A DNA stretch of 64,000 nt from Antechinus flavipes (Eukaryota). Below the pieces are notes generated by a model. That model was not told the origin of the DNA and made no database searches. It was given only the letters and a program-made list of their open reading frames with translations. The DNA lies in assembly GCF_016432865.1 (NCBI RefSeq), contig NC_067403.1, forward strand, positions 245,272,001 through 245,336,000. The letters are read 5' to 3'. How positions within the stretch are numbered: position 1 is the first letter of the stretch; every line of letters starts with the position of its first letter. Both the position numbers and the translations under genes were made by a program. Below are positions 1-64,000 of the stretch, in pieces.

Positions 1-1
1 T

Positions 2-565
2 GACCGTTATGTGGCAATCACTATGCCTCTCTATTATACTCTCATCATGAATCACAAAGTATGTGTCCAATTGGTTGTGGCTTCCTGGCTAACTGGGGTT
101 CCAATTATGATTGGTCAGACATATCAGATTTTTTCCATGAACTTCTGTGGTCCTAATAAAATCAATCATGTTTTCTGTGATGCCCCCCCTTTATTCCCAT
201 TAGCATGTACAAACACATATAACATAGAGGTTTCTGTCCATGTTGTGGCTCTACTCTTTGTCACAATTCCCTTTGTTTTGATACTTGCTTCCTATATCAA
301 AATCATAACTACAATAATGAAATTGCCCTCCACCTCAGGGAGATCCAAAGCCTTCTCTACTTGTTCTTCTCACTTAATGGTTGTGTGCTTTTTCTATGGG
401 TCTGGAAGTATTGTGTATTTGCAGCCAAAATCGAGTCAATCATCAGCATCTAGCAAAGTACTTGCTCTTTTCTACACTATTGTCACCCCAATGTTTAACC
501 CCCTAATCTACAGTCTGAGAAATAAGGATGTCATTGCTGCACTGGGAAAACTACTTCCTAAATGA
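2..565 (+). CDS. OR10AG1-like: Olfactory receptor, OR10AG1-like (copy A), 5'-truncated by window edge
   Basis: Frame starts in (Y)DRYVAIT. Contains FCD..PL..LAC, KAFSTCSSHL, PMFNPLIYSLRNKDV; TGA at 563-565. Nearly identical to the 28911-29834 copy. Confidence 0.93.
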   Translation, partial: DRYVAITMPLYYTLIMNHKVCVQLVVASWLTGVPIMIGQTYQIFSMNFCGPNKINHVFCDAPPLFPLACTNTYNIEVSVHVVALLFVTIPFVLILASYIKIITTIMKLPSTSGRSKAFSTCSSHLMVVCFFYGSGSIVYLQPKSSQSSASSKVLALFYTIVTPMFNPLIYSLRNKDVIAALGKLLPK

Positions 566-1113
566 ATCTAGTGTATGCTATTAGTCAAATCCAAGAGGAT
601 TAGTATTCTCATCTACTGTACTTCCTATTTTAAAAAAAAATACTTCAGATTATTTTTTCCATTGCACTGGGATGCAATGGAATTGCACTAAAATGAGAAT
701 CTATCAAGAGATTCTATATGAAAATAGAAAACAGCAGCCCAAATTTCCATCTTCCTTAGTTCAATCGTGACTGAAATTAAAACCTTTATTGTTTACTAAA
801 TAATGACAATGATCCATAAATACTTTGAGTGCAATTTTACTATGCTTTCTACTACTACCTTAGTAACATGGGGGAAAAAAAGACTTTTTTTCTTAAAAAT
901 ATCAATTTCATTGTGTATGTGTTTAAGAGACAGACAGCAAGGAGAAAAGAGAGAAAGAGAGACATAGCCAAAGAGAAGACGAGTAAAACAGACAGAAACA
1001 GAGATCAGAGATGCAGACAGAGACAGAAATAGAAAGAAATAGAGAGAAATATTATCCCTACACATAGGCAGGGAAAGAGACAATTGAAGGGGATAGAATA
1101 AAAACAGAGAAAC

Positions 1114-1430
1114 TGTGTAGAAAACCACAGATAGTGGGGAACCCTTAGTGAGTTAAAAGACTCCTTTATTCTAGTAAGGGACACTGCTAACCAGTCTGGT
1201 TTGGTTCCCCATCTCAGCTTTCCTGAGAAGTCAAGAGTATGACAGCCTGTATAATTAAAACAGAGTGATACCAAGTGGCAAAGAGACATCTGAACACTAT
1301 AGCTAGTTGTGGTCCCACATGTGCAGTACTCTATAGTAATGTATGGGTATTAGGATATATGTGGATTTTTTTTTTTGAATAAATGGACTCCTTTTTGACC
1401 ATCTTCATGAATTCTGCCTCATCACTCAAT
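1114..1430 (+). mobile_element. Degraded ERV LTR (same family as the 1639 and 5348 LTRs)
   Basis: Begins TGTGTAGAAAACCACAGATAG, similar to the 1639 LTR start; AATAAA at 1378-1383 followed by the same GGACTCC...CCTCATCACTC motif. End is approximate. Confidence 0.55.
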
Positions 1431-1444
1431 GGAGGAGATATAGA

Positions 1445-2074
1445 AGACAATAATTATTTTTTATACCTTCCTTCTGGGGCTCATGGAAGTTTTTTATATC
1501 ATCTTGTTTCCTCATATTACTTATTATATTACTACTTGCCTGTGTGACTCTTCCTTGCTGAAACTTGTTATCCACCATTTTATGGATTTAACCACTGATA
1601 TATACCTTCTTCAATTAACACAAAAAGAAAGGGAGAGATGTAGAGAACCACAGATAGAGGGAAGCCTGGATGAAGTATAAGGCCCTTTAGTCCAGTAAGA
1701 AACTCCTGGCCGTGTTTGGCTTGGCTTCCCATTCCCTCTGAGGCATCTTGGCCTTCCTGAGAATTCAGAGGGCATGACAATATGTGTTGTACTTGAAGCA
1801 GAGTTATACAAAATGACAAGGAAACTATGAACAAAATAGCAAATGTGATTTAGCATGCACAGTATCCTACAGTTAGCACATGAGCAGTGTGCTATAGTAT
1901 AGTATGTAAGGTAAGTGTCAAACGTGATCATATGGTATATAAGGCTGATGATTTTTTTTTTAAATAAAGGGACTCCTGCTTGGCCATCATCCTGACTTTT
2001 GCCTCATCACTCCTCATCCAAGATTAGGGCTCGGGCTGGTAGCAAAGTCCTTCCATGAGCAGATTTGGACATCA
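1445..2074 (+). mobile_element. ERV 3' remnant: env tail, PPT and 3' LTR (1639-~2074)
   Basis: Polypurine tract AAAAAGAAAGGGAGAGA (1622-1638) abuts TG at 1639; TATATAA near 1936; AATAAA 1963-1968; paralogous to 5145-5760. Confidence 0.75.
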
Positions 2075-2991
2075 CAAGGAGGCATAAAAGATCTGTTATG
2101 ATTGAGGGAAAGATGGGAGGGTAATGAGTATTGTGTGAATTTTAATCTCATCAGATTTGGCTGAAAGAGGGAATATCAGACACATTTAACTTCACAGACA
2201 AACTTTTCTCACCCTACAGGGAATTAAAAGGGGAAGGGAGAAAGAAATAGGAAAGGTTAATAGAAGGGAGAACAGAAATAAAAGAAGAAAGGTAAAATAA
2301 AGGGGGAGAGGCTGAAATAGAGGAGGGTTGTTTGAGGGAAAGGGTCTCAGTTCCAAATACTGGGAAGAAAGGAAAGGAGGAAAGGCAAAAGCATAACTCG
2401 GGATAAACAAGACAGCAGGAAATACAGAGTTCATACTTTTATTTGTGAATGTGAATGGACTGAACTCTTGCATAAAATAGAAGTGGATAACAGACTGGAA
2501 TAAAAGCCAGAATTCTACAATTTGTTGTTTAAAGAAACACATTTAAAGGAGAGTGATACATTTAGAGTAAAGGTAAATGTCTGGAGCAGAATCTACTATG
2601 CTTCAGCTGAAGTTAAAAAAAAAAAAAAAAAAAGCAGGGGGTAGTGATTCTGATCTCAGAGCAAACAAAAGCAAAAATAGATCTAATTAAAAAGAGATAA
2701 GGAAGGTAACTATATCTTGCTAATGGGTACCATTGATAATAATGCAATATCAATACTAAACACATAGATACCAAGTTGTATACCATCCAAACTCATACAG
2801 AAGCTAAGAGAGCTGCAAGAAGAATTAGATAGCAAAACTATAGTACTGGGTGCTGTCAACCTTTCTGTCTCAGAATTAGATAAATTGAACCGCAAAATAA
2901 GGGAGAAAGAAGTTAAGGAGATAAATAGAATTTTAGAAAAATAAGGGATGATAGACCATTTAAGAAAATGTAAAGGAGACAGAAGAACATA

Positions 2992-3022
<31 letters not shown>

Positions 3023-3290
3023 TTTTCTCAGCAATACATGGAAACTATAGAAAAAACTGATAATATATTAGGCCATAAAAAATCAAAAAGTCAAATTCAG
3101 AAAATATAATGTATTTAACTTATATTTTTACCATGTTTAACATATATGATATTATTTGCCATCTAGAAGAAGAAGTGAGGAAAGGGTGGGAAAAATTGAA
3201 AACACGGTTTTGCAAGGATTAATGTTGAAAAATTATCCATAGATATGTTTTGAAATTTTAAAAATATTTAATTTTAAAAAAGAAATAATG
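2075..3290 (+). mobile_element. Degraded LINE-1 fragment (inter-ORF spacer and ORF2 endonuclease start, with a short L1 3'-end piece)
   Basis: Marsupial L1-like motifs such as AAAGAAACACATTTAAAG...GGAGCAGAATCTACTATGCTTCAGCTGAAG...GCAGGGGTAG; many stops. Confidence 0.75.
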
Positions 3291-3899
3291 CATGTCTTTT
3301 TCATGTCACTGGAAGTACCTCCTGAGAAAAATGGCCTACTGATTAGTGTCTAATCATCTAAGTAAATCTTAAGGAGGCAAAGTTGTATAGGGAGGAAAAT
3401 GCTGAGATTTAAGTCTACAATTTCTTGAATAGATTTTTTTTTGAAGATCAGTTCAAATCATAAAACATAGAGACAGGAATATTGACAGAGAAAAGGAAAT
3501 ATTAATTTGTTTGCTAAGCTAATGAATATTAAAGCTTTTTTAAAAATTCATATCCATTCACTATGGCACAAAAGGCTATTTTGATTATTAGCTTGATTAG
3601 GTATTTAATCACTGTGCACTTCCACTGACCCCTAGAAAAATAATTTTTTTCTGAATTTTGTCTTTCTCAATCTAGTATTTGCATTTTATAACGACAACTT
3701 TATATTTATATTGTTATCACTTGTATGCTATGTGTTCTTATGATGACTCTTCCCTTCTCTTAAGAATGTACCTAAACAATTTGATGAATATTAAAAAGAA
3801 GAATCATATCTAAATACAATTGTTATTTGACAATCAGAAAAAAAGGGACTCTCAGCTGATTTAAGAGCCTCTGATCTCTTCAAATCAGTTTCACTTATT

Positions 3900-4010
3900 C
3901 AGTGATGAAGAGAGCCATCTACACCCAGAGAGAGGACTGTGGGAACTAAATGTGGATCACAACATAGCATTTTCACTCTTTTTGTTGTTGTTTGCTTGCA
4001 TTTTATTTTG

Positions 4011-4053
<43 letters not shown>

Positions 4054-4150
4054 ACTGAATTGATTTAATCTTTCTTGGGTGGCACAATAATTGCATAAAT
4101 ATGTATGCATATGTTGGATTTAACCTATAGTTCTACCATGTTTAACATAT
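3900..4150 (+). mobile_element. LINE-1 3'UTR fragment with internal (TC)n
   Basis: GTGATGAAGAGAGCCATCTACACCCAGAGAGAGGACTGTGGGAAC motif, also seen at 27698; truncated by ERV integrase sequence. Confidence 0.7.
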
Positions 4151-4154
4151 TCAT

Positions 4155-5760
4155 TTGAAGTCCAATGAAATTTGACAAATGATTGTAACCCATTACAAAT
4201 CTTTAAGACATCTGTCTTTTATCCATGTTGTAGTAGACATCTTGTCAGGATTCACTTTTGCAATACCAGCAGCAAAAGAGACAGCCTGAGTGGTCACTGA
4301 ATTCCTTATACAAGCATTTGCAATTATGCGTGTGCTACAAGCAATAAAAACAGATAATTGACCTGCATATTCTTCCAAACATTTCTCACACTTTTGTGCA
4401 CAGCATCAGATCTCAGCCACTACTGGCATACCCTTCAAACTTGAGGGACAAGCAATAGTATTGAGGAGGAATAGACATGAAGACGCTCTTCCAAAAACAA
4501 AAGAAAGGGGGAGCCACAGGTAATTCTGGAGATGAGAATGCACTGGCTGCAGCAGACAAGATTCATAACCCACAGGAAGGACAGCGTCCAGTGCAAGCAG
4601 CTCCAATACATTTAAATAATCACCAGGTCATGTGGAGAGATCCTGAGAGCCATTAATGGAAGGGACCAAACAGGCTAATCACTTAGGCAGAGGATTTGTT
4701 TGTGCCTCTACAGATGGAGAAGGAATGAAGGAATCTGATGGGTGCCCATGCACCATATCTGCCTTATCCATCAGAGAGATGGAAAAAGAGAAGACACTGG
4801 AAACGAAGGTGAGGATCCAATGGTTGGTTCCCTTTCTAACTACACCCACTACCAAAAGTGCATGGCAGTTACCAATGTATATGGCAACTGACTTATACAT
4901 ATTACCATGACCAGAAAAGTAATTGTGAATGAGATGGATACAGGTCTTCAAACCCTGCAAGAATCATTGAATTCCCTCGCACATGAAGTGATGGGTAATA
5001 GATGGGCTTTGGACTGTCTCTTGGCTGCTGAAGGAGGTGTATGTGTAGTTGTGAATTCCTCTTGTTGTATGTATATAAATAACTCATAGCAGGTGACCAC
5101 AAATATACACTACCTACATGAGGAGGTTCAGTGGATGAGAGACTCAAGACAATAGTTATTTTCTATACCTTTCTTCTGGGACTCATGAAAGTCTTTTATA
5201 GCACCTTGTTTACCATATTACATGTTATATTACTACTTGCCTATGTGATTCCCCCCATGTTAAAACTTATTAAAACTTAAAATCATTTTAATGGTTTTAA
5301 TCACTGTTGAATACCTGCTTCAATTAACACAAAAAGAAAGAGAAAGATGCGGAGGGCCACAGAGAGTGGGAACCCTGGGCAAAGTGTAAGACCCTTTAGT
5401 CCAGTAATTAGACTGTGGAGGTTTGCCTTCCCATGCATACTAGGGGCATTTTGGTTGTCCTGAAAAGTCAGGGGGTGTGACAACCTGTGTTGTACTTGAA
5501 GCAGAGTCATGCTAATATGGCAAGGAAACATGTGCACACAATAGCAAATTGTTTATGTGGTCCCACTTGAGCAGTATTCTATAGTTATGTATTATGTAAA
5601 CATAGGGTATATAAAGCTGAGGATTTTTTTTTTTTTAATAAAGGGACTCCTGCTTAACTTCTGTCTCATCACTCCTTACCCAAGATCAGGCCTCAGGCTG
5701 GTACTGAAGTCCTCCTAGGGGCTGGCACTAAAGTTCTCCTGTGAGCAGATTCAGACATTA
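4155..5760 (+). mobile_element. Degraded ERV 3' half: beta-type integrase (4155-~4809), gamma-type env TM remnant (~4907-5120), PPT (5331-5347), LTR (5348-~5760)
   Basis: Integrase is colinear with the provirus pol at 49670-50370 but has stops and frameshifts. TM remnant reads NRWALDCLLAAEGGVCVVVNSSCC (immunosuppressive domain plus CX6CC). AATAAA 5637-5642. Confidence 0.85.
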
Positions 5761-6323
5761 AGAGGAAGAAAAAAAAAAAAAAAAAAGATCTGTTATAATT
5801 GAGGGAAAGAGGGGAGGGGGATGAGCATTATGTGAATCTTCTCTTATCAGATTTGACTCTAAGGGGTAATATAGCTTCTCTCACCCTACAGGGAAGTAGG
5901 AAAGTAAGGAAAAACAAAAGGGAGCAGGCTAATAAAGCGAGAACAGAAGTAGAAAGAAAAAGGTTTAAGAAAGGGGAAAGGACTGCCAAAGGGGAGGACT
6001 GTTTGAGGCAGGGGGTGGAAAGTAATAAAATACTAGGTAGGAGAGAAAGAGGAAAAGAAAGAGAAAAGTATAACTGTGGATAAACAAGATGGCAAGAAAT
6101 ATAGTTTTTTTTATCTGTGAATGTGAATGGGATTAACTCCCATAAAACAGAAGCAGATAGCAGACTGGATTTAAAGCCAAAATTAAACAATCTGCTATTT
6201 ACAAGAAACATTTAAAACAGAGTGATATATTTAGAGTAAGGGTAAAAGGCTGGAGCAGAATCTATTATACATCAGTTGTTGTAAAAGTAGCAGGGTAGCA
6301 ATTCTGATACCAGATCAAGCAAT

Positions 6324-6354
<31 letters not shown>

Positions 6355-6370
6355 GATCTAATAAAAAGAT
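5761..6370 (+). mobile_element. Degraded LINE-1 fragment paralogous to 2075-2690
   Basis: Same L1 start point and endonuclease motifs (GGAGCAGAATCTATTATAC, GCAGGGTAGCAATTCTGATACCAGATCAAGC). Confidence 0.72.
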
Positions 6371-7519
6371 CCCTCCTCCCCTTCCCCGCCCCTTACATAT
6401 ACACCATGTTTGGCAGAGGGTCTAAGGAATATTCTATAAAAAGAAATCACTTATTCTCTTTGAAATCTTTTTTACTGAATCTCCATTCCCAAGTAGGATT
6501 ATAAAATTCAGAATTGTCATGAAGATCACAAATCAGATCAAAGGAATTGATGTTGAGATAGCAAAAGAGCTCACATCTGCCTTCTTAAGTCAAAATAAGT
6601 CATATTCTTTAGTTGTTTGCATCTCTAATGATAATGCTGAGGATAATAGAGGCATATGATAATTTATATTCATAAAAGGCTTTAACATTTGGTAAATCAC
6701 ATTATTACATCAGAACCATAATTTAGGTTTCATAGATGCACAGATATAGGAAACATTAGACTGTATTAGAAAGTTAGATGGCAAAATGTGATCATATTTT
6801 ATTCTATCCTCCACTGTGCAATCATAAGACTCAGAAGATTTAAAGACATTGGTTGGGCAGGTCATAAGGCTTAATGATATTCTAAATTTTTTGTTGATTG
6901 CTTGTTTAGCCAAATGTTAGGAATTCTCATGGCTTTTATTTGATGTGGAGGACTAGGGACATAATGTACTAAAACATCCTACTTTTAAGCAAACTAAGAA
7001 AAAAAAAGAAGAGAAAAAACTTACTCAAAAACAAAACAAAAAAAAGGCAAAAATGAGGGGAGCTAGGATTCACATCCTTGTTCTTGGCTTCATAATAGAG
7101 CATTATTAACACTGCCATGCCATCTCTAGTATGCATGAGGAACTAGTATATCATCCCTAGATCTGGAGTATATTGCCTATGGTGGGGTGAACATAGGTAA
7201 TAATAAATTTTGCAGGAAGATGATATAGAGAAGAATTTTAAAAAATCAGGCGTGTTTTCACTTTTGTCAATAAAATGAAGAATTGGGTAATATTTTTTAT
7301 ATGATAATAATCACTGAAGTTAAAACAATCAATACTTTCTAATAACAATTCTCACAATATGCATGCCTACAAGGAATACAAAACAGCATTTTACAGATAG
7401 AATAATTCAGGTTTAAAATGAATAGAAATTGTGTAATATTAAGTAAATTAGAAGTACTAAAAGAATCATGAAACATGGCCTCATTGCTGAAAATAGTAGA
7501 TTTTTCTTTATGTAATTCT

Positions 7520-7600
7520 CCCTTTGATCCAGTATATCTTCCACCTCATTAAAATGTCATAAGTAGCATGGGAGAGGAAGTGTCCCCATAGGGTTAAGAA
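7520..7600 (+). promoter_or_regulatory. Putative OR promoter block for gene B (homeodomain site plus O/E-like site)
   Basis: CTCATTAAAA (TAATGA on minus) at 7545-7554, then GTCCCCATAGGG near 7582; block is conserved upstream of all five ORs with visible upstream DNA. Confidence 0.55.
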
Positions 7601-8004
7601 AGGCAGGAACCATTTCTATTTATAAAGGTCAAAGTGTCGTTTTGTGAAAGGCTCATTTTGAGTAGAGAAGTGGATCACTTTTGCAAAGTGTAGTTTTATT
7701 TTGTGTGATATTGAAATTCTTGTGTGAGAAATAGCCTCTTAAAGTATTGAACCAGCAATAATAAAGACATTGGGTTCAAGTCCTCATTCTGAAAACCACT
7801 GTGAATTTTAGGCCAGGCACTCAGATTGTTTGAATCTCCGTTTCCTAATATATAGTCCTTCTGATGTGAGGTTTAGATAAAATGACATATGTTAGCATCT
7901 TTGTAAGCATTAAATAAATTAAAGGGTTCCATTTATATGCTTATATTATTTTACTATGTTCTTCTGAGAAATAAGCAACTGGATATAATTAATTTCATCA
8001 GAAA

Positions 8005-8013
8005 AAGGTAAGT
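8005..8013 (+). promoter_or_regulatory. Predicted splice donor of non-coding exon 1 of gene B (AAG|GTAAGT); matching acceptor AG at 11621-11622
   Basis: Perfect consensus donor at the homologous position in all intact paralogs (GT at 8008, 24946, 31711, 42227, 59460). Confidence 0.65.
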
Positions 8014-9159
8014 GTGGGCTCGTTCTCTTCCAGTTCTTGAGTTTCTCTTACTTGAAAGAAGTTTATGGTTTTAACACTGACTGCTCCATGAGTTATCTGG
8101 CAGGACTGAATTTTGTAATAGCATTTAAGAATACAGATTAAGGAAAGAGCATGTCCAAGAAATGAAAGTGCTTTAGATACAATATCCCCTCCCAACTTAC
8201 CATCCAAGGTAAAGGAAGGTAACCTTTCATTAGCAGATACAAAAATAATATAATAAATACATTCATATTTATTTATTTATAACTCCTTTTATATTTTCAA
8301 TCATTTTACAATTTATTTTTTAAGCACAGCCACTTCCTCCAAATTTCCCAACCACTTACTTTCATTTTTAACAAAGCATTAAAAACAAATTTAAAGAAAA
8401 GCAAACACTGGAACAACAATACAGGACCAATAATCAAAAATACCAGAACTCTATTTCCCCCAACTCTCATTTCTAAGAACAGGAAAGCAGGATTTGTCAT
8501 CTGTCCTTCAAGATCAAAATTGGTTAATGTCATTAATCTTACCTGAGCCTTCTATTACTGTTGTCAATTCATAGTATGATTAAACAGAGTTTGATTCTCT
8601 TTTATTCTCAGTCATTTAAAAAGATTTCTCAATTCTCTTTTGTCTGATACTGTCCTCTTATTTTAGTGTTATTTTTAAATAACATTCCAAATCAACAAAT
8701 GTTTAATTATTCATTGATGAATATCAATTTTCCATACTAGGTTTTGAAGTTTGTTTTTTTTCCCCAAAAAACAGTACTATGAAAATTTGGTATATATAGG
8801 ATCTTTTTTTCTGTCTTTGATACCCTTCCAGTATATGTCACACTAATTAGACTGCAGATCTACAGGGAAGGAATAGATTAGTAGACTTTTGTTTCGAAAT
8901 TTCAAGTGGATTTTGAAAATCAATCACCAGCTCTACCACAAGGGTATCTTTGTTATTGTCTTCTTGGTGAAACTCCAACTCTGACAAAATATGTTTTTTT
9001 TTCCTAATTGTTCTTTTCTTAAATTAAACTAATTTGTTAGGTATGATTCCACAAGAGAGAGTTGTATTAGTTTTCATTTTTCTGTCAAGTAAATATTATT
9101 AATGAAAACTGCATTGATATCATTTTGTCCATTAACTTTGGGACAGGTCTAATGCTTAG

Positions 9160-9425
9160 AGGCAGTTATGTGGCATAATGGATGACACTGGGTCTACATT
9201 GAGGAAGATCCAACCTCAAACTTGACATCAGAAAAGACTATTTGTGGGATTCTGAGTACATCAGAGAATGTCTGTTTTCTTCTGTTTCATCATCTAGAAA
9301 ATGGGCAAAACAATAACACCTATATTTCAGACTTCTTTTGAGGTACAAGTGAATGATATCAATAAATCACTTAGAATAGTGCCTGAAAAATAGCAAGAAG
9401 CTACTATAATTATTACTGTTATTTA
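9160..9425 (+). mobile_element. MIR/CORE-type SINE (paralogous copies ~26110-26375 and ~32860-33110)
   Basis: GGCAGTTATGTGGCATAATGG head, CATCTAGAAAATGGG core-like segment, ATTATT-type tail; copied with the duplications. Confidence 0.6.
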
Positions 9426-11638
9426 TAAAAGTTTCTATTGTTACCATAACATATGTAAACAACAAAGTTAAGTAACATACCCAAAGACACCTAGCTATTT
9501 AGTATCTGAGGCCCATTTGAACTCAAGCTTAAGTCTTAAGAACTTCAGATCCAAAACTCTTATCTATTGTACCACCTACCTGCTTCTGCTTCATTTTACT
9601 CAAATATAAAATGGAATGCCATTTGAAATGCTCTCATTCACTCTGAGATATATTTGTTGTGGAAGTCAGATTGTCAGGAGAAGAATATTACATTGAAACC
9701 TATTTGTAGCAGCCCTTTTTTGAATCACAATTTTGAACCAAAATTAAGCTCATTCATGAAAAAAAAATTTAAAAAATAGAAAAAAAAGAGAGAAGAGCTA
9801 CAAAGACAGAGAGAGAAAGGGGGGGAGGTTGTTACAGGATTGTTAAAAAATTAAAAGGATGAAGAATAAATTTAATATATATATAATGAATGTAAAATGA
9901 GTCAACTATGTGATTATACAGTATTTTATGGGTGTTAAATCACAATACGTAAATGTTAGTAACTATTACTAGTACTTGTACATTCTGATCAAAGTAAAGT
10001 AGCCAAAATTAGGTAAACAATAGGCAAAATAAATACAAACAACTTAAAAGTTAAAAACATTTTGCTAAAGGATGTTACTGAAATATTGTAGTATAAGGAA
10101 ATGTCAGTCTAAAGAGATTTGGGTTTTTAATCTTAATAGAAAATTGGGGAAGCTACTTAGTATAATGTATAAATTACTGGACCTGGAATGAGACTTATCT
10201 TTACAGAGTCCAAATCCATCCTCATGATTGACCATGGGCAATCATTTAACTCACTTTGCTTCAGTTTCTCATCTGTAAATGCAGTTGCAAAAAAGAAAAG
10301 ACAAAGGACTCTACTATCTCTGCAAGAAAGTCCAAAAGGAGAATTGAACATGAGTGAAAATAACTTTAACCACAACAAATGTGTTAAGATTAAATAAAGA
10401 AAAAATCCATTGTATTTATCAAAGTGTGATAAGCCATGACTTCAGTGGACTAATAATGAAGAATGTAACTCCTTCTTCTTTGAATACATTTGATATTTCA
10501 TAAGTGAAACATATATTAAATGCTTATGTGCATTCAGTTCAAAATCAATAACATTACAAAATGAATATTTATTAACTTTAAGGTGCTAAGAACTTAGTAC
10601 TAAGAGTGAGCAATGGTTATCACTAATAAATATCTTGAGGAAATTCAGAAGCTCTCTCTTCTCCTGAATTCCCCTTTTTAAAAAGATCATTTTTAAAAAA
10701 AAATTTCAAAAGGACATTATTGATAATTAGATTATGTTGACTCTAATTGATCTTGATCAGATCCTGCACAATTCTGCTAGGAATTTAATGTGAAGTAGGA
10801 AAACCTATTGTATTATACTCAAGTTTCATAGAGACATATCCTTTCATCTAAACAGTCCAAGATTGGGAATCATCTGCTATCTAGAAGTTTTCTGGATGCA
10901 GGTGTGACATTACTATGATGGGCCATCAGACTCTATTGCAATAGTCTTGTTGTCTTTGGTCTAAAAAAGCTGGGTAAATAAACACATTGTTTCATAATAG
11001 TCTGCTGGGCTTATTTTTAAAAATTATAAAATTACCTAGAAAGTAGATCTGTCATTTTTTGAAAACATTTCTCAACCATAAGGAATACACTTAGAATAGA
11101 TTAAGATTAAGTTGTAATCATTTGTTAATTAACAAACAACTGATATAAATGTTATGATAGAGTAATTCAAGAAATGGTAGAATTAATTTTTGCCTAATGA
11201 TTACTAGAGAAGACTACACAATGGAAGGTAAAGAACTAAGATAGACCTTAAAATAGGCAAATCACAAAACAGAAATGTTCAATATGTTGGAGAATTTTGT
11301 TCTTTCTTAAATGGATGATTTCAAGGATAATTTTATCTTAGCATGATTGACATATAACTGATTAGAGTCCTTGATGTAGGATAGAGGCTTAATCCATTCT
11401 TAGTAGATTTGGATTTTTTTTCCCAGTTATATAGAATATTAGAATTGAGATAGAAATTGAAGGAACATAACATTGGATGTTGGAGCTGGTGATGTAAACC
11501 TAAAATTAAAATTAGGAGAGAAATGGCAGATCCCCAAATCCAATTGTTCCTGTTTGGAGGAAGGAAACTGAGGATCAGAGAAGGAAAGTGATTGCATTAT
11601 TTTGAATTCATCGTTTTCACAGGCAGAAGAAAGACACA

Positions 11639-12562
11639 ATGCCAGAGGAAAATCTCACATATGTGAAGGAATTCATTCTCCTAGGATTTTCTGACCTGCC
11701 CAATCTTCAAGGTTTTCTATTTGGAATATTCTCTGTCATCTACCTAAGTATACAGTTAGGAAATGGCCTCCTCATTGTTCTAATCAAGACAGATCCAGCT
11801 CTCCATACCCCTATGTATTTTTTCTTAGGGAACTTTTCCTTTTTGGAAATGTGTTACACATCAGTCACTCTGCCCAGAATGCTGGCAGATCTCTGGACCC
11901 AGAAGAGAACTATTTCCTTCCTGGCCTGTGCTGTACAAACTGGTTTCTTTTATATTTTTGGAGTGGCTGAGTGTCTTCTCCTAACTGTAATGGCTTATGA
12001 CCGTTATGTGGCAATCACTAAACCTCTCAATTATACTCTCATTATGAATCACAAAGTATGTGTCCAGCTGGTTGTGGCTTCTTGGCTGACTGGGGTCCCA
12101 GTCTTGATAGGTGAGACGTACCAGATTTTTTCTATCAACTTCTGTGGCCCTAACAAAATAAATCATGTTTTCTGTGATGCCCCACCTTTATTCCCATTAG
12201 CATGTACAAACACATATAATATAGAGGTCTCTGTCCATGTTGTGGCTCTACTCTTTGTTACAATTCCCTTTGTTTTGATACTTGCTTCCTATATCAAAAT
12301 CATTACTACAATAATGAAATTGCCCTCCACCTCAGGGAAATCCAAAGCCTTCTCCACTTGTTCTTCTCACCTAATGGTTGTTTGCTTTTTCTATGGGTCT
12401 GGAAGTATTGTGTATTTGCAGCCAAAATCCAGACAATCATCAGGATCCAGCAAAATGCTTGGTCTTTTCTACAATACTGTGACCCCAATGTTTAACCCCA
12501 TCATCTACAGTCTGAGAAATAAGGATGTCATTGCTGCACTGAGAAAACTACTTCCTAATTGA
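11639..12562 (+). CDS. OR10AG1-like: Olfactory receptor, OR10AG1-like (copy B), 307 aa, intact
   Basis: N-glycosylation site NLT, LHTPMYFFL, MAYDRYVAI, KAFSTCSSHL, PMFNPIIYSLRNKDV; close overall resemblance to the OR10AG1 family as recalled. Confidence 0.95.
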   Translation: MPEENLTYVKEFILLGFSDLPNLQGFLFGIFSVIYLSIQLGNGLLIVLIKTDPALHTPMYFFLGNFSFLEMCYTSVTLPRMLADLWTQKRTISFLACAVQTGFFYIFGVAECLLLTVMAYDRYVAITKPLNYTLIMNHKVCVQLVVASWLTGVPVLIGETYQIFSINFCGPNKINHVFCDAPPLFPLACTNTYNIEVSVHVVALLFVTIPFVLILASYIKIITTIMKLPSTSGKSKAFSTCSSHLMVVCFFYGSGSIVYLQPKSRQSSGSSKMLGLFYNTVTPMFNPIIYSLRNKDVIAALRKLLPN

Positions 12563-13119
12563 ATTCATGTATGGAGCAGTTAGTCAAATCTAAAAGGAAT
12601 TGTATTCTCTTCTGCCATACTTCCTAATAAAAAGAAAATTTATTTTTCCATTGCACTGAAATTGTACTAAAATGAATTTGTCAAGAGATTCTATTTGAAA
12701 ATACAGAACACTAACTCAAAATTTCAGTTTTCCTTAGTTCAATTGTGACTGAAGTGAAAAACTTTGTTTTATCTTAAATAGCAACAATGATCAACAGATA
12801 TTTTGAGTGCGATTTTACTGTGCTTTCTACTACTTTCCTATTAACATGGGGAAAAAAGACTTTTTTCTTTAAATATATCAATTTAAGTGTTTTTGCGTGT
12901 GTGATCGAGAGAGAACTTTCAAGAAAGATAGGAGTAAAGAGAGAAATACAGAGAAACAGAGAGAAAGATACAGAGATACATATAGAGACAGACACAGAAG
13001 GAGAGATAAGGAGCTATCTAAAAGCTTGTTTTTCAATTTCATAGTCCTTCAATATAGAACCATTAGTCATTTTGATTTTTAGCCTTATTATTCTCTTTTC
13101 AATTTATACAAAGATCTGT

Positions 13120-13301
13120 TTTTATTTTATTTTATTTTATATTTTATTAATATTATTATTATTTTTCTGAGGCAATTGGTGTTAAGTGATTTGCCCAGGG
13201 TCACAGAACTAGAAAGTGTTAAGTGTCTGAGAACAGATAAGAACTCAGGGCCTCCTGATTTCAAGGCTGGTGCTCTATTCACTGTACCATCTCGCTATCC
13301 C
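13120..13301 (-). mobile_element. WSINE1-like tRNA-derived SINE
   Basis: (TTA)n tail plus GAGGCAATTGGTGTTAAGTGATTTGCCCAGGGTCACAG...GAAAGTGTTAAGTGTCTGAG; paralog at 36941-37126. Confidence 0.8.
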
Positions 13302-14289
13302 TATATCTTCATTTTAACAATGCTCTCTTTCCATGTGCATTAAAATTATCTAAAATAATACTGGTGTATTTTCAGTCCCTTAACAGTTTCTAATAATCAG
13401 AAAACAATAAGTTTAATGAAGAAAATTTCACATAATTAAGAAGGAAAAAGAATGAGTATAACTATAAATGATTGGGAATATAAGCATTCTTTATCTTTAT
13501 GATGTAAATTCAGAGAATAATACATTTATAATAAACATTAGCTATTTGTTACAATTTGTACTAGAAATGAACTCTTCTTCCAATGACGAAAGTTCACTTT
13601 TTCATAAATATTTTACTAAATCTATAAGGTAGTACAACCTTTTGGATAGTTCTTATAATTAGGAGATTCTTCCCTTATGTCAAGCTTAAATTTCCTTCTA
13701 ACATTTCCTTATTCATTTTATTCTGTAGGTTCAAGCCAAATACTTCTAATACCCCTCTCTTCCATGAGACCTTCACTTTCATGAAGACAACTATCATTGG
13801 TACTTTCTATCTACTCCATTGTCACTACATGCAATTTTTTAATTCAAAACTTAAATCATATTCTGGATCCCTAAATTTACCCATTCACTTTCTTTAGCAT
13901 ATTTAATAACTAATCAGAGATTTTTTTTTTCAAAAGAGACAAGCAGAATGGAACATCACTTTTAATGACTGATCTAACAGAATTTATCTGTATTCAAGCT
14001 TTCTAATTCTGATTTTTATGGCACATTTTGTGCAGTCAGTTATTTCAACTGCTTTTATTGTCATGAGATTACTTTATTGTCATTGATAAAGACAACAATT
14101 CAGATATTTCTCTATCTCATTTCCTAAACTAATTCTGCATGTAATGTCAATATCAATACAAAACAAAACTAAAATAAAATAAAATAAAACAAAACCTCAA
14201 CAATATTGTACCTTAACAGTAACAAAAGCTTTCTGAAATTCAACCATAAGTTTTTTTTAATTTTGCCCTATGTAAATTGCATTTGGTTT

Positions 14290-14505
14290 ATTCACAGTGG
14301 CTAGAGCATTGAGACTGGAGTCAGGTAGTCTCATCATTCTGAATTCAAATCTGGCCTCAAACCCTTCCCAGTTAGACAAGACCCAGAACCCTGTTTGTCT
14401 CAGTTTCTTCATTTGGTAAAGGGAATGAAAAAATGACTATGATATCTCCTCCAAGAACATTTCAAATGAAGTCTCAAAGAGTCGCTATGACTAAAATGAC
14501 TGAAA
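14290..14505 (+). mobile_element. MAR1-like SINE (paralog ~38090-38300)
   Basis: GAGCATTGAGACTGGAGTCAGG...TTCAAATCTGGCCTCA...CAGTTTCTTCATTTGGTAAAG. Confidence 0.6.
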
Positions 14506-15059
14506 GACAGTTGCTGTTCTCTGATCTCTCCACTGAGAGGCAGTTGCATTGTCTGACCTATTTCCTCTTCCTTCTATATCCAATTTATTTCATTCCCAGT
14601 CCACAAGGAATATCTGCATTAGTAAAGGCTGCTTTGTAACTCCTTAAAGTTAATGATTCATAGCTGATGAGGTTCTCGGAGAATTGACCTGCCCCTTCAT
14701 CTAGTCATGGTCCTTAACAATTCCCTGTTTTTTTGTTTTATGGAAATGTGATTATTTTCCTCCCACAGCATAATCAATAAGTTTGTGCATTAACTTTTAT
14801 CTTAAGCCACATGCTTAGGTATCTGGGTCCACATGCTAGAGAGTGCAAACAGCACTATAGCAGGTATTGAAGCATGTGAGATATCATGGAGGCAAACTTT
14901 CAAATGGAGAAGAGGACTATGGTCAAAACAGGCAATTTTCATAAGTTCTTCATCAATATATTATTAAACATAGTATATTAATTCTACTTCTTAGATCATG
15001 TCTGCCTAGCCAACTACTGTGAATAGCTGTGTCATTTTTTGAAGGAGAAGGATTACGGG

Positions 15060-16260
15060 CATAATATATTACAAGATGCTATTTTTAGGTAAGCCAAGGA
15101 GCAAAAAGAAGGGAAACAATTGACCAGTGTCAAAAAGATGGGGAAAGGGAGCTGGGATTACCACCCTTGTCATCATGTCCATAATCCATCATTCATTACA
15201 CTACTCTGCTCTATAATGCAATAGGAGTGAACTGGTATATCATCCTCAGATTTGGGGTGCAAAGCTGATATAGAGAAGAAAATTTGGTTAAAATATCAGG
15301 AGTATTTCACTTTTCTAAATAAAATAAATAATTGAGTCATTATCATTTGTGATGATAACTATGGTGGCTAAAAAACTCGCTCATTTCTAATTATAATTCC
15401 CACAAGATGCATGAGTAAAAGGAATGTAAAATAGCATTTTACAGGCTTGAGAGATGAATGGGGATTTGCAATAGTTAAATAAATTACAAATTTTGAAGGA
15501 AGGATGAAACATGGCTTCATGACTCAAAATCCCAGATTTTTTTTAAATGTAATACCCCTTCATTAGGGGGTGTTCATGTTACTGGACTTTATTTGAGCCA
15601 GAATACCTTCCATCTCATTAAAATGTAATAAGTAGCAGGGGAGAGGTGATGTCCCCACAGAGCTAATAAAGGTAGAAATCATTTTATTTATAAAGGACAA
15701 AGTGACTGATGAAAGGGTCATTTTAAGTAGGGAATATGATCATTTTTGCAGGGCATACCTTTAATATGACATATTGTAATTTCATAATTGTGATATATTG
15801 TTATTCTTATGTGACAAATAGCTTAGTAAAGTACTGAACCAGCAGTAAAAAAGATACTGGATTCAAATGCTCACTCTCAAAATCATTGTGAATTTTTGAG
15901 CAAATCACTCAGATTGTTTGAATCTCAGTCTTCTAATCTGTAATATATAAATACCTGCAGTACAACCATTGAGTTCTGATGTGAGGGTTGGATAAAATAG
16001 CATCTGTTAACATCTTTGTAAGCATTAAAGAAATAAAAGGATGCCATTTATATGCTTATATTATTTTATTATATTCTTCAGATAAATAAGCAGCTGGATA
16101 TAACTAATTTCATCTAAGAAAGATATGTGTGAGCTCTTTTGCTGCCAATCCTTGAGCTTCTCTTACTTGAAATAAATTTATGGTTTGAACTCTCATTAAT
16201 CCATGAGTTCTCTGACAGGTCTGAATTTTATGACCCCTGTCAAAGATAGAGATTAAGTTC
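15060..16260 (+). promoter_or_regulatory. Orphan OR promoter/exon-1 unit with no downstream coding exon (paralog ~38860-40110)
   Basis: Colinear with 6960-8140 and 23990-25070. TCATTA sites at 15560 and 15615 and TCCCCACAG at 15652 are retained; the donor is mutated (AAG|ATATGT, 16123); cut by an L1. Confidence 0.65.
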
Positions 16261-16261
16261 A

Positions 16262-16567
16262 GAAAAAGGATATGAACAGACAATTTTCAGATGAAGAAAG
16301 TCATATGAAAAGGTCTTCCAAATCTATTGATTAGAGGAATGCAAATTAAGACAACTCTGAGATACTGCTACACACCTCCCAGATTGGCTAAGATGACAGG
16401 AAAAGATAATGGTGAATTTTGGAGGGGATGTGGGAAAACTGGGACACTGATACATTGTTGGTGGAAATGTGAACACATCCAACCATTCTAGAGAGCACTT
16501 TGGAACTATGCTCAAAAAGTTATCAAACTGTGCATACCCTTTGATCCAGCAGTGTTTGTACTGGGCT
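16262..16567 (+). mobile_element. 5'-truncated LINE-1 (ORF2 3' region), cut off by an LTR
   Basis: AAAGGATATGAACAGACAATTTTCAGATGAAGAAA...CCCTTTGATCCAGCAGTG; same insertion continues uninterrupted at 40115-41121. Confidence 0.85.
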
Positions 16568-17106
16568 TGTTATGCCACAGTTTTCTTTAACTGTCTTGAC
16601 TCAGTTTCCCTGTCTCAGTTTCCTTAACTGTTCTATCTCTGACCCAGTAAAACTAAGGATTATTCGCTCTAGGGTTATGAATTAGCAAGATAAAAGAGTA
16701 GATCTCCTGACTCTTTTACGGATTTACAATATCCCTTAAAATATTCCAAGATAACCTACGATATCTTTACTTCTTTGTCTCTGGATATTTTAGAGTTTTA
16801 TGGCTTCCCCTCCCTGATAAAAACTTTCCCTCCCTTTCTCTTCTTTGTCTCCAAAAAAGTATTTAAGAAGTTGGGGTTCCTCCATTCATGGCTGGAGAAT
16901 GGCATCTGGCAGCTGGATGCTGGACGCTGGATTCTTTGGGTCCTCCAGCCCTGGGACCAATATGGATTCCTTGGTCCCAGTATACTTATCTCTGTCTGAC
17001 TGGATAATCTGAGACGAGAGTCCTGTCCAGTCAATCTTACTCTCCCATTAATAAAATATTAAAAACTCTCTAATCTCTCTCCTACCTCAGTTTCTCTGGC
17101 ATTACA
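16568..17106 (+). repeat. 5' LTR of the Gln-PBS ERV
   Basis: TGTTATGCC...GCATTACA; AATAAA near 17050; direct repeat of 21242-21776. Confidence 0.9.
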
Positions 17107-20100
17107 ATTTGGAGGTCCCACCGAGATAATAGAAACTGAGAACTGAATTAGAGATTAGAGACCTTTCTGTCTCCACCTAGGCCTGGGCTCAGGACCTGGG
17201 TCTGTTCCTTGGGAAAAGCGGTTCTTCAGCCTCAGTCGGGCCTACAGTGGACAATGAAATCAATTCGGCATTTAATTCAGCATTCAGAAGAGTAAGTCTG
17301 TCTGGGTACCTTTTGGGGTACCATCTGGTTCTGGTTCTGGTTCTGGTCTGTTCTGTTGCTAGCAACCTGTGGTCTCAGAATAAATACCGAGGGGTTTAAA
17401 AATTCTGAGACAGGTATTTTCTGGGACGCTGGAAAATATCCTCTGGGTATGTGTTATATGTTTGTTTAATGTTGTAACTGTGTAGTCTGTGTGATATATG
17501 TTCTATGTTCTGTGTGGTTTGTTTGTCTGTTATGTTGTTGGTTGGAAAATTTTTTTTAAGAACAACGTTGCAGCTGTGCTTAGTAAATTGGAGCTCCACG
17601 TGTGTCTCTGTGTGTCCGTGTTAAAATTTAGGAAGCTTGTAAGAGATACAAACCTCTTGTGTTGCAGGCTTAGAAAATATCAAGAAGTTTGAAAAATCTT
17701 TCTCTCTCTCTGTCTCTGGCTGACTGCAGCATCCTGTGAGAAAAAGGGAGAAAAGGGAGAGAAAGGAAGAAAAAAAAAGGAAAAGAAAAAAATCGATTGA
17801 AAGGGATTTGAAAGTTTGGAAAGTTAATATACAGCAGTATGCTAACATTTAAAGGAAAGAAGTTTGAATAGAATATCTAGGCATTCTCTGTGAAGGCAGA
17901 GAAAAGCACTAAATGGGCTTGGAAGTTCACAGAAGCCCCTTTGGATTCTGGAAGGGAAAAAGGGAAACAAAACTTCTCTCTGAGGGTGGGGAATCCTGGA
18001 AAAAGCCCCTAGTCTGTTTTTGCTGATTTAAAAGCTTTGTTAAGTTTTAAGAACAATGATTAAGAAATTTGGAAATTGGTTGTTTGAAAATTTGCTTGTG
18101 ATTTTAAAACTTTTAACCTGTTGTACTAATTTTGTAAGTACATGGAATTTAGCTATTTTAAACGGACAGAAAAGGTTTTTTTTTTCCCCTTGAAACAAAG
18201 CTTACTGGAGTAAAGAGCAATAAAATTCAAGCTTAGCCTGGCCTGGGCAATAAAAAGCTCTGGAGATAAGATGCTAATAGCTGTTAGAAGAAATGTGGTA
18301 GAAGAAAAACTTTTAAAAACAACTGTATTAGTTTGATTCAGTTTGTTACCTTCTGAAATATATTGAGTTATTTGTTAACATAAGTTATACTTTAAAACCA
18401 GCCCTGCTGGACATGTATGGGTTTTGTGGAGGTTTGGGTTATTCACTATAGTGTGAATCTTACAGGTTTTTGAAGGAAAAAGGAAAGAGGAATGCAGGTG
18501 ATTTAGGAAGGACTGATTTGTAGGGGAAATTAGAGGTTTGCATGGTTTTAGGAAGGTGAAAGACTTTTGGGAGTAGATGAAGAAGTGGGGGAGGGAGCCT
18601 CCCACCCCCACTGCCTTCTGCTACTTTACCAAAGGAGCATCTGGGAAGGAAAGTTCTTTAAGGAGATTGTTCAAGTATGTAATCAGGGAGAAAGAGAAAG
18701 TTGGAAATGGGTGGATTTGGGAAGAAACCTGATCTTGGGAAACTGATGGGCTAAATCTTGAAAAGGATCACCATGTAGGAAATTGAGTGGGGAACCTGAG
18801 GGAAGTTTTTTCTAGGGGGTCAGGAGTGGGGGAAAGATGGCCATATGGAATCCTCTCCTCCCCTCATCCCGCTGAGTACGTTCCTGCCGTTTTTTTTTTT
18901 TTCCTTAACTGATTACAGCCAGTGCAGCAAACTGTGATTTTTAAGGACATGCTTACTTTTAGGTTAATTGATTGAATATTTGTTTCTTCATAAAGGTTTT
19001 CTTGGTTAAGAGATATGGTCATAAATGTGATCCATACTTTGGTCTGAGTATTTCTAAAAGTTTAATTGCTATGTTAAAAAAACCTTCTTGAATTCTTTTA
19101 TGTGGAATTGGGTGTTTTGTATAAATTTAAATTGATTGTATTGGGTCATCCTGACGTTATTTAAAGGGCCTCTGAATATAATAGTTTTTTCTTTGTCCTT
19201 TTGAAAATGTTTTTGTTATGGACAATATGCAATTTGGGATATTTTTCTATGTATTGGGTATTTTAAAAGCAAAATAATTTGTATGTATAATGTTCACTCA
19301 TGTAACATCTACTTAGATATGATAATTGTTCTAAGTTGTGAACTTATTGAGACAAAATTTCTTTCTGTTATTACTATAAGGTTAGGGTAAATCTTTGTTT
19401 AGGAGTTATCAGAAATTTGATGAATCACATCTGTTATTGGAGGTAAAAGTTTTTGGGCTTAGAATTAATTAGTTAATGCTATTTGGGAGTTTTAAAGCTC
19501 CACCCTCTGACAGTTACTGGGACAATTGATTGATAAGCTGTTAAAACTCAACTGCTTATGTTATGTTATAGTTATGTTCTTGCATTTTTCCTTCTGTAAC
19601 TGATCTCTCTGATCAGAGCAATGGTCAATAGAACTGTTAATGCAATTCAATTATGTCAAGCCTTGCTATTTTCAGTCTGGCTATATGTAATCATTGTATC
19701 CTAAATGCTTGGGCAACTAAGTATTTCGCCTGGTTATCTGTCTGTTACTGGATATTTGTGTTTTGTTCCTTTAAGATTTCTACATGATAAATGGACAATT
19801 AACAGGGGTCTGTAAGACTGCAGCCGTTTGCTTGGCCTGTAAAGCAAACTCGTCTCGTCACATAGGAAACTGCAGACCAATTTATTTTGGCCTCCTCGTA
19901 TTTTGCAACAGTCTGGTGAACTGAGTCTATCTGAGACTGATCTAATCTTTATGTGTTAGATTTGTGTTTTTGTTCTAGATTTTGGTCCAATTACAGATAT
20001 TGACTTGCTTCTGGAACCTGGATCAGCTTTGATCAGCTTTGATCAGCTTTGATTGTCACTACGGCACACACCCACTCTGCAAGGAATGAGAGCCTCCTAT

Positions 20101-21241
20101 CACTTCATAGCCTGAAGCAGCAGTTTTAAAAATGAGACCATGGACTGGACCCTGCATGGAGTGTACTTTGGACTGATATGAGGGACTTTGGGAATGGTTG
20201 ATGACTCACTGTTAAACCTTACCTGGATCATCTATTACTGTGTGTTTTAAGATTTGGGATGAGATTTGTTAAAACTGTGTAATTATTATGTTTGAGGGCT
20301 TTTAAGGAAATGCTACTGTATTAGTCTGTTATGTATAGGGATTTTGATTTGCTCTTGGAATTTATATGGGGAATGGTCATTTGATAATTCCTTTCCGTGA
20401 GAAAAAAAAGGGGGAGGTAGAGATAGAACATAGGGGAAACTGGTATATTTTTTTTCAAAATACCTGAAAGAATGGGAACCCCTAGCTCCTATTCACTTTG
20501 CCTTAAGCACTTTTGCCCCACCCCCATCTCACTAGTTCAGATTGAATTTGGATGTTTTAGCTTTGGAATCCCTTATTTTGTTAAAATTTCCCTGGCAGAC
20601 TCAGTTTTGGGGATTATTTTTTAGAAAAGTTTTAGAAATCAGACACCTGTCCTGACACTGGCAGTCTCTCTGATCTGTTTTTCCAGTCCTGTAACCCCAG
20701 TTCATTAAGTATTTCAGCATTTCAAAGGACCTTGAAGTTTGGCATGAAGCACCTAAAAAGTTTGGAGTTTGCCTGCCTTGATGGTCTAACTGTGCATAAT
20801 CTGCTCGGGAATCTGTATTCTAATAGCAGCCCTGTTTCTCTGGGTGGGGACGGGTGGAGCTACTACAAGCCTCATCCTTACCCCATGGAGAGGGCTGCCT
20901 CTCTGAATGGGCCTTGGACCCTGCTGCTTTGTAAGCAGAGACTGAGTTAAGTGCACAAATGACCACAGACCTAACTGTCCATCTCAAATTGGATTCTCTG
21001 GCTGAAGTGGTGCTCCAGAACTATAGAGGACCTGACATGCTTGCAACAAGGGAGCCTTTGTACAGCTGTTAACTCTGGGGTTATCAGGGAGAGACTTGCT
21101 CTTGCCATACGAGTCCTTACATTTTTCTAATTTTATTTTTGGCTCATTTGCTTTACATAAGGTGGGTCAAAGACCTCCTGGGTATCTAGAGGAAGGTGCT
21201 AAGATTCAAAGGTTTGAATATTTAGGAGAAAGAGTGTGGAA

Positions 21242-21776
21242 TGTTATGCCACAGTTTTCTTTAACTGTCCTGACTCAGTTTCCCTGTCTCAGTTTCCTTA
21301 ACTGTTCTATCTCTGACCCAGTAAAACTAAGGATTATTCGCTCTAGGGTTATGAATTAGCAAGATAAAAGAGTAGATCTCCTGACTCTTTTACGGATTTA
21401 CAATATCCCTTAAAATATTCCAAGATAACCCACGATATCTTTACTTCTTTGTCTCTGGATTTTTTAGAGTTTTATGGCTTCCCCTCCCTGATAAAAACTT
21501 TCCCTCCCTTTCTCTTCTTTGTCTCCAAAAAGGTATTTAAGAAGTTGGGGTTCCTCCATTCATGGCTGGAGAATGGCATCTGGCAGCTGGATGCTGGACG
21601 CTGGATTCTTGGGTCCTCCAGCCCTGGGACCAATATGGATTCCTTGGTCCCAGTATACTTATCTCTGTCTGACTGGATAATCTGAGACGAGAGTCCTGTC
21701 CAGTCAATCTTACTCTCCCATTAATAAAATATTAAAACTCTAATCTCTCTCCTGCCTCAGTTTCTCCGGCATTACA
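21242..21776 (+). repeat. 3' LTR of the Gln-PBS ERV
   Basis: Direct repeat of 16568-17106. Confidence 0.9.
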
Positions 21777-22785
21777 CCTATGCTCCCTCCAGGGAAAAAC
21801 TCTCGTGATTTAAGATTTAATGCTTTATGGCAAATGGACATCACCTATGTTAAGAGGCATAGCATCTATGTGACTATGGATATACATTCTCAATTCCTCA
21901 TGGCTTCAGTCCAATCTCAAGAAGCATTTAGGCATGTGATCAGTCATCTCTGTCATTATTTTTCCATTGTAGCGTCCCACATGCACTTAAGAGAGGTAAT
22001 GGACCAGCTTACACATCTGCTTTTAGGTCCTTTTGCTTTGAATTTGGCATTGCCCATTCCACCAGCATCCCATATAAACTTACTGGTCAAGCCATTATTG
22101 GACAGACTATTTGTACCCTCAAGATGCTCCTGTCTAAACAAGAAAAGGGTATGTTAGGATTTGCACAACTCTTTACAGGACTCAAGCAGGCTTACTTAGA
22201 TGCAGCAATGTGTACATACAATTGCCTGCAATTTTCATATTCTGTGGATCTTACCTCAGCAATGCACTTCTGGCACACGCAGAGAGCATGGCTAACTAAC
22301 AGTATGGCCAACAAGGACAAGAAACCTCTTTCGACAGTGATGTGGAAGGGCTTAGATGGCATCTGGAAGGGCCCAGGTTGAGTCAAGGTTTGGGGGCCCA
22401 AGTATGCTCTTGTCCCAGAAGCAGAGGAGTGGATCCCAACAAGAAACCTCTATGACCTGGGAAAACAAGAAGGACTAGATGATGAATGCATTGCTGACAA
22501 CAATGCCCCGCAAAATCAGCCAGATGTCAACAGCCCTTCAGATGCTAATGGCAACCATGTCCCTCCTGACTGTGATACCAGAGACAGCAGATGCAGCACC
22601 AGTGTAGCAGCTGAATTGGACTGTCCTGGGTGATGTGCAACACCTGGAGACTGACAGAACTGGACAATGGGCTTGTGTGCTTCTCCCATGACTACCTGTT
22701 ATTCATATGGTAGTCTGATAGGCTTTGCCCTGTTTTCCAATTATTGACAATGCCTCTAAATTAGTGGGTGAAAAATCAACACGCC

Positions 22786-23286
22786 TGTAATTGGCTGAGG
22801 CTTGAGTTGATGCACTGAAGTCCCAAGCATGTGAGGCTAAATAGTAATTGGACCATACTCTATTAATATATAAGCTTGGAGAAAGAATAGCCCCTGCCCA
22901 CTCTTTGTGCAAGTCCTGATGTGTTGTATAGGAAATGACATTTTTGGTGGGTGGAGGCAGGGGAGTGGAAAGGGAAGCAGAAGGAGACTGCTGGCTGGTA
23001 TCTTGTCACAGCTGCTCGCTTTGCTATTGTGACTACCCTTGACCTCCAATCCCCCTCTGTTAGCTGACTTCCTGTCTGCCCATATTGCTATTGCAATCCT
23101 TCTTCACTTCTACTGAGAATAAAGATTGAAGAATTTCCCCTTAACCTGAATTCCTGACTCTGGCTGATTTTAAATACACGGTTATCACATCTCCAAGCAT
23201 ATATATTAATAGAGTATGGTCCAATTACTATTTAGCCTCACATGCTTGGAACCTCAGTGCATCAACTCAAGCCTCAGCCCATTACA
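22786..23286 (+). mobile_element. Solo LTR (22786-23189) fused to an inverted copy of its first 97 bp (23190-23286), flanked by TSD CACGCC
   Basis: TGTAA...TATCACA with AATAAA at 23118-23123; arms 22786-22882 and 23190-23286 are inverted with 4 mismatches in 97 bp; CACGCC at 22780-22785 and 23287-23292. Confidence 0.88.
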
Positions 23287-23383
23287 CACGCCCACATGCC
23301 AAAGTTAGTGAGGCAGTGCTACAGGACATGACTTTTCTTGTATACACCTTCCTCTGTACCTTTCTTTACCAAAAGGTGTATAC

Positions 23384-23575
23384 CAGGGGTCTTCAAACTA
23401 CGGCCCGCAGGCTAGATACAGCAGCTGAGGATGTTTATCCCCCTCACCCAGGGCTATGAAATTTCTTTATTTAAAGGCCCACAAAACAAAGTTTTTGTTT
23501 TTACTATAGTCCGGCCCTCCAACAGTCTGAGGGACAGTGAACTGGCCCCCTATTTAAAAAGTTTGAGGACCCCTG
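23384..23575. mobile_element. Non-autonomous hAT DNA transposon, OposCharlie1/OC1-like MITE, 192 bp
   Basis: 16-bp TIRs CAGGGGTC(T/C)TCAAACT at both ends followed by ACGGCCCGC; the 8-bp TSD is only partly preserved (GTGTATAC / GATCATAT). Confidence 0.85.
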
Positions 23576-24419
23576 GATCATATAATTGAAACCATAGGCT
23601 TATGACATGCTACCTCCTTGAACATGATTTTCTCGAGTGGGTTGAACATGTTATTCTTGCTTGGTTTTGGCACCTGTTGGGCCTAGTTCTTACTGTTTTA
23701 CTTTTGTTTGCCTTTGTTCTGTTATAAAACTTCTGTAATCTCATTGATCAAGCTAGACATAGTTGATGCTAAAGTTAGCTTGATGTGATGAGCAGTCCCT
23801 GTTTTACAAAAGAAGGGAATTGGGTCAAGGGAGGAGCCACCCAAGGCACAAATAGGAAGTACAAAGGCTTTGAAGCCTGAGATTCCTGGATATGGTCACT
23901 GTGAACAGTGCAGACTGACTCGTGGGCAGGAGCCCACGAAAAAGGGAAGAATAAGAATTGCTATGATTCACTCCCTTGTTATCTGCTTAGAGTATTACTA
24001 ACACTGCTCTGCTATCTCAATGTACCCAGGAAGAATTAGTATATCTTCCTTAGATTTGGGTGCATTTTTTATGGTGGGGTGAACATAGCTAATACTACAT
24101 TTTGCAGTAAGATGATATAGAGAAGGAAATTTGCTTTGAAATGACAAGGGTACTTTCATTTTTGTTAGTAGATTGAAGAATTGGGTAATGATTTTTTTTA
24201 GGATAATAATTACTGTGGCTGAAATATTCAATTCTTACTAATTGCAATTCTCACAAAATGTACGTCTAAAAGCAAGGCAAAACACCACTTTACAGAAAGA
24301 ATAATTCCTTTTGAGAGATGAATAGAGATTATGTAATAATTAAGTAAATTAAAAGTACTGAAGGAATGATGAAATATGGCTTTATGGCTTAAAAACCCAG
24401 ATTTTTCTCTGATGCAATT

Positions 24420-24525
24420 CTCTCTCACTAAGAGGTGCTCAATTTACTGGACTTTGAGCCAGTATATCTTCCATCTCATTAAAAGGTGATAAGTAGCATG
24501 GGAGAGATGGTGTCCCCACAGGGCT
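24420..24525 (+). promoter_or_regulatory. Putative OR promoter block for gene A'
   Basis: CTCATTAAAA 24475-24484; GTCCCCACAGGG near 24512; donor GTAAGT at 24946. Confidence 0.55.
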
Positions 24526-27059
24526 AAGAAAAGCAAGAACCATTTCTATTTATTAAGGTCAACGTGACTTTCATGAAAGGGTCGTTTTAAGTCGAGGAGT
24601 TGATTATTTTTGCAGGTATGGCTTTAGTTTGTGTCATATTGTAATTCTTGTGTGAGAAATAGCATAGGAAATTATTGAACCAGCAGTAATAAGGTCACTG
24701 GATTCAAATCCTCATTTTGAAAATCATTGTGAATTTTAAGCAAGTCATTCAGATTGTCTGAATTTCAGTCTTCTAATCTGAAGTCCTGTCATTGAGTTCT
24801 AATGTGAGGGTTAGATAAAAAGACATTTGTTAATATCTTTGTAAGCATTAAAGAAATCAATGGATTCCACTTATATGATAATAATATTTTATTATATTCT
24901 TCAGAGAAATAAGCAGCTGGATGTGATTAATTTCATCTGAGAATGGTAAGTGTAGGCTTTTTTGCTATCAATCCTGGAGTTTCTCTTATGTGAACGAAAT
25001 TGATGGTTTGAACTCTCAGTGATCCATCTGGCAGGTCTGAATTTTATGATCCCACTCAAGGATAGAGATTAAGGAAACAGGATGTCTAAGGAATGAAAAG
25101 TACTTTATATAGAATATCATCTCCCAACTTGCCATCCAAGGTATGGGAACGTAACCCTTCATCAATAGATTCAAAAAATAGCCCATTAAATACATTTATG
25201 TTGTTTATTTATAATCCATTTTATATTTTCAGGGACAATTTATTTTTAAGCACAGCTATCTCCCCAAATACCCCAACCTCTTAATTTCTTTTGTAAAAAA
25301 GAATTTTTAAATTTTCCAACAAACCTTACACTAGAACAACAATACTGGAGCAATGATACAATATTCCAGAACAATATAACCTCCAACTTTCATTTTTAAA
25401 GCAGGAAAGCAGGCTTTGTCATCTATTCTTCAAGATCAAATTTTGTTCATGTTGTTAATCTAACCAGAGTTTCCTATTACTGTTTTGTCAATTTGCATTA
25501 TTATTAAATAGAATTGATTCTCTTTTCTTCTCAGTTCATTACAAAGGCTTCTCAAATATCTTTTATTTATGATAATATCATTTTTCTTAATATAATATTT
25601 AATTAAAATCACATATCAATATATGTTTAATTATTCACTGATATTTATCAGTTTCCCATTCCAGGTTTTAAATATTAGTTTTCTTTCCACAAACAGTACT
25701 ATAAAATTTTGGTATCTATAGGATCTTTCTGTTTGCCACTGATATCCTTCCAGGATGTTACAGTAACCAACCTGCTGATCCACAGAGAAAGAATAGGTTA
25801 GTGTCTTTTTTGAATAATTTCAAATTTTTTTTTTTTTTTTTTTTAATCTTGGCTCAATTATTTCTATTAGCTCTATCAAATCAACTCTACAAAAACAGTA
25901 TCTTTGTTATTGCCTTTTTGATAGAACACCAAAATTGACAAATTTTGAGGCAATTTTTGCTTGTTTAAAAAAATAAACTATTTTACTAAGTATGATGTCA
26001 AAAAAGAGAATTGCATTAATTTTTATTTTCTGTCAGATAAATAATATTTATGAAAACTTTTGATATTATTTGGTCCATTAGACTTATGCCCTAATGGTTA
26101 GGGGCCATTAGGTGGCATAATAGTTGATATTGGGCCTGTAGTTGGAAAGGTCCAACTTCAAATATGTCCTCAAAAAAGACTCTCTGTGGGACTCCGAGTA
26201 CAACAGAGAATGTCTGTTTCCTTCTGTTTCTTCATCTAGAAAATGGGCAAAGCAATAGCACCTATATTTCAGACTTCTTTTGAGGTACAAGTGAATGATA
26301 TCAGTAAATGACTTAGCAATGGGCCTGGCAAGAAGTAGATGCTGTAAAATACAAGAAGCTGTTATAATTATTACTGCTATTTCTGACAACATTCTCTTTT
26401 TACCATGATACATATAAACAACAAAGGTAAGTGACATGCCCAAAGACATAGTGCTATTTAGTATCTGTGGCCAAATTTGAACTCAAGACTATGTCTTAAG
26501 AATTTCAGGCCCAAAACTCTATACACTGTACCACCTACCTGTCCCCGCTTCATTTTGCTCAAATATAAAATGGCACACCATTTGAAATGTCCTCATTTAC
26601 ATTGAGATATATTTGCTGTGAAAGTCAGATAGGGGAAAGAAGAGTATTTTCAAAATAGTCCCCTTTATTGAAAAACAAAGTACTTGAACCAAAATTGGAC
26701 TCATTCATTGAAAAAAAATATTGAGAGAGATAGAGAGACAGACAGACAGATAGATAGAAAGAGATTTGTTAAAGGATTGTGACAAAACTGATATTATATA
26801 GAGTAAATTTCAAATATGCATATTATGAAAGTAAAATGAGTCAACCATGTGATTATACATTATTTTATGGGTATTAAAGCACAGTATGTAAAAGCTTGTT
26901 AACTATCACTAGTACTTGCACATTCTGATTAAAAGCAAAGTAACCAGAATTAGAAAAATGATTGACAAAATGGAAAAAAAATTACAAATTAGAAACATTT
27001 TGCTAAAGGATTTTACTTAAATGTTTTAGTATAAAGAAATGGGAATCTAAAGAGCTTTG

Positions 27060-27411
27060 TGTGAAGTCTGGATTAGCTCCCTGGAAGCTTCAGAATCAGT
27101 TGGAGTCAGGATAAGCAAAAGTCCTTAGTCTTTAGGGGGAGAAGTGAAGGAGATTGACAAAACTGCCACACACTCTCCACTAACCAACCTCCCTTCTCCT
27201 CTTCTTCCTCCAAAGTGACTCTGACTTGTCTTACTCCATCCCCTAATCCCTCCTATGATTATCTGTATACACCAAAAGATCAAGCCAGCCCAGAATAGTG
27301 AGAAGGGTCATTTTCCAAGCATATACTAATAGAGTATTGCTTAATAGTAATTAGCCTTAAGTGTTCAGTTTTCTGATTCCAGCACACCAAGCAGAGTTTT
27401 AACCCTTTACA
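27060..27411 (-). mobile_element. Solo LTR with 6-bp TSD GCTTTG
   Basis: TG...CA ends; GCTTTG at 27054-27059 and 27412-27417; empty paralogous sites near 10115 and 33848; shares CTCTATTAGTATATGCTTGG-like motif with the 22786 LTR. Confidence 0.88.
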
Positions 27412-27697
27412 GCTTTGGGTTTTTAATCTTCATACAAAATTGGGGCAACTATTTGGTATAGTAGAAAAATCACTGGACTGATATATAAATTTGATAGTTT
27501 ATAAGTGAAATATATATTAAATACTCATGTGCATTCAGTTCAAAATCAATAGCATTGCAAAATGAATAGTCATTAACTTTAAGGTGCTAAGAAACTAGTA
27601 CTAAAGTGAGCAATAGTTATTAATACTCAATATCTTGAGAAAATTCAGAAGTTCTCTCTTCTCCTGAATTCATCATTTTAAAAAGATCATTTTTCTT

Positions 27698-27900
27698 GTG
27701 ATGAAGAGAGCCATCTACAACCAGAGAGAGGACTGTGGGAACTGAGTGTGCTTCACAATATAGCATTTTCATTCTTTTTGTTGTTGTTTGCTTACAATTT
27801 GATTTCTTTCTTAGTTTTTTCCAGTTTAATTTGATTTTTCTTATGCAGCAAGATAATTGTATAGTTATGTTTGCATATATTGGATTTTCAAAAGTAAAAT
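27698..27900 (+). mobile_element. Short LINE-1 3'UTR insertion with ~18-bp TSD
   Basis: AAAAAGATCATTTTT(T)CTT at 27680-27697 and 27901-27919; TT|AAAA endonuclease site; absent from paralogs near 10680 and 34425. Confidence 0.75.
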
Positions 27901-28552
27901 AAAAAGATCATTTTTTCTTCAAAAAACATCACTTACAATTAGATTGCATTGAAACTAATAGATCTTGATCACATCCCACACAACCTTGAAAGGAATGTAA
28001 TGTGAAGCAGGGAAACCTATTGTATCATAGTCAAATTTGAAAGACACAGATCTTTTTCTCTAAATATAGTTCAAGACTGGGAGTCATCTGCTGTCTAGAA
28101 ATTTTCTGTGTACAGGGGTGACATAAGCAATAATGTGCAATCAGTATCTAGTGGCAATAGTCTTTAAAGTGGAGCCCATAACCATTGTTGTCTTTGGTCT
28201 AGGAATATTTGGTCAATGACCATACTTTCATTAATAGTCTGCTGGATTTAATTTTTTTTAATTATTAAATTACCCAGAAAGTATATCTGTTATTAAAAAA
28301 TTCACAAATATAGGATATATACTTGGAATAGATCATTAAGATTAAGTATTAACCATTTGTTAATTGACAAACATCTGATATAAATGCTATGACAGAATAA
28401 TTCAAACAAGGGTGAAATTGATTTTTGCCTAGTGATTACAGGAGAAGAATACACAGTGAGTGGTGTAGAAATAAGAAAGACCTTAAAATAGGGAAATCAC
28501 AAAACAGCAATGTTCAATGTGATGTACAATTTTGTTCTTACTTAAATTGAGG

Positions 28553-28605
<53 letters not shown>

Positions 28606-28910
28606 CCTATATATATATATTTACAATCATAGTCATAGAACATGATTAGAGTCCCTGGTGTAGGACTTAATCCTTTATTGGTTGATTTTTTTCCCAATTA
28701 TATAGAATGTTAGAATTGAAACAGAAGTTGAAAGAACATAACATTGGATGTTGGAGCTGGTGATGAAAACATGAAATTAAATCTATGAGAAAAATGGCAG
28801 ATCTTCAAATCTAACTGTTCCTGTTTGGATGAAGGAAACTGAGGACCAGGGGGAAAAAAGTGATTGCTTCATTTTGAATTCATCATTTTCACAAGCAGAA
28901 GAAAGACACA

Positions 28911-29834
28911 ATGCCGGAAGAAAATCTCACAAATGTGAAGGAATTCATTCTACTGGGATTTTCTAATTTGCCCAATCTCCAAGGATTTCTATTTGGGATA
29001 TTCTCTGTCATCTACATAAGTATACTGTTAGGAAATGGCCTCCTTCTTTTTATAATCAAGATTGATCAAGCTCTTCATACCCCTATGTATTTCTTCCTGG
29101 GGAACTTTTCCTTTTTGGAAATATGTTACACATCAGTCACTTTGCCCAGAATGTTGGCAGATCTCTGGACCCAGAAGAGAACTATTTCCTTCCTGGCCTG
29201 TGCTGTGCAAACTTTTTGTCTTTATATTTGTGGAGGAGCTGAGTGCCTTCTCCTGACTGTGATGGCTTATGACCGTTATGTGGCAATCACTAAGCCTCTC
29301 TATTATACTCTCATCATGAATCACAAAGTGTGTGTCCAATTGGTTGTGGCTTCCTGGCTGACTGGGGTTCCAATTATGATTGGTCAGACATATCAGATTT
29401 TCTCTTTAAACTTTTGTGGTCCTAAAATAATCAATCATGTTTTTTGTGATGCCCCACCTTTATTCCCATTAGCATGTACAAACACATATAACATAGAGGT
29501 TTCTGTCCATGTTGTGGCTCTACTCTTTGTCACAATTCCCTTTGTTTTGATACTTGCCTCCTATATCAAAATCATAACTACAATAATGAAATTGCCCTCC
29601 ACCTCAGGGAGATCCAAAGCCTTCTCTACTTGTTCCTCTCACTTAATGGTTGTGTGCTTTTTCTATGGGTCTGGAAGTATTGTATATTTGCAGCCAAAAT
29701 CGAGTCAATCATCAGCATCTAGCAAAGTACTTGCTCTTTTCTACACTATTGTCACCCCAATGTTTAACCCCCTAATCTACAGTCTGAGAAATAAGGATGT
29801 CATTGCTGCACTGAGAAAACTACTTCCTAAATGA
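28911..29834 (+). CDS. OR10AG1-like: Olfactory receptor, OR10AG1-like (copy A'), 307 aa, intact
   Basis: All class II OR motifs; near-identical to copy A over the visible half. Confidence 0.95.
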   Translation: MPEENLTNVKEFILLGFSNLPNLQGFLFGIFSVIYISILLGNGLLLFIIKIDQALHTPMYFFLGNFSFLEICYTSVTLPRMLADLWTQKRTISFLACAVQTFCLYICGGAECLLLTVMAYDRYVAITKPLYYTLIMNHKVCVQLVVASWLTGVPIMIGQTYQIFSLNFCGPKIINHVFCDAPPLFPLACTNTYNIEVSVHVVALLFVTIPFVLILASYIKIITTIMKLPSTSGRSKAFSTCSSHLMVVCFFYGSGSIVYLQPKSSQSSASSKVLALFYTIVTPMFNPLIYSLRNKDVIAALRKLLPK

Positions 29835-29894
29835 ATCCAGTGTATGCCATTAGTCAAATCCAAGAGGATTAGTATTCTCATCTACTATACTTCC

Positions 29895-29927
<33 letters not shown>

Positions 29928-31194
29928 CAACTTCAGATTATTTTTTTTCCATTGCACTGAAATTGTACTAAAATGAGAATCTGTCAAGAGATTCTATATG
30001 AAAATAGAAAACAGCAGCCCAAAATGTCCATCTTCCTTAATTCAATCATGACTGAAATTAAAATCTTTATTGTTTACTAAATAATCCATGGACAATGATC
30101 CATAAATCTTTTGAGTACAATTTTATTGTGCTTTCTACTACTACCCTAGTAACATGAGAAAAAAAAAAGACTTTTTTCTTTTAAAAAAATTAATTTCATT
30201 GTGTATGTGTTTAAGAGACAGACAGCAAGAAGAAAAGAGAGAAAGAAAGACGTACCCAAAGAGAAGCAGAGTAAAACAGACAGAAACAGAGATCAGAGAT
30301 GCAGGCAGAGACAGAAATAGAAAGACATAGAGAGAGATCAAGCAAGAGCAAAAAAAAAAAAAAAAATCCAATGAAAAGATTCCCCTTGCCCCGGATGCCT
30401 TACACATTTTCATAGATGCACAGGTATAGGAAACATTAGACTGTATTAGAAAGTTAGATGCCAAGATATGATCATGTTTTATTCTGTCCTCCACTGTGCA
30501 ATCATAAGACTCAGAGGATTTAAAAACATTGGTTGGGCAGGTTATAAGGCTTAATGATATTCTATTTTTTTTGTTGATTGCTTGATTAGCCAAACGTTAG
30601 GAATTCTCATGGCTTTTATTTGATGTGGAAGAATAAGGACATAATGTACTAAAACATTCTACTTTTAAGCAAATTAAGAAAAAAAAAAGAAGAGAAAAAA
30701 CTTACTCAAAAACAAAAAAAGGCAAGAAGGAGGGGAGCTAGGACTCATCCTTGTTCTCAGCTTCATAATAGAACATTACTAAGACTGCTATGCCATCTCT
30801 AGTATACATGAGGAACTAGTATATCATTCCTAGATGTGGAGTATATTGCTTATGGTGGGGCGAACATAGGTAATAATAAATTTTGCAGGAAGATGATATA
30901 GAGAAGATTTTTTTTTTAAATCAGGCATGTTTTCACTTTTGTCAATAAAATGAAGAATTGGGTAATATTTTTTATATGATAATAATCACTGAAGTTAAAA
31001 CAATCAATACTTTCTAATAACAATTCTCACAATATCCATGCCTACAAGGAATACAAAGCAGCATTTTACAGATAGAATAATTCAGGTCTAAAATGAATAG
31101 AAATTGTGTAATATAAAGTAAATTAGAAGTACTGGGAGAATAATGAAACATGGCCGCCTTGCTGAAAATAGTAGATTTTTCTTTATGTAATTCT

Positions 31195-31300
31195 CCCTCA
31201 TTAAGAGGTGTTCAGCTTACTGGACTTTGAGCCAGTATATCTTCCATCTCATTAAAATGTGATAAGTAGCATGGGAGAGGAAGTGTCCCCACAGGGCTAA
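31195..31300 (+). promoter_or_regulatory. Putative OR promoter block for gene B'
   Basis: TCATTA at 31198 and CTCATTAAAA 31248-31257; GTCCCCACAGGG near 31285; donor AAG|GTAAGT at 31711. Confidence 0.55.
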
Positions 31301-33559
31301 GAAAGGCAGGAACCATTTCTATTTATAAAGGTCAAAGTGTTGTTTTATGAAAGGCTCATTTTGAGTAGAGAAGTTGATCACTTTTGCAAAGTGTAATTTT
31401 ATTTTGTATGATATTGTAATTGTTGTGTGAGAAATAGGCTCTTAAAGTATTGAACCAGCAATAATAAAAACACTGGGTTCAAATCTTCATTCTGAAAACC
31501 ATTGTGAATTTTAGGCCAGGCACTCAGATTGTTTGAATATTGGTTTCCTAATATGTAGTCCTTCTGATGTGAGGTTTAGATAAAATGGTATATGTTGGCA
31601 TCTTTGTAAGCATTAGATAAATTAAAGGGTTCTGTTTATATGCTTATATTATTTTACTATGTTCTTCTGAGAAATAAGCAATTGGATATAATTAATTTCA
31701 TCAGAGAAAGGTAAGTGTGGGCTCTTTTTCTTCCAGTTCTTGAGTTTCTCTTACTTGAAAGAAGTTTATGGTTTGAACACTCACTGCTCCATGAGTTATC
31801 TGGCAGGACTAAATTTTGTAATAGCATTCAAGAATACAGATTAAGGAAAGAGCATATCCAAGAAATGGAAAGTGCTTTAGATACAATATCCCCTCCTAAC
31901 TTATCATTCAAGGTAAAGGAAGGTAACCTTTCATTAGCAGACACAAAAATAATATAATAAATACATTCATGTTGCTTACTTATAACTCCTTTTATATTTT
32001 CAGTCATTTTATAATGCATTTTTAAAGCACAGCCACTTCCTCCAAATTTCTCAACCACTTGGTTTCATTTTTAACAAAGCATTAAAAAAATTTTAAAGAA
32101 AAGCAAACACTGGAACAATAATACAGGACCAATAATCAAAAATACCAGAACTCTATTTCCCCCAACTCTCATTTCTAAGAACAGGAAAGCAGGATTTGTC
32201 ATCTGTCCTTCAAGATCAAAATTGGTTAATGTCATTAATCTTACCTGAGCCTTCTATTACTGTTGTCAATTCATAGTATGGTTAAACAGAGTTTGATTCT
32301 CTTTTATTCTCAGTCATTTAAACAGATTTCTCAATTCTCTTTTTTTCTGATACTGTCCTCTTATTTTAGTGTTATTTTTAAATATAATTCCTAATCAATA
32401 AATGTTTAATTATTCATTGATGAACATCAATTTTCCATACCAGGTTTTGAAGATTTTTTTTTCCCAAAAAAACAGTACTATGAAAATTTGGTATATATAG
32501 GATCTTTTTTTCTGTCTTTGATATCCTTCCAGTATATGTCACACTAATCGGACTTCAAATCCACAGGGAAGGAATAGATTAGTGGACTTTTGTTTCAAAA
32601 TTTCAAGTGGATTTTGAAAATCAATCACCAGCTCTACCACAAGGGTATCTTTGTTATTGTCTTCTTGGTGAAACTTCAACTTTGACAAAATATGTTTTTT
32701 TTTTCCTAATTGTTCTTTTTTCAATTAAACTAATTTATTAGGTATGATTCCAGAAGAGAGTTGTATTAGTTTTCATTTTTCTGTCAAGTAAATAATATTA
32801 ATGAAAACTGCATTGATATTATTTGGTCCATTAATTTCGGGACAGGTCTAATGCTTAGGGGCAGTTATGTGGCATAATGGATGACACTGGGTCTGCATTG
32901 AGGAAGATCCAACCTCAAATTTGACATCAGAAAAGACTATTTGTGGGATTCTGAGTTCATCAGAGAACGTCTGTTTTCTTGTGTTTCATCATCTAGAAAA
33001 TGGGCAAAACAATAACACCTATATTTCAGACTTCTTTTGAGGTACAAGTGAATGATACTTAGAATAGTGACTGACAAATAGCAAGAAGCTACTATGATTA
33101 TTACTGTTATTTATACAAGTTTCTATTGTTACAATAACATATGTAAACAACAAAGTTAAGTAACATATCCAAAGACACCTAGATATTTAGTATCTGAGGC
33201 CCATTTGAACTCAAGACTAAGTCTTAAGGACTTCAGATCCAAAACTCTATCTATTGTACCACCTACCTGCTTCTGCTTCATTTTACTCAAATATAAAATG
33301 GAATGCTATTTAAAATGCTCTCATTCACTCTGAGATATATTTGTTGTGGAAGTCAGATTGTCAGGAGAAGAATATTACATTGAAACCTATTTGTAGCAGC
33401 CCTTTTTTGAATCACACTGTATTTGAACCAAAATTAAGCTCATTCATAAAAAAAAAAATGAAAAAATAGAAAAAAAAGAGAGAAAAGATACAAAGACAGA
33501 GAGAGAAAGAGGGGGGAGGGTTGGTACAGGATTGTTAAAAAATTAAAAGGATGAAGAGT

Positions 33560-33619
<60 letters not shown>

Positions 33620-35355
33620 GAATGCAAAATGAGTCAACTATGTGATTATACAGTATTTTATGGGTGTTAAATCACAATATGTAAATGTTAGTAATTATTA
33701 CTAGTACTTGTACATTCTGATCAAAAGTAAAGTAGCCAAAATTAGGTAAACAATAGACAAAATAAATACAAACAACTTAAAAATTAAAAACATTTTGCTA
33801 AAGGATATTACTGAAATATTGTAGTATAAGGAAATATCAATCTAAAGAGATTTTGGTTTTAATCTTAATAGAAAATTGGGGAAGCTACTTGGTATAATGT
33901 ATAAATTACTGGACCTGGAATGAGACTTATCTTTACAGAATTAAAATCCAGCCTCACAAGTGATTGATTGACCATGGGCAGTGACTTAATTTGCTTTGCT
34001 TCAGTTTCTCATCTGTAAATGCAGTTGCAAAAAGAAAGGACAAAAGATTCCACTATCTCTGCAAGAAAGTCCAAAAGAAGAATTGAACATGAGTGAAAAT
34101 AACTTTAACCACAACAAATGTGTTAAAATTAAATAAAAAAAAAATTCATGGTTTTTATCAAAGTGTGATAAACCATGACTTCAGTGGATTCATATTTAAG
34201 AATGTAACTCCTTCTTCTTTGAATAAATTTGATAGTTCATAAGTGAAACATTTATTAAATACTTATGTGCATTCAGTTCAAAATCAATAATATTACAAAA
34301 TGAATGTTTATTAACTTTAAGGTGCTAAAAACTTAGTACTAAGAGTGAACAATGGTTATCACTAATAAATATCTTGAGCAAATTTGGAAGCTCTCTCTTC
34401 TCCTGAATTCTCCTTTTTTAAAAAAAAAAGATCATTTTTTTTTAATTTCAAAAGGACATTATTGATAATTAGATTATGTTGACTCTATTTGATCTTGATC
34501 AGATCCTGCACAATTCTGCTAGGAATTTAATGTGAAGTAGGAAAACCTATTGTATTATACTCAAGTTTCATAGAGACATATCCTTTCATCTAAACAGTCC
34601 AAGATTGGGAATCATCTGCTATCTAGAAATTTTCTGGATGCAGGTATGATATTACCATGATGTTCCATCAGACTCTATTGAAATAGTCTTTAAAATAGTG
34701 CCCATCACCATTGTTGTCTTTGGTTTTAAAAAGATGGGTAAATGTCCATCATTTCATAATAGTCTGCTGGACTTATTTTTAAAAATTATCAAATTACTTA
34801 GAAAGTAAGTCTGTCATTTTTTTTGAAAACATTTCTCAACCATAAGGAATACACTTGGAATAGATTAAGATTAAGTTGTAATCATTTGTTAATTAACAAA
34901 CGACTGGTATAAATGTTATGATAGAGTAATTCAAGAAATGGTGGAACACATTTAATTTGTGCCTAATGATTACTAGAGAAGACTACACAATGGGAGCTAA
35001 AGAAATAAGACAGAACTTAAAATAGGCAAATCACAAAACAGAAATATTCAATATGATGGAGAATTTTGTTCTTTCTTAAATGGATGATTTCAAGGATAAT
35101 TTTATCTTAGAATGATTGACATACAACTGATTAGAGTCCTTGATGTAGGACAGAAGCTTAATTCATTCTTAGTTGATTTGGATTTTTCCCCATTTATATA
35201 GAATGTTAGAATTGAGATAGAAATTAAAGGAACATAACATTGAATGTTTCAAATCCAATTGTTCCTGTTTGGAGGAGGGAAACTGAGGATCAGAGAAGGA
35301 TAAAGTGATTGCTTCATTTTGAATTCATCATTTTCACAGGCAGAAGAAAGACACA

Positions 35356-36279
35356 ATGCCAGAGGAAAATCTCACTTATGTGAAGGAATTCATTCTCCTG
35401 GGATTTTCTGACCTGCCCAATCTCCAAGGTTTTCTATTTGGAATATTCTCTGCCATCTACCTAAGTATACAGATAGGAAATGGCCTTCTCATTGTTCTAA
35501 CCAAGACTGATCCAGCTCTCCATACCCCTATGTATTTTTTCTTAGGGAACTTTTCCTTTTTGGAAATGTGTTACACATCAGTCACTCTGCCCAGAATACT
35601 GGCAGATCTCTGGACGCAGAAGAGAACTATTTCCTTCCTGGCCTGTGCTGTACAAACTTGTTTCCTTTATATTTTTGGAGTGGCTGAATGCCTTCTCCTG
35701 ACTGTGATGGCTTATGACCGGTATGTGGCAATCACTAAGCCTCTCTATTATACTCTCATTATGAATCACAAAGTATGTGTCCAACTGGTTGTGGCTTCTT
35801 GGCTGACTGGGGTCCCAGTCTTGATAGGGGAGACATACCTGATTTTTTCTCTCAACTTCTGTGGCCCTAACAAAATAAATCACGTTTTCTGTGATGCCCC
35901 ACCTTTATTCCCATTAGCATGTACAAACACATATAATATAGAGGTCTCTGTCCATGTTGCGGCTCTACTCTTTGTTACAATTCCCTTTGTTTTGATACTT
36001 GCTTCCTATATCAAAATCATAACTACAATAATGAAATTGCCCTCCACCTCAGGGAGATCCAAAGCCTTCTCTACTTGTTCTTCTCACTTAATGGTTGTTT
36101 GCTTTTTCTATGGGTCTGGAAGTATTGTGTATTTGCAGCCAAAATCCAGACAATCATCAGGGTCCAGCAAAATGCTTGGTCTTTTCTACAATACTGTGAC
36201 CCCAGTGTTTAACCCCCTCATCTACAGTCTGAGAAATAAGGATGTCATTGCTGCATTGAGAAAACTACTTCCTAAGTGA
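35356..36279 (+). CDS. OR10AG1-like: Olfactory receptor, OR10AG1-like (copy B'), 307 aa, intact
   Basis: All class II OR motifs; acceptor TTTTCACAG|G at 35338-35339. Confidence 0.95.
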   Translation: MPEENLTYVKEFILLGFSDLPNLQGFLFGIFSAIYLSIQIGNGLLIVLTKTDPALHTPMYFFLGNFSFLEMCYTSVTLPRILADLWTQKRTISFLACAVQTCFLYIFGVAECLLLTVMAYDRYVAITKPLYYTLIMNHKVCVQLVVASWLTGVPVLIGETYLIFSLNFCGPNKINHVFCDAPPLFPLACTNTYNIEVSVHVAALLFVTIPFVLILASYIKIITTIMKLPSTSGRSKAFSTCSSHLMVVCFFYGSGSIVYLQPKSRQSSGSSKMLGLFYNTVTPVFNPLIYSLRNKDVIAALRKLLPK

Positions 36280-36940
36280 ATTCATGTATGGAGCAGTTAA
36301 TCAAATCTAAAAGGAACTGCATTCTCTTCTGCCATACTTCCTAATAAAAAGAAAATTTATTTTTCCATTGCACTAAAATTGCACTACAATGAATTTGTCA
36401 AGAGATTCTATTTGAAAATACAGCACACTAGCTCAAAATTTCAGTTTTCCTTAGTTCAATTGTGACTGAAATGAAAAAAAAACTTTGTTGCTTTTTATAT
36501 AGCAACAATGATCAACAGATATTTTGAGTGCAATTTTTCTTTGCTTTCTACTACTTTCCTAGTAACATGGGGAAAAAAAAACTTTTTTCTTTAAATATAT
36601 CAATTTAAGTGTTTTGTGTATGTGTGAGAGAGAGAGCTTTAGAAAAAGACAGGAGAAAAAAGAGAAATACAGAGAAAGAGACAGAGATACAGATAGAGAC
36701 AGAGACAGAAAGAGAGATAGAGAAATATGTCCATACATGTAAGGCAGAGAAAGCATCAGTTGAAAGGGGGAGTACAAAAACAAAAAAACTGAGACAGAGA
36801 AACAAATATTAACTTATTTTCTGGAGTAAATTAAGCTATCTAAAAGCTTGTTTTTCAATTTCATAGTCCTTCAAAATAGAGCCATTAGTCATTTTAATTT
36901 TTAGCCTTATTATTCTCTTTTCAATTTAGACAAAGCTCTG

Positions 36941-37126
36941 TTTTTATTTTATTTTATTTTATATTTTATTATTATTATTTTTATTATTTTGCTGAGGCAA
37001 TTAGTGTTAAGTGACTTGCCCAGGGTCACAGAACTAGAAAGTGTTAAGTGTCTGAGACCAGATTTGAACTCAGGTCCTCCTGATATCAAGGCTAGTGCTC
37101 TATCCACTGGATGACCTAGCTACCCC
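36941..37126 (-). mobile_element. WSINE1-like SINE (paralog of 13120-13301)
   Basis: GCTGAGGCAATTAGTGTTAAGTGACTTGCCCAGGGTCACAG; same flanks as the first copy. Confidence 0.8.
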
Positions 37127-40114
37127 TATATCTTCATTTTAACAAAGCTCTTTTTCCATGTGCATTAAAATTATCTAAAATAATACTGGTATATTATCAG
37201 TCCCTTAACAGTTTATAATAATCAGAAAACAATAAGTTTAAGGAAGAAAATTTCACGTAATTAAGAAGGAAAAAGAATGAGTATAACTACATTTTTATGA
37301 TGTAAATTCAGAGAATAATACATTTATAATAAACATTAGCTATTTGTTATAATTTGTACTAGAAATGAACTCTTCTTCCAATGATGAAAGTTCACTTTTT
37401 CATAAATATTTTACTAAATCTATAAGGTAGTACAACCCAAGAGAGCTCACTACCCTTTTGGATAGTTCTTATAATTAGGAGATTCTTCCCTTATGTCAAG
37501 CTTAAATTTCCTTCTAACATTTCCTTATTCATTTTGTTCTTTAGGTTTAAGTCAAATACTTCTAATACCCCTCCCTTCCATGAGACCTTCACATTCATGA
37601 AGACAACTATCACTGGTACTTTCTGTCTACTCCATTGTCACTACATGCAATTTCTTAATTCAAAACTTAAATCATATTCTGGATCCCTAAATTTACCCAT
37701 TCACTTTCTTTAGCATATTTAATAACTAATCAGATGTTCTTCCCAAAAAAGACAAGCAGAATAGAACCTCACTTTTCATGACTGATCTAACAGAATTTAC
37801 CTGTATTCAAGCTTTCTAATTCTGATTTTTATGGCACCTTTTGTGCAGTCAGTTATTTCAACTGCTTTTATTGTCATGAGATTACTTTATTGTCAAGACA
37901 ATTCAGATATTTCTCTATCTCATTTCCTAAACTAATTCTTCATGTAATGTCAATATCAAAACAAAACAAAACTAAAATAAAATAAAACAAAACCTCAACA
38001 ATATTGTACCTTAACAGTAACAAAAGCTTTCTGAAATTCAACCATAAGTTTTTCATTGTGCCCTATGTAAATTGCATTTGGTTTATTCACAGTGGCCAGA
38101 GCATTGAGACTGGAGTCAGATAGTCTCATCATTCTGAGTTCAAATCTGGCCTCAAATCCTTACCAGCTAGACAAGACCCAGAACCCTGTTTGTCTCACTT
38201 TCTCCATTTGGTAAAGGGAATGAAAAATGACCATGATATCTCCTCCAAGAACATTTCAAATGAAGTCTCAAAGAGTCGCTATGACTAAAATGACTGAAAG
38301 ACAGTTGCTGTTCTCTGATCTCTCCACTGAGAGGCAGTTGCATTGTCTGATCTCTCTCCTCTTCCTTCTATATCCAATTTATTTCATTCCCAGTCCACAA
38401 GGAACATCTGCATTAGTAAAGGCTGCTTTGTAACTCCTTAAAGTTTATGATTCATAGCTAATGAGGTTCTCGGAGAATTGACCTGCCCCTTCACCTAGAC
38501 ATGGTCCTTAACAATTCCCTGTTTTTTGTTTTATGGAAATGTGATTATTTTCCTCCCACAGCATGGTCAATAAGTTTATGCATTAACTTTTATCTCAAGC
38601 CACATGCTAAGGTATCTGAGTCCACATGCTAGAGAGTACAAACAGCACTATAGCAGGTATTGAAGCATGTGAGATATCATGGAGGCAAACTTTCAAATGG
38701 AGAAGAGAACTATGGTCAGAACAGGCATTTTTCATAAGTCCTTCATCAATATATTATTATATATAGTATACTAATTCTACTTCTTAGATCATGTTTGCCT
38801 AGCCAACTACTGTGAATAGCTGTGTCATTTATTGAAGGAGAAGGAGAATGACTACGGACATAATATATTACAAGACCCTATTTTTAGGTAAACCAAGAGG
38901 CAAAAAGAAGGGAAACAAATTGCCCAGTGTCAAAAAGATGGGGAAGGGGAGCTGGGATTACTACCCTTGTCATCATGTCCATAATCCATCATTCATTACA
39001 CTGCTCTGCTCTATAATGCAATAGGAGTGAACTGGTATATCATCCTCAGATTTGGGGTGCAAAGCATGTTGTGTGATGAACTTACCAAATTCTATAATTT
39101 TCAGTGAGCTGATATAGAGAAGAAAATTTGGTTAAAATATCAGGAGTATTTCACTTTTCTAAATAAACTAAATAATTGAGTGATTATCATTTATGATGAT
39201 AACTACGGTGGCTAAAAAACTCGCTCCTTTCTAATTATAATTCTCAAAAGATGCATGAATGAAAGGAATGTAAAATAGCATTTTACAGATAGAAAAATTC
39301 AGCTTGAGAGATGGATTGGGATTTGCAATAGTTAAATAAATTACAAATTCTGAAGGAAGGATGAAACATAGCTTCATGACTCAAAATCCCAGATTTTTTA
39401 AAATGTAATACCCCTTCATTAGAGGGTGTTCAGGTTACTGGACTTTATTTGAGCCAGAATGCCTTCCATCTCATTAAAATGTAATAAGTAGCAGGGGAGA
39501 GGTGGTGTCCCCACAGAGCTAATAAAGGTAGAAACCATTTTATTTATAAAGGACAAAGTGACTGATAAAAGGGTCATTTTAAGTAGGGAATATGATCATT
39601 TTTGTAGGGCATACCTTTAATATGACATATTATAATTTTACAATTGTGAGATATTGTTATTCTTATGTGATAAATAGCTTAGTAAAGTACTGAACCAGCA
39701 GTAAAAAGGATACTGGATTCAAATGCTCACTCTCAAAATCATTGTAACTTTTTGAGCAAGTCACTCAGATTGTTTGAATCCCAGTCTTCTAATCTGTAAT
39801 ATATAAATACCTGCAGTACAGCCATTGAGTTCTGATGTGAGGGTTGGATAAAATAGCATCTGTTAACATCTTTGTAAGCATTAAAGAAATTAAAGGATGC
39901 CATTTATATGCTTATGTTATTTTACTATATTCTTCAGAGAAATAAGCAGCTGGATAAAACTAATTTCATCTAAGAAAGGTGCATGTGAGCTCTTTTGCTG
40001 CCAATCCTTGAGCTTCTCTTACTTGAAATAAATTTATGGTTTGAACTCTCATTAATCCATGAGTTCCCTGACAGGTCTGAATTTTATGATCCCTGTCAAG
40101 GATAGAGATTAAGT

Positions 40115-41121
40115 TCAGGAAAAAGATATGAATAGACAATTTTCAGATGAAGAAAGTCATATGAAAAGATGCTCCAAGTCATTATTAATCAGAGAAATAC
40201 AAATTAAGACAACTCTGAGATAGCACTACACACCTGTCAGATTGGCTAGAATGACAGGGAAAGATAATGAGGAATGTTGGCGAGATTGTGGGAAAACTGA
40301 TACATTGTTGGTGGAATTGTGAATACATCCAACCATTCTGGAGAGCAATTTGAAACTATGCTCAAAAAGTTATCAAACTGTGCATATCCTTTGATCCAGC
40401 AGTGTTACTGCTTATATCCCAAAGAGATCTTAAAAAGAAGAGAAAGGGACCTGTATGTGCAAGAATGTTTGTGGCAGCCCTCTTGGTAGGGCTAGAAACT
40501 GGAAAGTGGAAACTGAGTAGATGCCATCAACTGAAGAATGGTTGAATAAGTTATGGTATATGACTATTATGGAATATTATTGTTCAGTAAGAAATGACCA
40601 GGAGGATGATTTCAGAAAGGCCTGGAGAGACTTACATGAACTGATGCTGAGTGAAATGAACAGGACCAGGAGATCATTATATACTTCAACAACAGTACTA
40701 TATGATGATCAATTCTGATGGACATGGCCCTCTTCAAAAATGAGATGAATCAAATCAGTTGCAATAGAGCAGTAATGAACTGAACCAGATACACCCAGCG
40801 AAAGAACTCTGGGAGATGACTATGAACCATTACATAGAATTCCCAATCCCTCTATTTTCGTCTGCCTACATTTTTTATTTCCTTCACAGGCTAATAGTAT
40901 GCTATTTCAAAGTCTGATTCTTTCTGTACAGCAAAACAACTGTTAAGACATGCATACTTATATTGTAGTTAATTTATACTTTAACATATTTAACATGTAT
41001 TGGTCATCTTGGGGAGGGAATGGGGAGAACAAGGAGAAAAAGTGGAACAAAAGGTTGGCAATTGTCAATGCTGTAAAATTATCCATACATATAACTTGTA
41101 AATAAAAAGCTATTAAAAAAA
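40115..41121 (+). mobile_element. 5'-truncated LINE-1 (ORF2 end, 3'UTR, poly-A)
   Basis: MPSTEEWLNKLWYM...RNDQEDDFRKAW L1 ORF2 C-terminal remnant; AATAAAAAGCTATTAAAAAAA tail; no TSD found. Confidence 0.88.
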
Positions 41122-41699
41122 TTATGGAATTTATTTGTTCTGATCTCCATCTTTGAGGCATATAGGGGAACATAGTAGAGAGATAGCCTATTAACGTCAT
41201 TGAAGTATGAAATAGTAGAGTTGAAATTTAAGACCATATTTTCTGATTCGTAATCATATGGTCTTAGCACTTCCGTTCTGTCTCCAACCACTGTGAGTGC
41301 ACTAGCATACCTTCCCAAAATCTAGAATAATTATGTCAAATGTTTCATTAAGCAATGGGATGCTACAGAGGAGACAATTTGGTCCTTGATATTAAAAACA
41401 ACATTATTCTAAATCTTTTCATTGAAAAATTGAGGAGAATAAGTCATGAGTTATTCCTTCAATTATGATAATGAATGATTAAAAACTCTATTACTCCAAA
41501 ATTCTTTTTTTTTTATTCCAATGCTATGAAGCAGGAAGTGAAAATAACTTGTTTTTTCTTTCCATTTTACAAGTGAGGGAAATTAATATGAATAGAAATG
41601 TGGCCTTACAATAAAAAAAGATATTTAGTTATCATCATATTTGAAGTCTCAAAATAGTTGCTTTTCTCAAGACTTAAGAGTTTTCCCTATATAACCTTG

Positions 41700-41800
41700 C
41701 CTCATTACAGTTGTTTAGATGATTGAACTTTGAGCCAGAAGACCATTTCTCTCATTAAAAAATGAAATATGGCTTGGGAGAGCTGGGATCCCCAGAGAGC
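41700..41800 (+). promoter_or_regulatory. Putative OR promoter block for gene C
   Basis: CTCATTA at 41701 and CTCATTAAAA at 41751; TCCCCAGAGA 41789-41798 (one mismatch to TCCCnnGGGA); donor AAG|GTAAGT at 42227. Confidence 0.55.
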
Positions 41801-43823
41801 TGGCAAGACTCTTCAACTAAAGAGGAGTGCTCAATGATTTCATCTAAAATTGACTTTAACAAGGTAATTTGGTCCCTCTCACAGAATTTGTTTGTTCTTA
41901 CTTGTGTATTTTAATATTTAAGGGAAAATGATCATGGACTCATAGAAAGGGCATTGAACTTGCAGACATGGGAACCTCAAATTCAATTCTTCTCTTTAGC
42001 ACCAAACACCTGTGAAATTTGGCAGATTATTCTGGTAGAGTGTTACTCTTCTCTGTAAAATCAGAATAGCTGTGGTTCCTACATTATAATATTGATGCAA
42101 TAACTTATATAAAAAGTTTTGAAACATTAAAGTAATTTATGGATGTATGTTATTAAATACCTCTATTATCTTCCTCATTATTCAAGAAGCAAGGAGTGAA
42201 ATATATTTTAATTCTAACTAAGAAAGGTAAGTTTGAGCACTTTTGCTACCTCATCTCCAGTTTCTTTAACCTGAAGAGGATTGTTATCTATGATTCTTGT
42301 GATAATTTTGAATTTTATGATTCTAATTAGTAACAAAGATTCAAGAAAGAGATTATTCAGGGAATAAAACATTCTGTTTACAGAATATCCTTTGATACTT
42401 CTGCCAGCCAAGATATGTGTGTTTGGACTTCATCACTAGTCACTTAAGTTGCCAACCTCTCAAAAAAACTAGCTTGATATTGTTTCAATTTTGTATTTTT
42501 TTACCTTTTCTCTTTTATAACACATTTCCCAGGAAAAAAAATTCCATTCACATAATTTCCTTTATGAAGATCAAAAACTGTTAAGCAAATGCAAGCATCT
42601 GGGCAAAAAAACAAACAAAAAACAAAAAACAAACAAAAAAAAAAACAATAACTAATTAAACATTTCACAATAAAATTCCCTTCAACATACTCTGATTACA
42701 AGAGAAAAATAAGCTTTATAATTTGTTCTGTTGGACAAAGACTTTTGAGTATAATTACTCCTAGCTCCTGTTATTTACCCCACCACCACCACCAATTACA
42801 TTATGGTAAATCTTGTGGATATTAATGTCCTGGTTGTGCTTTCTTTGCTATATCTCACTTGACTAAGAAAAAAAAAATCTTCCCAAATCTCTTCAGTTGC
42901 TCATATTTTCATTTTGCCATAAGATAATATGTAGGCAAAATCCTGAACCAACAAAAATATTTATTTCCTGTTGATTATCTATTCTTTCAGTTTTTTTCAG
43001 CTACAGTCAATATAAATAATTTTTGAATATTTGATTTTCTTTTTCTTTTTCTTGTAACTATTCTCTTTTCAGAATATTCCATAGTAATCAGATCCACAGA
43101 GTCAAAGTATGTAAGCATTTATTAGTTCAACTTCCATAATTCCAAATTGTTTTCTAGAATACTTAGATTAGTGGAGCTATGCCACAATAAAGTGTTATGA
43201 TTCTTATCCCACTAAAGCTCTATAAATGACTTTCTAAATTTTTTAACCAATGAAATTTACAGGTATTAGGTAAAAAGAAAATTTTATTCATCTTTATTTT
43301 TATTAATGTTAGTGATTTTTTATGATTATTAAAAAAATTATAATTTTCTTTTTTATATTAATGAACATATTAACTTTTGGATGACATATATTAAACCCCC
43401 TAATTTTTCAAACATCTCTATCTAAAATCAGACTTTTTAATCAAAAATATAGTACATGAATAGTAGTTTTTTGTTCATTGTTTTTGCACTGAATTTCCTT
43501 TTGTATTTTAAATATGAAATTCAGATTATTTATTATATGTTTTATCCTCTTTTCTATCATCATTTATGAAGAGATATTAAATATGATAGGGGTAGGAGTG
43601 ATGGCTTCAGTCAAGCAAATCTAAATGCAATTCCTATTCAAATTCTTGCAGAGCATGTAAATATTGGCAAGTTAATCAACTTAATTTACTTAGATTAATA
43701 CCAGTTACCTGAAAAAGCTTTTACATTTAGATGACAATGATGGAGTATTTTAAATCCCTGGCAAGTAAGAAAGAAAACGATTGATTGGTTGTGAATTCAT
43801 TGTTTCTGCAGGCAGAAGACTCA

Positions 43824-44747
43824 ATGACAGGAGATAATTTCACAGTTGTGGGGGAATTCATTCTCCTGGGATTTTCTGATCTTCCCAACCTCCAAGGGTT
43901 TCTCTTTGGCATTTTCTCTGTCATCTACCTATGTATATTGATAGGAAATGGCCTCCTCGTTGTCATAATCAAGATTGAGCCAAGTCTCCAAACACCAATG
44001 TATTTTTTCCTAGGGAACTTTTCCTTCTTGGAAATCTGTTACACAGCAGTCACTATACCCAGAATGCTGGTAGATCTTTGGACTCAGAAGAGCACTATTT
44101 CTTTCCTACACTGTGCTTTACAAACTTGTTTCCTCTATATTCTGGGAGTGGCAGAGTGCTTGCTCTTGGCAGTGATGGCATATGACCGTTATGTGGCCAT
44201 CTGTAAGCCTCTCTACTATCCTCTCATCATGAACCGTAGGGTATGTATCCAACTGGTTGTGATGGCCTGGATGATTGCGGTTCCAGTACTGATAGGGGAG
44301 ACATACCTAATTTTCTGTCTCAATTTTTGTGGTCCTAAAAAAATTAATCATGTTTTTTGTGAGGCTCCACCATTACTGGAGTTGGCCTGTGGGGACACAT
44401 ATAAGGCAGAGGTCTCTGTCCAACTTGTTGCATTGCTATTTATCATAACTCCCTTTCTGTTGATACTCACATCCTATGTCAAAATCATAATTACTATCCT
44501 GAGGCTGTCTTCAACCTCAGGGAGATCTAAAGCCTTTTCCACCTGCTCATCACACCTCATGATTGTGTGCTTATTCTATGGGTCTGGTAGTATTGTGTAT
44601 TTGAGGCCAAAATCCCATCACTCTACAGGCTCAGTCAAAGTGTTTGCTCTTTTCTATACCACTGTGACCCCAGTATTCAACCCTTTGATATATAGCCTCA
44701 GAAATAAGGATGTCATTGTTGCTTTGAGAAAACTGTTTCCTAAGTGA
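43824..44747 (+). CDS. OR10AG1-like: Olfactory receptor, OR10AG1-like (copy C), 307 aa, intact
   Basis: True ATG at 43824, 12 nt after acceptor TTTCTGCAG|G (43810-43811); MAYDRYVAIC, KAFSTCSSHL, NPLIYSLRNKDV. Confidence 0.95.
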   Translation: MTGDNFTVVGEFILLGFSDLPNLQGFLFGIFSVIYLCILIGNGLLVVIIKIEPSLQTPMYFFLGNFSFLEICYTAVTIPRMLVDLWTQKSTISFLHCALQTCFLYILGVAECLLLAVMAYDRYVAICKPLYYPLIMNRRVCIQLVVMAWMIAVPVLIGETYLIFCLNFCGPKKINHVFCEAPPLLELACGDTYKAEVSVQLVALLFIITPFLLILTSYVKIIITILRLSSTSGRSKAFSTCSSHLMIVCLFYGSGSIVYLRPKSHHSTGSVKVFALFYTTVTPVFNPLIYSLRNKDVIVALRKLFPK

Positions 44748-45599
44748 ATCAGGTCATTGAGTCATAAATAAAATATATGAAATTTGAATTTATTGAATTT
44801 TATTTATATGAATTAGAATATAATAATATTATATTATTAATATAATGAATATATTATTTTCTTCCACAGTTCATGCAAAAATACACATCTGCTTGTTTTT
44901 ACATTTCAATGAATATGTACATAAATTAGAGATAATCAAAACATTATATTTGAAAATACAGAAAATATTAGCCTAAAATTTCTACTATTTTGTTAGATTA
45001 TGAAAGGGCTTAACAAATTGTTGACTTAAATGGTTTCAAATATCAGCAGATACCTTGAGTGCAATCACTTTTGCAATTTTTTCTAGTATTGTCCTAACAT
45101 CATGTGAACTTATACCTTTTTTTAAAGAAAAAGAGAGAGAAAGAGAAACAGAGACAGAGACAGAGAGACAGAGAAAGAGAAGGACAGAGAGAGGAGACTG
45201 TAGTGTTCATGAATTTGAAAGTCTGTCATATGAGGGAGAGAGGGTAATAGAATCACTACAAATCCATCTATAAGCCTCTCTCCCTCATTTAAAAGACTTT
45301 AAAAATCATAGAAATTATGATCATTCATGCTTTCGGTCTCTATTTTAACCAACCCAGCTTCTAAAATTTCTAATTCTGAATTGTGTGGCAAATTTTATGC
45401 AGTTAAATCTTTCAATAGTCTCTTGACACAACATTTCCCTATTAACATTGAATTTGCAGAAAACAAAATTAGTAAGATATTTCTCTCATTTTATTTAACT
45501 AACCTATTCAATTACATATTAATAAGAACACCAAGATTGTATATTTTTTTTAAATCAAAGCACAAGAAATGTATACCTAACATTTTGTTATTGGCTCAA

Positions 45600-46176
45600 N
45601 NNNNNNNNNNNNNNNNNNNNNNNNNNNNNNNNNNNNNNNNNNNNNNNNNNNNNNNNNNNNNNNNNNNNNNNNNNNNNNNNNNNNNNNNNNNNNNNNNNNN
45701 NNNNNNNNNNNNNNNNNNNNNNNNNNNNNNNNNNNNNNNNNNNNNNNNNNNNNNNNNNNNNNNNNNNNNNNNNNNNNNNNNNNNNNNNNNNNNNNNNNNN
45801 NNNNNNNNNNNNNNNNNNNNNNNNNNNNNNNNNNNNNNNNNNNNNNNNNNNNNNNNNNNNNNNNNNNNNNNNNNNNNNNNNNNNNNNNNNNNNNNNNNNN
45901 NNNNNNNNNNNNNNNNNNNNNNNNNNNNNNNNNNNNNNNNNNNNNNNNNNNNNNNNNNNNNNNNNNNNNNNNNNNNNNNNNNNNNNNNNNNNNNNNNNNN
46001 NNNNNNNNNNNNNNNNNNNNNNNNNNNNNNNNNNNNNNNNNNNNNNNNNNNNNNNNNNNNNNNNNNNNNNNNNNNNNNNNNNNNNNNNNNNNNNNNNNNN
46101 NNNNNNNNNNNNNNNNNNNNNNNNNNNNNNNNNNNNNNNNNNNNNNNNNNNNNNNNNNNNNNNNNNNNNNNNNNNN
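45600..46176. other. Assembly gap (N run); further gaps at 46961-47172, 55270-55400 and 57753-57884
   Basis: Runs of N. Confidence 0.99.
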
Positions 46177-46399
46177 ATTCATTACTTTTTAAAATTGAAT
46201 TTAATAGCCTCTCATTTTTAATCAAAAGGTAAGGTGATCTGACTGCTCCAGCATATGAATTCCTCTTTCTAGCTTTGTGTCAATGAAAAATGTAACCAGA
46301 ATAAATACAATTTCTGCTTTCATTTCTGCTCCAGAAGGTTGATTCAAATTAAAGAGAAGATAGTAATATAAGTTCATTTTATTTATAATGCATATCTAT

Positions 46400-47905
46400 C
46401 TATTTATCTATCTACCATCTGTTTGCCTATCTCCAAATATGTGCATGCATGTATATGTATTAAGAAGTAGAGAAAAATATAAATGTGCTATAATAAAATA
46501 AGGAATCTGGAAGATTTTTTAAATTTTATGTCCTATCAATCTCATATCAGGAGAGTATGTGGAGTTGAGATTATTTTATGTTTTTAGATCAAAAATATGC
46601 AACATATAAAACAATGATATGAAATCTAATTATATATGTAAATGTGTATGACTACAATTCACTTATACATATCCCATATGTATATGTGTGTATATAGCAC
46701 AGACATGTATACCTTAAAAAATATACATGGAGAGTTTAGAGGCAGCCACAGTGGTCCAGTAGATAGAAAGCCATGCTTGGAATGAGATAACTCATCTTTT
46801 GTAGTTCAAATCCAGCCTCAGACATTTACTAACTCTGTGACTCTAAGTAAATCTTTAACTCAATTTTTCAATTTCTTTATAATGAGAACTAGAAAAGGAA
46901 TATCAAACACTTCAGCGTCTTTACCAAGAAAATTCAAGGTAGTGGAGAATTAATTTGAACNNNNNNNNNNNNNNNNNNNNNNNNNNNNNNNNNNNNNNNN
47001 NNNNNNNNNNNNNNNNNNNNNNNNNNNNNNNNNNNNNNNNNNNNNNNNNNNNNNNNNNNNNNNNNNNNNNNNNNNNNNNNNNNNNNNNNNNNNNNNNNNN
47101 NNNNNNNNNNNNNNNNNNNNNNNNNNNNNNNNNNNNNNNNNNNNNNNNNNNNNNNNNNNNNNNNNNNNNNNNGTTTTCTCTAAAATATTTAGCCATATGA
47201 ATATATATACATTCATATATGTGTTTATGTTTATATAATATATGATACATATATAGATATACCTATATATAGTATACATATACATGCATTCAGATAGGTT
47301 GGTTGGTAGGTAGATGGTAGATACTGTTGTTCCATTATTCAATTGTTGTGGACTCTTTGTAACCCCATGGATTTGAGGATTTCTTGGAAAGGATTTCTCC
47401 TGTGTGTATACATATTTGGACCTAAGTCAAATAATGTGTATGTGATTTACCCAGGAAAATAGAATTAGTAAGTGACTGAGATCAAATATGAATTCAGATC
47501 ATCCATTTCTGGACTTGGCACACAATTCACTATATCACATAGCTGACAAAAATAGATATATGCAGGGCACATGTGTGTATACTCACATATGCAATTATAT
47601 ACATATGCATGTGTGTCAACATAAATGCATATTATAGATGCATATATACTGCATATATATTTTACACTGATATTTATGGTTATGTTTGAGTAATTATAAA
47701 TAATATAAATTGCACATATATTCATATATAGTATATACCTTGTGTTACCTGTATAGTATATTACATATATAGTACATTTTATATATTATTTAACATATAA
47801 TGTGAGAATATAAAAATGGAAATGCATTTAAGTATATATATACATACATATACGAATAAACTATATGTAACACAATACACAGTTAATTTATATCTGGATG
47901 GATAA

Positions 47906-47948
<43 letters not shown>

Positions 47949-48340
47949 GATAGATAGATATACATATATGTATATCTATCTATCTATCTATACTTAATAT
48001 AATAATTAATACACTTAATCCTGTCTACCTCTGTTTTCTCTTCTGTAAAATGAGTTGGAGAAGGAAATGGCAAAGCAATCCAGAATCTCTGCCAAGAAAA
48101 CCCCAAACAGGATTATAAAGAGTTGGATACAACTAAAATGAATAACTGACAAAAGGGTAGCTAAGCCTTATTTTCATGAGAATCTAGGTTGAAATATTGT
48201 ATCTGACTGTCACAATATATGTGAAAAGTGTCATGTTTATTAAGATATTTTCTTCTTATATATAAAGTATATGTATATATATATACACATATATATGTAT
48301 ATATATACACATTTTTTCGCATATTACTTACAATATTACT
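46400..48340. repeat. AT-rich low-complexity region with (TA)n/(CA)n/(GATA)n microsatellites and MAR1-like SINE pieces (~46740-46930, ~48030-48150)
   Basis: Direct inspection. Confidence 0.65.
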
Positions 48341-48739
48341 GCTGATATGAAAATAACCTTCAATGAAAAGTTATATCATTGCTTTATAAATTTTTTTTAA
48401 AACCTACAAAAATATTAGCTGTTATTAAGATCTGTTCTGAACTCATAGATATAAACTATACTTCTTTTTTTTCCCTTGTCCTCAATAATCCCCAAAATCT
48501 CCACCCCATAAGCAATATTTTTGCTTAGGTAGTAGAGTTTGAATAACTGGCAGTTTTGTGAGTGTCTATGACTGTAGGTGATGGACTTTTTCCTATGTTT
48601 GATCTCCCTATAGTGATTCTCAAGGAGTAATTGGCACATTGTTAGCTTTTGAAATACATTATTAAGTATAAGAAAATGTCACCTAAAACATGCCCTGCAT
48701 CTACTAATTTACTAATTACCAAAAAAAAGATTAGTTATT

Positions 48740-49338
48740 TGTTAGAGTTCAAATGTTGGAGTTTGTTCTTCTCAGGGCACAGCCGGTTTAGAGGCTTAGA
48801 GCCCTTCGGATGTCTCCAAATCCAAAGGTTCTGTCCTTCAGCCTCTGCCTCTGCCTTCTTCTGCCTCCAACAGAGATGGAAGATCTCTCTTATCTCCTTC
48901 TGGGGGGCCCAGGCACCAATTTGCCGCGGAGAGAGGGCTTCTGGCGTAGCTCCACTGAAGTCTGTCAAAAGTGTTCTCTGCAGCAGAGTCGTTTCTCTCG
49001 AGTCTAGCGCGATCAGCCAGCCAAGAGGAAAAAATGTATTCTGCCATAGATCCTTCATCGCTGGCTTTTTATCTGCCTCTTCTGAGAGAATGGGATTATG
49101 GGTTTTCTCCCATAGTGCTCTCTGGCCCAATGACTTTAAGGGAGGTGTGAACTCTCTTGAAGTTAGAAAGTGTACTTTGTGAAGCTAGCATACTTGTGGA
49201 GTCCAATGAGTAAAGGTGGGAACACAAGCCTTGTCTTGATTAGTTCTACTTAGTACCTTGTTTCAGGTTCTGGCCAAAACAACTTCTTGTAAGATTAGAT
49301 CAACTCTAATTACTTAGCAGTTAGTAAGGATTCCAACA
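48740..49338 (-). repeat. 3' LTR of the young provirus
   Basis: TG...CA; preceded on the sense strand by PPT AAAAGAAAGGGGGAGA (49354-49339). Confidence 0.97.
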
Positions 49339-49617
49339 TCTCCCCCTTTCTTTTGTTTTAAAACATAGGGGGTTTCTGAGGGGGTACACATAAATCCATC
49401 AATATGGGCCAGAACTTTGTAACAGATATACATGGTATACATAAATCCATCAATATGGGAGGCATTATACATAATTTACATGAGCACATAGCAATATAAC
49501 ACAGGCTAGTAGTAATGTAACAAATAACAAGAATCAATCTGAAAATTTACACATGTCCATAAGTCCTAGAAACAGTCCAATAGGATTCCATTGTCCATTA
49601 GTTCATGTGCCAGGAAT

Positions 49618-52281
49618 CTAATAATTCTTATGAGCACAATCAGCAACAGAACCACCCGATATTTCTTGGGTCTTCTCCTTTGTTTCAAGGGTCTGCTCCA
49701 TCTTTCTGCGATGGACAAGGCGAATGCGGCTCGTAGGCACCCATCTGATTCCTTCTCCACCTGTAGAGATGCAAGCAAATCCTCTCCCCCAAGCAGTTAG
49801 TCTATCTGGTCCCTTCCATTCACCACTTTCTGGGTCTCTCCACATCACCTGGCGATTATCTAAAGATAGTGGAGCTGCTCGCACTGGACACTGCTCTTCT
49901 GGTGGGTTATAAAACCTGTCTGCTGGAGCCAGTGCATCTTTATCAAAGATTAAAAAATTAATGGTATAGAGAACTAAATTTAGAAGTTCTCTAGGGTTAC
50001 CCGTGGCTCCTCCTTTCTTTTGTTTTTGGAGGAGTGTCTTAATGTCTCTGTTTCTTCTTTCTACTATTGCTTGACCTTGAGGATTGAAGGGTATGCCAGT
50101 AGTGTGTAGAATCTTATATTGTGCACAAAAGTGTTCAAAATGTTTGGAGGTATATGCCGGTCCATTATCTGTTTTTATTTCTTGTGGCACACCCATAATG
50201 GCGAATGCTTGAATGAGGAATTCAGTGACCACTCGGGCTGTCTCTTTTGCTGCTGGTATGGCAAAAGTGAATCCTGAAAAGGTGTCTACCACAACGTGGA
50301 TAAAAGACAGACGACCAAAAGATTTATAATGAGTCACATCCATTTGCCAGATTTCATTGGGTTTCAAACCACGAGGGTTCTTCCCTGGAGGCAGTGTAGG
50401 AGCATGGAAGGGAAGGCAAGCTGTACAGCTTTTCACTATGCTCCTAGCTTCTTCTTTTGTAATCCCAAACTGTAAACGCAAAGCTCGAGCAGCCTGATGG
50501 TATTTAGAATGGGATTCCTGAGCCTCCTGAAATAAAGGCGTACTGGCCAACATAGTTAAAAGGCTATCTGCCTTTGAATTTCCATCAAAAATAGGACCTG
50601 GAAGTCCACTATGTGAATGGACATGCAGGATATAAATCTTTCCTGGATGCTTTCTCACTTGCTCTTGAAGTTCCTTAAAGAGCTGATATATATTAGAAGC
50701 TGCAAATTTTATTTGGGCTGTGGCAATTCTTTGTACCACACCTACTGAATAGGCTGAATCAGATATTATATTTATGTCGCCTGGGTAATAAGTGAGAGCT
50801 AGCATGATCGCATATAATTCGTTCTGCTGAGTGGACTGAAAAGGAGTTCTGACTACTCTTTTTACGGTTAGATCATGAGAGTATACAGCACAAATATTTT
50901 GTTTGGCTGCGTCTGTAAAGATGGTTGGTCCTTCAAGAGGAACCTTAGAAACCTTCTCCTCAAAAATCCATTGCCAATTATGCAGTAGTCTGGTTATCTT
51001 TAATGGAGATCCATGTGCAAAATTTGGAGCCATGGCCAATAAAATCTGCCACTCTGGGATGGTTTCACAGCATACATTAATTTGTGCATTTGTATAGAAG
51101 GTATATATCTTGTCAGGTCTTGTCCCAGATAATTGTACTGCTCGCTTAATGGCCTTTAATAGAATTCTAGCCACAAGCACTGGGTAAGGCGTAAGGCTTT
51201 GTTCTGGTTGTGCTGGGAGGTTCACCCACTCTATCACACTGTCTCCTTGATGAAGGACTGCTGTGGGTGCTTCTTTTGTAGCAAAAACTGATATTTCCAA
51301 GGGTTTTTGAGTTACTCTCTCAACTACATTGGATAAAGCCAGTTCAACTTCTCTCAAGGTCTCTTGAGCTTCTTTTGTAAGCCGGCGTGGTGAATTTAAA
51401 GCAGTGTCTCCCCTTAAAATGTCATATAGGGGTTGCAATTGATTGGTAGTTAAACCTAATACTGGACGCATCCATTGGATATCTCCTATTAATTTTTGGA
51501 AATCATTTAAGGTGTTCAACCTCTCTGTTCTTAAAGACAGTTTTTGTAGTGTAAGTGCCTTAGGATATATTTCATATCCTAAATATTGAAAAGGAGCATG
51601 TCTTTGAATTTTTTCTGTAGCGATATGAAGTTTGTAGTATCTTAGTGTTTCTATGGTTTTTTGTAGACATGCTTCTAGAATTTGTTCCTCCGGTGCACAT
51701 CCCAAAATATCATCCATATAATGTAATAGCATAACTTTTGGAAATGCTTTTCTTATTGGAGCAAGAGCAGCAGCAACATACATTTGACACATAGTGGGGC
51801 TGTTCTTCATACCCTGTGGCAAAACCGTCCATTCATATCTTTTATAAGGCTCAGCTAAATTGACACTGGGCACCGAAAAGGCAAATCTCTTCATATCCTC
51901 CTTATCCAGAGGAATGGAATAGAAACAATCCTTGATGTCTATAACCCAAAGAGGCCATTCTCTAGGAAGCTGAGTAGGAGATGGAAGTCCAGGCTGAAGA
52001 GTTCCCATAGTTTCCATCTGTTCGTTCACTTTTCTTAAATCAGTGAGCATCCTCCATTTTCCCGATTTCTTTTTTACAACGAACACTGGGGAATTCCAAG
52101 GACTTAGAGAAGGTTGTAAATGCCCTTGTTCAAGCTGCTCCTGTATTATATCTAATAAGGCCTGAATTTTATCGCTACTTAAGGGCCACTGTTCTATCCA
52201 CACTGGTGTATCAGTTTTCCATTGGATAGGAATAGGTGAAAGTGTTGGCAGGCCTTCAACAGCAGCCCTGCTTAAAAAACC
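49618..52281 (-). CDS. pol: Pol (reverse transcriptase, RNase H, integrase), about 887 aa from the predicted frameshift, open
   Basis: LPQGMKNSPT and YMDD; RNase H IFTDA / NELYA / SDSAY; integrase HHCC zinc finger and D-D-E (WQMDVTH, KTDNGPAY, VERRN). Confidence 0.97.
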   Translation of the reverse strand, partial: GFLSRAAVEGLPTLSPIPIQWKTDTPVWIEQWPLSSDKIQALLDIIQEQLEQGHLQPSLSPWNSPVFVVKKKSGKWRMLTDLRKVNEQMETMGTLQPGLPSPTQLPREWPLWVIDIKDCFYSIPLDKEDMKRFAFSVPSVNLAEPYKRYEWTVLPQGMKNSPTMCQMYVAAALAPIRKAFPKVMLLHYMDDILGCAPEEQILEACLQKTIETLRYYKLHIATEKIQRHAPFQYLGYEIYPKALTLQKLSLRTERLNTLNDFQKLIGDIQWMRPVLGLTTNQLQPLYDILRGDTALNSPRRLTKEAQETLREVELALSNVVERVTQKPLEISVFATKEAPTAVLHQGDSVIEWVNLPAQPEQSLTPYPVLVARILLKAIKRAVQLSGTRPDKIYTFYTNAQINVCCETIPEWQILLAMAPNFAHGSPLKITRLLHNWQWIFEEKVSKVPLEGPTIFTDAAKQNICAVYSHDLTVKRVVRTPFQSTQQNELYAIMLALTYYPGDINIISDSAYSVGVVQRIATAQIKFAASNIYQLFKELQEQVRKHPGKIYILHVHSHSGLPGPIFDGNSKADSLLTMLASTPLFQEAQESHSKYHQAARALRLQFGITKEEARSIVKSCTACLPFHAPTLPPGKNPRGLKPNEIWQMDVTHYKSFGRLSFIHVVVDTFSGFTFAIPAAKETARVVTEFLIQAFAIMGVPQEIKTDNGPAYTSKHFEHFCAQYKILHTTGIPFNPQGQAIVERRNRDIKTLLQKQKKGGATGNPRELLNLVLYTINFLIFDKDALAPADRFYNPPEEQCPVRAAPLSLDNRQVMWRDPESGEWKGPDRLTAWGRGFACISTGGEGIRWVPTSRIRLVHRRKMEQTLETKEKTQEISGGSVADCAHKNY

Positions 52282-53137
52282 GAAGTACTCATTTTTAACC
52301 CCAATTGTTGTAAAACGTCTCTTCCCACAGATTGATGGGGATTTTTTCAACTATAAAAGGAGTAAAAACTCCTGTTTTGCCTTCAAAAGTCCATCTCATA
52401 GGGGCAGCACTAACTTCAGCTGCTATTGATCCTCCTACTCCAGACATATAGGTATCTGCTTTAATCTTTGGCCAGTGACTGGGCCAACTGGCACCTCTAA
52501 TAACTGTACGATCCGCACCTGTGTCTACCAATCCTTCCAATGGTAGGCCATTTATATAGATAGTGAGCATAGGTCGGTCAGCCGTTACTGCTGCTGTCCA
52601 GTATATTTCTGGTTTTTGTGGTCTGGAGTCAGAACCTGGGTGACTATCACGAGGCTGCTTATTAGGATTCTGTATGAGTAACCCTGATGCTACTACGTCT
52701 CCTGGGTGATAAGTCACACATTGACTACCTGTATTAGTGACTGGGATATTATCTACACATTCCCCAGTTTCCCACATCAGTGTGTGGATGGACACTGTTT
52801 TGTACATACAAGAAGGTGAAATGGTCAAGCCTACTGTGCCTGGAGGTAAGGGATCCATAGGCTGGAGAGGAACAGATTTCACCTCTCCAGGGGGTATCTC
52901 AGTTGTCCCAGCTGCATATAGCTCTATTCTCCCCAATTGTAATTCCCTTCTGCCATCAGGTTGCTTCCTGGCTGGTTGACTGTGTAATCCCCTTCTCCCA
53001 TCGTATGGCTTTCTGGCTGATTGGTCATGTCTGGGTACTGGACTTCTAGGCACTCTCTGGGTGCACCATTGGCTGCCATCATGCCCCAAGTATTTTTTGC
53101 CTTGGGCCCTGGGGCTGGGCCCCTCATCCCGTTTCCC
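52272..53137 (-). pseudogene. pro: Pro (degenerate dUTPase-like domain plus aspartic protease) with a 1-bp deletion near the C-terminus
   Basis: LVDTGAD active site. Restoring one G at 52324-52326 gives INLWGRDVLQQLGLKMSTSVF*; as assembled it stops at 52295. Confidence 0.9.
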
Positions 53138-53784
53138 TGAATCTGTCTGCATTCTGAGGCCCAATGGAAGCCTCTGTTGCATTTTGGACATGGGGTTTGG
53201 GGTCTTGTTCTCCCACCTTGTCTTCCCATTCTATCTCTATACCAACATTGAGCTTTCAGATGTCCTACTTTTCCACACTGAAAGCATCTACGAGTCTCTC
53301 TGGAAGTCCCTTGCCAAGAGGGATTCTGTCTTCTCATGTTTGGATTTTGGGAAGTCTGCATCATAGCCTGGCTATAAAAGGCACCTGTGTCCACTGTGGC
53401 ACAGCGTCTTATGAGTTCCTCTAAAGGAGCATCCTTGCGCAGTCCTAGTATAATTCTTCTGCAAACCTCATTAGCATTTTCCTTAGCAAGTTGCCTTATC
53501 AAGATGTCTGTTATTGCATTTTCTCCATTTGTTCTTATGATAGCTGTCTGCAAGCGTCCCACAAAGTCAGCGAAGGGTTCATTTGGCCCTTGTGTTATTT
53601 TTGTGAAGGCCCCCCCTTTGTCGTCTTTATTGTGAAGAGAAGCCCACGCTTTGATACAAGTTACAAGTAGCCCTTGATCTTCTATCAGCTTAAGCAGGCT
53701 TTCTATAGCACCACTCCTGGGTGGGTCTGGGGTTGGGGGGGTTGGGGTGGGGGATGGAGAATCTTTACCTAGGATCTGTCCCAT
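52924..53784 (-). CDS. gag: Internally deleted Gag, 286 aa (MA N-terminus fused to CA C-terminal domain, NC)
   Basis: MGQ myristoylation-type start; MHR ITQGPNEPFADFVGRL; two CX2CX4HX4C knuckles (CFQCGKVGHLKAQC, CPKCNRGFHWASEC). Confidence 0.93.
   Translation of the reverse strand: MGQILGKDSPSPTPTPPTPDPPRSGAIESLLKLIEDQGLLVTCIKAWASLHNKDDKGGAFTKITQGPNEPFADFVGRLQTAIIRTNGENAITDILIRQLAKENANEVCRRIILGLRKDAPLEELIRRCATVDTGAFYSQAMMQTSQNPNMRRQNPSWQGTSRETRRCFQCGKVGHLKAQCWYRDRMGRQGGRTRPQTPCPKCNRGFHWASECRQIQGNGMRGPAPGPKAKNTWGMMAANGAPRECLEVQYPDMTNQPESHTMGEGDYTVNQPGSNLMAEGNYNWGE
53083..53137 (-). promoter_or_regulatory. gag-pro -1 ribosomal frameshift signal (G GGA AAC plus H-type pseudoknot)
   Basis: GGGAAAC, spacer, then GGGCCC-A-GCCCCA-GGGCCC...UGGGGC, the same layout as the SRV-1/MPMV gag-pro signal; the -1 frame is the pro ORF. 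Confidence 0.88.
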
Positions 53785-53847
53785 TTTAGCCAAAAAAGGT
53801 TGTACTCACTCAGTTCCTGGTCACTGGAGACTTCTTGTGAAAGTAGG

Positions 53848-53865
53848 GTCCCTGTTCGGGCGCCA
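53848..53865 (-). promoter_or_regulatory. Primer-binding site, tRNA-Lys3(UUU)
   Basis: TGGCGCCCGAACAGGGAC, an exact 18-mer located 3 nt inside the 5' LTR boundary. Confidence 0.95.
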
Positions 53866-53868
53866 AAA

Positions 53869-54467
53869 TGTTAGAGTTCAAATGTTGGAGTTTGTTCTTC
53901 TCAGGGCACAGCCGGTTTAGAGGCTTAGAGCCCTTCGGATGTCTCCAAATCCAAAGGTTCTGTCCTTCAGCCTCTGCCTCTGCCTTCTTCTGCCTCCAAC
54001 AGAGATGGAAGATCTCTCTTATCTCCTTCTGGGGGGCCCAGGCACCAATTTGCCGCGGAGAGAGGGCTTCTGGCGTAGCTCCACTGAAGTCTGTCAAAAG
54101 TGTTCTCTGCAGCAGAGTCGTTTCTCTCGAGTCTAGCGCGATCAGCCAGCCAAGAGGAAAAAATGTATTCTGCCATAGATCCTTCATCGCTGGCTTTTTA
54201 TCTGCCTCTTCTGAGAGAATGGGATTATGGGTTTTCTCCCATAGTGCTCTCTGGCCCAATGACTTTAAGGGAGGTGTGAACTCTCTTGAAGTTAGAAAGT
54301 GTACTTTGTGAAGCTAGCATACTTGTGGAGTCCAATGAGTAAAGGTGGGAACACAAGCCTTGTCTTGATTAGTTCTACTTAGTACCTTGTTTCAGGTTCT
54401 GGCCAAAACAACTTCTTGTAAGATTAGATCAACTCTAATTACTTAGCAGTTAGTAAGGATTCCAACA
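53869..54467 (-). repeat. 5' LTR of the young provirus
   Basis: Identical by eye to 48740-49338; GATAAAAAG TATA-like element. Confidence 0.97.
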
Positions 54468-54991
54468 GTTATTAGAACCTTTTCCTAATATAACCATAAT
54501 TTTCTTTTGAAAATAGCACTTCTGTTTTGATACATTCATTAACTGCTCCTATAGTAGAAGTATACAGAAAATGTCATCTGCATCCAGAAAAAGATCTGAG
54601 ACTGAACATAAATCAACACATACTATGTTCACTTTTTTTTTTCTGTTTTTTAGTCTCCCAATTTTTTTTTCCTTTTGTTCTGATTTTTATCTCTCAACAT
54701 GTTTCATAAAGCAATGTGCATTAAAAATAAATTTACTACAATAAAAAGAATATAGTTACAAAGTAGAAGCAATAGAAATTTTAAAAGTCACATAAGAAAT
54801 TAAAATCAGAAATCAATGTTATAGTGTCTAGAATTAACTGTGTATACTCAACCATCCAAAGTACATGAAAAAAGAAAAAAGAAAAGAAAGAAGAATTTGC
54901 AGTTCTAAAGTAAGGAGCCAAATTGGAAATCTCAATATCTCAAACATTTGATGAAACAACCCCAATACTTAAACATGGCTCTATGAAAATA

Positions 54992-55028
<37 letters not shown>

Positions 55029-55806
55029 TTCTTGATCTAAGGAAACAGAATTGATAAAATGTTATAAATGCATTAAAATATAGAATCAAAATGAACAAGA
55101 CAAAGATATGTACATAATGGTAACTGGAGGAAAAAACACTTGAATTACTTGTCAATGGAATGCAATATAGATGAAATGGAAAGAAACAGAGAAAGTAATA
55201 CATTCAAAAGAGTTCATGATACTGGAAGAAAGATCAACTATATTAATACTAAAGAATTTCAATTTTCCANNNNNNNNNNNNNNNNNNNNNNNNNNNNNNN
55301 NNNNNNNNNNNNNNNNNNNNNNNNNNNNNNNNNNNNNNNNNNNNNNNNNNNNNNNNNNNNNNNNNNNNNNNNNNNNNNNNNNNNNNNNNNNNNNNNNNNN
55401 CTTTTGCTCTCTTGCTCTCTTTGTATATGTGTGTATCTATTTCTCTGTATTTATAAGCTAGTCTTTGATCTTTGTCTCTCAGTTTCCTTTTCTCACTCTG
55501 TCTCTACCTGTTTGTCTATTCTTGTATGTCTATCTTTGTTTTTGGGTGCATCTATGTTTTTCTCAGACTCTGTTTCTCTCTGCCTATCCTTCTCCCCTTT
55601 CCTACAGTGACAGAAAAGCTCAAAAGATAATAAAATAAAATGTGATACAACCAAAGCTTAAAGGAATGATGGACATTGATCTCAGGCCCAAAAACAATTG
55701 TAGAAGAGTTTAAAATATTCTAAATGTCAAAGAAACTAGATAGAGTGAAATTTGGAAAATAAATTGATGTGAGAGAATTATGGAAAAAAAGTCAATGGTG
55801 AAGGAG

Positions 55807-55853
<47 letters not shown>

Positions 55854-56109
55854 GGGATTTCCTTTTTACAATTTTTCCCCCAGGAAAACTTGAAAATACT
55901 TACATGAAGAGATGCAAAGTAAAATGAGCAGAATGATGATTTCATCACATATATTTATTGAAATACTGTATAACGATCAAGAATGAATGTTTTAGGTATT
56001 CTCAGCAAAACAATGACTCAATATGATTCTAAAAGACTAAAAATGAAAAAAAAATGTTATTCATATAAGAAAAAGCCTGAAAGGAGTCTGAATGTAGATC
56101 ACAGCATAC

Positions 56110-56285
56110 TTTTTATTATTATTATTATTTATTTATTATTTATTTATTTTTGCTAAGGCAATTGGGGTAACTGTGACCTAAGGTCACACAGCTAGGAGGT
56201 GTTAAGTGTCTGAAGCCAGAATTGAACTCAAGTCCTCCTGACTTCAGGGCTGGTACTCTAACCACTGTACAACTTAAAGTGCCCC
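56110..56285 (-). mobile_element. WSINE1-like SINE
   Basis: (TTA)n tail, GCTAAGGCAATTGGGG...GGTCACACAGCTAGGAGGTGTTAAGTGTCTGAAGCC. Confidence 0.78.
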
Positions 56286-57229
56286 TTTTTCTTTATTTTT
56301 CTATTTTTGAAGTTTTTTTTTTTCTTTCAGCACATGCCTTATAAGGAAGTATTTTCCATGACGACACAAGTATAACATAATGTTAGAATGCTTCTCTTCT
56401 CAATGACAGTGGAGGAGAGGGAGGAGGAATTCAGAGTTTGAAATGTCATCTTACTTGTAATGTGGTAATAAATAATTAAAATGAAAGAAAAAATCTGCAT
56501 ATTCATATATAATCACCATGTTGTTGAGTTGCATATTTCTCTTGCTGACTCTATGGGGGTTTATTGGCAAAGAAACTGGAGTGGTTTGCCATTTCCTTTT
56601 TTAGCTCATTTTATCAATAAGGAAGTAGAAGCAAATAGCTAAAAGGGCTTGCACAGAATCATCCATCTGGGGTCTGAGACCACCTATGAACTCAGATATT
56701 CCTGATTGACAGTTTTATATTTTATTTCTTGTGCCACCTAGCTGTACACTTACAGGGTATGTATATTGTGCAAGCTTTGGGCAATATTGACCAAAATCAA
56801 ATTCATTACATATGTAAGAGGTCTTATATATTATATATTACAGATGTTAAGAGGTTATATATGTATAATATGAGAATTCAGTCCCAGAAGAGATTAAAAA
56901 TGAAAACATAAATAACAAGGTCCAAGAGACCTTAGGCTGTATAGCTGGTCAGATTACAAAACTTAAAGAATTCAATGACAAGGCAAAGAGCAAAGTCAGG
57001 TGATTTTAGGATGTGATAGGTCCACTGGGAAGACCTGGAAGCCCCCTATCTTGATTGGTAGTAATGTCTTACCTATTCAATTATTGGTGTCTCAACCTCT
57101 ATCCCTGGTGGAACATTACATAAATTTGCTCAGACCTCCTCCTTTGAAGCAAATTTGGGGACAAAGAAGAGAAATAACTTGTGAAAGTCATCCAGGAAAA
57201 ATAGATAATGGACCTAAGATTCAAACCTA

Positions 57230-58250
57230 TTTTTTTTCTGATGAAGTTCTATGCATTTTCTTCTACTTATTTTTTTTTCATTTTTTAGTTTTGTTTGATG
57301 AATTCTTTTCTCATTAAGTCATTTACTTCCATTTGTTCAATTCTAATTTTCAGTGAATCATTTCTTTGAGTTCGCTTTTTGTTACCTCCTTTCCCATTTC
57401 AGCAACTGAAATTTTAAATGAATTGTTTTGCTCACTGTTTTTTTGTTTTTCCCATTTCAAGAATTCTAATTTTAGGGTGTTTCTCTCATTTTCCATTTCA
57501 CCAAGTCTTTTTTTCAAAGAAATATCTTATCTTTCCATATCATGAAATCCATTTTAAAGGACTGGAAAGTGTGTTTCCTTTTCCAAACCTCTTAATTCCT
57601 TTCTCCATTTTTACTCTCCCTTTTAAGATCTTTTTTGATTTTTTTTTCCAATACAGCCTTTGGAATTTGAAAGCAGCTCATATAATCCTTTGAGGCTTCT
57701 GCTGAATGTGAGTTTCAGGTCAATTTTTCCTTGTCTCCATAACAGTTATCAGNNNNNNNNNNNNNNNNNNNNNNNNNNNNNNNNNNNNNNNNNNNNNNNN
57801 NNNNNNNNNNNNNNNNNNNNNNNNNNNNNNNNNNNNNNNNNNNNNNNNNNNNNNNNNNNNNNNNNNNNNNNNNNNNNNNNNNNNGTTGATATGTGGTTTT
57901 AAGGCAAAGGAGAAAATTATTCCAGGCTTCTTCCATACAAAACAATGGCTTCACAGTGCCCTGGGGCAGTGCTGCTAACTGCTTTCTTATGCTGGATGTG
58001 TGTGACCAAGTCCCATCTTTTTTGGTGGGGTTTAAGGGCTCATTATTTGCCTTCTATACTTGTACTGGATGTCTCACAGCTAGTCTCTTGATACACTAGC
58101 TTCTGAACCAGAATAGAATAGTCAGTGCTACTTTATTTTGGCTAAGAAACTCCCTGTAGATTTTCCTCACAAGTGGAGGCCTCTCCACCCTGGGCTTCCC
58201 AGTGCTGCCTCCCTGACTGTTGAATTGAGAAAAGCCTTTCCTGAAATTGT
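57230..58250 (-). mobile_element. Degraded LINE-1 ORF1/5' region (spans a gap)
   Basis: T-rich plus strand (A-rich sense strand) resembling the marsupial L1 ORF1 coiled-coil region; recognised by pattern only. Confidence 0.5.
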
Positions 58251-58849
58251 TCTAAAATATCTTCTGATGGAAATTGATTATACTCCATATATTTATGGAT
58301 TCTGTCACTTCAAAACCTATTTTGTATCGATTCTGAAGAAAACAAGAAATAGCTCAGACAAAGACATGTCTACCCTCTGCCCTCTTGGCTCTGCCCCAAA
58401 CCCATATCTACTGATGCATAACTATGTGGTCCTAGCACTTTCCTTCTGCTCTACCCAGTATGAATGCACTAGAATACCTTCCCATGATCTAGAATAACTA
58501 TGCCAAATGTTTCATTAAACTATGAGATGCTATAGAATAGATAGCTCCATGATATTAAGAGCTGCATTTTTCTAAATATTTCCTTTGAAAAATTGAAGAG
58601 AATAAGTAATTAAATGTTTCAATTATGATAGTGAATGATTAAAAAATTCCCTACTATTTGATAATTGCTTTTCTCCACATAACACTGTGGAATAAGGAAT
58701 GGAAAATAACATTGTTTTCATTTTACAGATCAGGAAGCGAAGATGAAGAGAAATGTATCCTTACAATAAAGAGATACATCTCGTTCTGTCTAAGGTCCCA
58801 ATATAATCCCTTGACTCAAAACTCAGAATTGTTTTCCCTTATAAAATCT

Positions 58850-58970
58850 TGCCTCATTAAAAGTGATTTGATGATTGGACTTTGAGCCAGAAGATGTCTT
58901 TTCTCATTAAAAAAAAAAAAAAAAAGAAGAAAAGAAAATGGCCTGGGAGAGGAGCTATCCCCAGAGAGCT
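58850..58970 (+). promoter_or_regulatory. Putative OR promoter block for gene C'
   Basis: CTCATTA at 58853 and 58903; TCCCCAGAGA 58958-58967; donor AAG|GTAAGT at 59460. Confidence 0.55.
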
Positions 58971-61900
58971 CAAAAGGGCAAGAATCATTTAAACATTTCT
59001 ATTAAAGAAGAGTGCTCAGTGATTTCGTCCAAAATTTATATTTACGAAGAACCTTGGTCTATTTTACAAAATTTGTTAGTGGATTTTGTATGTTGTAATA
59101 TTTAAGGGAGAAGAATCATAGGTTCATAAAAGGGCATTGAACTTATAGGCACAAAAACCTCAGGTTGAAATCTTCTCTTTGGCATTTCACAACTGTGTAA
59201 TTTTGAGCAAGGTCATTCATATTGGATTTCAGTTCCTTCAGTTTCCTCATCTGTAAAATCAGAAAATCTGTGGGTAATGTACCCAATACAATTTGGTAGA
59301 ACTAGTGAATATGCCTATATTATACTGTTGGTACATTAATGTTCACAAAGTTTTGAAAGCATTAAAGTACCTTACACTTTATTATGTACCTGCCTTGTTT
59401 TCCTTATCATTATTGAAAAAAACAAGGAGTTGAATAATATTTCATCCTATCTAAGAAAGGTAAGTTTGAGCACTTTGGCTATCTTATCTATAGTTTCTTT
59501 TATGTGAAGATAATTATTATCTATCTCCCTTTGTGAAAATTTCAAATTTTATGAACCTAATGAGCAATAGAGATTGAGGAAACAGATTATCCAGGGAATA
59601 AAATATTCTGTTTACAAAATATACCCTGACCTTTCTGACAGGCTGGATGTGTGTGGGGATTGATATAAACTTCACCCATAGTCACTTAATTAGAAAGAAA
59701 TTTATCTTGTTTTATAAGGCTTCATTTTTCTTTTTTTCTTTATCTTTTTTAAATAAAAATTTTTATCTACATAATTTTCCTTAAAAAGAAAGAAAATTGT
59801 TAAGCAAAAGCAAGCATCAGGGCAAAAAAACATAATAACTAATGAAACAGTCCATATTTTGAACTTGCTTCAACACACATTTGTCAGAAAAGGAAAAGCA
59901 GGTTTTATCTCAATTCTCAGGGACCAAAGGTTTCAGTATACTTAATCTGAAGCCAGTGTTTGTTACTTTCCCCCAACTCCATTACAATTTGGTAGAACTA
60001 ATGGATATTCCAGTCTTTGTTTCTCCCTTCTTTGCTGTGTCATTCATTACTTCATTAAAAAGTCTTTCCAAAGCTTTTGAGTTCATCATACTTTGATTTC
60101 CTTACAAGAAAATATTTAGTCAAAATCCTGAACCAAAAATATTTTAATTATTCCCTGATAATTTTCCATTTTCTTTCAGTGTTTTCTATTTTTTTCCAGC
60201 TATAGTCAATATGAATAATTTTTGAATATATTAATCCTTTTCTCCTCCTTTAACTGTTCTCTTTTCAATATATTCGATATATTCCATAGTAATTAGATCA
60301 ATGAGACAAAGTGTATAAAAAGTTTAGTGGTTAACTTCCATAATTTCAAATTGTTTTCTAAAATGCTTAGAATAATTAAGTGCTTCACTAAGAAAGTGTC
60401 ATTGTATTTGTTGTCTTAATGAAGCACTATAATTGAGTATATTTAAAGCTTTTTCAACATTGAAAATTTACAATTATTAAGGGAATATGAAATATTGCTC
60501 ATCTTTCTTTTTATTAATACTCATAATTCTTTTAATGATTATGCTTAATTTTACTTTTGATATTATTTACATTAACTATTAGATATGTGTGTATATTTAT
60601 ATATATTAGACTTATTTAATTCTGCCATCCTTATGTTTATATCTGTGTTTAACACTGTACTTTTATCAGAAATAAAGTACAAAGTACATGTTTTTGCTAA
60701 ATAGCTGTTCAATTTAAAAATACAGTACTAAATTTCTTTTTGTAACTAAAATATAAAATTATATAATAAGATTATTCATTCCATGTTTTATCATTTTCTA
60801 TATCATTATTTATAAAGGCATCTTAAACATTGCAGGCATAGGAATGTTAATTTGGGGTCGAGACAATCAAAATTCAAATCTTGTTCAAATTCTTACCAAG
60901 TATGTGAATGTTGGCAAGTTGAGCAACCTCTTTGATTTTTGTATAAAATAGGTTTAAGTTCATTATATTATTTAATATCACTTGGATTTTACCAGCCACT
61001 TAAAAATATCCTTTTATACTTAAGTTAAAATGATGAAATCTTCATAGCAAATCAACTTCTCACAACACAAAACTTTGTATTTCATCTTAGCTCATTGGTA
61101 CAGGTATAGAAAATATGATGATATACACAAATGGAGGAATGACATTGGCATATTTTTGTTCTAGTCAAACAGATCTAAAGGTAAAAGATACCTCAGAAAT
61201 CAACTGTCACATTACAAATGAGGAAAATGAAGTGCAGAAATGATAAATTACTTTATAATTCCAATATAGATAACAAGATTGGTGTTCAGAACTATTTTCT
61301 TAATCTACAGACCATATTTCTTCGGTTGTAATATATTTCCACATTGAACAATGCAAGATAGTTAGATAGATAGTATATTGGATTTAGGAGCTTTCACTTA
61401 GCTTTTCAATCAGTTATGTCAGTCCTTTTGGTACCTATTTTTTTTTATAAAAGAATCTATAATCCTTCTAATACTATCTTATTATTACCACCTCTGTGGA
61501 ATGCTTATGCATGGGATATATTTTAATTCATGATCATGTTTAAACATGAAACATTATATTTTTCCAACTTCTCTATGTTATTTTTCCAGGAACAAGATTT
61601 CAGGTGGATGTTGCAGTGGAAATGAGCTGATCAATACTGCATTATTAAGTATGTAAGGAAACTAGAGCTTGGCAATTTAAAAGATACTAAAATGGGCCAA
61701 CTACTGGTCACTATTGAATGAATCTCTAAATCTGGAATTTTAAGCATCAGTTGATTGGGCAGGTTTTATAGGTTACACATATTGCTAAGGATATATGATA
61801 GAGAGAATTTACTCCACTTAATTATTTTATTAAGCAGTTACTATATGGAAGACAGTTCAAAAGAGAAAGAAGATTATAAGAAATGACTTTTGTACTTTGG

Positions 61901-62241
61901 ATGCTTAGAATACAGTTGGAAGCACAAAATGTGCATGTAGATAAGAACACATAGATTAAGCAGAGGCCATTTGCTAATTGATCAATGCCTGGCATAGATC
62001 CTATAATATGGTCATTCAGGAATAGGGAATTCAAAAAATTCAAGAAAGGGGAATATAAAGACTGATAATGGAGGGAAATCTCTGAAGAGAAGATTAGAGG
62101 AAATAGCCTGGTCTTTAAAAAGGATAGGATGTTAGCTGAAAAGATTGGGGAAAGCTTTCTAATGAGGAAAATACTATGAGCAAAGGTAGGCAAACTGGAA
62201 GATTCAAAGCAATAGAGAAGTAATTGTTGCATGCTTCATGT

Positions 62242-62273
<32 letters not shown>

Positions 62274-62778
62274 TACTATCTTATACCTGACACAAAGGTT
62301 AAAATTCCTGCTACAAGGAAATTGTCATTTTATAAAAACAGAAATTGTGGGTATGGTGTTAAATGTTTTTCTTCTTGATATTAAGATTAAGTATGATTTT
62401 ATAGTTTTATTAGATATCTTTATTTTACTGCACATTTTCATTAAAATCTCTAAGAAAAATAGTCATAGCATTGATTAGGGTTCTTAGTAGATAAGTAGCA
62501 TTTTGTAATCACTAAGTGATTGTGACTTTTATCGCCCAAATTTAAAAAAAAATTGAAATGAAACATGTATGTGTGTGTGTGTATGTGTGTGTGTGTAAGA
62601 TATTCATCTTATATAAAAGTGCATTAAAACTTGTTATGTTAACTATGTTAATATGTTAAATATGGGAGGAATATTTCTAGTCTTGAGATTGAGCCACCTC
62701 TTCTTTGTTGAACACATACAAGTAAAGTGATTGGTTGGTCCTCAATTCATCTTTTTCTATAGGCAGAAGACTCACTCA

Positions 62779-63702
62779 ATGGCAAAGGACAATCTCACAG
62801 TTGTGGAGGGATTCATTCTTCTGGGATTTTCTGATCTTCCCAACCTCCAAGGGTTTCTCTTTGGCATTTTCTCTGTCATCTACCTATGTATATTGATAGG
62901 AAATGGCCTCCTCATTGTCATAACCAAGATTGATCCAAGTCTCCAAACACCAATGTATTTTTTCTTGGGGAATTTTTCCTTCTTGGAAATCTGTTACACA
63001 TCAGTCACTATACCCAGAATGCTGGTAGATCTTTGGACACAAAAGAGCACTATTTCTTTCCTACGCTGTGCTGTACAAACCTGTTTCCTCTATATTCTGG
63101 GAGTGGCAGAATGCTTGCTCCTTGCAGTGATGGCATATGATCGTTATGTGGCCATTTGTAAGCCTCTCTACTATCCTCTCATCATGAATCGTAGAGTATG
63201 TATCCAATTGGTTGTGTTGTCCTGGATGATTGCGGTTCCGGTACTGATAGGGGAGACATACCTGATTTTCTGTCTCAATTTTTGTGGTTCTAAAAAACTT
63301 AATCATGTTTTTTGTGAGGCTCCACCATTACTGGAGTTGGCCTGTGGGGACACATATAAGGCCCAGCTCTCTGTCCAACTTGTTGCATTGTTGTTTATCA
63401 TAACTCCCTTTCTGTTGATACTCACATCCTATGTCAAAATCATAATTACTATCCTGAGACTGCCTTCAACCTCAGGGAGATCCAAAGCCTTTTCCACCTG
63501 CTCATCACATCTTATAATTGTGTGTTTATTCTATGGTTCTGGTAGTATTGTGTATTTGAGGCCAAAATCCCATCATTCTACAGGATCAGTCAAGGTGTTT
63601 GCTCTTTTCTATACCACTGTGACCCCAGTATTTAACCCCTTGATATATAGCCTCAGAAATAAGGATGTCATTGCTGCTCTGAGAAAACTGCTTCCTAAGT
63701 GA
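62779..63702 (+). CDS. OR10AG1-like: Olfactory receptor, OR10AG1-like (copy C'), 307 aa, intact
   Basis: True ATG at 62779, 16 nt after acceptor TTTTTCTATAG|G (62761-62762); all OR motifs present. Confidence 0.95.
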   Translation: MAKDNLTVVEGFILLGFSDLPNLQGFLFGIFSVIYLCILIGNGLLIVITKIDPSLQTPMYFFLGNFSFLEICYTSVTIPRMLVDLWTQKSTISFLRCAVQTCFLYILGVAECLLLAVMAYDRYVAICKPLYYPLIMNRRVCIQLVVLSWMIAVPVLIGETYLIFCLNFCGSKKLNHVFCEAPPLLELACGDTYKAQLSVQLVALLFIITPFLLILTSYVKIIITILRLPSTSGRSKAFSTCSSHLIIVCLFYGSGSIVYLRPKSHHSTGSVKVFALFYTTVTPVFNPLIYSLRNKDVIAALRKLLPK

Positions 63703-64000
63703 ATCAGGTCATAGTGTCATAAACAAAATATATGAACTTTGTTTTTATTTTATTTTCTCCACAGTTCATACAAAAATACATATCTGCTGGCGTTTCTTGT
63801 TTTTACATATCAATGAATATGTACATAAATTAGAGAAAAGCAAAACACTGTATTTCAAATATAGAAAAATATTAGCCTAAAGTTTGTTAGATTATGAAAG
63901 GGCTTAAATTGTTGTGACTTAAATGGTTTCAAATAATTAGAGATACTTTGAGTGCAATCACTTTTGCAATCTTTTCTAGTACTATCCTAATATTATGTCA

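Follow-up and report, generated by a model that had tools for sequence, protein, structure and literature searches.

How can a single retroviral insertion come to end in U3 on both sides? The question is raised by a 501-bp unit in the window, by which we mean the whole 64,000-nucleotide stretch of Antechinus flavipes DNA that was analysed. The window (1-64000) is a tandem olfactory-receptor cluster, with five open frames of about 320 aa at 11606, 28878, 35323, 43785, and 62731. Here we describe the unit and its insertion, the LTR family to which it belongs, the recurrence of the same arrangement elsewhere, the likely origin of its junction, and a younger subclass that carries a SINE.

Structure and insertion of the window unit

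Within the olfactory-receptor cluster, the unit sits in an older degenerate endogenous retrovirus (ERV), its insertion target, the left part of which extends from an integrase remnant onward (21777..22785, +), whereas the right part (23287..23933, +) is broken at 23383-23576 by a short element with 17-bp terminal inverted repeats, present in very many copies in the four sequencing runs covered, which we take to be akin to marsupial hAT/OposCharlie MITEs. A left target site duplication (TSD) copy, CACGCC (22780..22785), is followed by a complete 404-bp solo LTR (22786..23189, +; U3-R-U5, TG...CA, with AATAAA at 23118), which is assigned by eye to an older subfamily of the MEBrv3 family. The first 97 nt of this LTR (22786..22882, +; U3 positions 1-97) constitute the left arm and the left integrase attachment end. 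The LTR terminates at 23189 in ...TATCACA, directly adjoined by an inverted copy of U3 from position 97 to 1 (23190..23286, -), which provides a second U3 attachment end and borders the right TSD copy, CACGCC (23287..23292). At the aberrant junction itself (23189..23190), the U5-terminal CA precedes a T that could belong either to the unprocessed TT or to the inverted arm.

The first-pass annotation had described a 404-bp LTR joined after its terminal CA to its own inverted first 97 nt with four mismatches, and these coordinates were re-derived exactly. The mismatches lie at arm positions 7, 34, 37, and 88; three of these sites are rare, and the fourth is polymorphic (with 15 T and 10 A in 25 close copies). 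The four differences between the window arms, against a median of five between random copies, fit a one-template as well as a two-template origin. The arms form the sole long inverted repeat in 21000-25000, where the runner-up measures 23 nt.

Paralogues of the host ERV bear directly on the insertion. The target hexamer is single and insert-free in all 11 of them, the left flank continues into right-flank sequence in 10, and the exact CACGCC is present in two. The hexamer is therefore a true duplication and the whole unit a single insertion, in agreement with the earlier description of one 6-bp CACGCC around a 501-bp unit. An ordinary solo LTR has one U3 and one U5 end, whereas both outer ends of this unit are U3, so that the proposed final insertion by two U3 ends with one 6-bp TSD is likewise upheld. 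In its TG...CA ends, its 6-bp TSD, and its single-copy target, the unit displays the features of integrase-mediated insertion of a class II ERV.

The LTR family and its proviruses

Relatives of the window LTR number in the thousands (5,418 first-look candidates; 2,323 with both terminal motifs exact), and normal family copies have TG...CA ends, 6-bp TSDs, and a primer binding site (PBS) as well as a polypurine tract (PPT). An inverted arm was found in none of the 29 other best copies of the family, and the family thus lacks the terminal inverted repeats that the first-pass annotation had named as a refutation. On these 29 copies, and on arm lengths that vary from 70 to 148 nt in the SINE-less copies described below, family-wide terminal inverted repeats or a MITE were rejected as the source of the arrangement.

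One provirus of the family (L069) has a 6,108-bp internal part in which gag, pro, and pol were recognized by tblastn; its 958-bp tail, with a longest stop-free run of 83 aa, contains no frame of env size. By eye, the U3 start, R/U5, imperfect PBS, and pol of the window LTR and L069 agree with those published for marsupial endogenous betaretrovirus 3 (MEBrv3), which is described as an env-less IAP-like beta-ERV dominating dasyurid genomes (PMC11334065). The gag-pro-pol organization, the length of about 7 kb, and the lack of env are common to L069 and that description, and the present family shares its 6-bp TSD. The words "inverted" and "tRNA" have zero occurrences in the main text of the same paper, and the MEBrv3 description, as far as this main text goes, includes neither two-U3 units nor a SINE chimera (PMC11334065).

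The imperfect PBS, which departs from tRNA-type sequence after about 10 nt, follows all 12 normally joined 5′ LTRs, and among the LTRs seen, the tRNA-type 18 nt occur only at aberrant joins. Two further 5′ LTRs (L024 and L156) have a tRNA-type 18-nt PBS that is not followed by the normal leader, and L156 is joined to antisense pol; we read these as failed second transfers onto internal templates.

Two other LTR-bearing elements in the window may be mentioned. A young provirus at 48740-54467 (-) has MEBrv3-type internal sequence (86-93% to L069, with gag deletions) between identical 599-bp LTRs of a different type, with a different PBS and the TSD GTTATT; the MEBrv3-type internal region thus travels with two unrelated LTRs. 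At 16568-21776, an LTR pair of another family (539 bp, 98%), also with a different PBS, ends inside the integrase remnant of the host ERV, and its TSD is not evident.

Recurrence of the LTR plus inverted U3

A junction-spanning query identified four further copies among 40 scored. A pattern search for U5 ends that abut an inverted U3 start returned 21 matches, including 14 true cases of LTR plus inverted U3; one of the others proved to be two independent insertions (L043) and six were chance motif matches (L047, L049, L054, L056, L059, and L061), all of which were dropped. Further LTRs with an abutting inverted U3, which the first-pass annotation proposed to look for, therefore exist, mostly with an outer TSD, and the unit, in that annotation a possible fossil of aberrant two-donor integration, belongs to a recurrent class with at least 14 further LTRs instead of standing alone. 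Set against 2,323 normal LTRs that share these 24 nt, the arrangement has a frequency of about 0.6%; as exact motifs and short arms were required, this is a minimum.

In this SINE-less class, every copy has its own breakpoint within the range of arm lengths given above. Among the 13 SINE-less copies with two free ends, the TSD is perfect in eight, has one mismatch in one and two mismatches in three, and is offset in the remaining one. The two arms of a copy differ at 96/1601 positions (6.0%), much as the LTRs of one provirus pair do (23/405, 5.7%), suggesting that the arms were probably identical at insertion.

A broader search for inverted pairs of an inner-U3 motif, 300-460 bp apart, yielded 161 loci, and the mirror pattern of inverted U5 pairs yielded none, even though the U3 and U5 search motifs are equally conserved (49 and 51 exact matches among 53 normal LTRs). 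Detailed analysis covered 46 loci, drawn from the first 50 entries in the list of 161. Two free U3 ends were found at 34 of the 46, with a TSD that is perfect in 28 of these 34 and within one mismatch in 31, against a shuffled-control mean of 0.24. Nine of the 46 loci run into the PPT and internal sequence on one side, and in three an end was not found; after extension, four of the nine longer units have U3 on both sides together with an outer TSD. In two units with one U3 end, L062 (87-1616, -) and L064 (133-736), the inverted part continues through the PPT to a non-LTR end in internal sequence, again with a 6-bp TSD; the internal end of L064 is a U5-like cryptic CA site, and that of L062 is without CA. 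The short units may have been inserted as such or may have been cut down from longer ones by recombination.

Origin of the junction

Before joining, integrase 3′ processing removes the two letters that follow CA. The state of these letters was compared at 16 simple junctions, with the complex junctions L045, L050, L051, and L088 kept apart. The unprocessed TT or a primer copy, 2-41 nt in length, is retained behind CA in 12 of the 16, one or two other letters follow CA in three, and only the window copy has a single ambiguous T. As integrase would remove such letters, their retention indicates that the junctions were most likely made by reverse transcriptase (RT) rather than by integrase. Copies of the primer may also extend well beyond the PBS. 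The L041 junction passes the 18-nt PBS into further tRNA-like sequence, presumably of the Lys type, and the L045 junction contains a whole tRNA copy (RF00005 1-71, E 3e-4, with 27.6 bits slightly short of the gathering score, 29); ARAGORN reported no tRNA in L041, L045, or L050. Between the whole-tRNA copy and the inverted U3 of L045 lie about 45 further nt (1580-1627).

Microhomology at the 16 simple SINE-less junctions averages 0.44 nt, compared with 0.33 nt by chance (P 0.29), and was accordingly rejected as a driver of these junctions; the absence of an excess implies that the strand jump was near-blunt. Moreover, only plus strands start at U3, which accounts for the 161 U3 pairs and the lack of U5 pairs. 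A strong-stop switch is recognized by a junction at U5, the TT, or the primer copy and by a U3-only polarity, and the class exhibits both.

We consider it very probable that the window unit is an abortive RT product of the env-less MEBrv3, inserted by the viral integrase, and we infer that it represents the SINE-less, tRNA-primed form of a plus-strand switch. Plus-strand strong-stop DNA would fail in the second strand transfer, a failure that may be helped by the departure of the PBS from tRNA-type sequence after about 10 nt. The 3′ end of the strong-stop strand would instead be placed, with little or no homology, on a plus-sense U3, either on its own strand by snap-back or on a second PPT-primed plus strand. 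RT would then extend it back to the U3 start at the PPT boundary, generating a linear duplex with two U3 ends that the viral integrase could insert.

Cellular inserts associated with LTRs have been known since older work on avian retroviruses. Retroviral RTs are reported to join strands in vitro via two paired 3′ bases, including non-templated ones (PMC3035444), and strong-stop template switches have been proposed for asymmetric HIV LTRs (PMC9278108). The likeness to RT clamping and template jumping, as these sources describe it, lies in the transfer of a completed strand's 3′ end to another template, where 0-2 nt are paired (PMC3035444, PMC9278108), and strong-stop DNA template switching is common to the HIV products and the present class (PMC9278108). 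In contrast, the products described there arose in vitro or are somatic HIV products, whereas those considered here end in U3 on both sides, recur, and have become fixed germline insertions flanked by TSDs (PMC3035444, PMC9278108). Taken alone, the window copy represents a variant form of the aberrant reverse transcription already known.

The first-pass annotation had instead ascribed the junction to integrase, which would have transferred a processed U5 end to a different LTR before integration by two U3 ends. Autointegration is an established process, the window junction lies directly after CA with only an ambiguous T and is itself also compatible with a clean CA join, and L044 could be a direct join with a later change; nevertheless, the reading is very unlikely, because most of the simple junctions keep the TT or primer copy that 3′ processing removes. 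The whole tRNA in L045 also argues against an integrase-made join, and attack of a U3 end on U5 would be expected to produce units with two U5 ends, of which none was found. For the class as a whole, the integrase-junction model is refuted, and the window copy too is probably not an autointegrant. Host end-joining of an unprocessed U5 viral DNA end to a broken U3 fragment before integration is highly improbable as well: the near-blunt junctions, the one or two filler letters, and the lack of excess microhomology are in keeping with it, and tRNA remnants are known at LTR circle junctions, but such joining should be symmetric, in conflict with 161 U3/U3 and zero U5/U5 pairs, and the multi-switch junctions L051, L050, and L045 resemble serial RT jumps. 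Finally, a post-integration host rearrangement (fold-back repair or inverted duplication) or a fold-back assembly error is scarcely credible, and misassembly of the window unit is unlikely, since although palindromes are unstable and hard to assemble and no piece spanning 23189/23190 was among those listed from 4 of 24 runs (repeat-swamped contig sets, in which joints lacking the unit may stem from paralogues of the host ERV), the direct TSD adjoins both U3 starts, the arms differ at four sites, primer copies cannot derive from a solo LTR, and dozens of loci have distinct TSDs and junctions.

A SINE-bearing subclass

Among the 46 loci, the majority come from younger LTR subfamilies and contain a non-viral cassette of fixed polarity, which consists of a SINE head, an A-rich linker, and antisense U3 from about 225-270 to 1, and usually lies between two U3 ends. 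The SINE head variant is absent from the window, and the window copy is older and without a cassette. Exact matches of the head variant number 463; among the first 30, 29 adjoin LTR or internal sequence of MEBrv3 without a break, and the remaining one is a fragment that follows a PPT-like tract. The linker/U3 junction is identical at 116 places. When 20 of these places on three other chromosomes were taken as an out-of-sample set, the cassette is present in all 20, U3 is found at both ends in 11, and the TSDs are perfect and distinct in nine of the 11. Two units (L167 and L179) have the head behind a PPT-like tract resembling that of the other-LTR provirus in the window, and the SINE RNA may enter particles of that variant as well.

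The SINE heads are young: 74 of 561 pairs are identical, with a mean of 2.6 differences per 73 nt, compared with 11-17 per 73 nt between ordinary SINE copies, and the head differs from three ordinary copies nearby at 8-10 positions per 73 nt. The arms of the subclass are 1.05% apart (52/4940), and rare variants are found in both arms in nine cases and on one arm only in 41.

The boundary between the SINE and U3 is well defined. The first 13 nt of the head equal U3 189-201, and U3 1 to about 190 of the SINE units matches the opposite arm; the break falls exactly at U3 189, the first G of the head, in 7 of 30 copies (the modal value), with unrelated sequence beyond. In L147, U3 1-188 is the same in the full helper LTR and in the linker-side arm, and the two differ beyond about 200. 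U5 and the PBS are mostly absent, with R/U5 in only 5 of 28 head-selected units.

Downstream of the head start, a candidate A box at +14, a candidate B box at +57, and a first T4 at +212 to +216 within antisense U3 can be recognized. A T4-T5 run is present in 24 of the 31 units where the stretch was located (it was not located in 25 of 56) and is absent from the youngest U3 haplotype. In this haplotype (L138, L150-151, L155-157, L162-165, L083, L087, and L097), an A-to-G change near U3 position 186 removes the antisense T4; it could be an escape of the helper from the terminator of the SINE RNA, or neutral. Rfam gave no match on the SINE unit L174. The predicted SINE RNA has a 13-bp panhandle (z -5.4), which follows from the palindromic origin and hence is not independent evidence.

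It is probable that the subclass is a SINE that propagates itself through the RT and integrase of the ERV. More tentatively, on top of such self-propagation, a predicted SINE RNA of about 215 nt may prime RT in U3 in place of the tRNA. This putative Pol III RNA would pair by its 3′ part with the U3 of a helper RNA, and a PPT-primed plus strand would copy the helper U3 and then the SINE RNA to its 5′ end, which would replace R-U5-tRNA. The resulting strand end, complementary to U3 189-201, would jump onto a plus-sense U3 and be extended to the U3 start. With two U3 ends and an intact promoter in the product, the RNA could be made again. The Pol III transcript, its ends, and its primer role are predictions. 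In the tRNA-first units L147/L174 and L188, a tRNA-primed strong stop continues into the SINE cassette, which establishes a template role for the SINE RNA without extending to a primer role; the latter is suggested by the scarcity of R/U5 and the PBS and by the copy number.

Conceivably, though by no means assuredly, a SINE that had lost its LINE partner took up a second life as an ERV parasite, each round of which would produce a duplex lacking PBS and U5 but equipped with two fresh U3 ends. The window element would then record the type of tRNA-primed accident that could give rise to a SINE chimera. The chimera would take the same plus-strand route far more often than the SINE-less form does.

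An alternative for the subclass is an LTR subfamily with a SINE in U3, moved within ordinary Pol II genomes, in which fold-back occurs at the internal inverted repeat. Three of the 28 head-selected units (L168, L175, and L192) have the cassette enclosed by LTR pieces whose outer ends are U3 on one side and U5 on the other, as this alternative would have it; however, they differ from one another in build and orientation, and we regard them as products in which synthesis returned to the normal template. Crude regex haplotyping showed a partial linkage, in place of free assortment, between SINE lineage and U3 haplotype, which also favors such a subfamily. On the other hand, the normal young LTRs and proviruses listed among 30 loci are without the SINE insert, the sharp 5′ end of the head is joined to unrelated sequence, and the helper LTR of L147 is unlike the linker-side U3 beyond about 200. 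A SINE-containing LTR subfamily is thus unlikely, and self-propagation of the SINE through the ERV machinery is preferred.

Comparison with known elements

The class shares long terminal inverted repeats and a short TSD with MITEs and other TIR transposons, but its ends are retroviral TG...CA U3 termini, the arm lengths and centers vary by copy, and the primer copies reveal an RNA step. The window copy is a MEBrv3 LTR and neither an ordinary solo LTR nor a MITE.

The SINE head resembles WSINE1, a marsupial CORE-SINE, with which the subclass has tRNA-type A and B boxes and an A-rich tail in common. Ordinary SINEs move by target-primed reverse transcription, whereas the subclass is young, has a U3-derived 5′ end, and lies between integrase ends; the poly(A) end, the variable-length TSD, and the lack of integrase ends that mark a LINE-mobilized SINE are not its features. 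Ordinary WSINE1-type SINEs are reported to have been inactive in dasyurids for about 30 My (PMC4408412).

TRIMp3 elements (Cassandra, Helenus, and Ajax) are short and non-autonomous, with a Pol III promoter derived from a small RNA and dependence on the RT and integrase of LTR elements (PMC10886601), and the subclass, with its putative Pol III promoter, would resemble them in this. As described there, however, they have two direct LTRs, a PBS, a PPT, and a tRNA primer, and their tRNA-like part does not prime (PMC10886601), while in the SINE subclass the U3 ends are inverted and U5, PBS, and PPT are mostly missing; two direct LTRs enclosing both PBS and PPT are thus not the build of the subclass. 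No description of two-U3 insertions or of a SINE-U3 chimera was found in the open literature, and subscription papers or repeat libraries may hold one.

Implications

The class indicates that abortive plus-strand products of a germline ERV can be integrated through two U3 ends, from which it follows that some annotated "solo LTRs" need not be scars of provirus recombination, and the junctions preserve, as a natural archive, the points at which second-strand transfer breaks down. A new kind of mobile element is probably represented by the SINE subclass. If it works as proposed, it would be neither a LINE-driven SINE, a TRIM, nor a MITE, but a SINE moved by retroviral RT and integrase, and the report that dasyurid SINE activity ended about 30 My ago would need revising. 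It would also provide a mammalian case of a defective-interfering small RNA acting against an active ERV, together with hundreds of young palindromic inserts that are likely polymorphic markers, and the primer link between a SINE and a retrovirus would become directly testable.

Follow-up and report, generated by a model that had tools for sequence, protein, structure and literature searches.

The locus raises the question of how a provirus with no env gene and only part of its gag could have been copied into the genome within the recent past. The element lies in a window of 64,000 nt (the whole stretch of DNA analyzed), where it is inserted between two OR10AG1-like genes and antisense to both (Table 1). 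Exact alignment found the two long terminal repeats (LTRs) equal at 599/599 bases, with identity ending at the LTR borders on both sides, and the GTTATT duplication flanks both ends, a 6-base match with a chance probability of 7e-4 given the composition of the flanks. Together with the TG...CA termini, this duplication marks ends produced by integrase. The primer-binding site (PBS) agrees at 18/18 bases with the tRNA-Lys3 PBS, and 16 uninterrupted purines adjoin the 3' LTR, so that a preliminary description made from the letters alone was accurate in reporting identical LTRs, a perfect target-site duplication (TSD), a Lys3 PBS, and an intact polypurine tract. A structured leader was considered and rejected, because its predicted folding did not stand out from that of shuffled sequences (z +1.59; equalled by 190 of 200 shuffles). 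Within the window, no further copy of the 599-nt LTR was found, and the duplicated OR units contain no paralogous site that lacks the insertion.

Table 1. Features of the provirus and its target site (window coordinates)
Feature	Coordinates	Strand	Basis or remark
Target-site duplication GTTATT, left copy	48734..48739	.	flank comparison
Minus-strand provirus	48740-54467	-	5728 nt
3' LTR, 599 nt, TG...CA	48740..49338	-	599/599 identical to 5' LTR
Polypurine tract, 16 purines	49339..49354	-	adjoins 3' LTR
3' untranslated region, shrunken env remnant	49355..49617	-	no env ORF
ISD-like stub of lost env TM	49565..49629	-	match to old relative
pol (RT, RNase H, IN), stop-free	49618..52278	-	886 aa from slip site; Pfam + motifs
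Candidate pro/pol -1 slip heptamer	52273..52279	-	same heptamer ends the representative's pro; putative function
pro: degenerate dUTPase-like segment + aspartyl protease	52295..53137	-	RVP E 1.3e-19
dUTPase-like segment of pro	52631-52936	-	ESM Atlas
gag, 286 aa	52924..53784	-	deletion within gag at 53657/53656, frame kept
Candidate gag/pro -1 slip heptamer	53131..53137	-	putative function
Leader, 63 nt	53785..53847	-	GTGAGT donor-like motif retained
Primer-binding site, tRNA-Lys3 type	53848..53865	-	3 nt from LTR
5' LTR, 599 nt	53869..54467	-	599/599 identical to 3' LTR
Target-site duplication GTTATT, right copy	54468..54473	.	flank comparison

The insertion is young. The provirus holds 74 CpGs in its 5728 nt, and its observed/expected CpG ratio (0.31 in the LTR and 0.26 in the interior) is about 3 times that of the two 5-kb flanks (0.10 and 0.06), in line with the many retained CpGs first reported; in the integrase region, 12 CpGs in 703 nt compare with 4 in 667 nt of an old relative in the same window. 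In the 2658 nt of pol, moreover, 5% of substitutions would generate a stop, and none is present. Both the retained CpGs and the open pol frame thus speak for youth independently of the LTR pair. The age given as “very recent” can be stated only as a bound, since the identity of the LTRs places the insertion at less than about 0.8-2.1 My.

Pol was likewise described correctly as stop-free: its frame is open for 910 codons from stop to stop, Pfam matches cover RVT_1, RVT_thumb, RNase_H, Integrase_Zn, rve, and IN_DBD_C, and the catalytic motifs of RT, RNase H, and integrase could all be located. The best matches among PDB sequences were 7sr6 (E 1.6e-150), with 7sep ranking second, and 7usf (3.1e-75) and 3jca (7.8e-74); we take the first to be the RT of HERV-K (HML-2) and the last two to be MMTV integrase (“Polymerase” and “Integrase” in the match table). 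7sr6, 7usf, and 3jca rank above the HIV entries, the best HIV-1 RT match having an E value of 6.6e-58. Judged by these matches, RT and integrase are closest to those of betaretroviruses, which agrees with the class proposed at the outset. Class II (Betaretrovirus-like) endogenous retroviruses (ERVs) carry a tRNA-Lys PBS, two CCHC zinc knuckles in Gag, and a 6-bp TSD, and all three are found here.

The 3' region bears out the initial report of a missing env only in part: there is no env ORF, but env is not wholly absent, as an ISD-like stub survives at 49565-49629, where 48/66 nt agree with the ISD found near 4960 in the old relative (E 5e-6). The region also contains a 20-nt direct repeat (49389-49408 and 49440-49459). 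Two other candidates were discarded, namely, a CTE-like export hairpin, as folding of the 3' region gave no signal (z 0.11; 98 of 200 shuffles fold equally well), and an env signal peptide at 49566-49796, which shares part of its length with pol and terminates within the ISD stub.

To which lineage does the provirus belong? Harding et al. (2024) described marsupial endogenous betaretrovirus 3 (MEBrv3), an env-less, IAP-like lineage of dasyurids with an ISD remnant, represented by dvERV6989 (7305 nt), whose clusters are delimited by more than 80% nucleotide identity or mapping to the representative and whose nearest outside virus is at 44.4%; intact env-less copies with identical LTRs are reported from quoll, dunnart, and yellow-footed antechinus, and the label “Type A (IAP)” is a prediction of that paper (PMC11334065). 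Compared by eye, Pol of the provirus equals that of the representative at 749/808 amino acids (92.7%), and on this basis its coding region can be assigned to MEBrv3. The two further share a collinear gag-pro-pol, the same slip heptamers, an ISD-bearing env remnant, identical LTRs, and a dasyurid host; as to the last, a search with one OR gene (43824-44747) gave identities of 96% with Sarcophilus, 93% with Sminthopsis, and 91% with Antechinus sequences and of at most 83% with non-dasyurids among the 120 matches listed. The kangaroo ERV KERV was dropped, since all Gag matches naming an organism (13/24) come from Sarcophilus or Sminthopsis and the MEBrv3 record was matched.

Outside the coding region, however, the provirus departs from the representative, which has an LTR of 469 nt that, compared by eye, does not resemble the 599-nt LTR, a Lys1,2-like rather than a Lys3-type PBS, a longer leader, and about 1100 nt rather than 279 nt between the pol stop and the LTR. 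Similarly, blastn gave no match between the 599-nt LTR and an LTR of the representative's type at 22786-23189 in the window. Because coding sequence is what delimits the clade, the LTR and PBS being descriptive, we place the provirus within MEBrv3 and outside the LTR/PBS subfamily of its representative. MEBrv3-type interiors in the window are joined to three different LTRs: that of the provirus (599 nt), one like the published LTR, and an old LTR at about 5350-5757.

In contrast to the autonomous form of MEBrv3, in which gag, pro, and pol are intact, the provirus has a deleted gag and a frameshifted pro. Gag is 312 codons (936 nt) shorter than that of the representative (by eye) and of relative P0019 (by anchors). 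The deletion takes out the greater part of MA together with the linker region and CA-NTD, and a Pfam search of Gag returned no MA or CA-NTD match; the N-terminal Met-Gly, CA-CTD, and both CCHC knuckles remain, confirming the 286-aa Gag of the preliminary description, and 128 nt of 5' gag are retained ahead of the deletion. Inspection by eye showed no clear microhomology at the junction and neither donor nor acceptor at the breakpoints, and a splicing origin was therefore rejected. As a test for relaxed selection on the retained part, private residues were counted: they number 7/172 (4.1%), and as the values for 24 relatives span 0.8-22.6%, this speaks neither for nor against it. None of these 24 Gag relatives (0/24) has the junction, a result weak either way given the few ERV models in protein sets, nor is it apparent among 150 listed representatives. 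With one copy in the window besides, the active helper-dependent lineage that had been proposed found no support.

The second lesion, which the preliminary description missed, lies in pro. Three-frame translation places a frameshift in the C-terminal motif of Pro near 52330, after which the frame stops at 52295, upstream of the pro/pol heptamer (52279), and fails to reach it; in class II elements, gag, pro, and pol occupy three frames connected by two -1 frameshifts, and a dUTPase lies at the start of Pro, whereas in this copy both candidate heptamers are present but the break changes the frame relation. N-terminally, Pro probably contains a degenerate dUTPase-like domain, as predicted from ESM Atlas matches to dUTPase clusters (score 0.94; 202-204 of 256 features; recognition 2627); Pfam gave no match for this segment, and its sole PDB match was a meaningless one to a Fab chain (E 0.45). 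Pol, on the other hand, shows the apparent imprint of purifying selection in a replicating ancestor, with about 20 silent changes and 1 replacement change, counted by eye, across annotated codons 1-102 relative to the representative.

Taken together, these observations lead us to favor, with a probability of roughly 55%, that an intact MEBrv3 mobilized in trans the RNA of a copy that was defective beforehand. A source provirus with the gag deletion would have been active in a cell of the germ line or early embryo; its transcript, which retains the leader along with 128 nt of 5' gag, the region that holds packaging signals in betaretroviruses, would have been packaged by Gag, Pro, and Pol supplied in that cell by an intact, env-less MEBrv3, and then reverse-transcribed and integrated between the OR10AG1-like genes within roughly the last 1-2 My. 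This dependence would itself be recent, since Pol still bears the ancestor's selection. Copying in trans by a relative, the route suggested by the preliminary description, is strengthened by the pro lesion, because this copy has no way to produce functional Gag, Pro, or Pol along the usual route; the “complete relative” invoked there is not seen in the window, which holds no helper with a 599-nt LTR. Helpers plausibly exist nonetheless, given the intact copies in quoll, dunnart, and yellow-footed antechinus. Also in favor, packaging of MMTV requires, besides the 5' UTR, about 120 nt of gag (PMC3473059), close to the 128 nt retained here, and there is precedent in IAP 1-delta-1 and ETn, non-autonomous elements to which PMC6466679 attributes most new mouse insertions. 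Several points count against mobilization in trans: no second copy of the junction was seen (a weak objection), one deletion in three stays in frame by chance alone, the leader falls short of the representative's and is devoid of a folding signal, and Gag retains its N-terminal Met-Gly, particle assembly inside the cell being a prediction here as in PMC11334065. An intact Pol, for its part, is as compatible with a parent only a step away from autonomy as with a dependent lineage.

Alternatively, the provirus might have been dead on arrival: an autonomous full-length MEBrv3 RNA, using its own proteins, would have lost the gag segment by a non-homologous template jump in a single reverse transcription, with the pro frameshift arising from a second slip of RT or from sequence error, and no helper-dependent lineage would exist. 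A stop-free Pol under purifying selection, a junction with neither splice signals nor clear microhomology, and its absence from the 24 relatives all fit such an event. Yet a single cycle would have to produce both lesions, or one of them in addition to a base-call error, and the deletion keeps the frame and a gag stretch of the size reported for MMTV packaging, as selection for a mobilizable RNA would, so that we regard this explanation as rather doubtful. It is quite improbable that the assembly has misled us, the insertion being real but older or different, with LTRs from one consensus, a mosaic interior, or a base-call error in pro. The scaffold is gapped, with four N runs of 131-577 nt in the window, probably as in short- or linked-read assemblies, and repeats of this length (599 nt) in a high-copy family are prone to collapse; against this, MEBrv3 copies with identical LTRs are reported from three other dasyurid assemblies (PMC11334065). 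Furthermore, the provirus itself contains no N, its TSD is perfect, and CpG retention and the open pol point to youth outside the LTR pair. Finally, although chromosomal deletions without microhomology do occur and the age bound allows up to about 1-2 My, loss of 936 nt of gag and gain of the pro frameshift after integration of an intact provirus is very improbable, given that two indels would stand beside 1198 LTR bases free of substitutions and a pol free of stops.

How does the favored mobilization in trans compare with known systems? ETn is largely non-coding, whereas the provirus retains the whole pol frame. HERV-K (HML-2) and MMTV have env, which the MEBrv3 lineage has lost, and they differ from the provirus also in that its dUTPase-like segment is without Pfam or PDB match. 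As described in PMC6466679, mouse MusD/ETn pairs an env-less, betaretrovirus-derived retrotransposon with a non-autonomous partner, and mouse IAP 1-delta-1, likewise env-less and of class II, carries an internal deletion, keeps its frame open, and depends on gag and pol supplied in trans. The same source gives IAP 1-delta-1 a 1.9-kb gag-pol deletion, a Gag-Pol fusion acting in cis, and many copies (PMC6466679); the deletion here lies inside gag only, and the provirus may work like IAP 1-delta-1 without being a member of that group.

Much of the first reading is already in print: the young, env-deficient, beta-like nature of the element and its IAP-like character, as far as the loss of env goes, stand, and the family, its env loss, identical LTRs, and the comparison with IAP were published for MEBrv3 (PMC11334065). 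In the literature searched, we found no description of the 599-nt LTR, the Lys3-type PBS, or the in-frame 312-codon gag deletion, and a term search of PMC13641905 and PMC12866920 returned no mention of MEBrv. The different LTR and the shortened gag may mark an undescribed dependent subfamily. It is tempting, if unlikely, to go further and picture an MEBrv3 subfamily that exchanged LTR and primer tRNA (Lys1,2-like to Lys3) and is amplifying in a living dasyurid together with a multicopy non-autonomous partner, whose mini-Gag (N-terminal stub, CA-CTD, and NC) would coassemble with helper Gag and favor its own RNA in cis, with insertions still segregating, as a marsupial parallel to IAP 1-delta-1.

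One more defective MEBrv3 copy is in itself ordinary, and the possible addition lies in a subfamily structure with three LTRs. If, however, the gag-deleted form were multicopy and polymorphic, it would provide a marsupial pair of autonomous and non-autonomous elements and a source of population markers, and it would offer a test of the continued mobility of MEBrv3 in a cancer-prone family, as proposed in PMC11334065.

The provirus has intact ends and cis signals (see table). An exact comparison of the LTRs bore out their reported identity, and the GTTATT TSD is present on both sides (chance of a 6-base match at flank composition, 7e-4). Both the PBS, of the tRNA-Lys3 type, and a PPT of 16 purines directly before the 3' LTR were found as the preliminary description had them, and the CpGs are indeed retained, with observed/expected ratios of 0.31 in the LTR and 0.26 in the interior versus 0.10 and 0.06 in the flanks. 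With no differences in the 599-nt LTR pair, the 95% upper bound on its age is 0.83, 1.1 or 2.1 My at 3.0, 2.2 or 1.17e-9 substitutions per site per year. The first rate corresponds to 5.95e-9 per generation with a generation time of two years (PMC11128018). The TSD, the CpG content and the open pol independently point to youth. The proposal of a very recent insertion stands as far as a young one, below 0.83 to 2.1 My, which need not be present-day.

Coordinates of the provirus and its surroundings in the window
Feature	Position	Strand	Remark
Whole provirus	48740-54467	-	sequence analysis of window
3' LTR / 5' LTR	48740-49338 / 53869-54467	-	599/599 bases identical
PBS, 18 nt	53848-53865	-	3 nt past 5' LTR
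OR10AG1-like ORs	2-562, 11639-12562, 28911-29834, 35356-36279, 43824-44747, 62779-63702	+	tandem, long duplicated flanks
Assembly gaps (N runs) around provirus	45600-46176 (577), 46961-47172 (212), 55270-55400 (131), 57753-57884 (132)

On sequence grounds, the coding region of the young copy belongs to MEBrv3 (marsupial endogenous betaretrovirus 3). Its Pol differs from that of the published representative, the MEBrv3 record of Harding et al. (PMC11334065 supplement), at 59 of 808 residues, counted by eye, and a hand count of the first 102 annotated Pol codons gave about 20 silent changes and 1 replacement; PDB matches agree with class II. As previously described, Pol is stop-free: the frame runs for 910 codons from stop to stop, 886 aa counted from the slip site, with RT, thumb, RNase H and three integrase domains and their catalytic motifs. 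Judged by its motifs, it is more canonical than Pol of the representative, because it has YMDD at the RT active site and the integrase WGRG motif, whereas the representative record has YVDD and lacks WGRG. Outside the coding region the two differ: the LTRs are 599 and 469 nt long and unlike by eye, the 3' regions measure 279 and about 1100 nt, and the leaders differ. The PBS differs as well, being Lys3-type in the young copy and Lys1,2-like in the representative. Compared with shuffled sequences, the leader and the 3' region of the young copy show no stronger folding. Just upstream of the PPT, a 20-nt direct repeat with a small palindromic core (49389-49408 and 49440-49459; a related single copy is seen by eye in the representative) is a possible cis element. 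The sense strand of the young LTR (53869-54467, minus) holds no AATAAA, ATTAAA or TATA; a candidate promoter signal is GATAAAA at 54202, and a candidate poly-A signal is AATACA at 54169.

The short Gag was also borne out: it has 286 aa and includes CA-CTD together with two zinc knuckles. Searches gave 24 relatives, three longer and 21 of similar length; all 13 with a named organism come from Sarcophilus or Sminthopsis. Residues 1 to 42 align to the N terminus of one relative, P0019 (31/42 identical), and residues 43 to 133 align to it from residue 354 on (83/91); an in-frame junction at 53657/53656 keeps 128 nt of 5' gag and lacks most of MA, the linker and CA-NTD. By eye, 936 nt are lost relative to the representative, and the junction shows neither splice signals nor clear microhomology. 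None of the 24 relatives, from sets with few ERV gene models, has the two anchors close together (nearest, P0008, at residues 17 and 95). A broader search (150 listed of 742 representatives, E ≤0.001; few ERV models) gave, among those listed, seven with at least 66% identity, none of whose best stretches begins before query residue 38. In a comparison bearing on relaxed selection, 7 of 172 residues of the remaining Gag are private, within the range of the relatives (0.8 to 22.6%). An imperfect tandem peptide repeat of ~15 aa at the Gag C terminus (52950-53030, minus) is shared with the relatives P0004 and P0005 and the published MEBrv3 Gag.

In pro, the frame changes near 52330, inside the C-terminal motif, and a stop at 52295 ends it short of the pro/pol slip heptamer at 52279. 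As assembled, the young copy is predicted to yield no full protease, and Pol cannot be reached by the usual route; the frameshift may be a base-call error. The N-terminal segment is dUTPase-like by language-model features (score, 0.94), but neither Pfam nor PDB gave a match. The absence of env holds for a full gene, but an ISD-like stub remains at 49565-49629, which matches, at 48 of 66 nt, the ISD region in an old relative elsewhere in the window. This degraded MEBrv3-like fragment (4154-5757, plus; integrase region 75% identical to the young copy) carries, 3' of integrase, an env TM remnant still showing ISD and CX6CC (about 4950-5085), a PPT and a 3' LTR that represents a third type and has AATAAA near 5637.

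The provirus lies among OR genes, five of them intact and a sixth truncated at the edge of the window; it is intergenic, 4 kb downstream of and antisense to the OR at 43824; no paralogous empty site was found in the window. The ORs at 11639 and 35356 are 95% identical, the latter being identical to the protein P0055. The OR at 43824, the one searched of the five, is OR10AG1-like, with 96% identity to Sarcophilus, 93% to Sminthopsis, 91% to Antechinus; no non-dasyurid among the 120 matches listed exceeds 83%. In a tree of the five ORs and 36 of these matches, three cluster with an Antechinus flavipes protein and two further sequences (98/93), leaving the devil protein P0057 outside, and that at 43824 joins devil and dunnart proteins; none of the five is identical to a named devil protein. 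By these sequences, the host is a dasyurid, though probably not the devil.

Elsewhere, the 3' end of a solo LTR (21242-21776, plus) matches by eye the end of the MEGrv1 record (PMC11334065 supplement). The start motif of this LTR recurs at 16568, which suggests another copy, or else some larger element, within 16.5-21.8 kb. Between it and an LTR resembling the representative's by eye (22786-23189, plus) sits a degraded integrase from a class II ERV that is more distantly related (21777-22450, plus; 32-37% identical to the young Pol in aa). Directly after the latter LTR, its start is repeated over 97 nt in inverted orientation (23190-23286, 96% complementary), a rearrangement. An element of about 190 nt with short terminal inverted repeats (23386-23575) gives the impression of a hAT-type MITE.

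How did so defective a copy arise? We favor, at a probability of about 0.55, a gag deletion older than the integration: the proteins that packaged and copied a source RNA already carrying it, and integrated the product, would have come from an intact, env-less MEBrv3 sharing the cell. Integration ends and cis signals are intact, Gag and Pro are broken, and Pol is open. The kept 128 nt of gag are similar in size to the about 120 nt that MMTV packaging needs (PMC3473059), and mouse IAP 1-delta-1 and ETn are a precedent for mobilization in trans (PMC6466679). Alternatively, a one-off deletion may have occurred while full-length RNA was reverse-transcribed, which we consider possible at rather long odds. 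An assembly effect is unlikely: the window has four N runs, therefore the assembly is gapped and the LTRs could have been collapsed, but the three separate signs of youth argue against it. Decay in place after integration is very improbable, given that two indels stand beside LTRs free of substitutions and a pol free of stops. Copying in trans remains favored, as the preliminary description proposed, while its helper-dependent lineage, if long-standing, has against it a still clean Pol and no second copy in the window or among the 24 Gag relatives. The papers searched on MEBrv, dasyurids, Antechinus and KERV, including PMC4408412, PMC13641905 and PMC12866920, gave no gag-deleted or Lys3-primed MEBrv3 subfamily, although subscription papers, Dfam/Repbase or published locus files may hold the LTR or locus. 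The MEBrv3 lineage and its lifestyle are already known, and the young copy is a variant.
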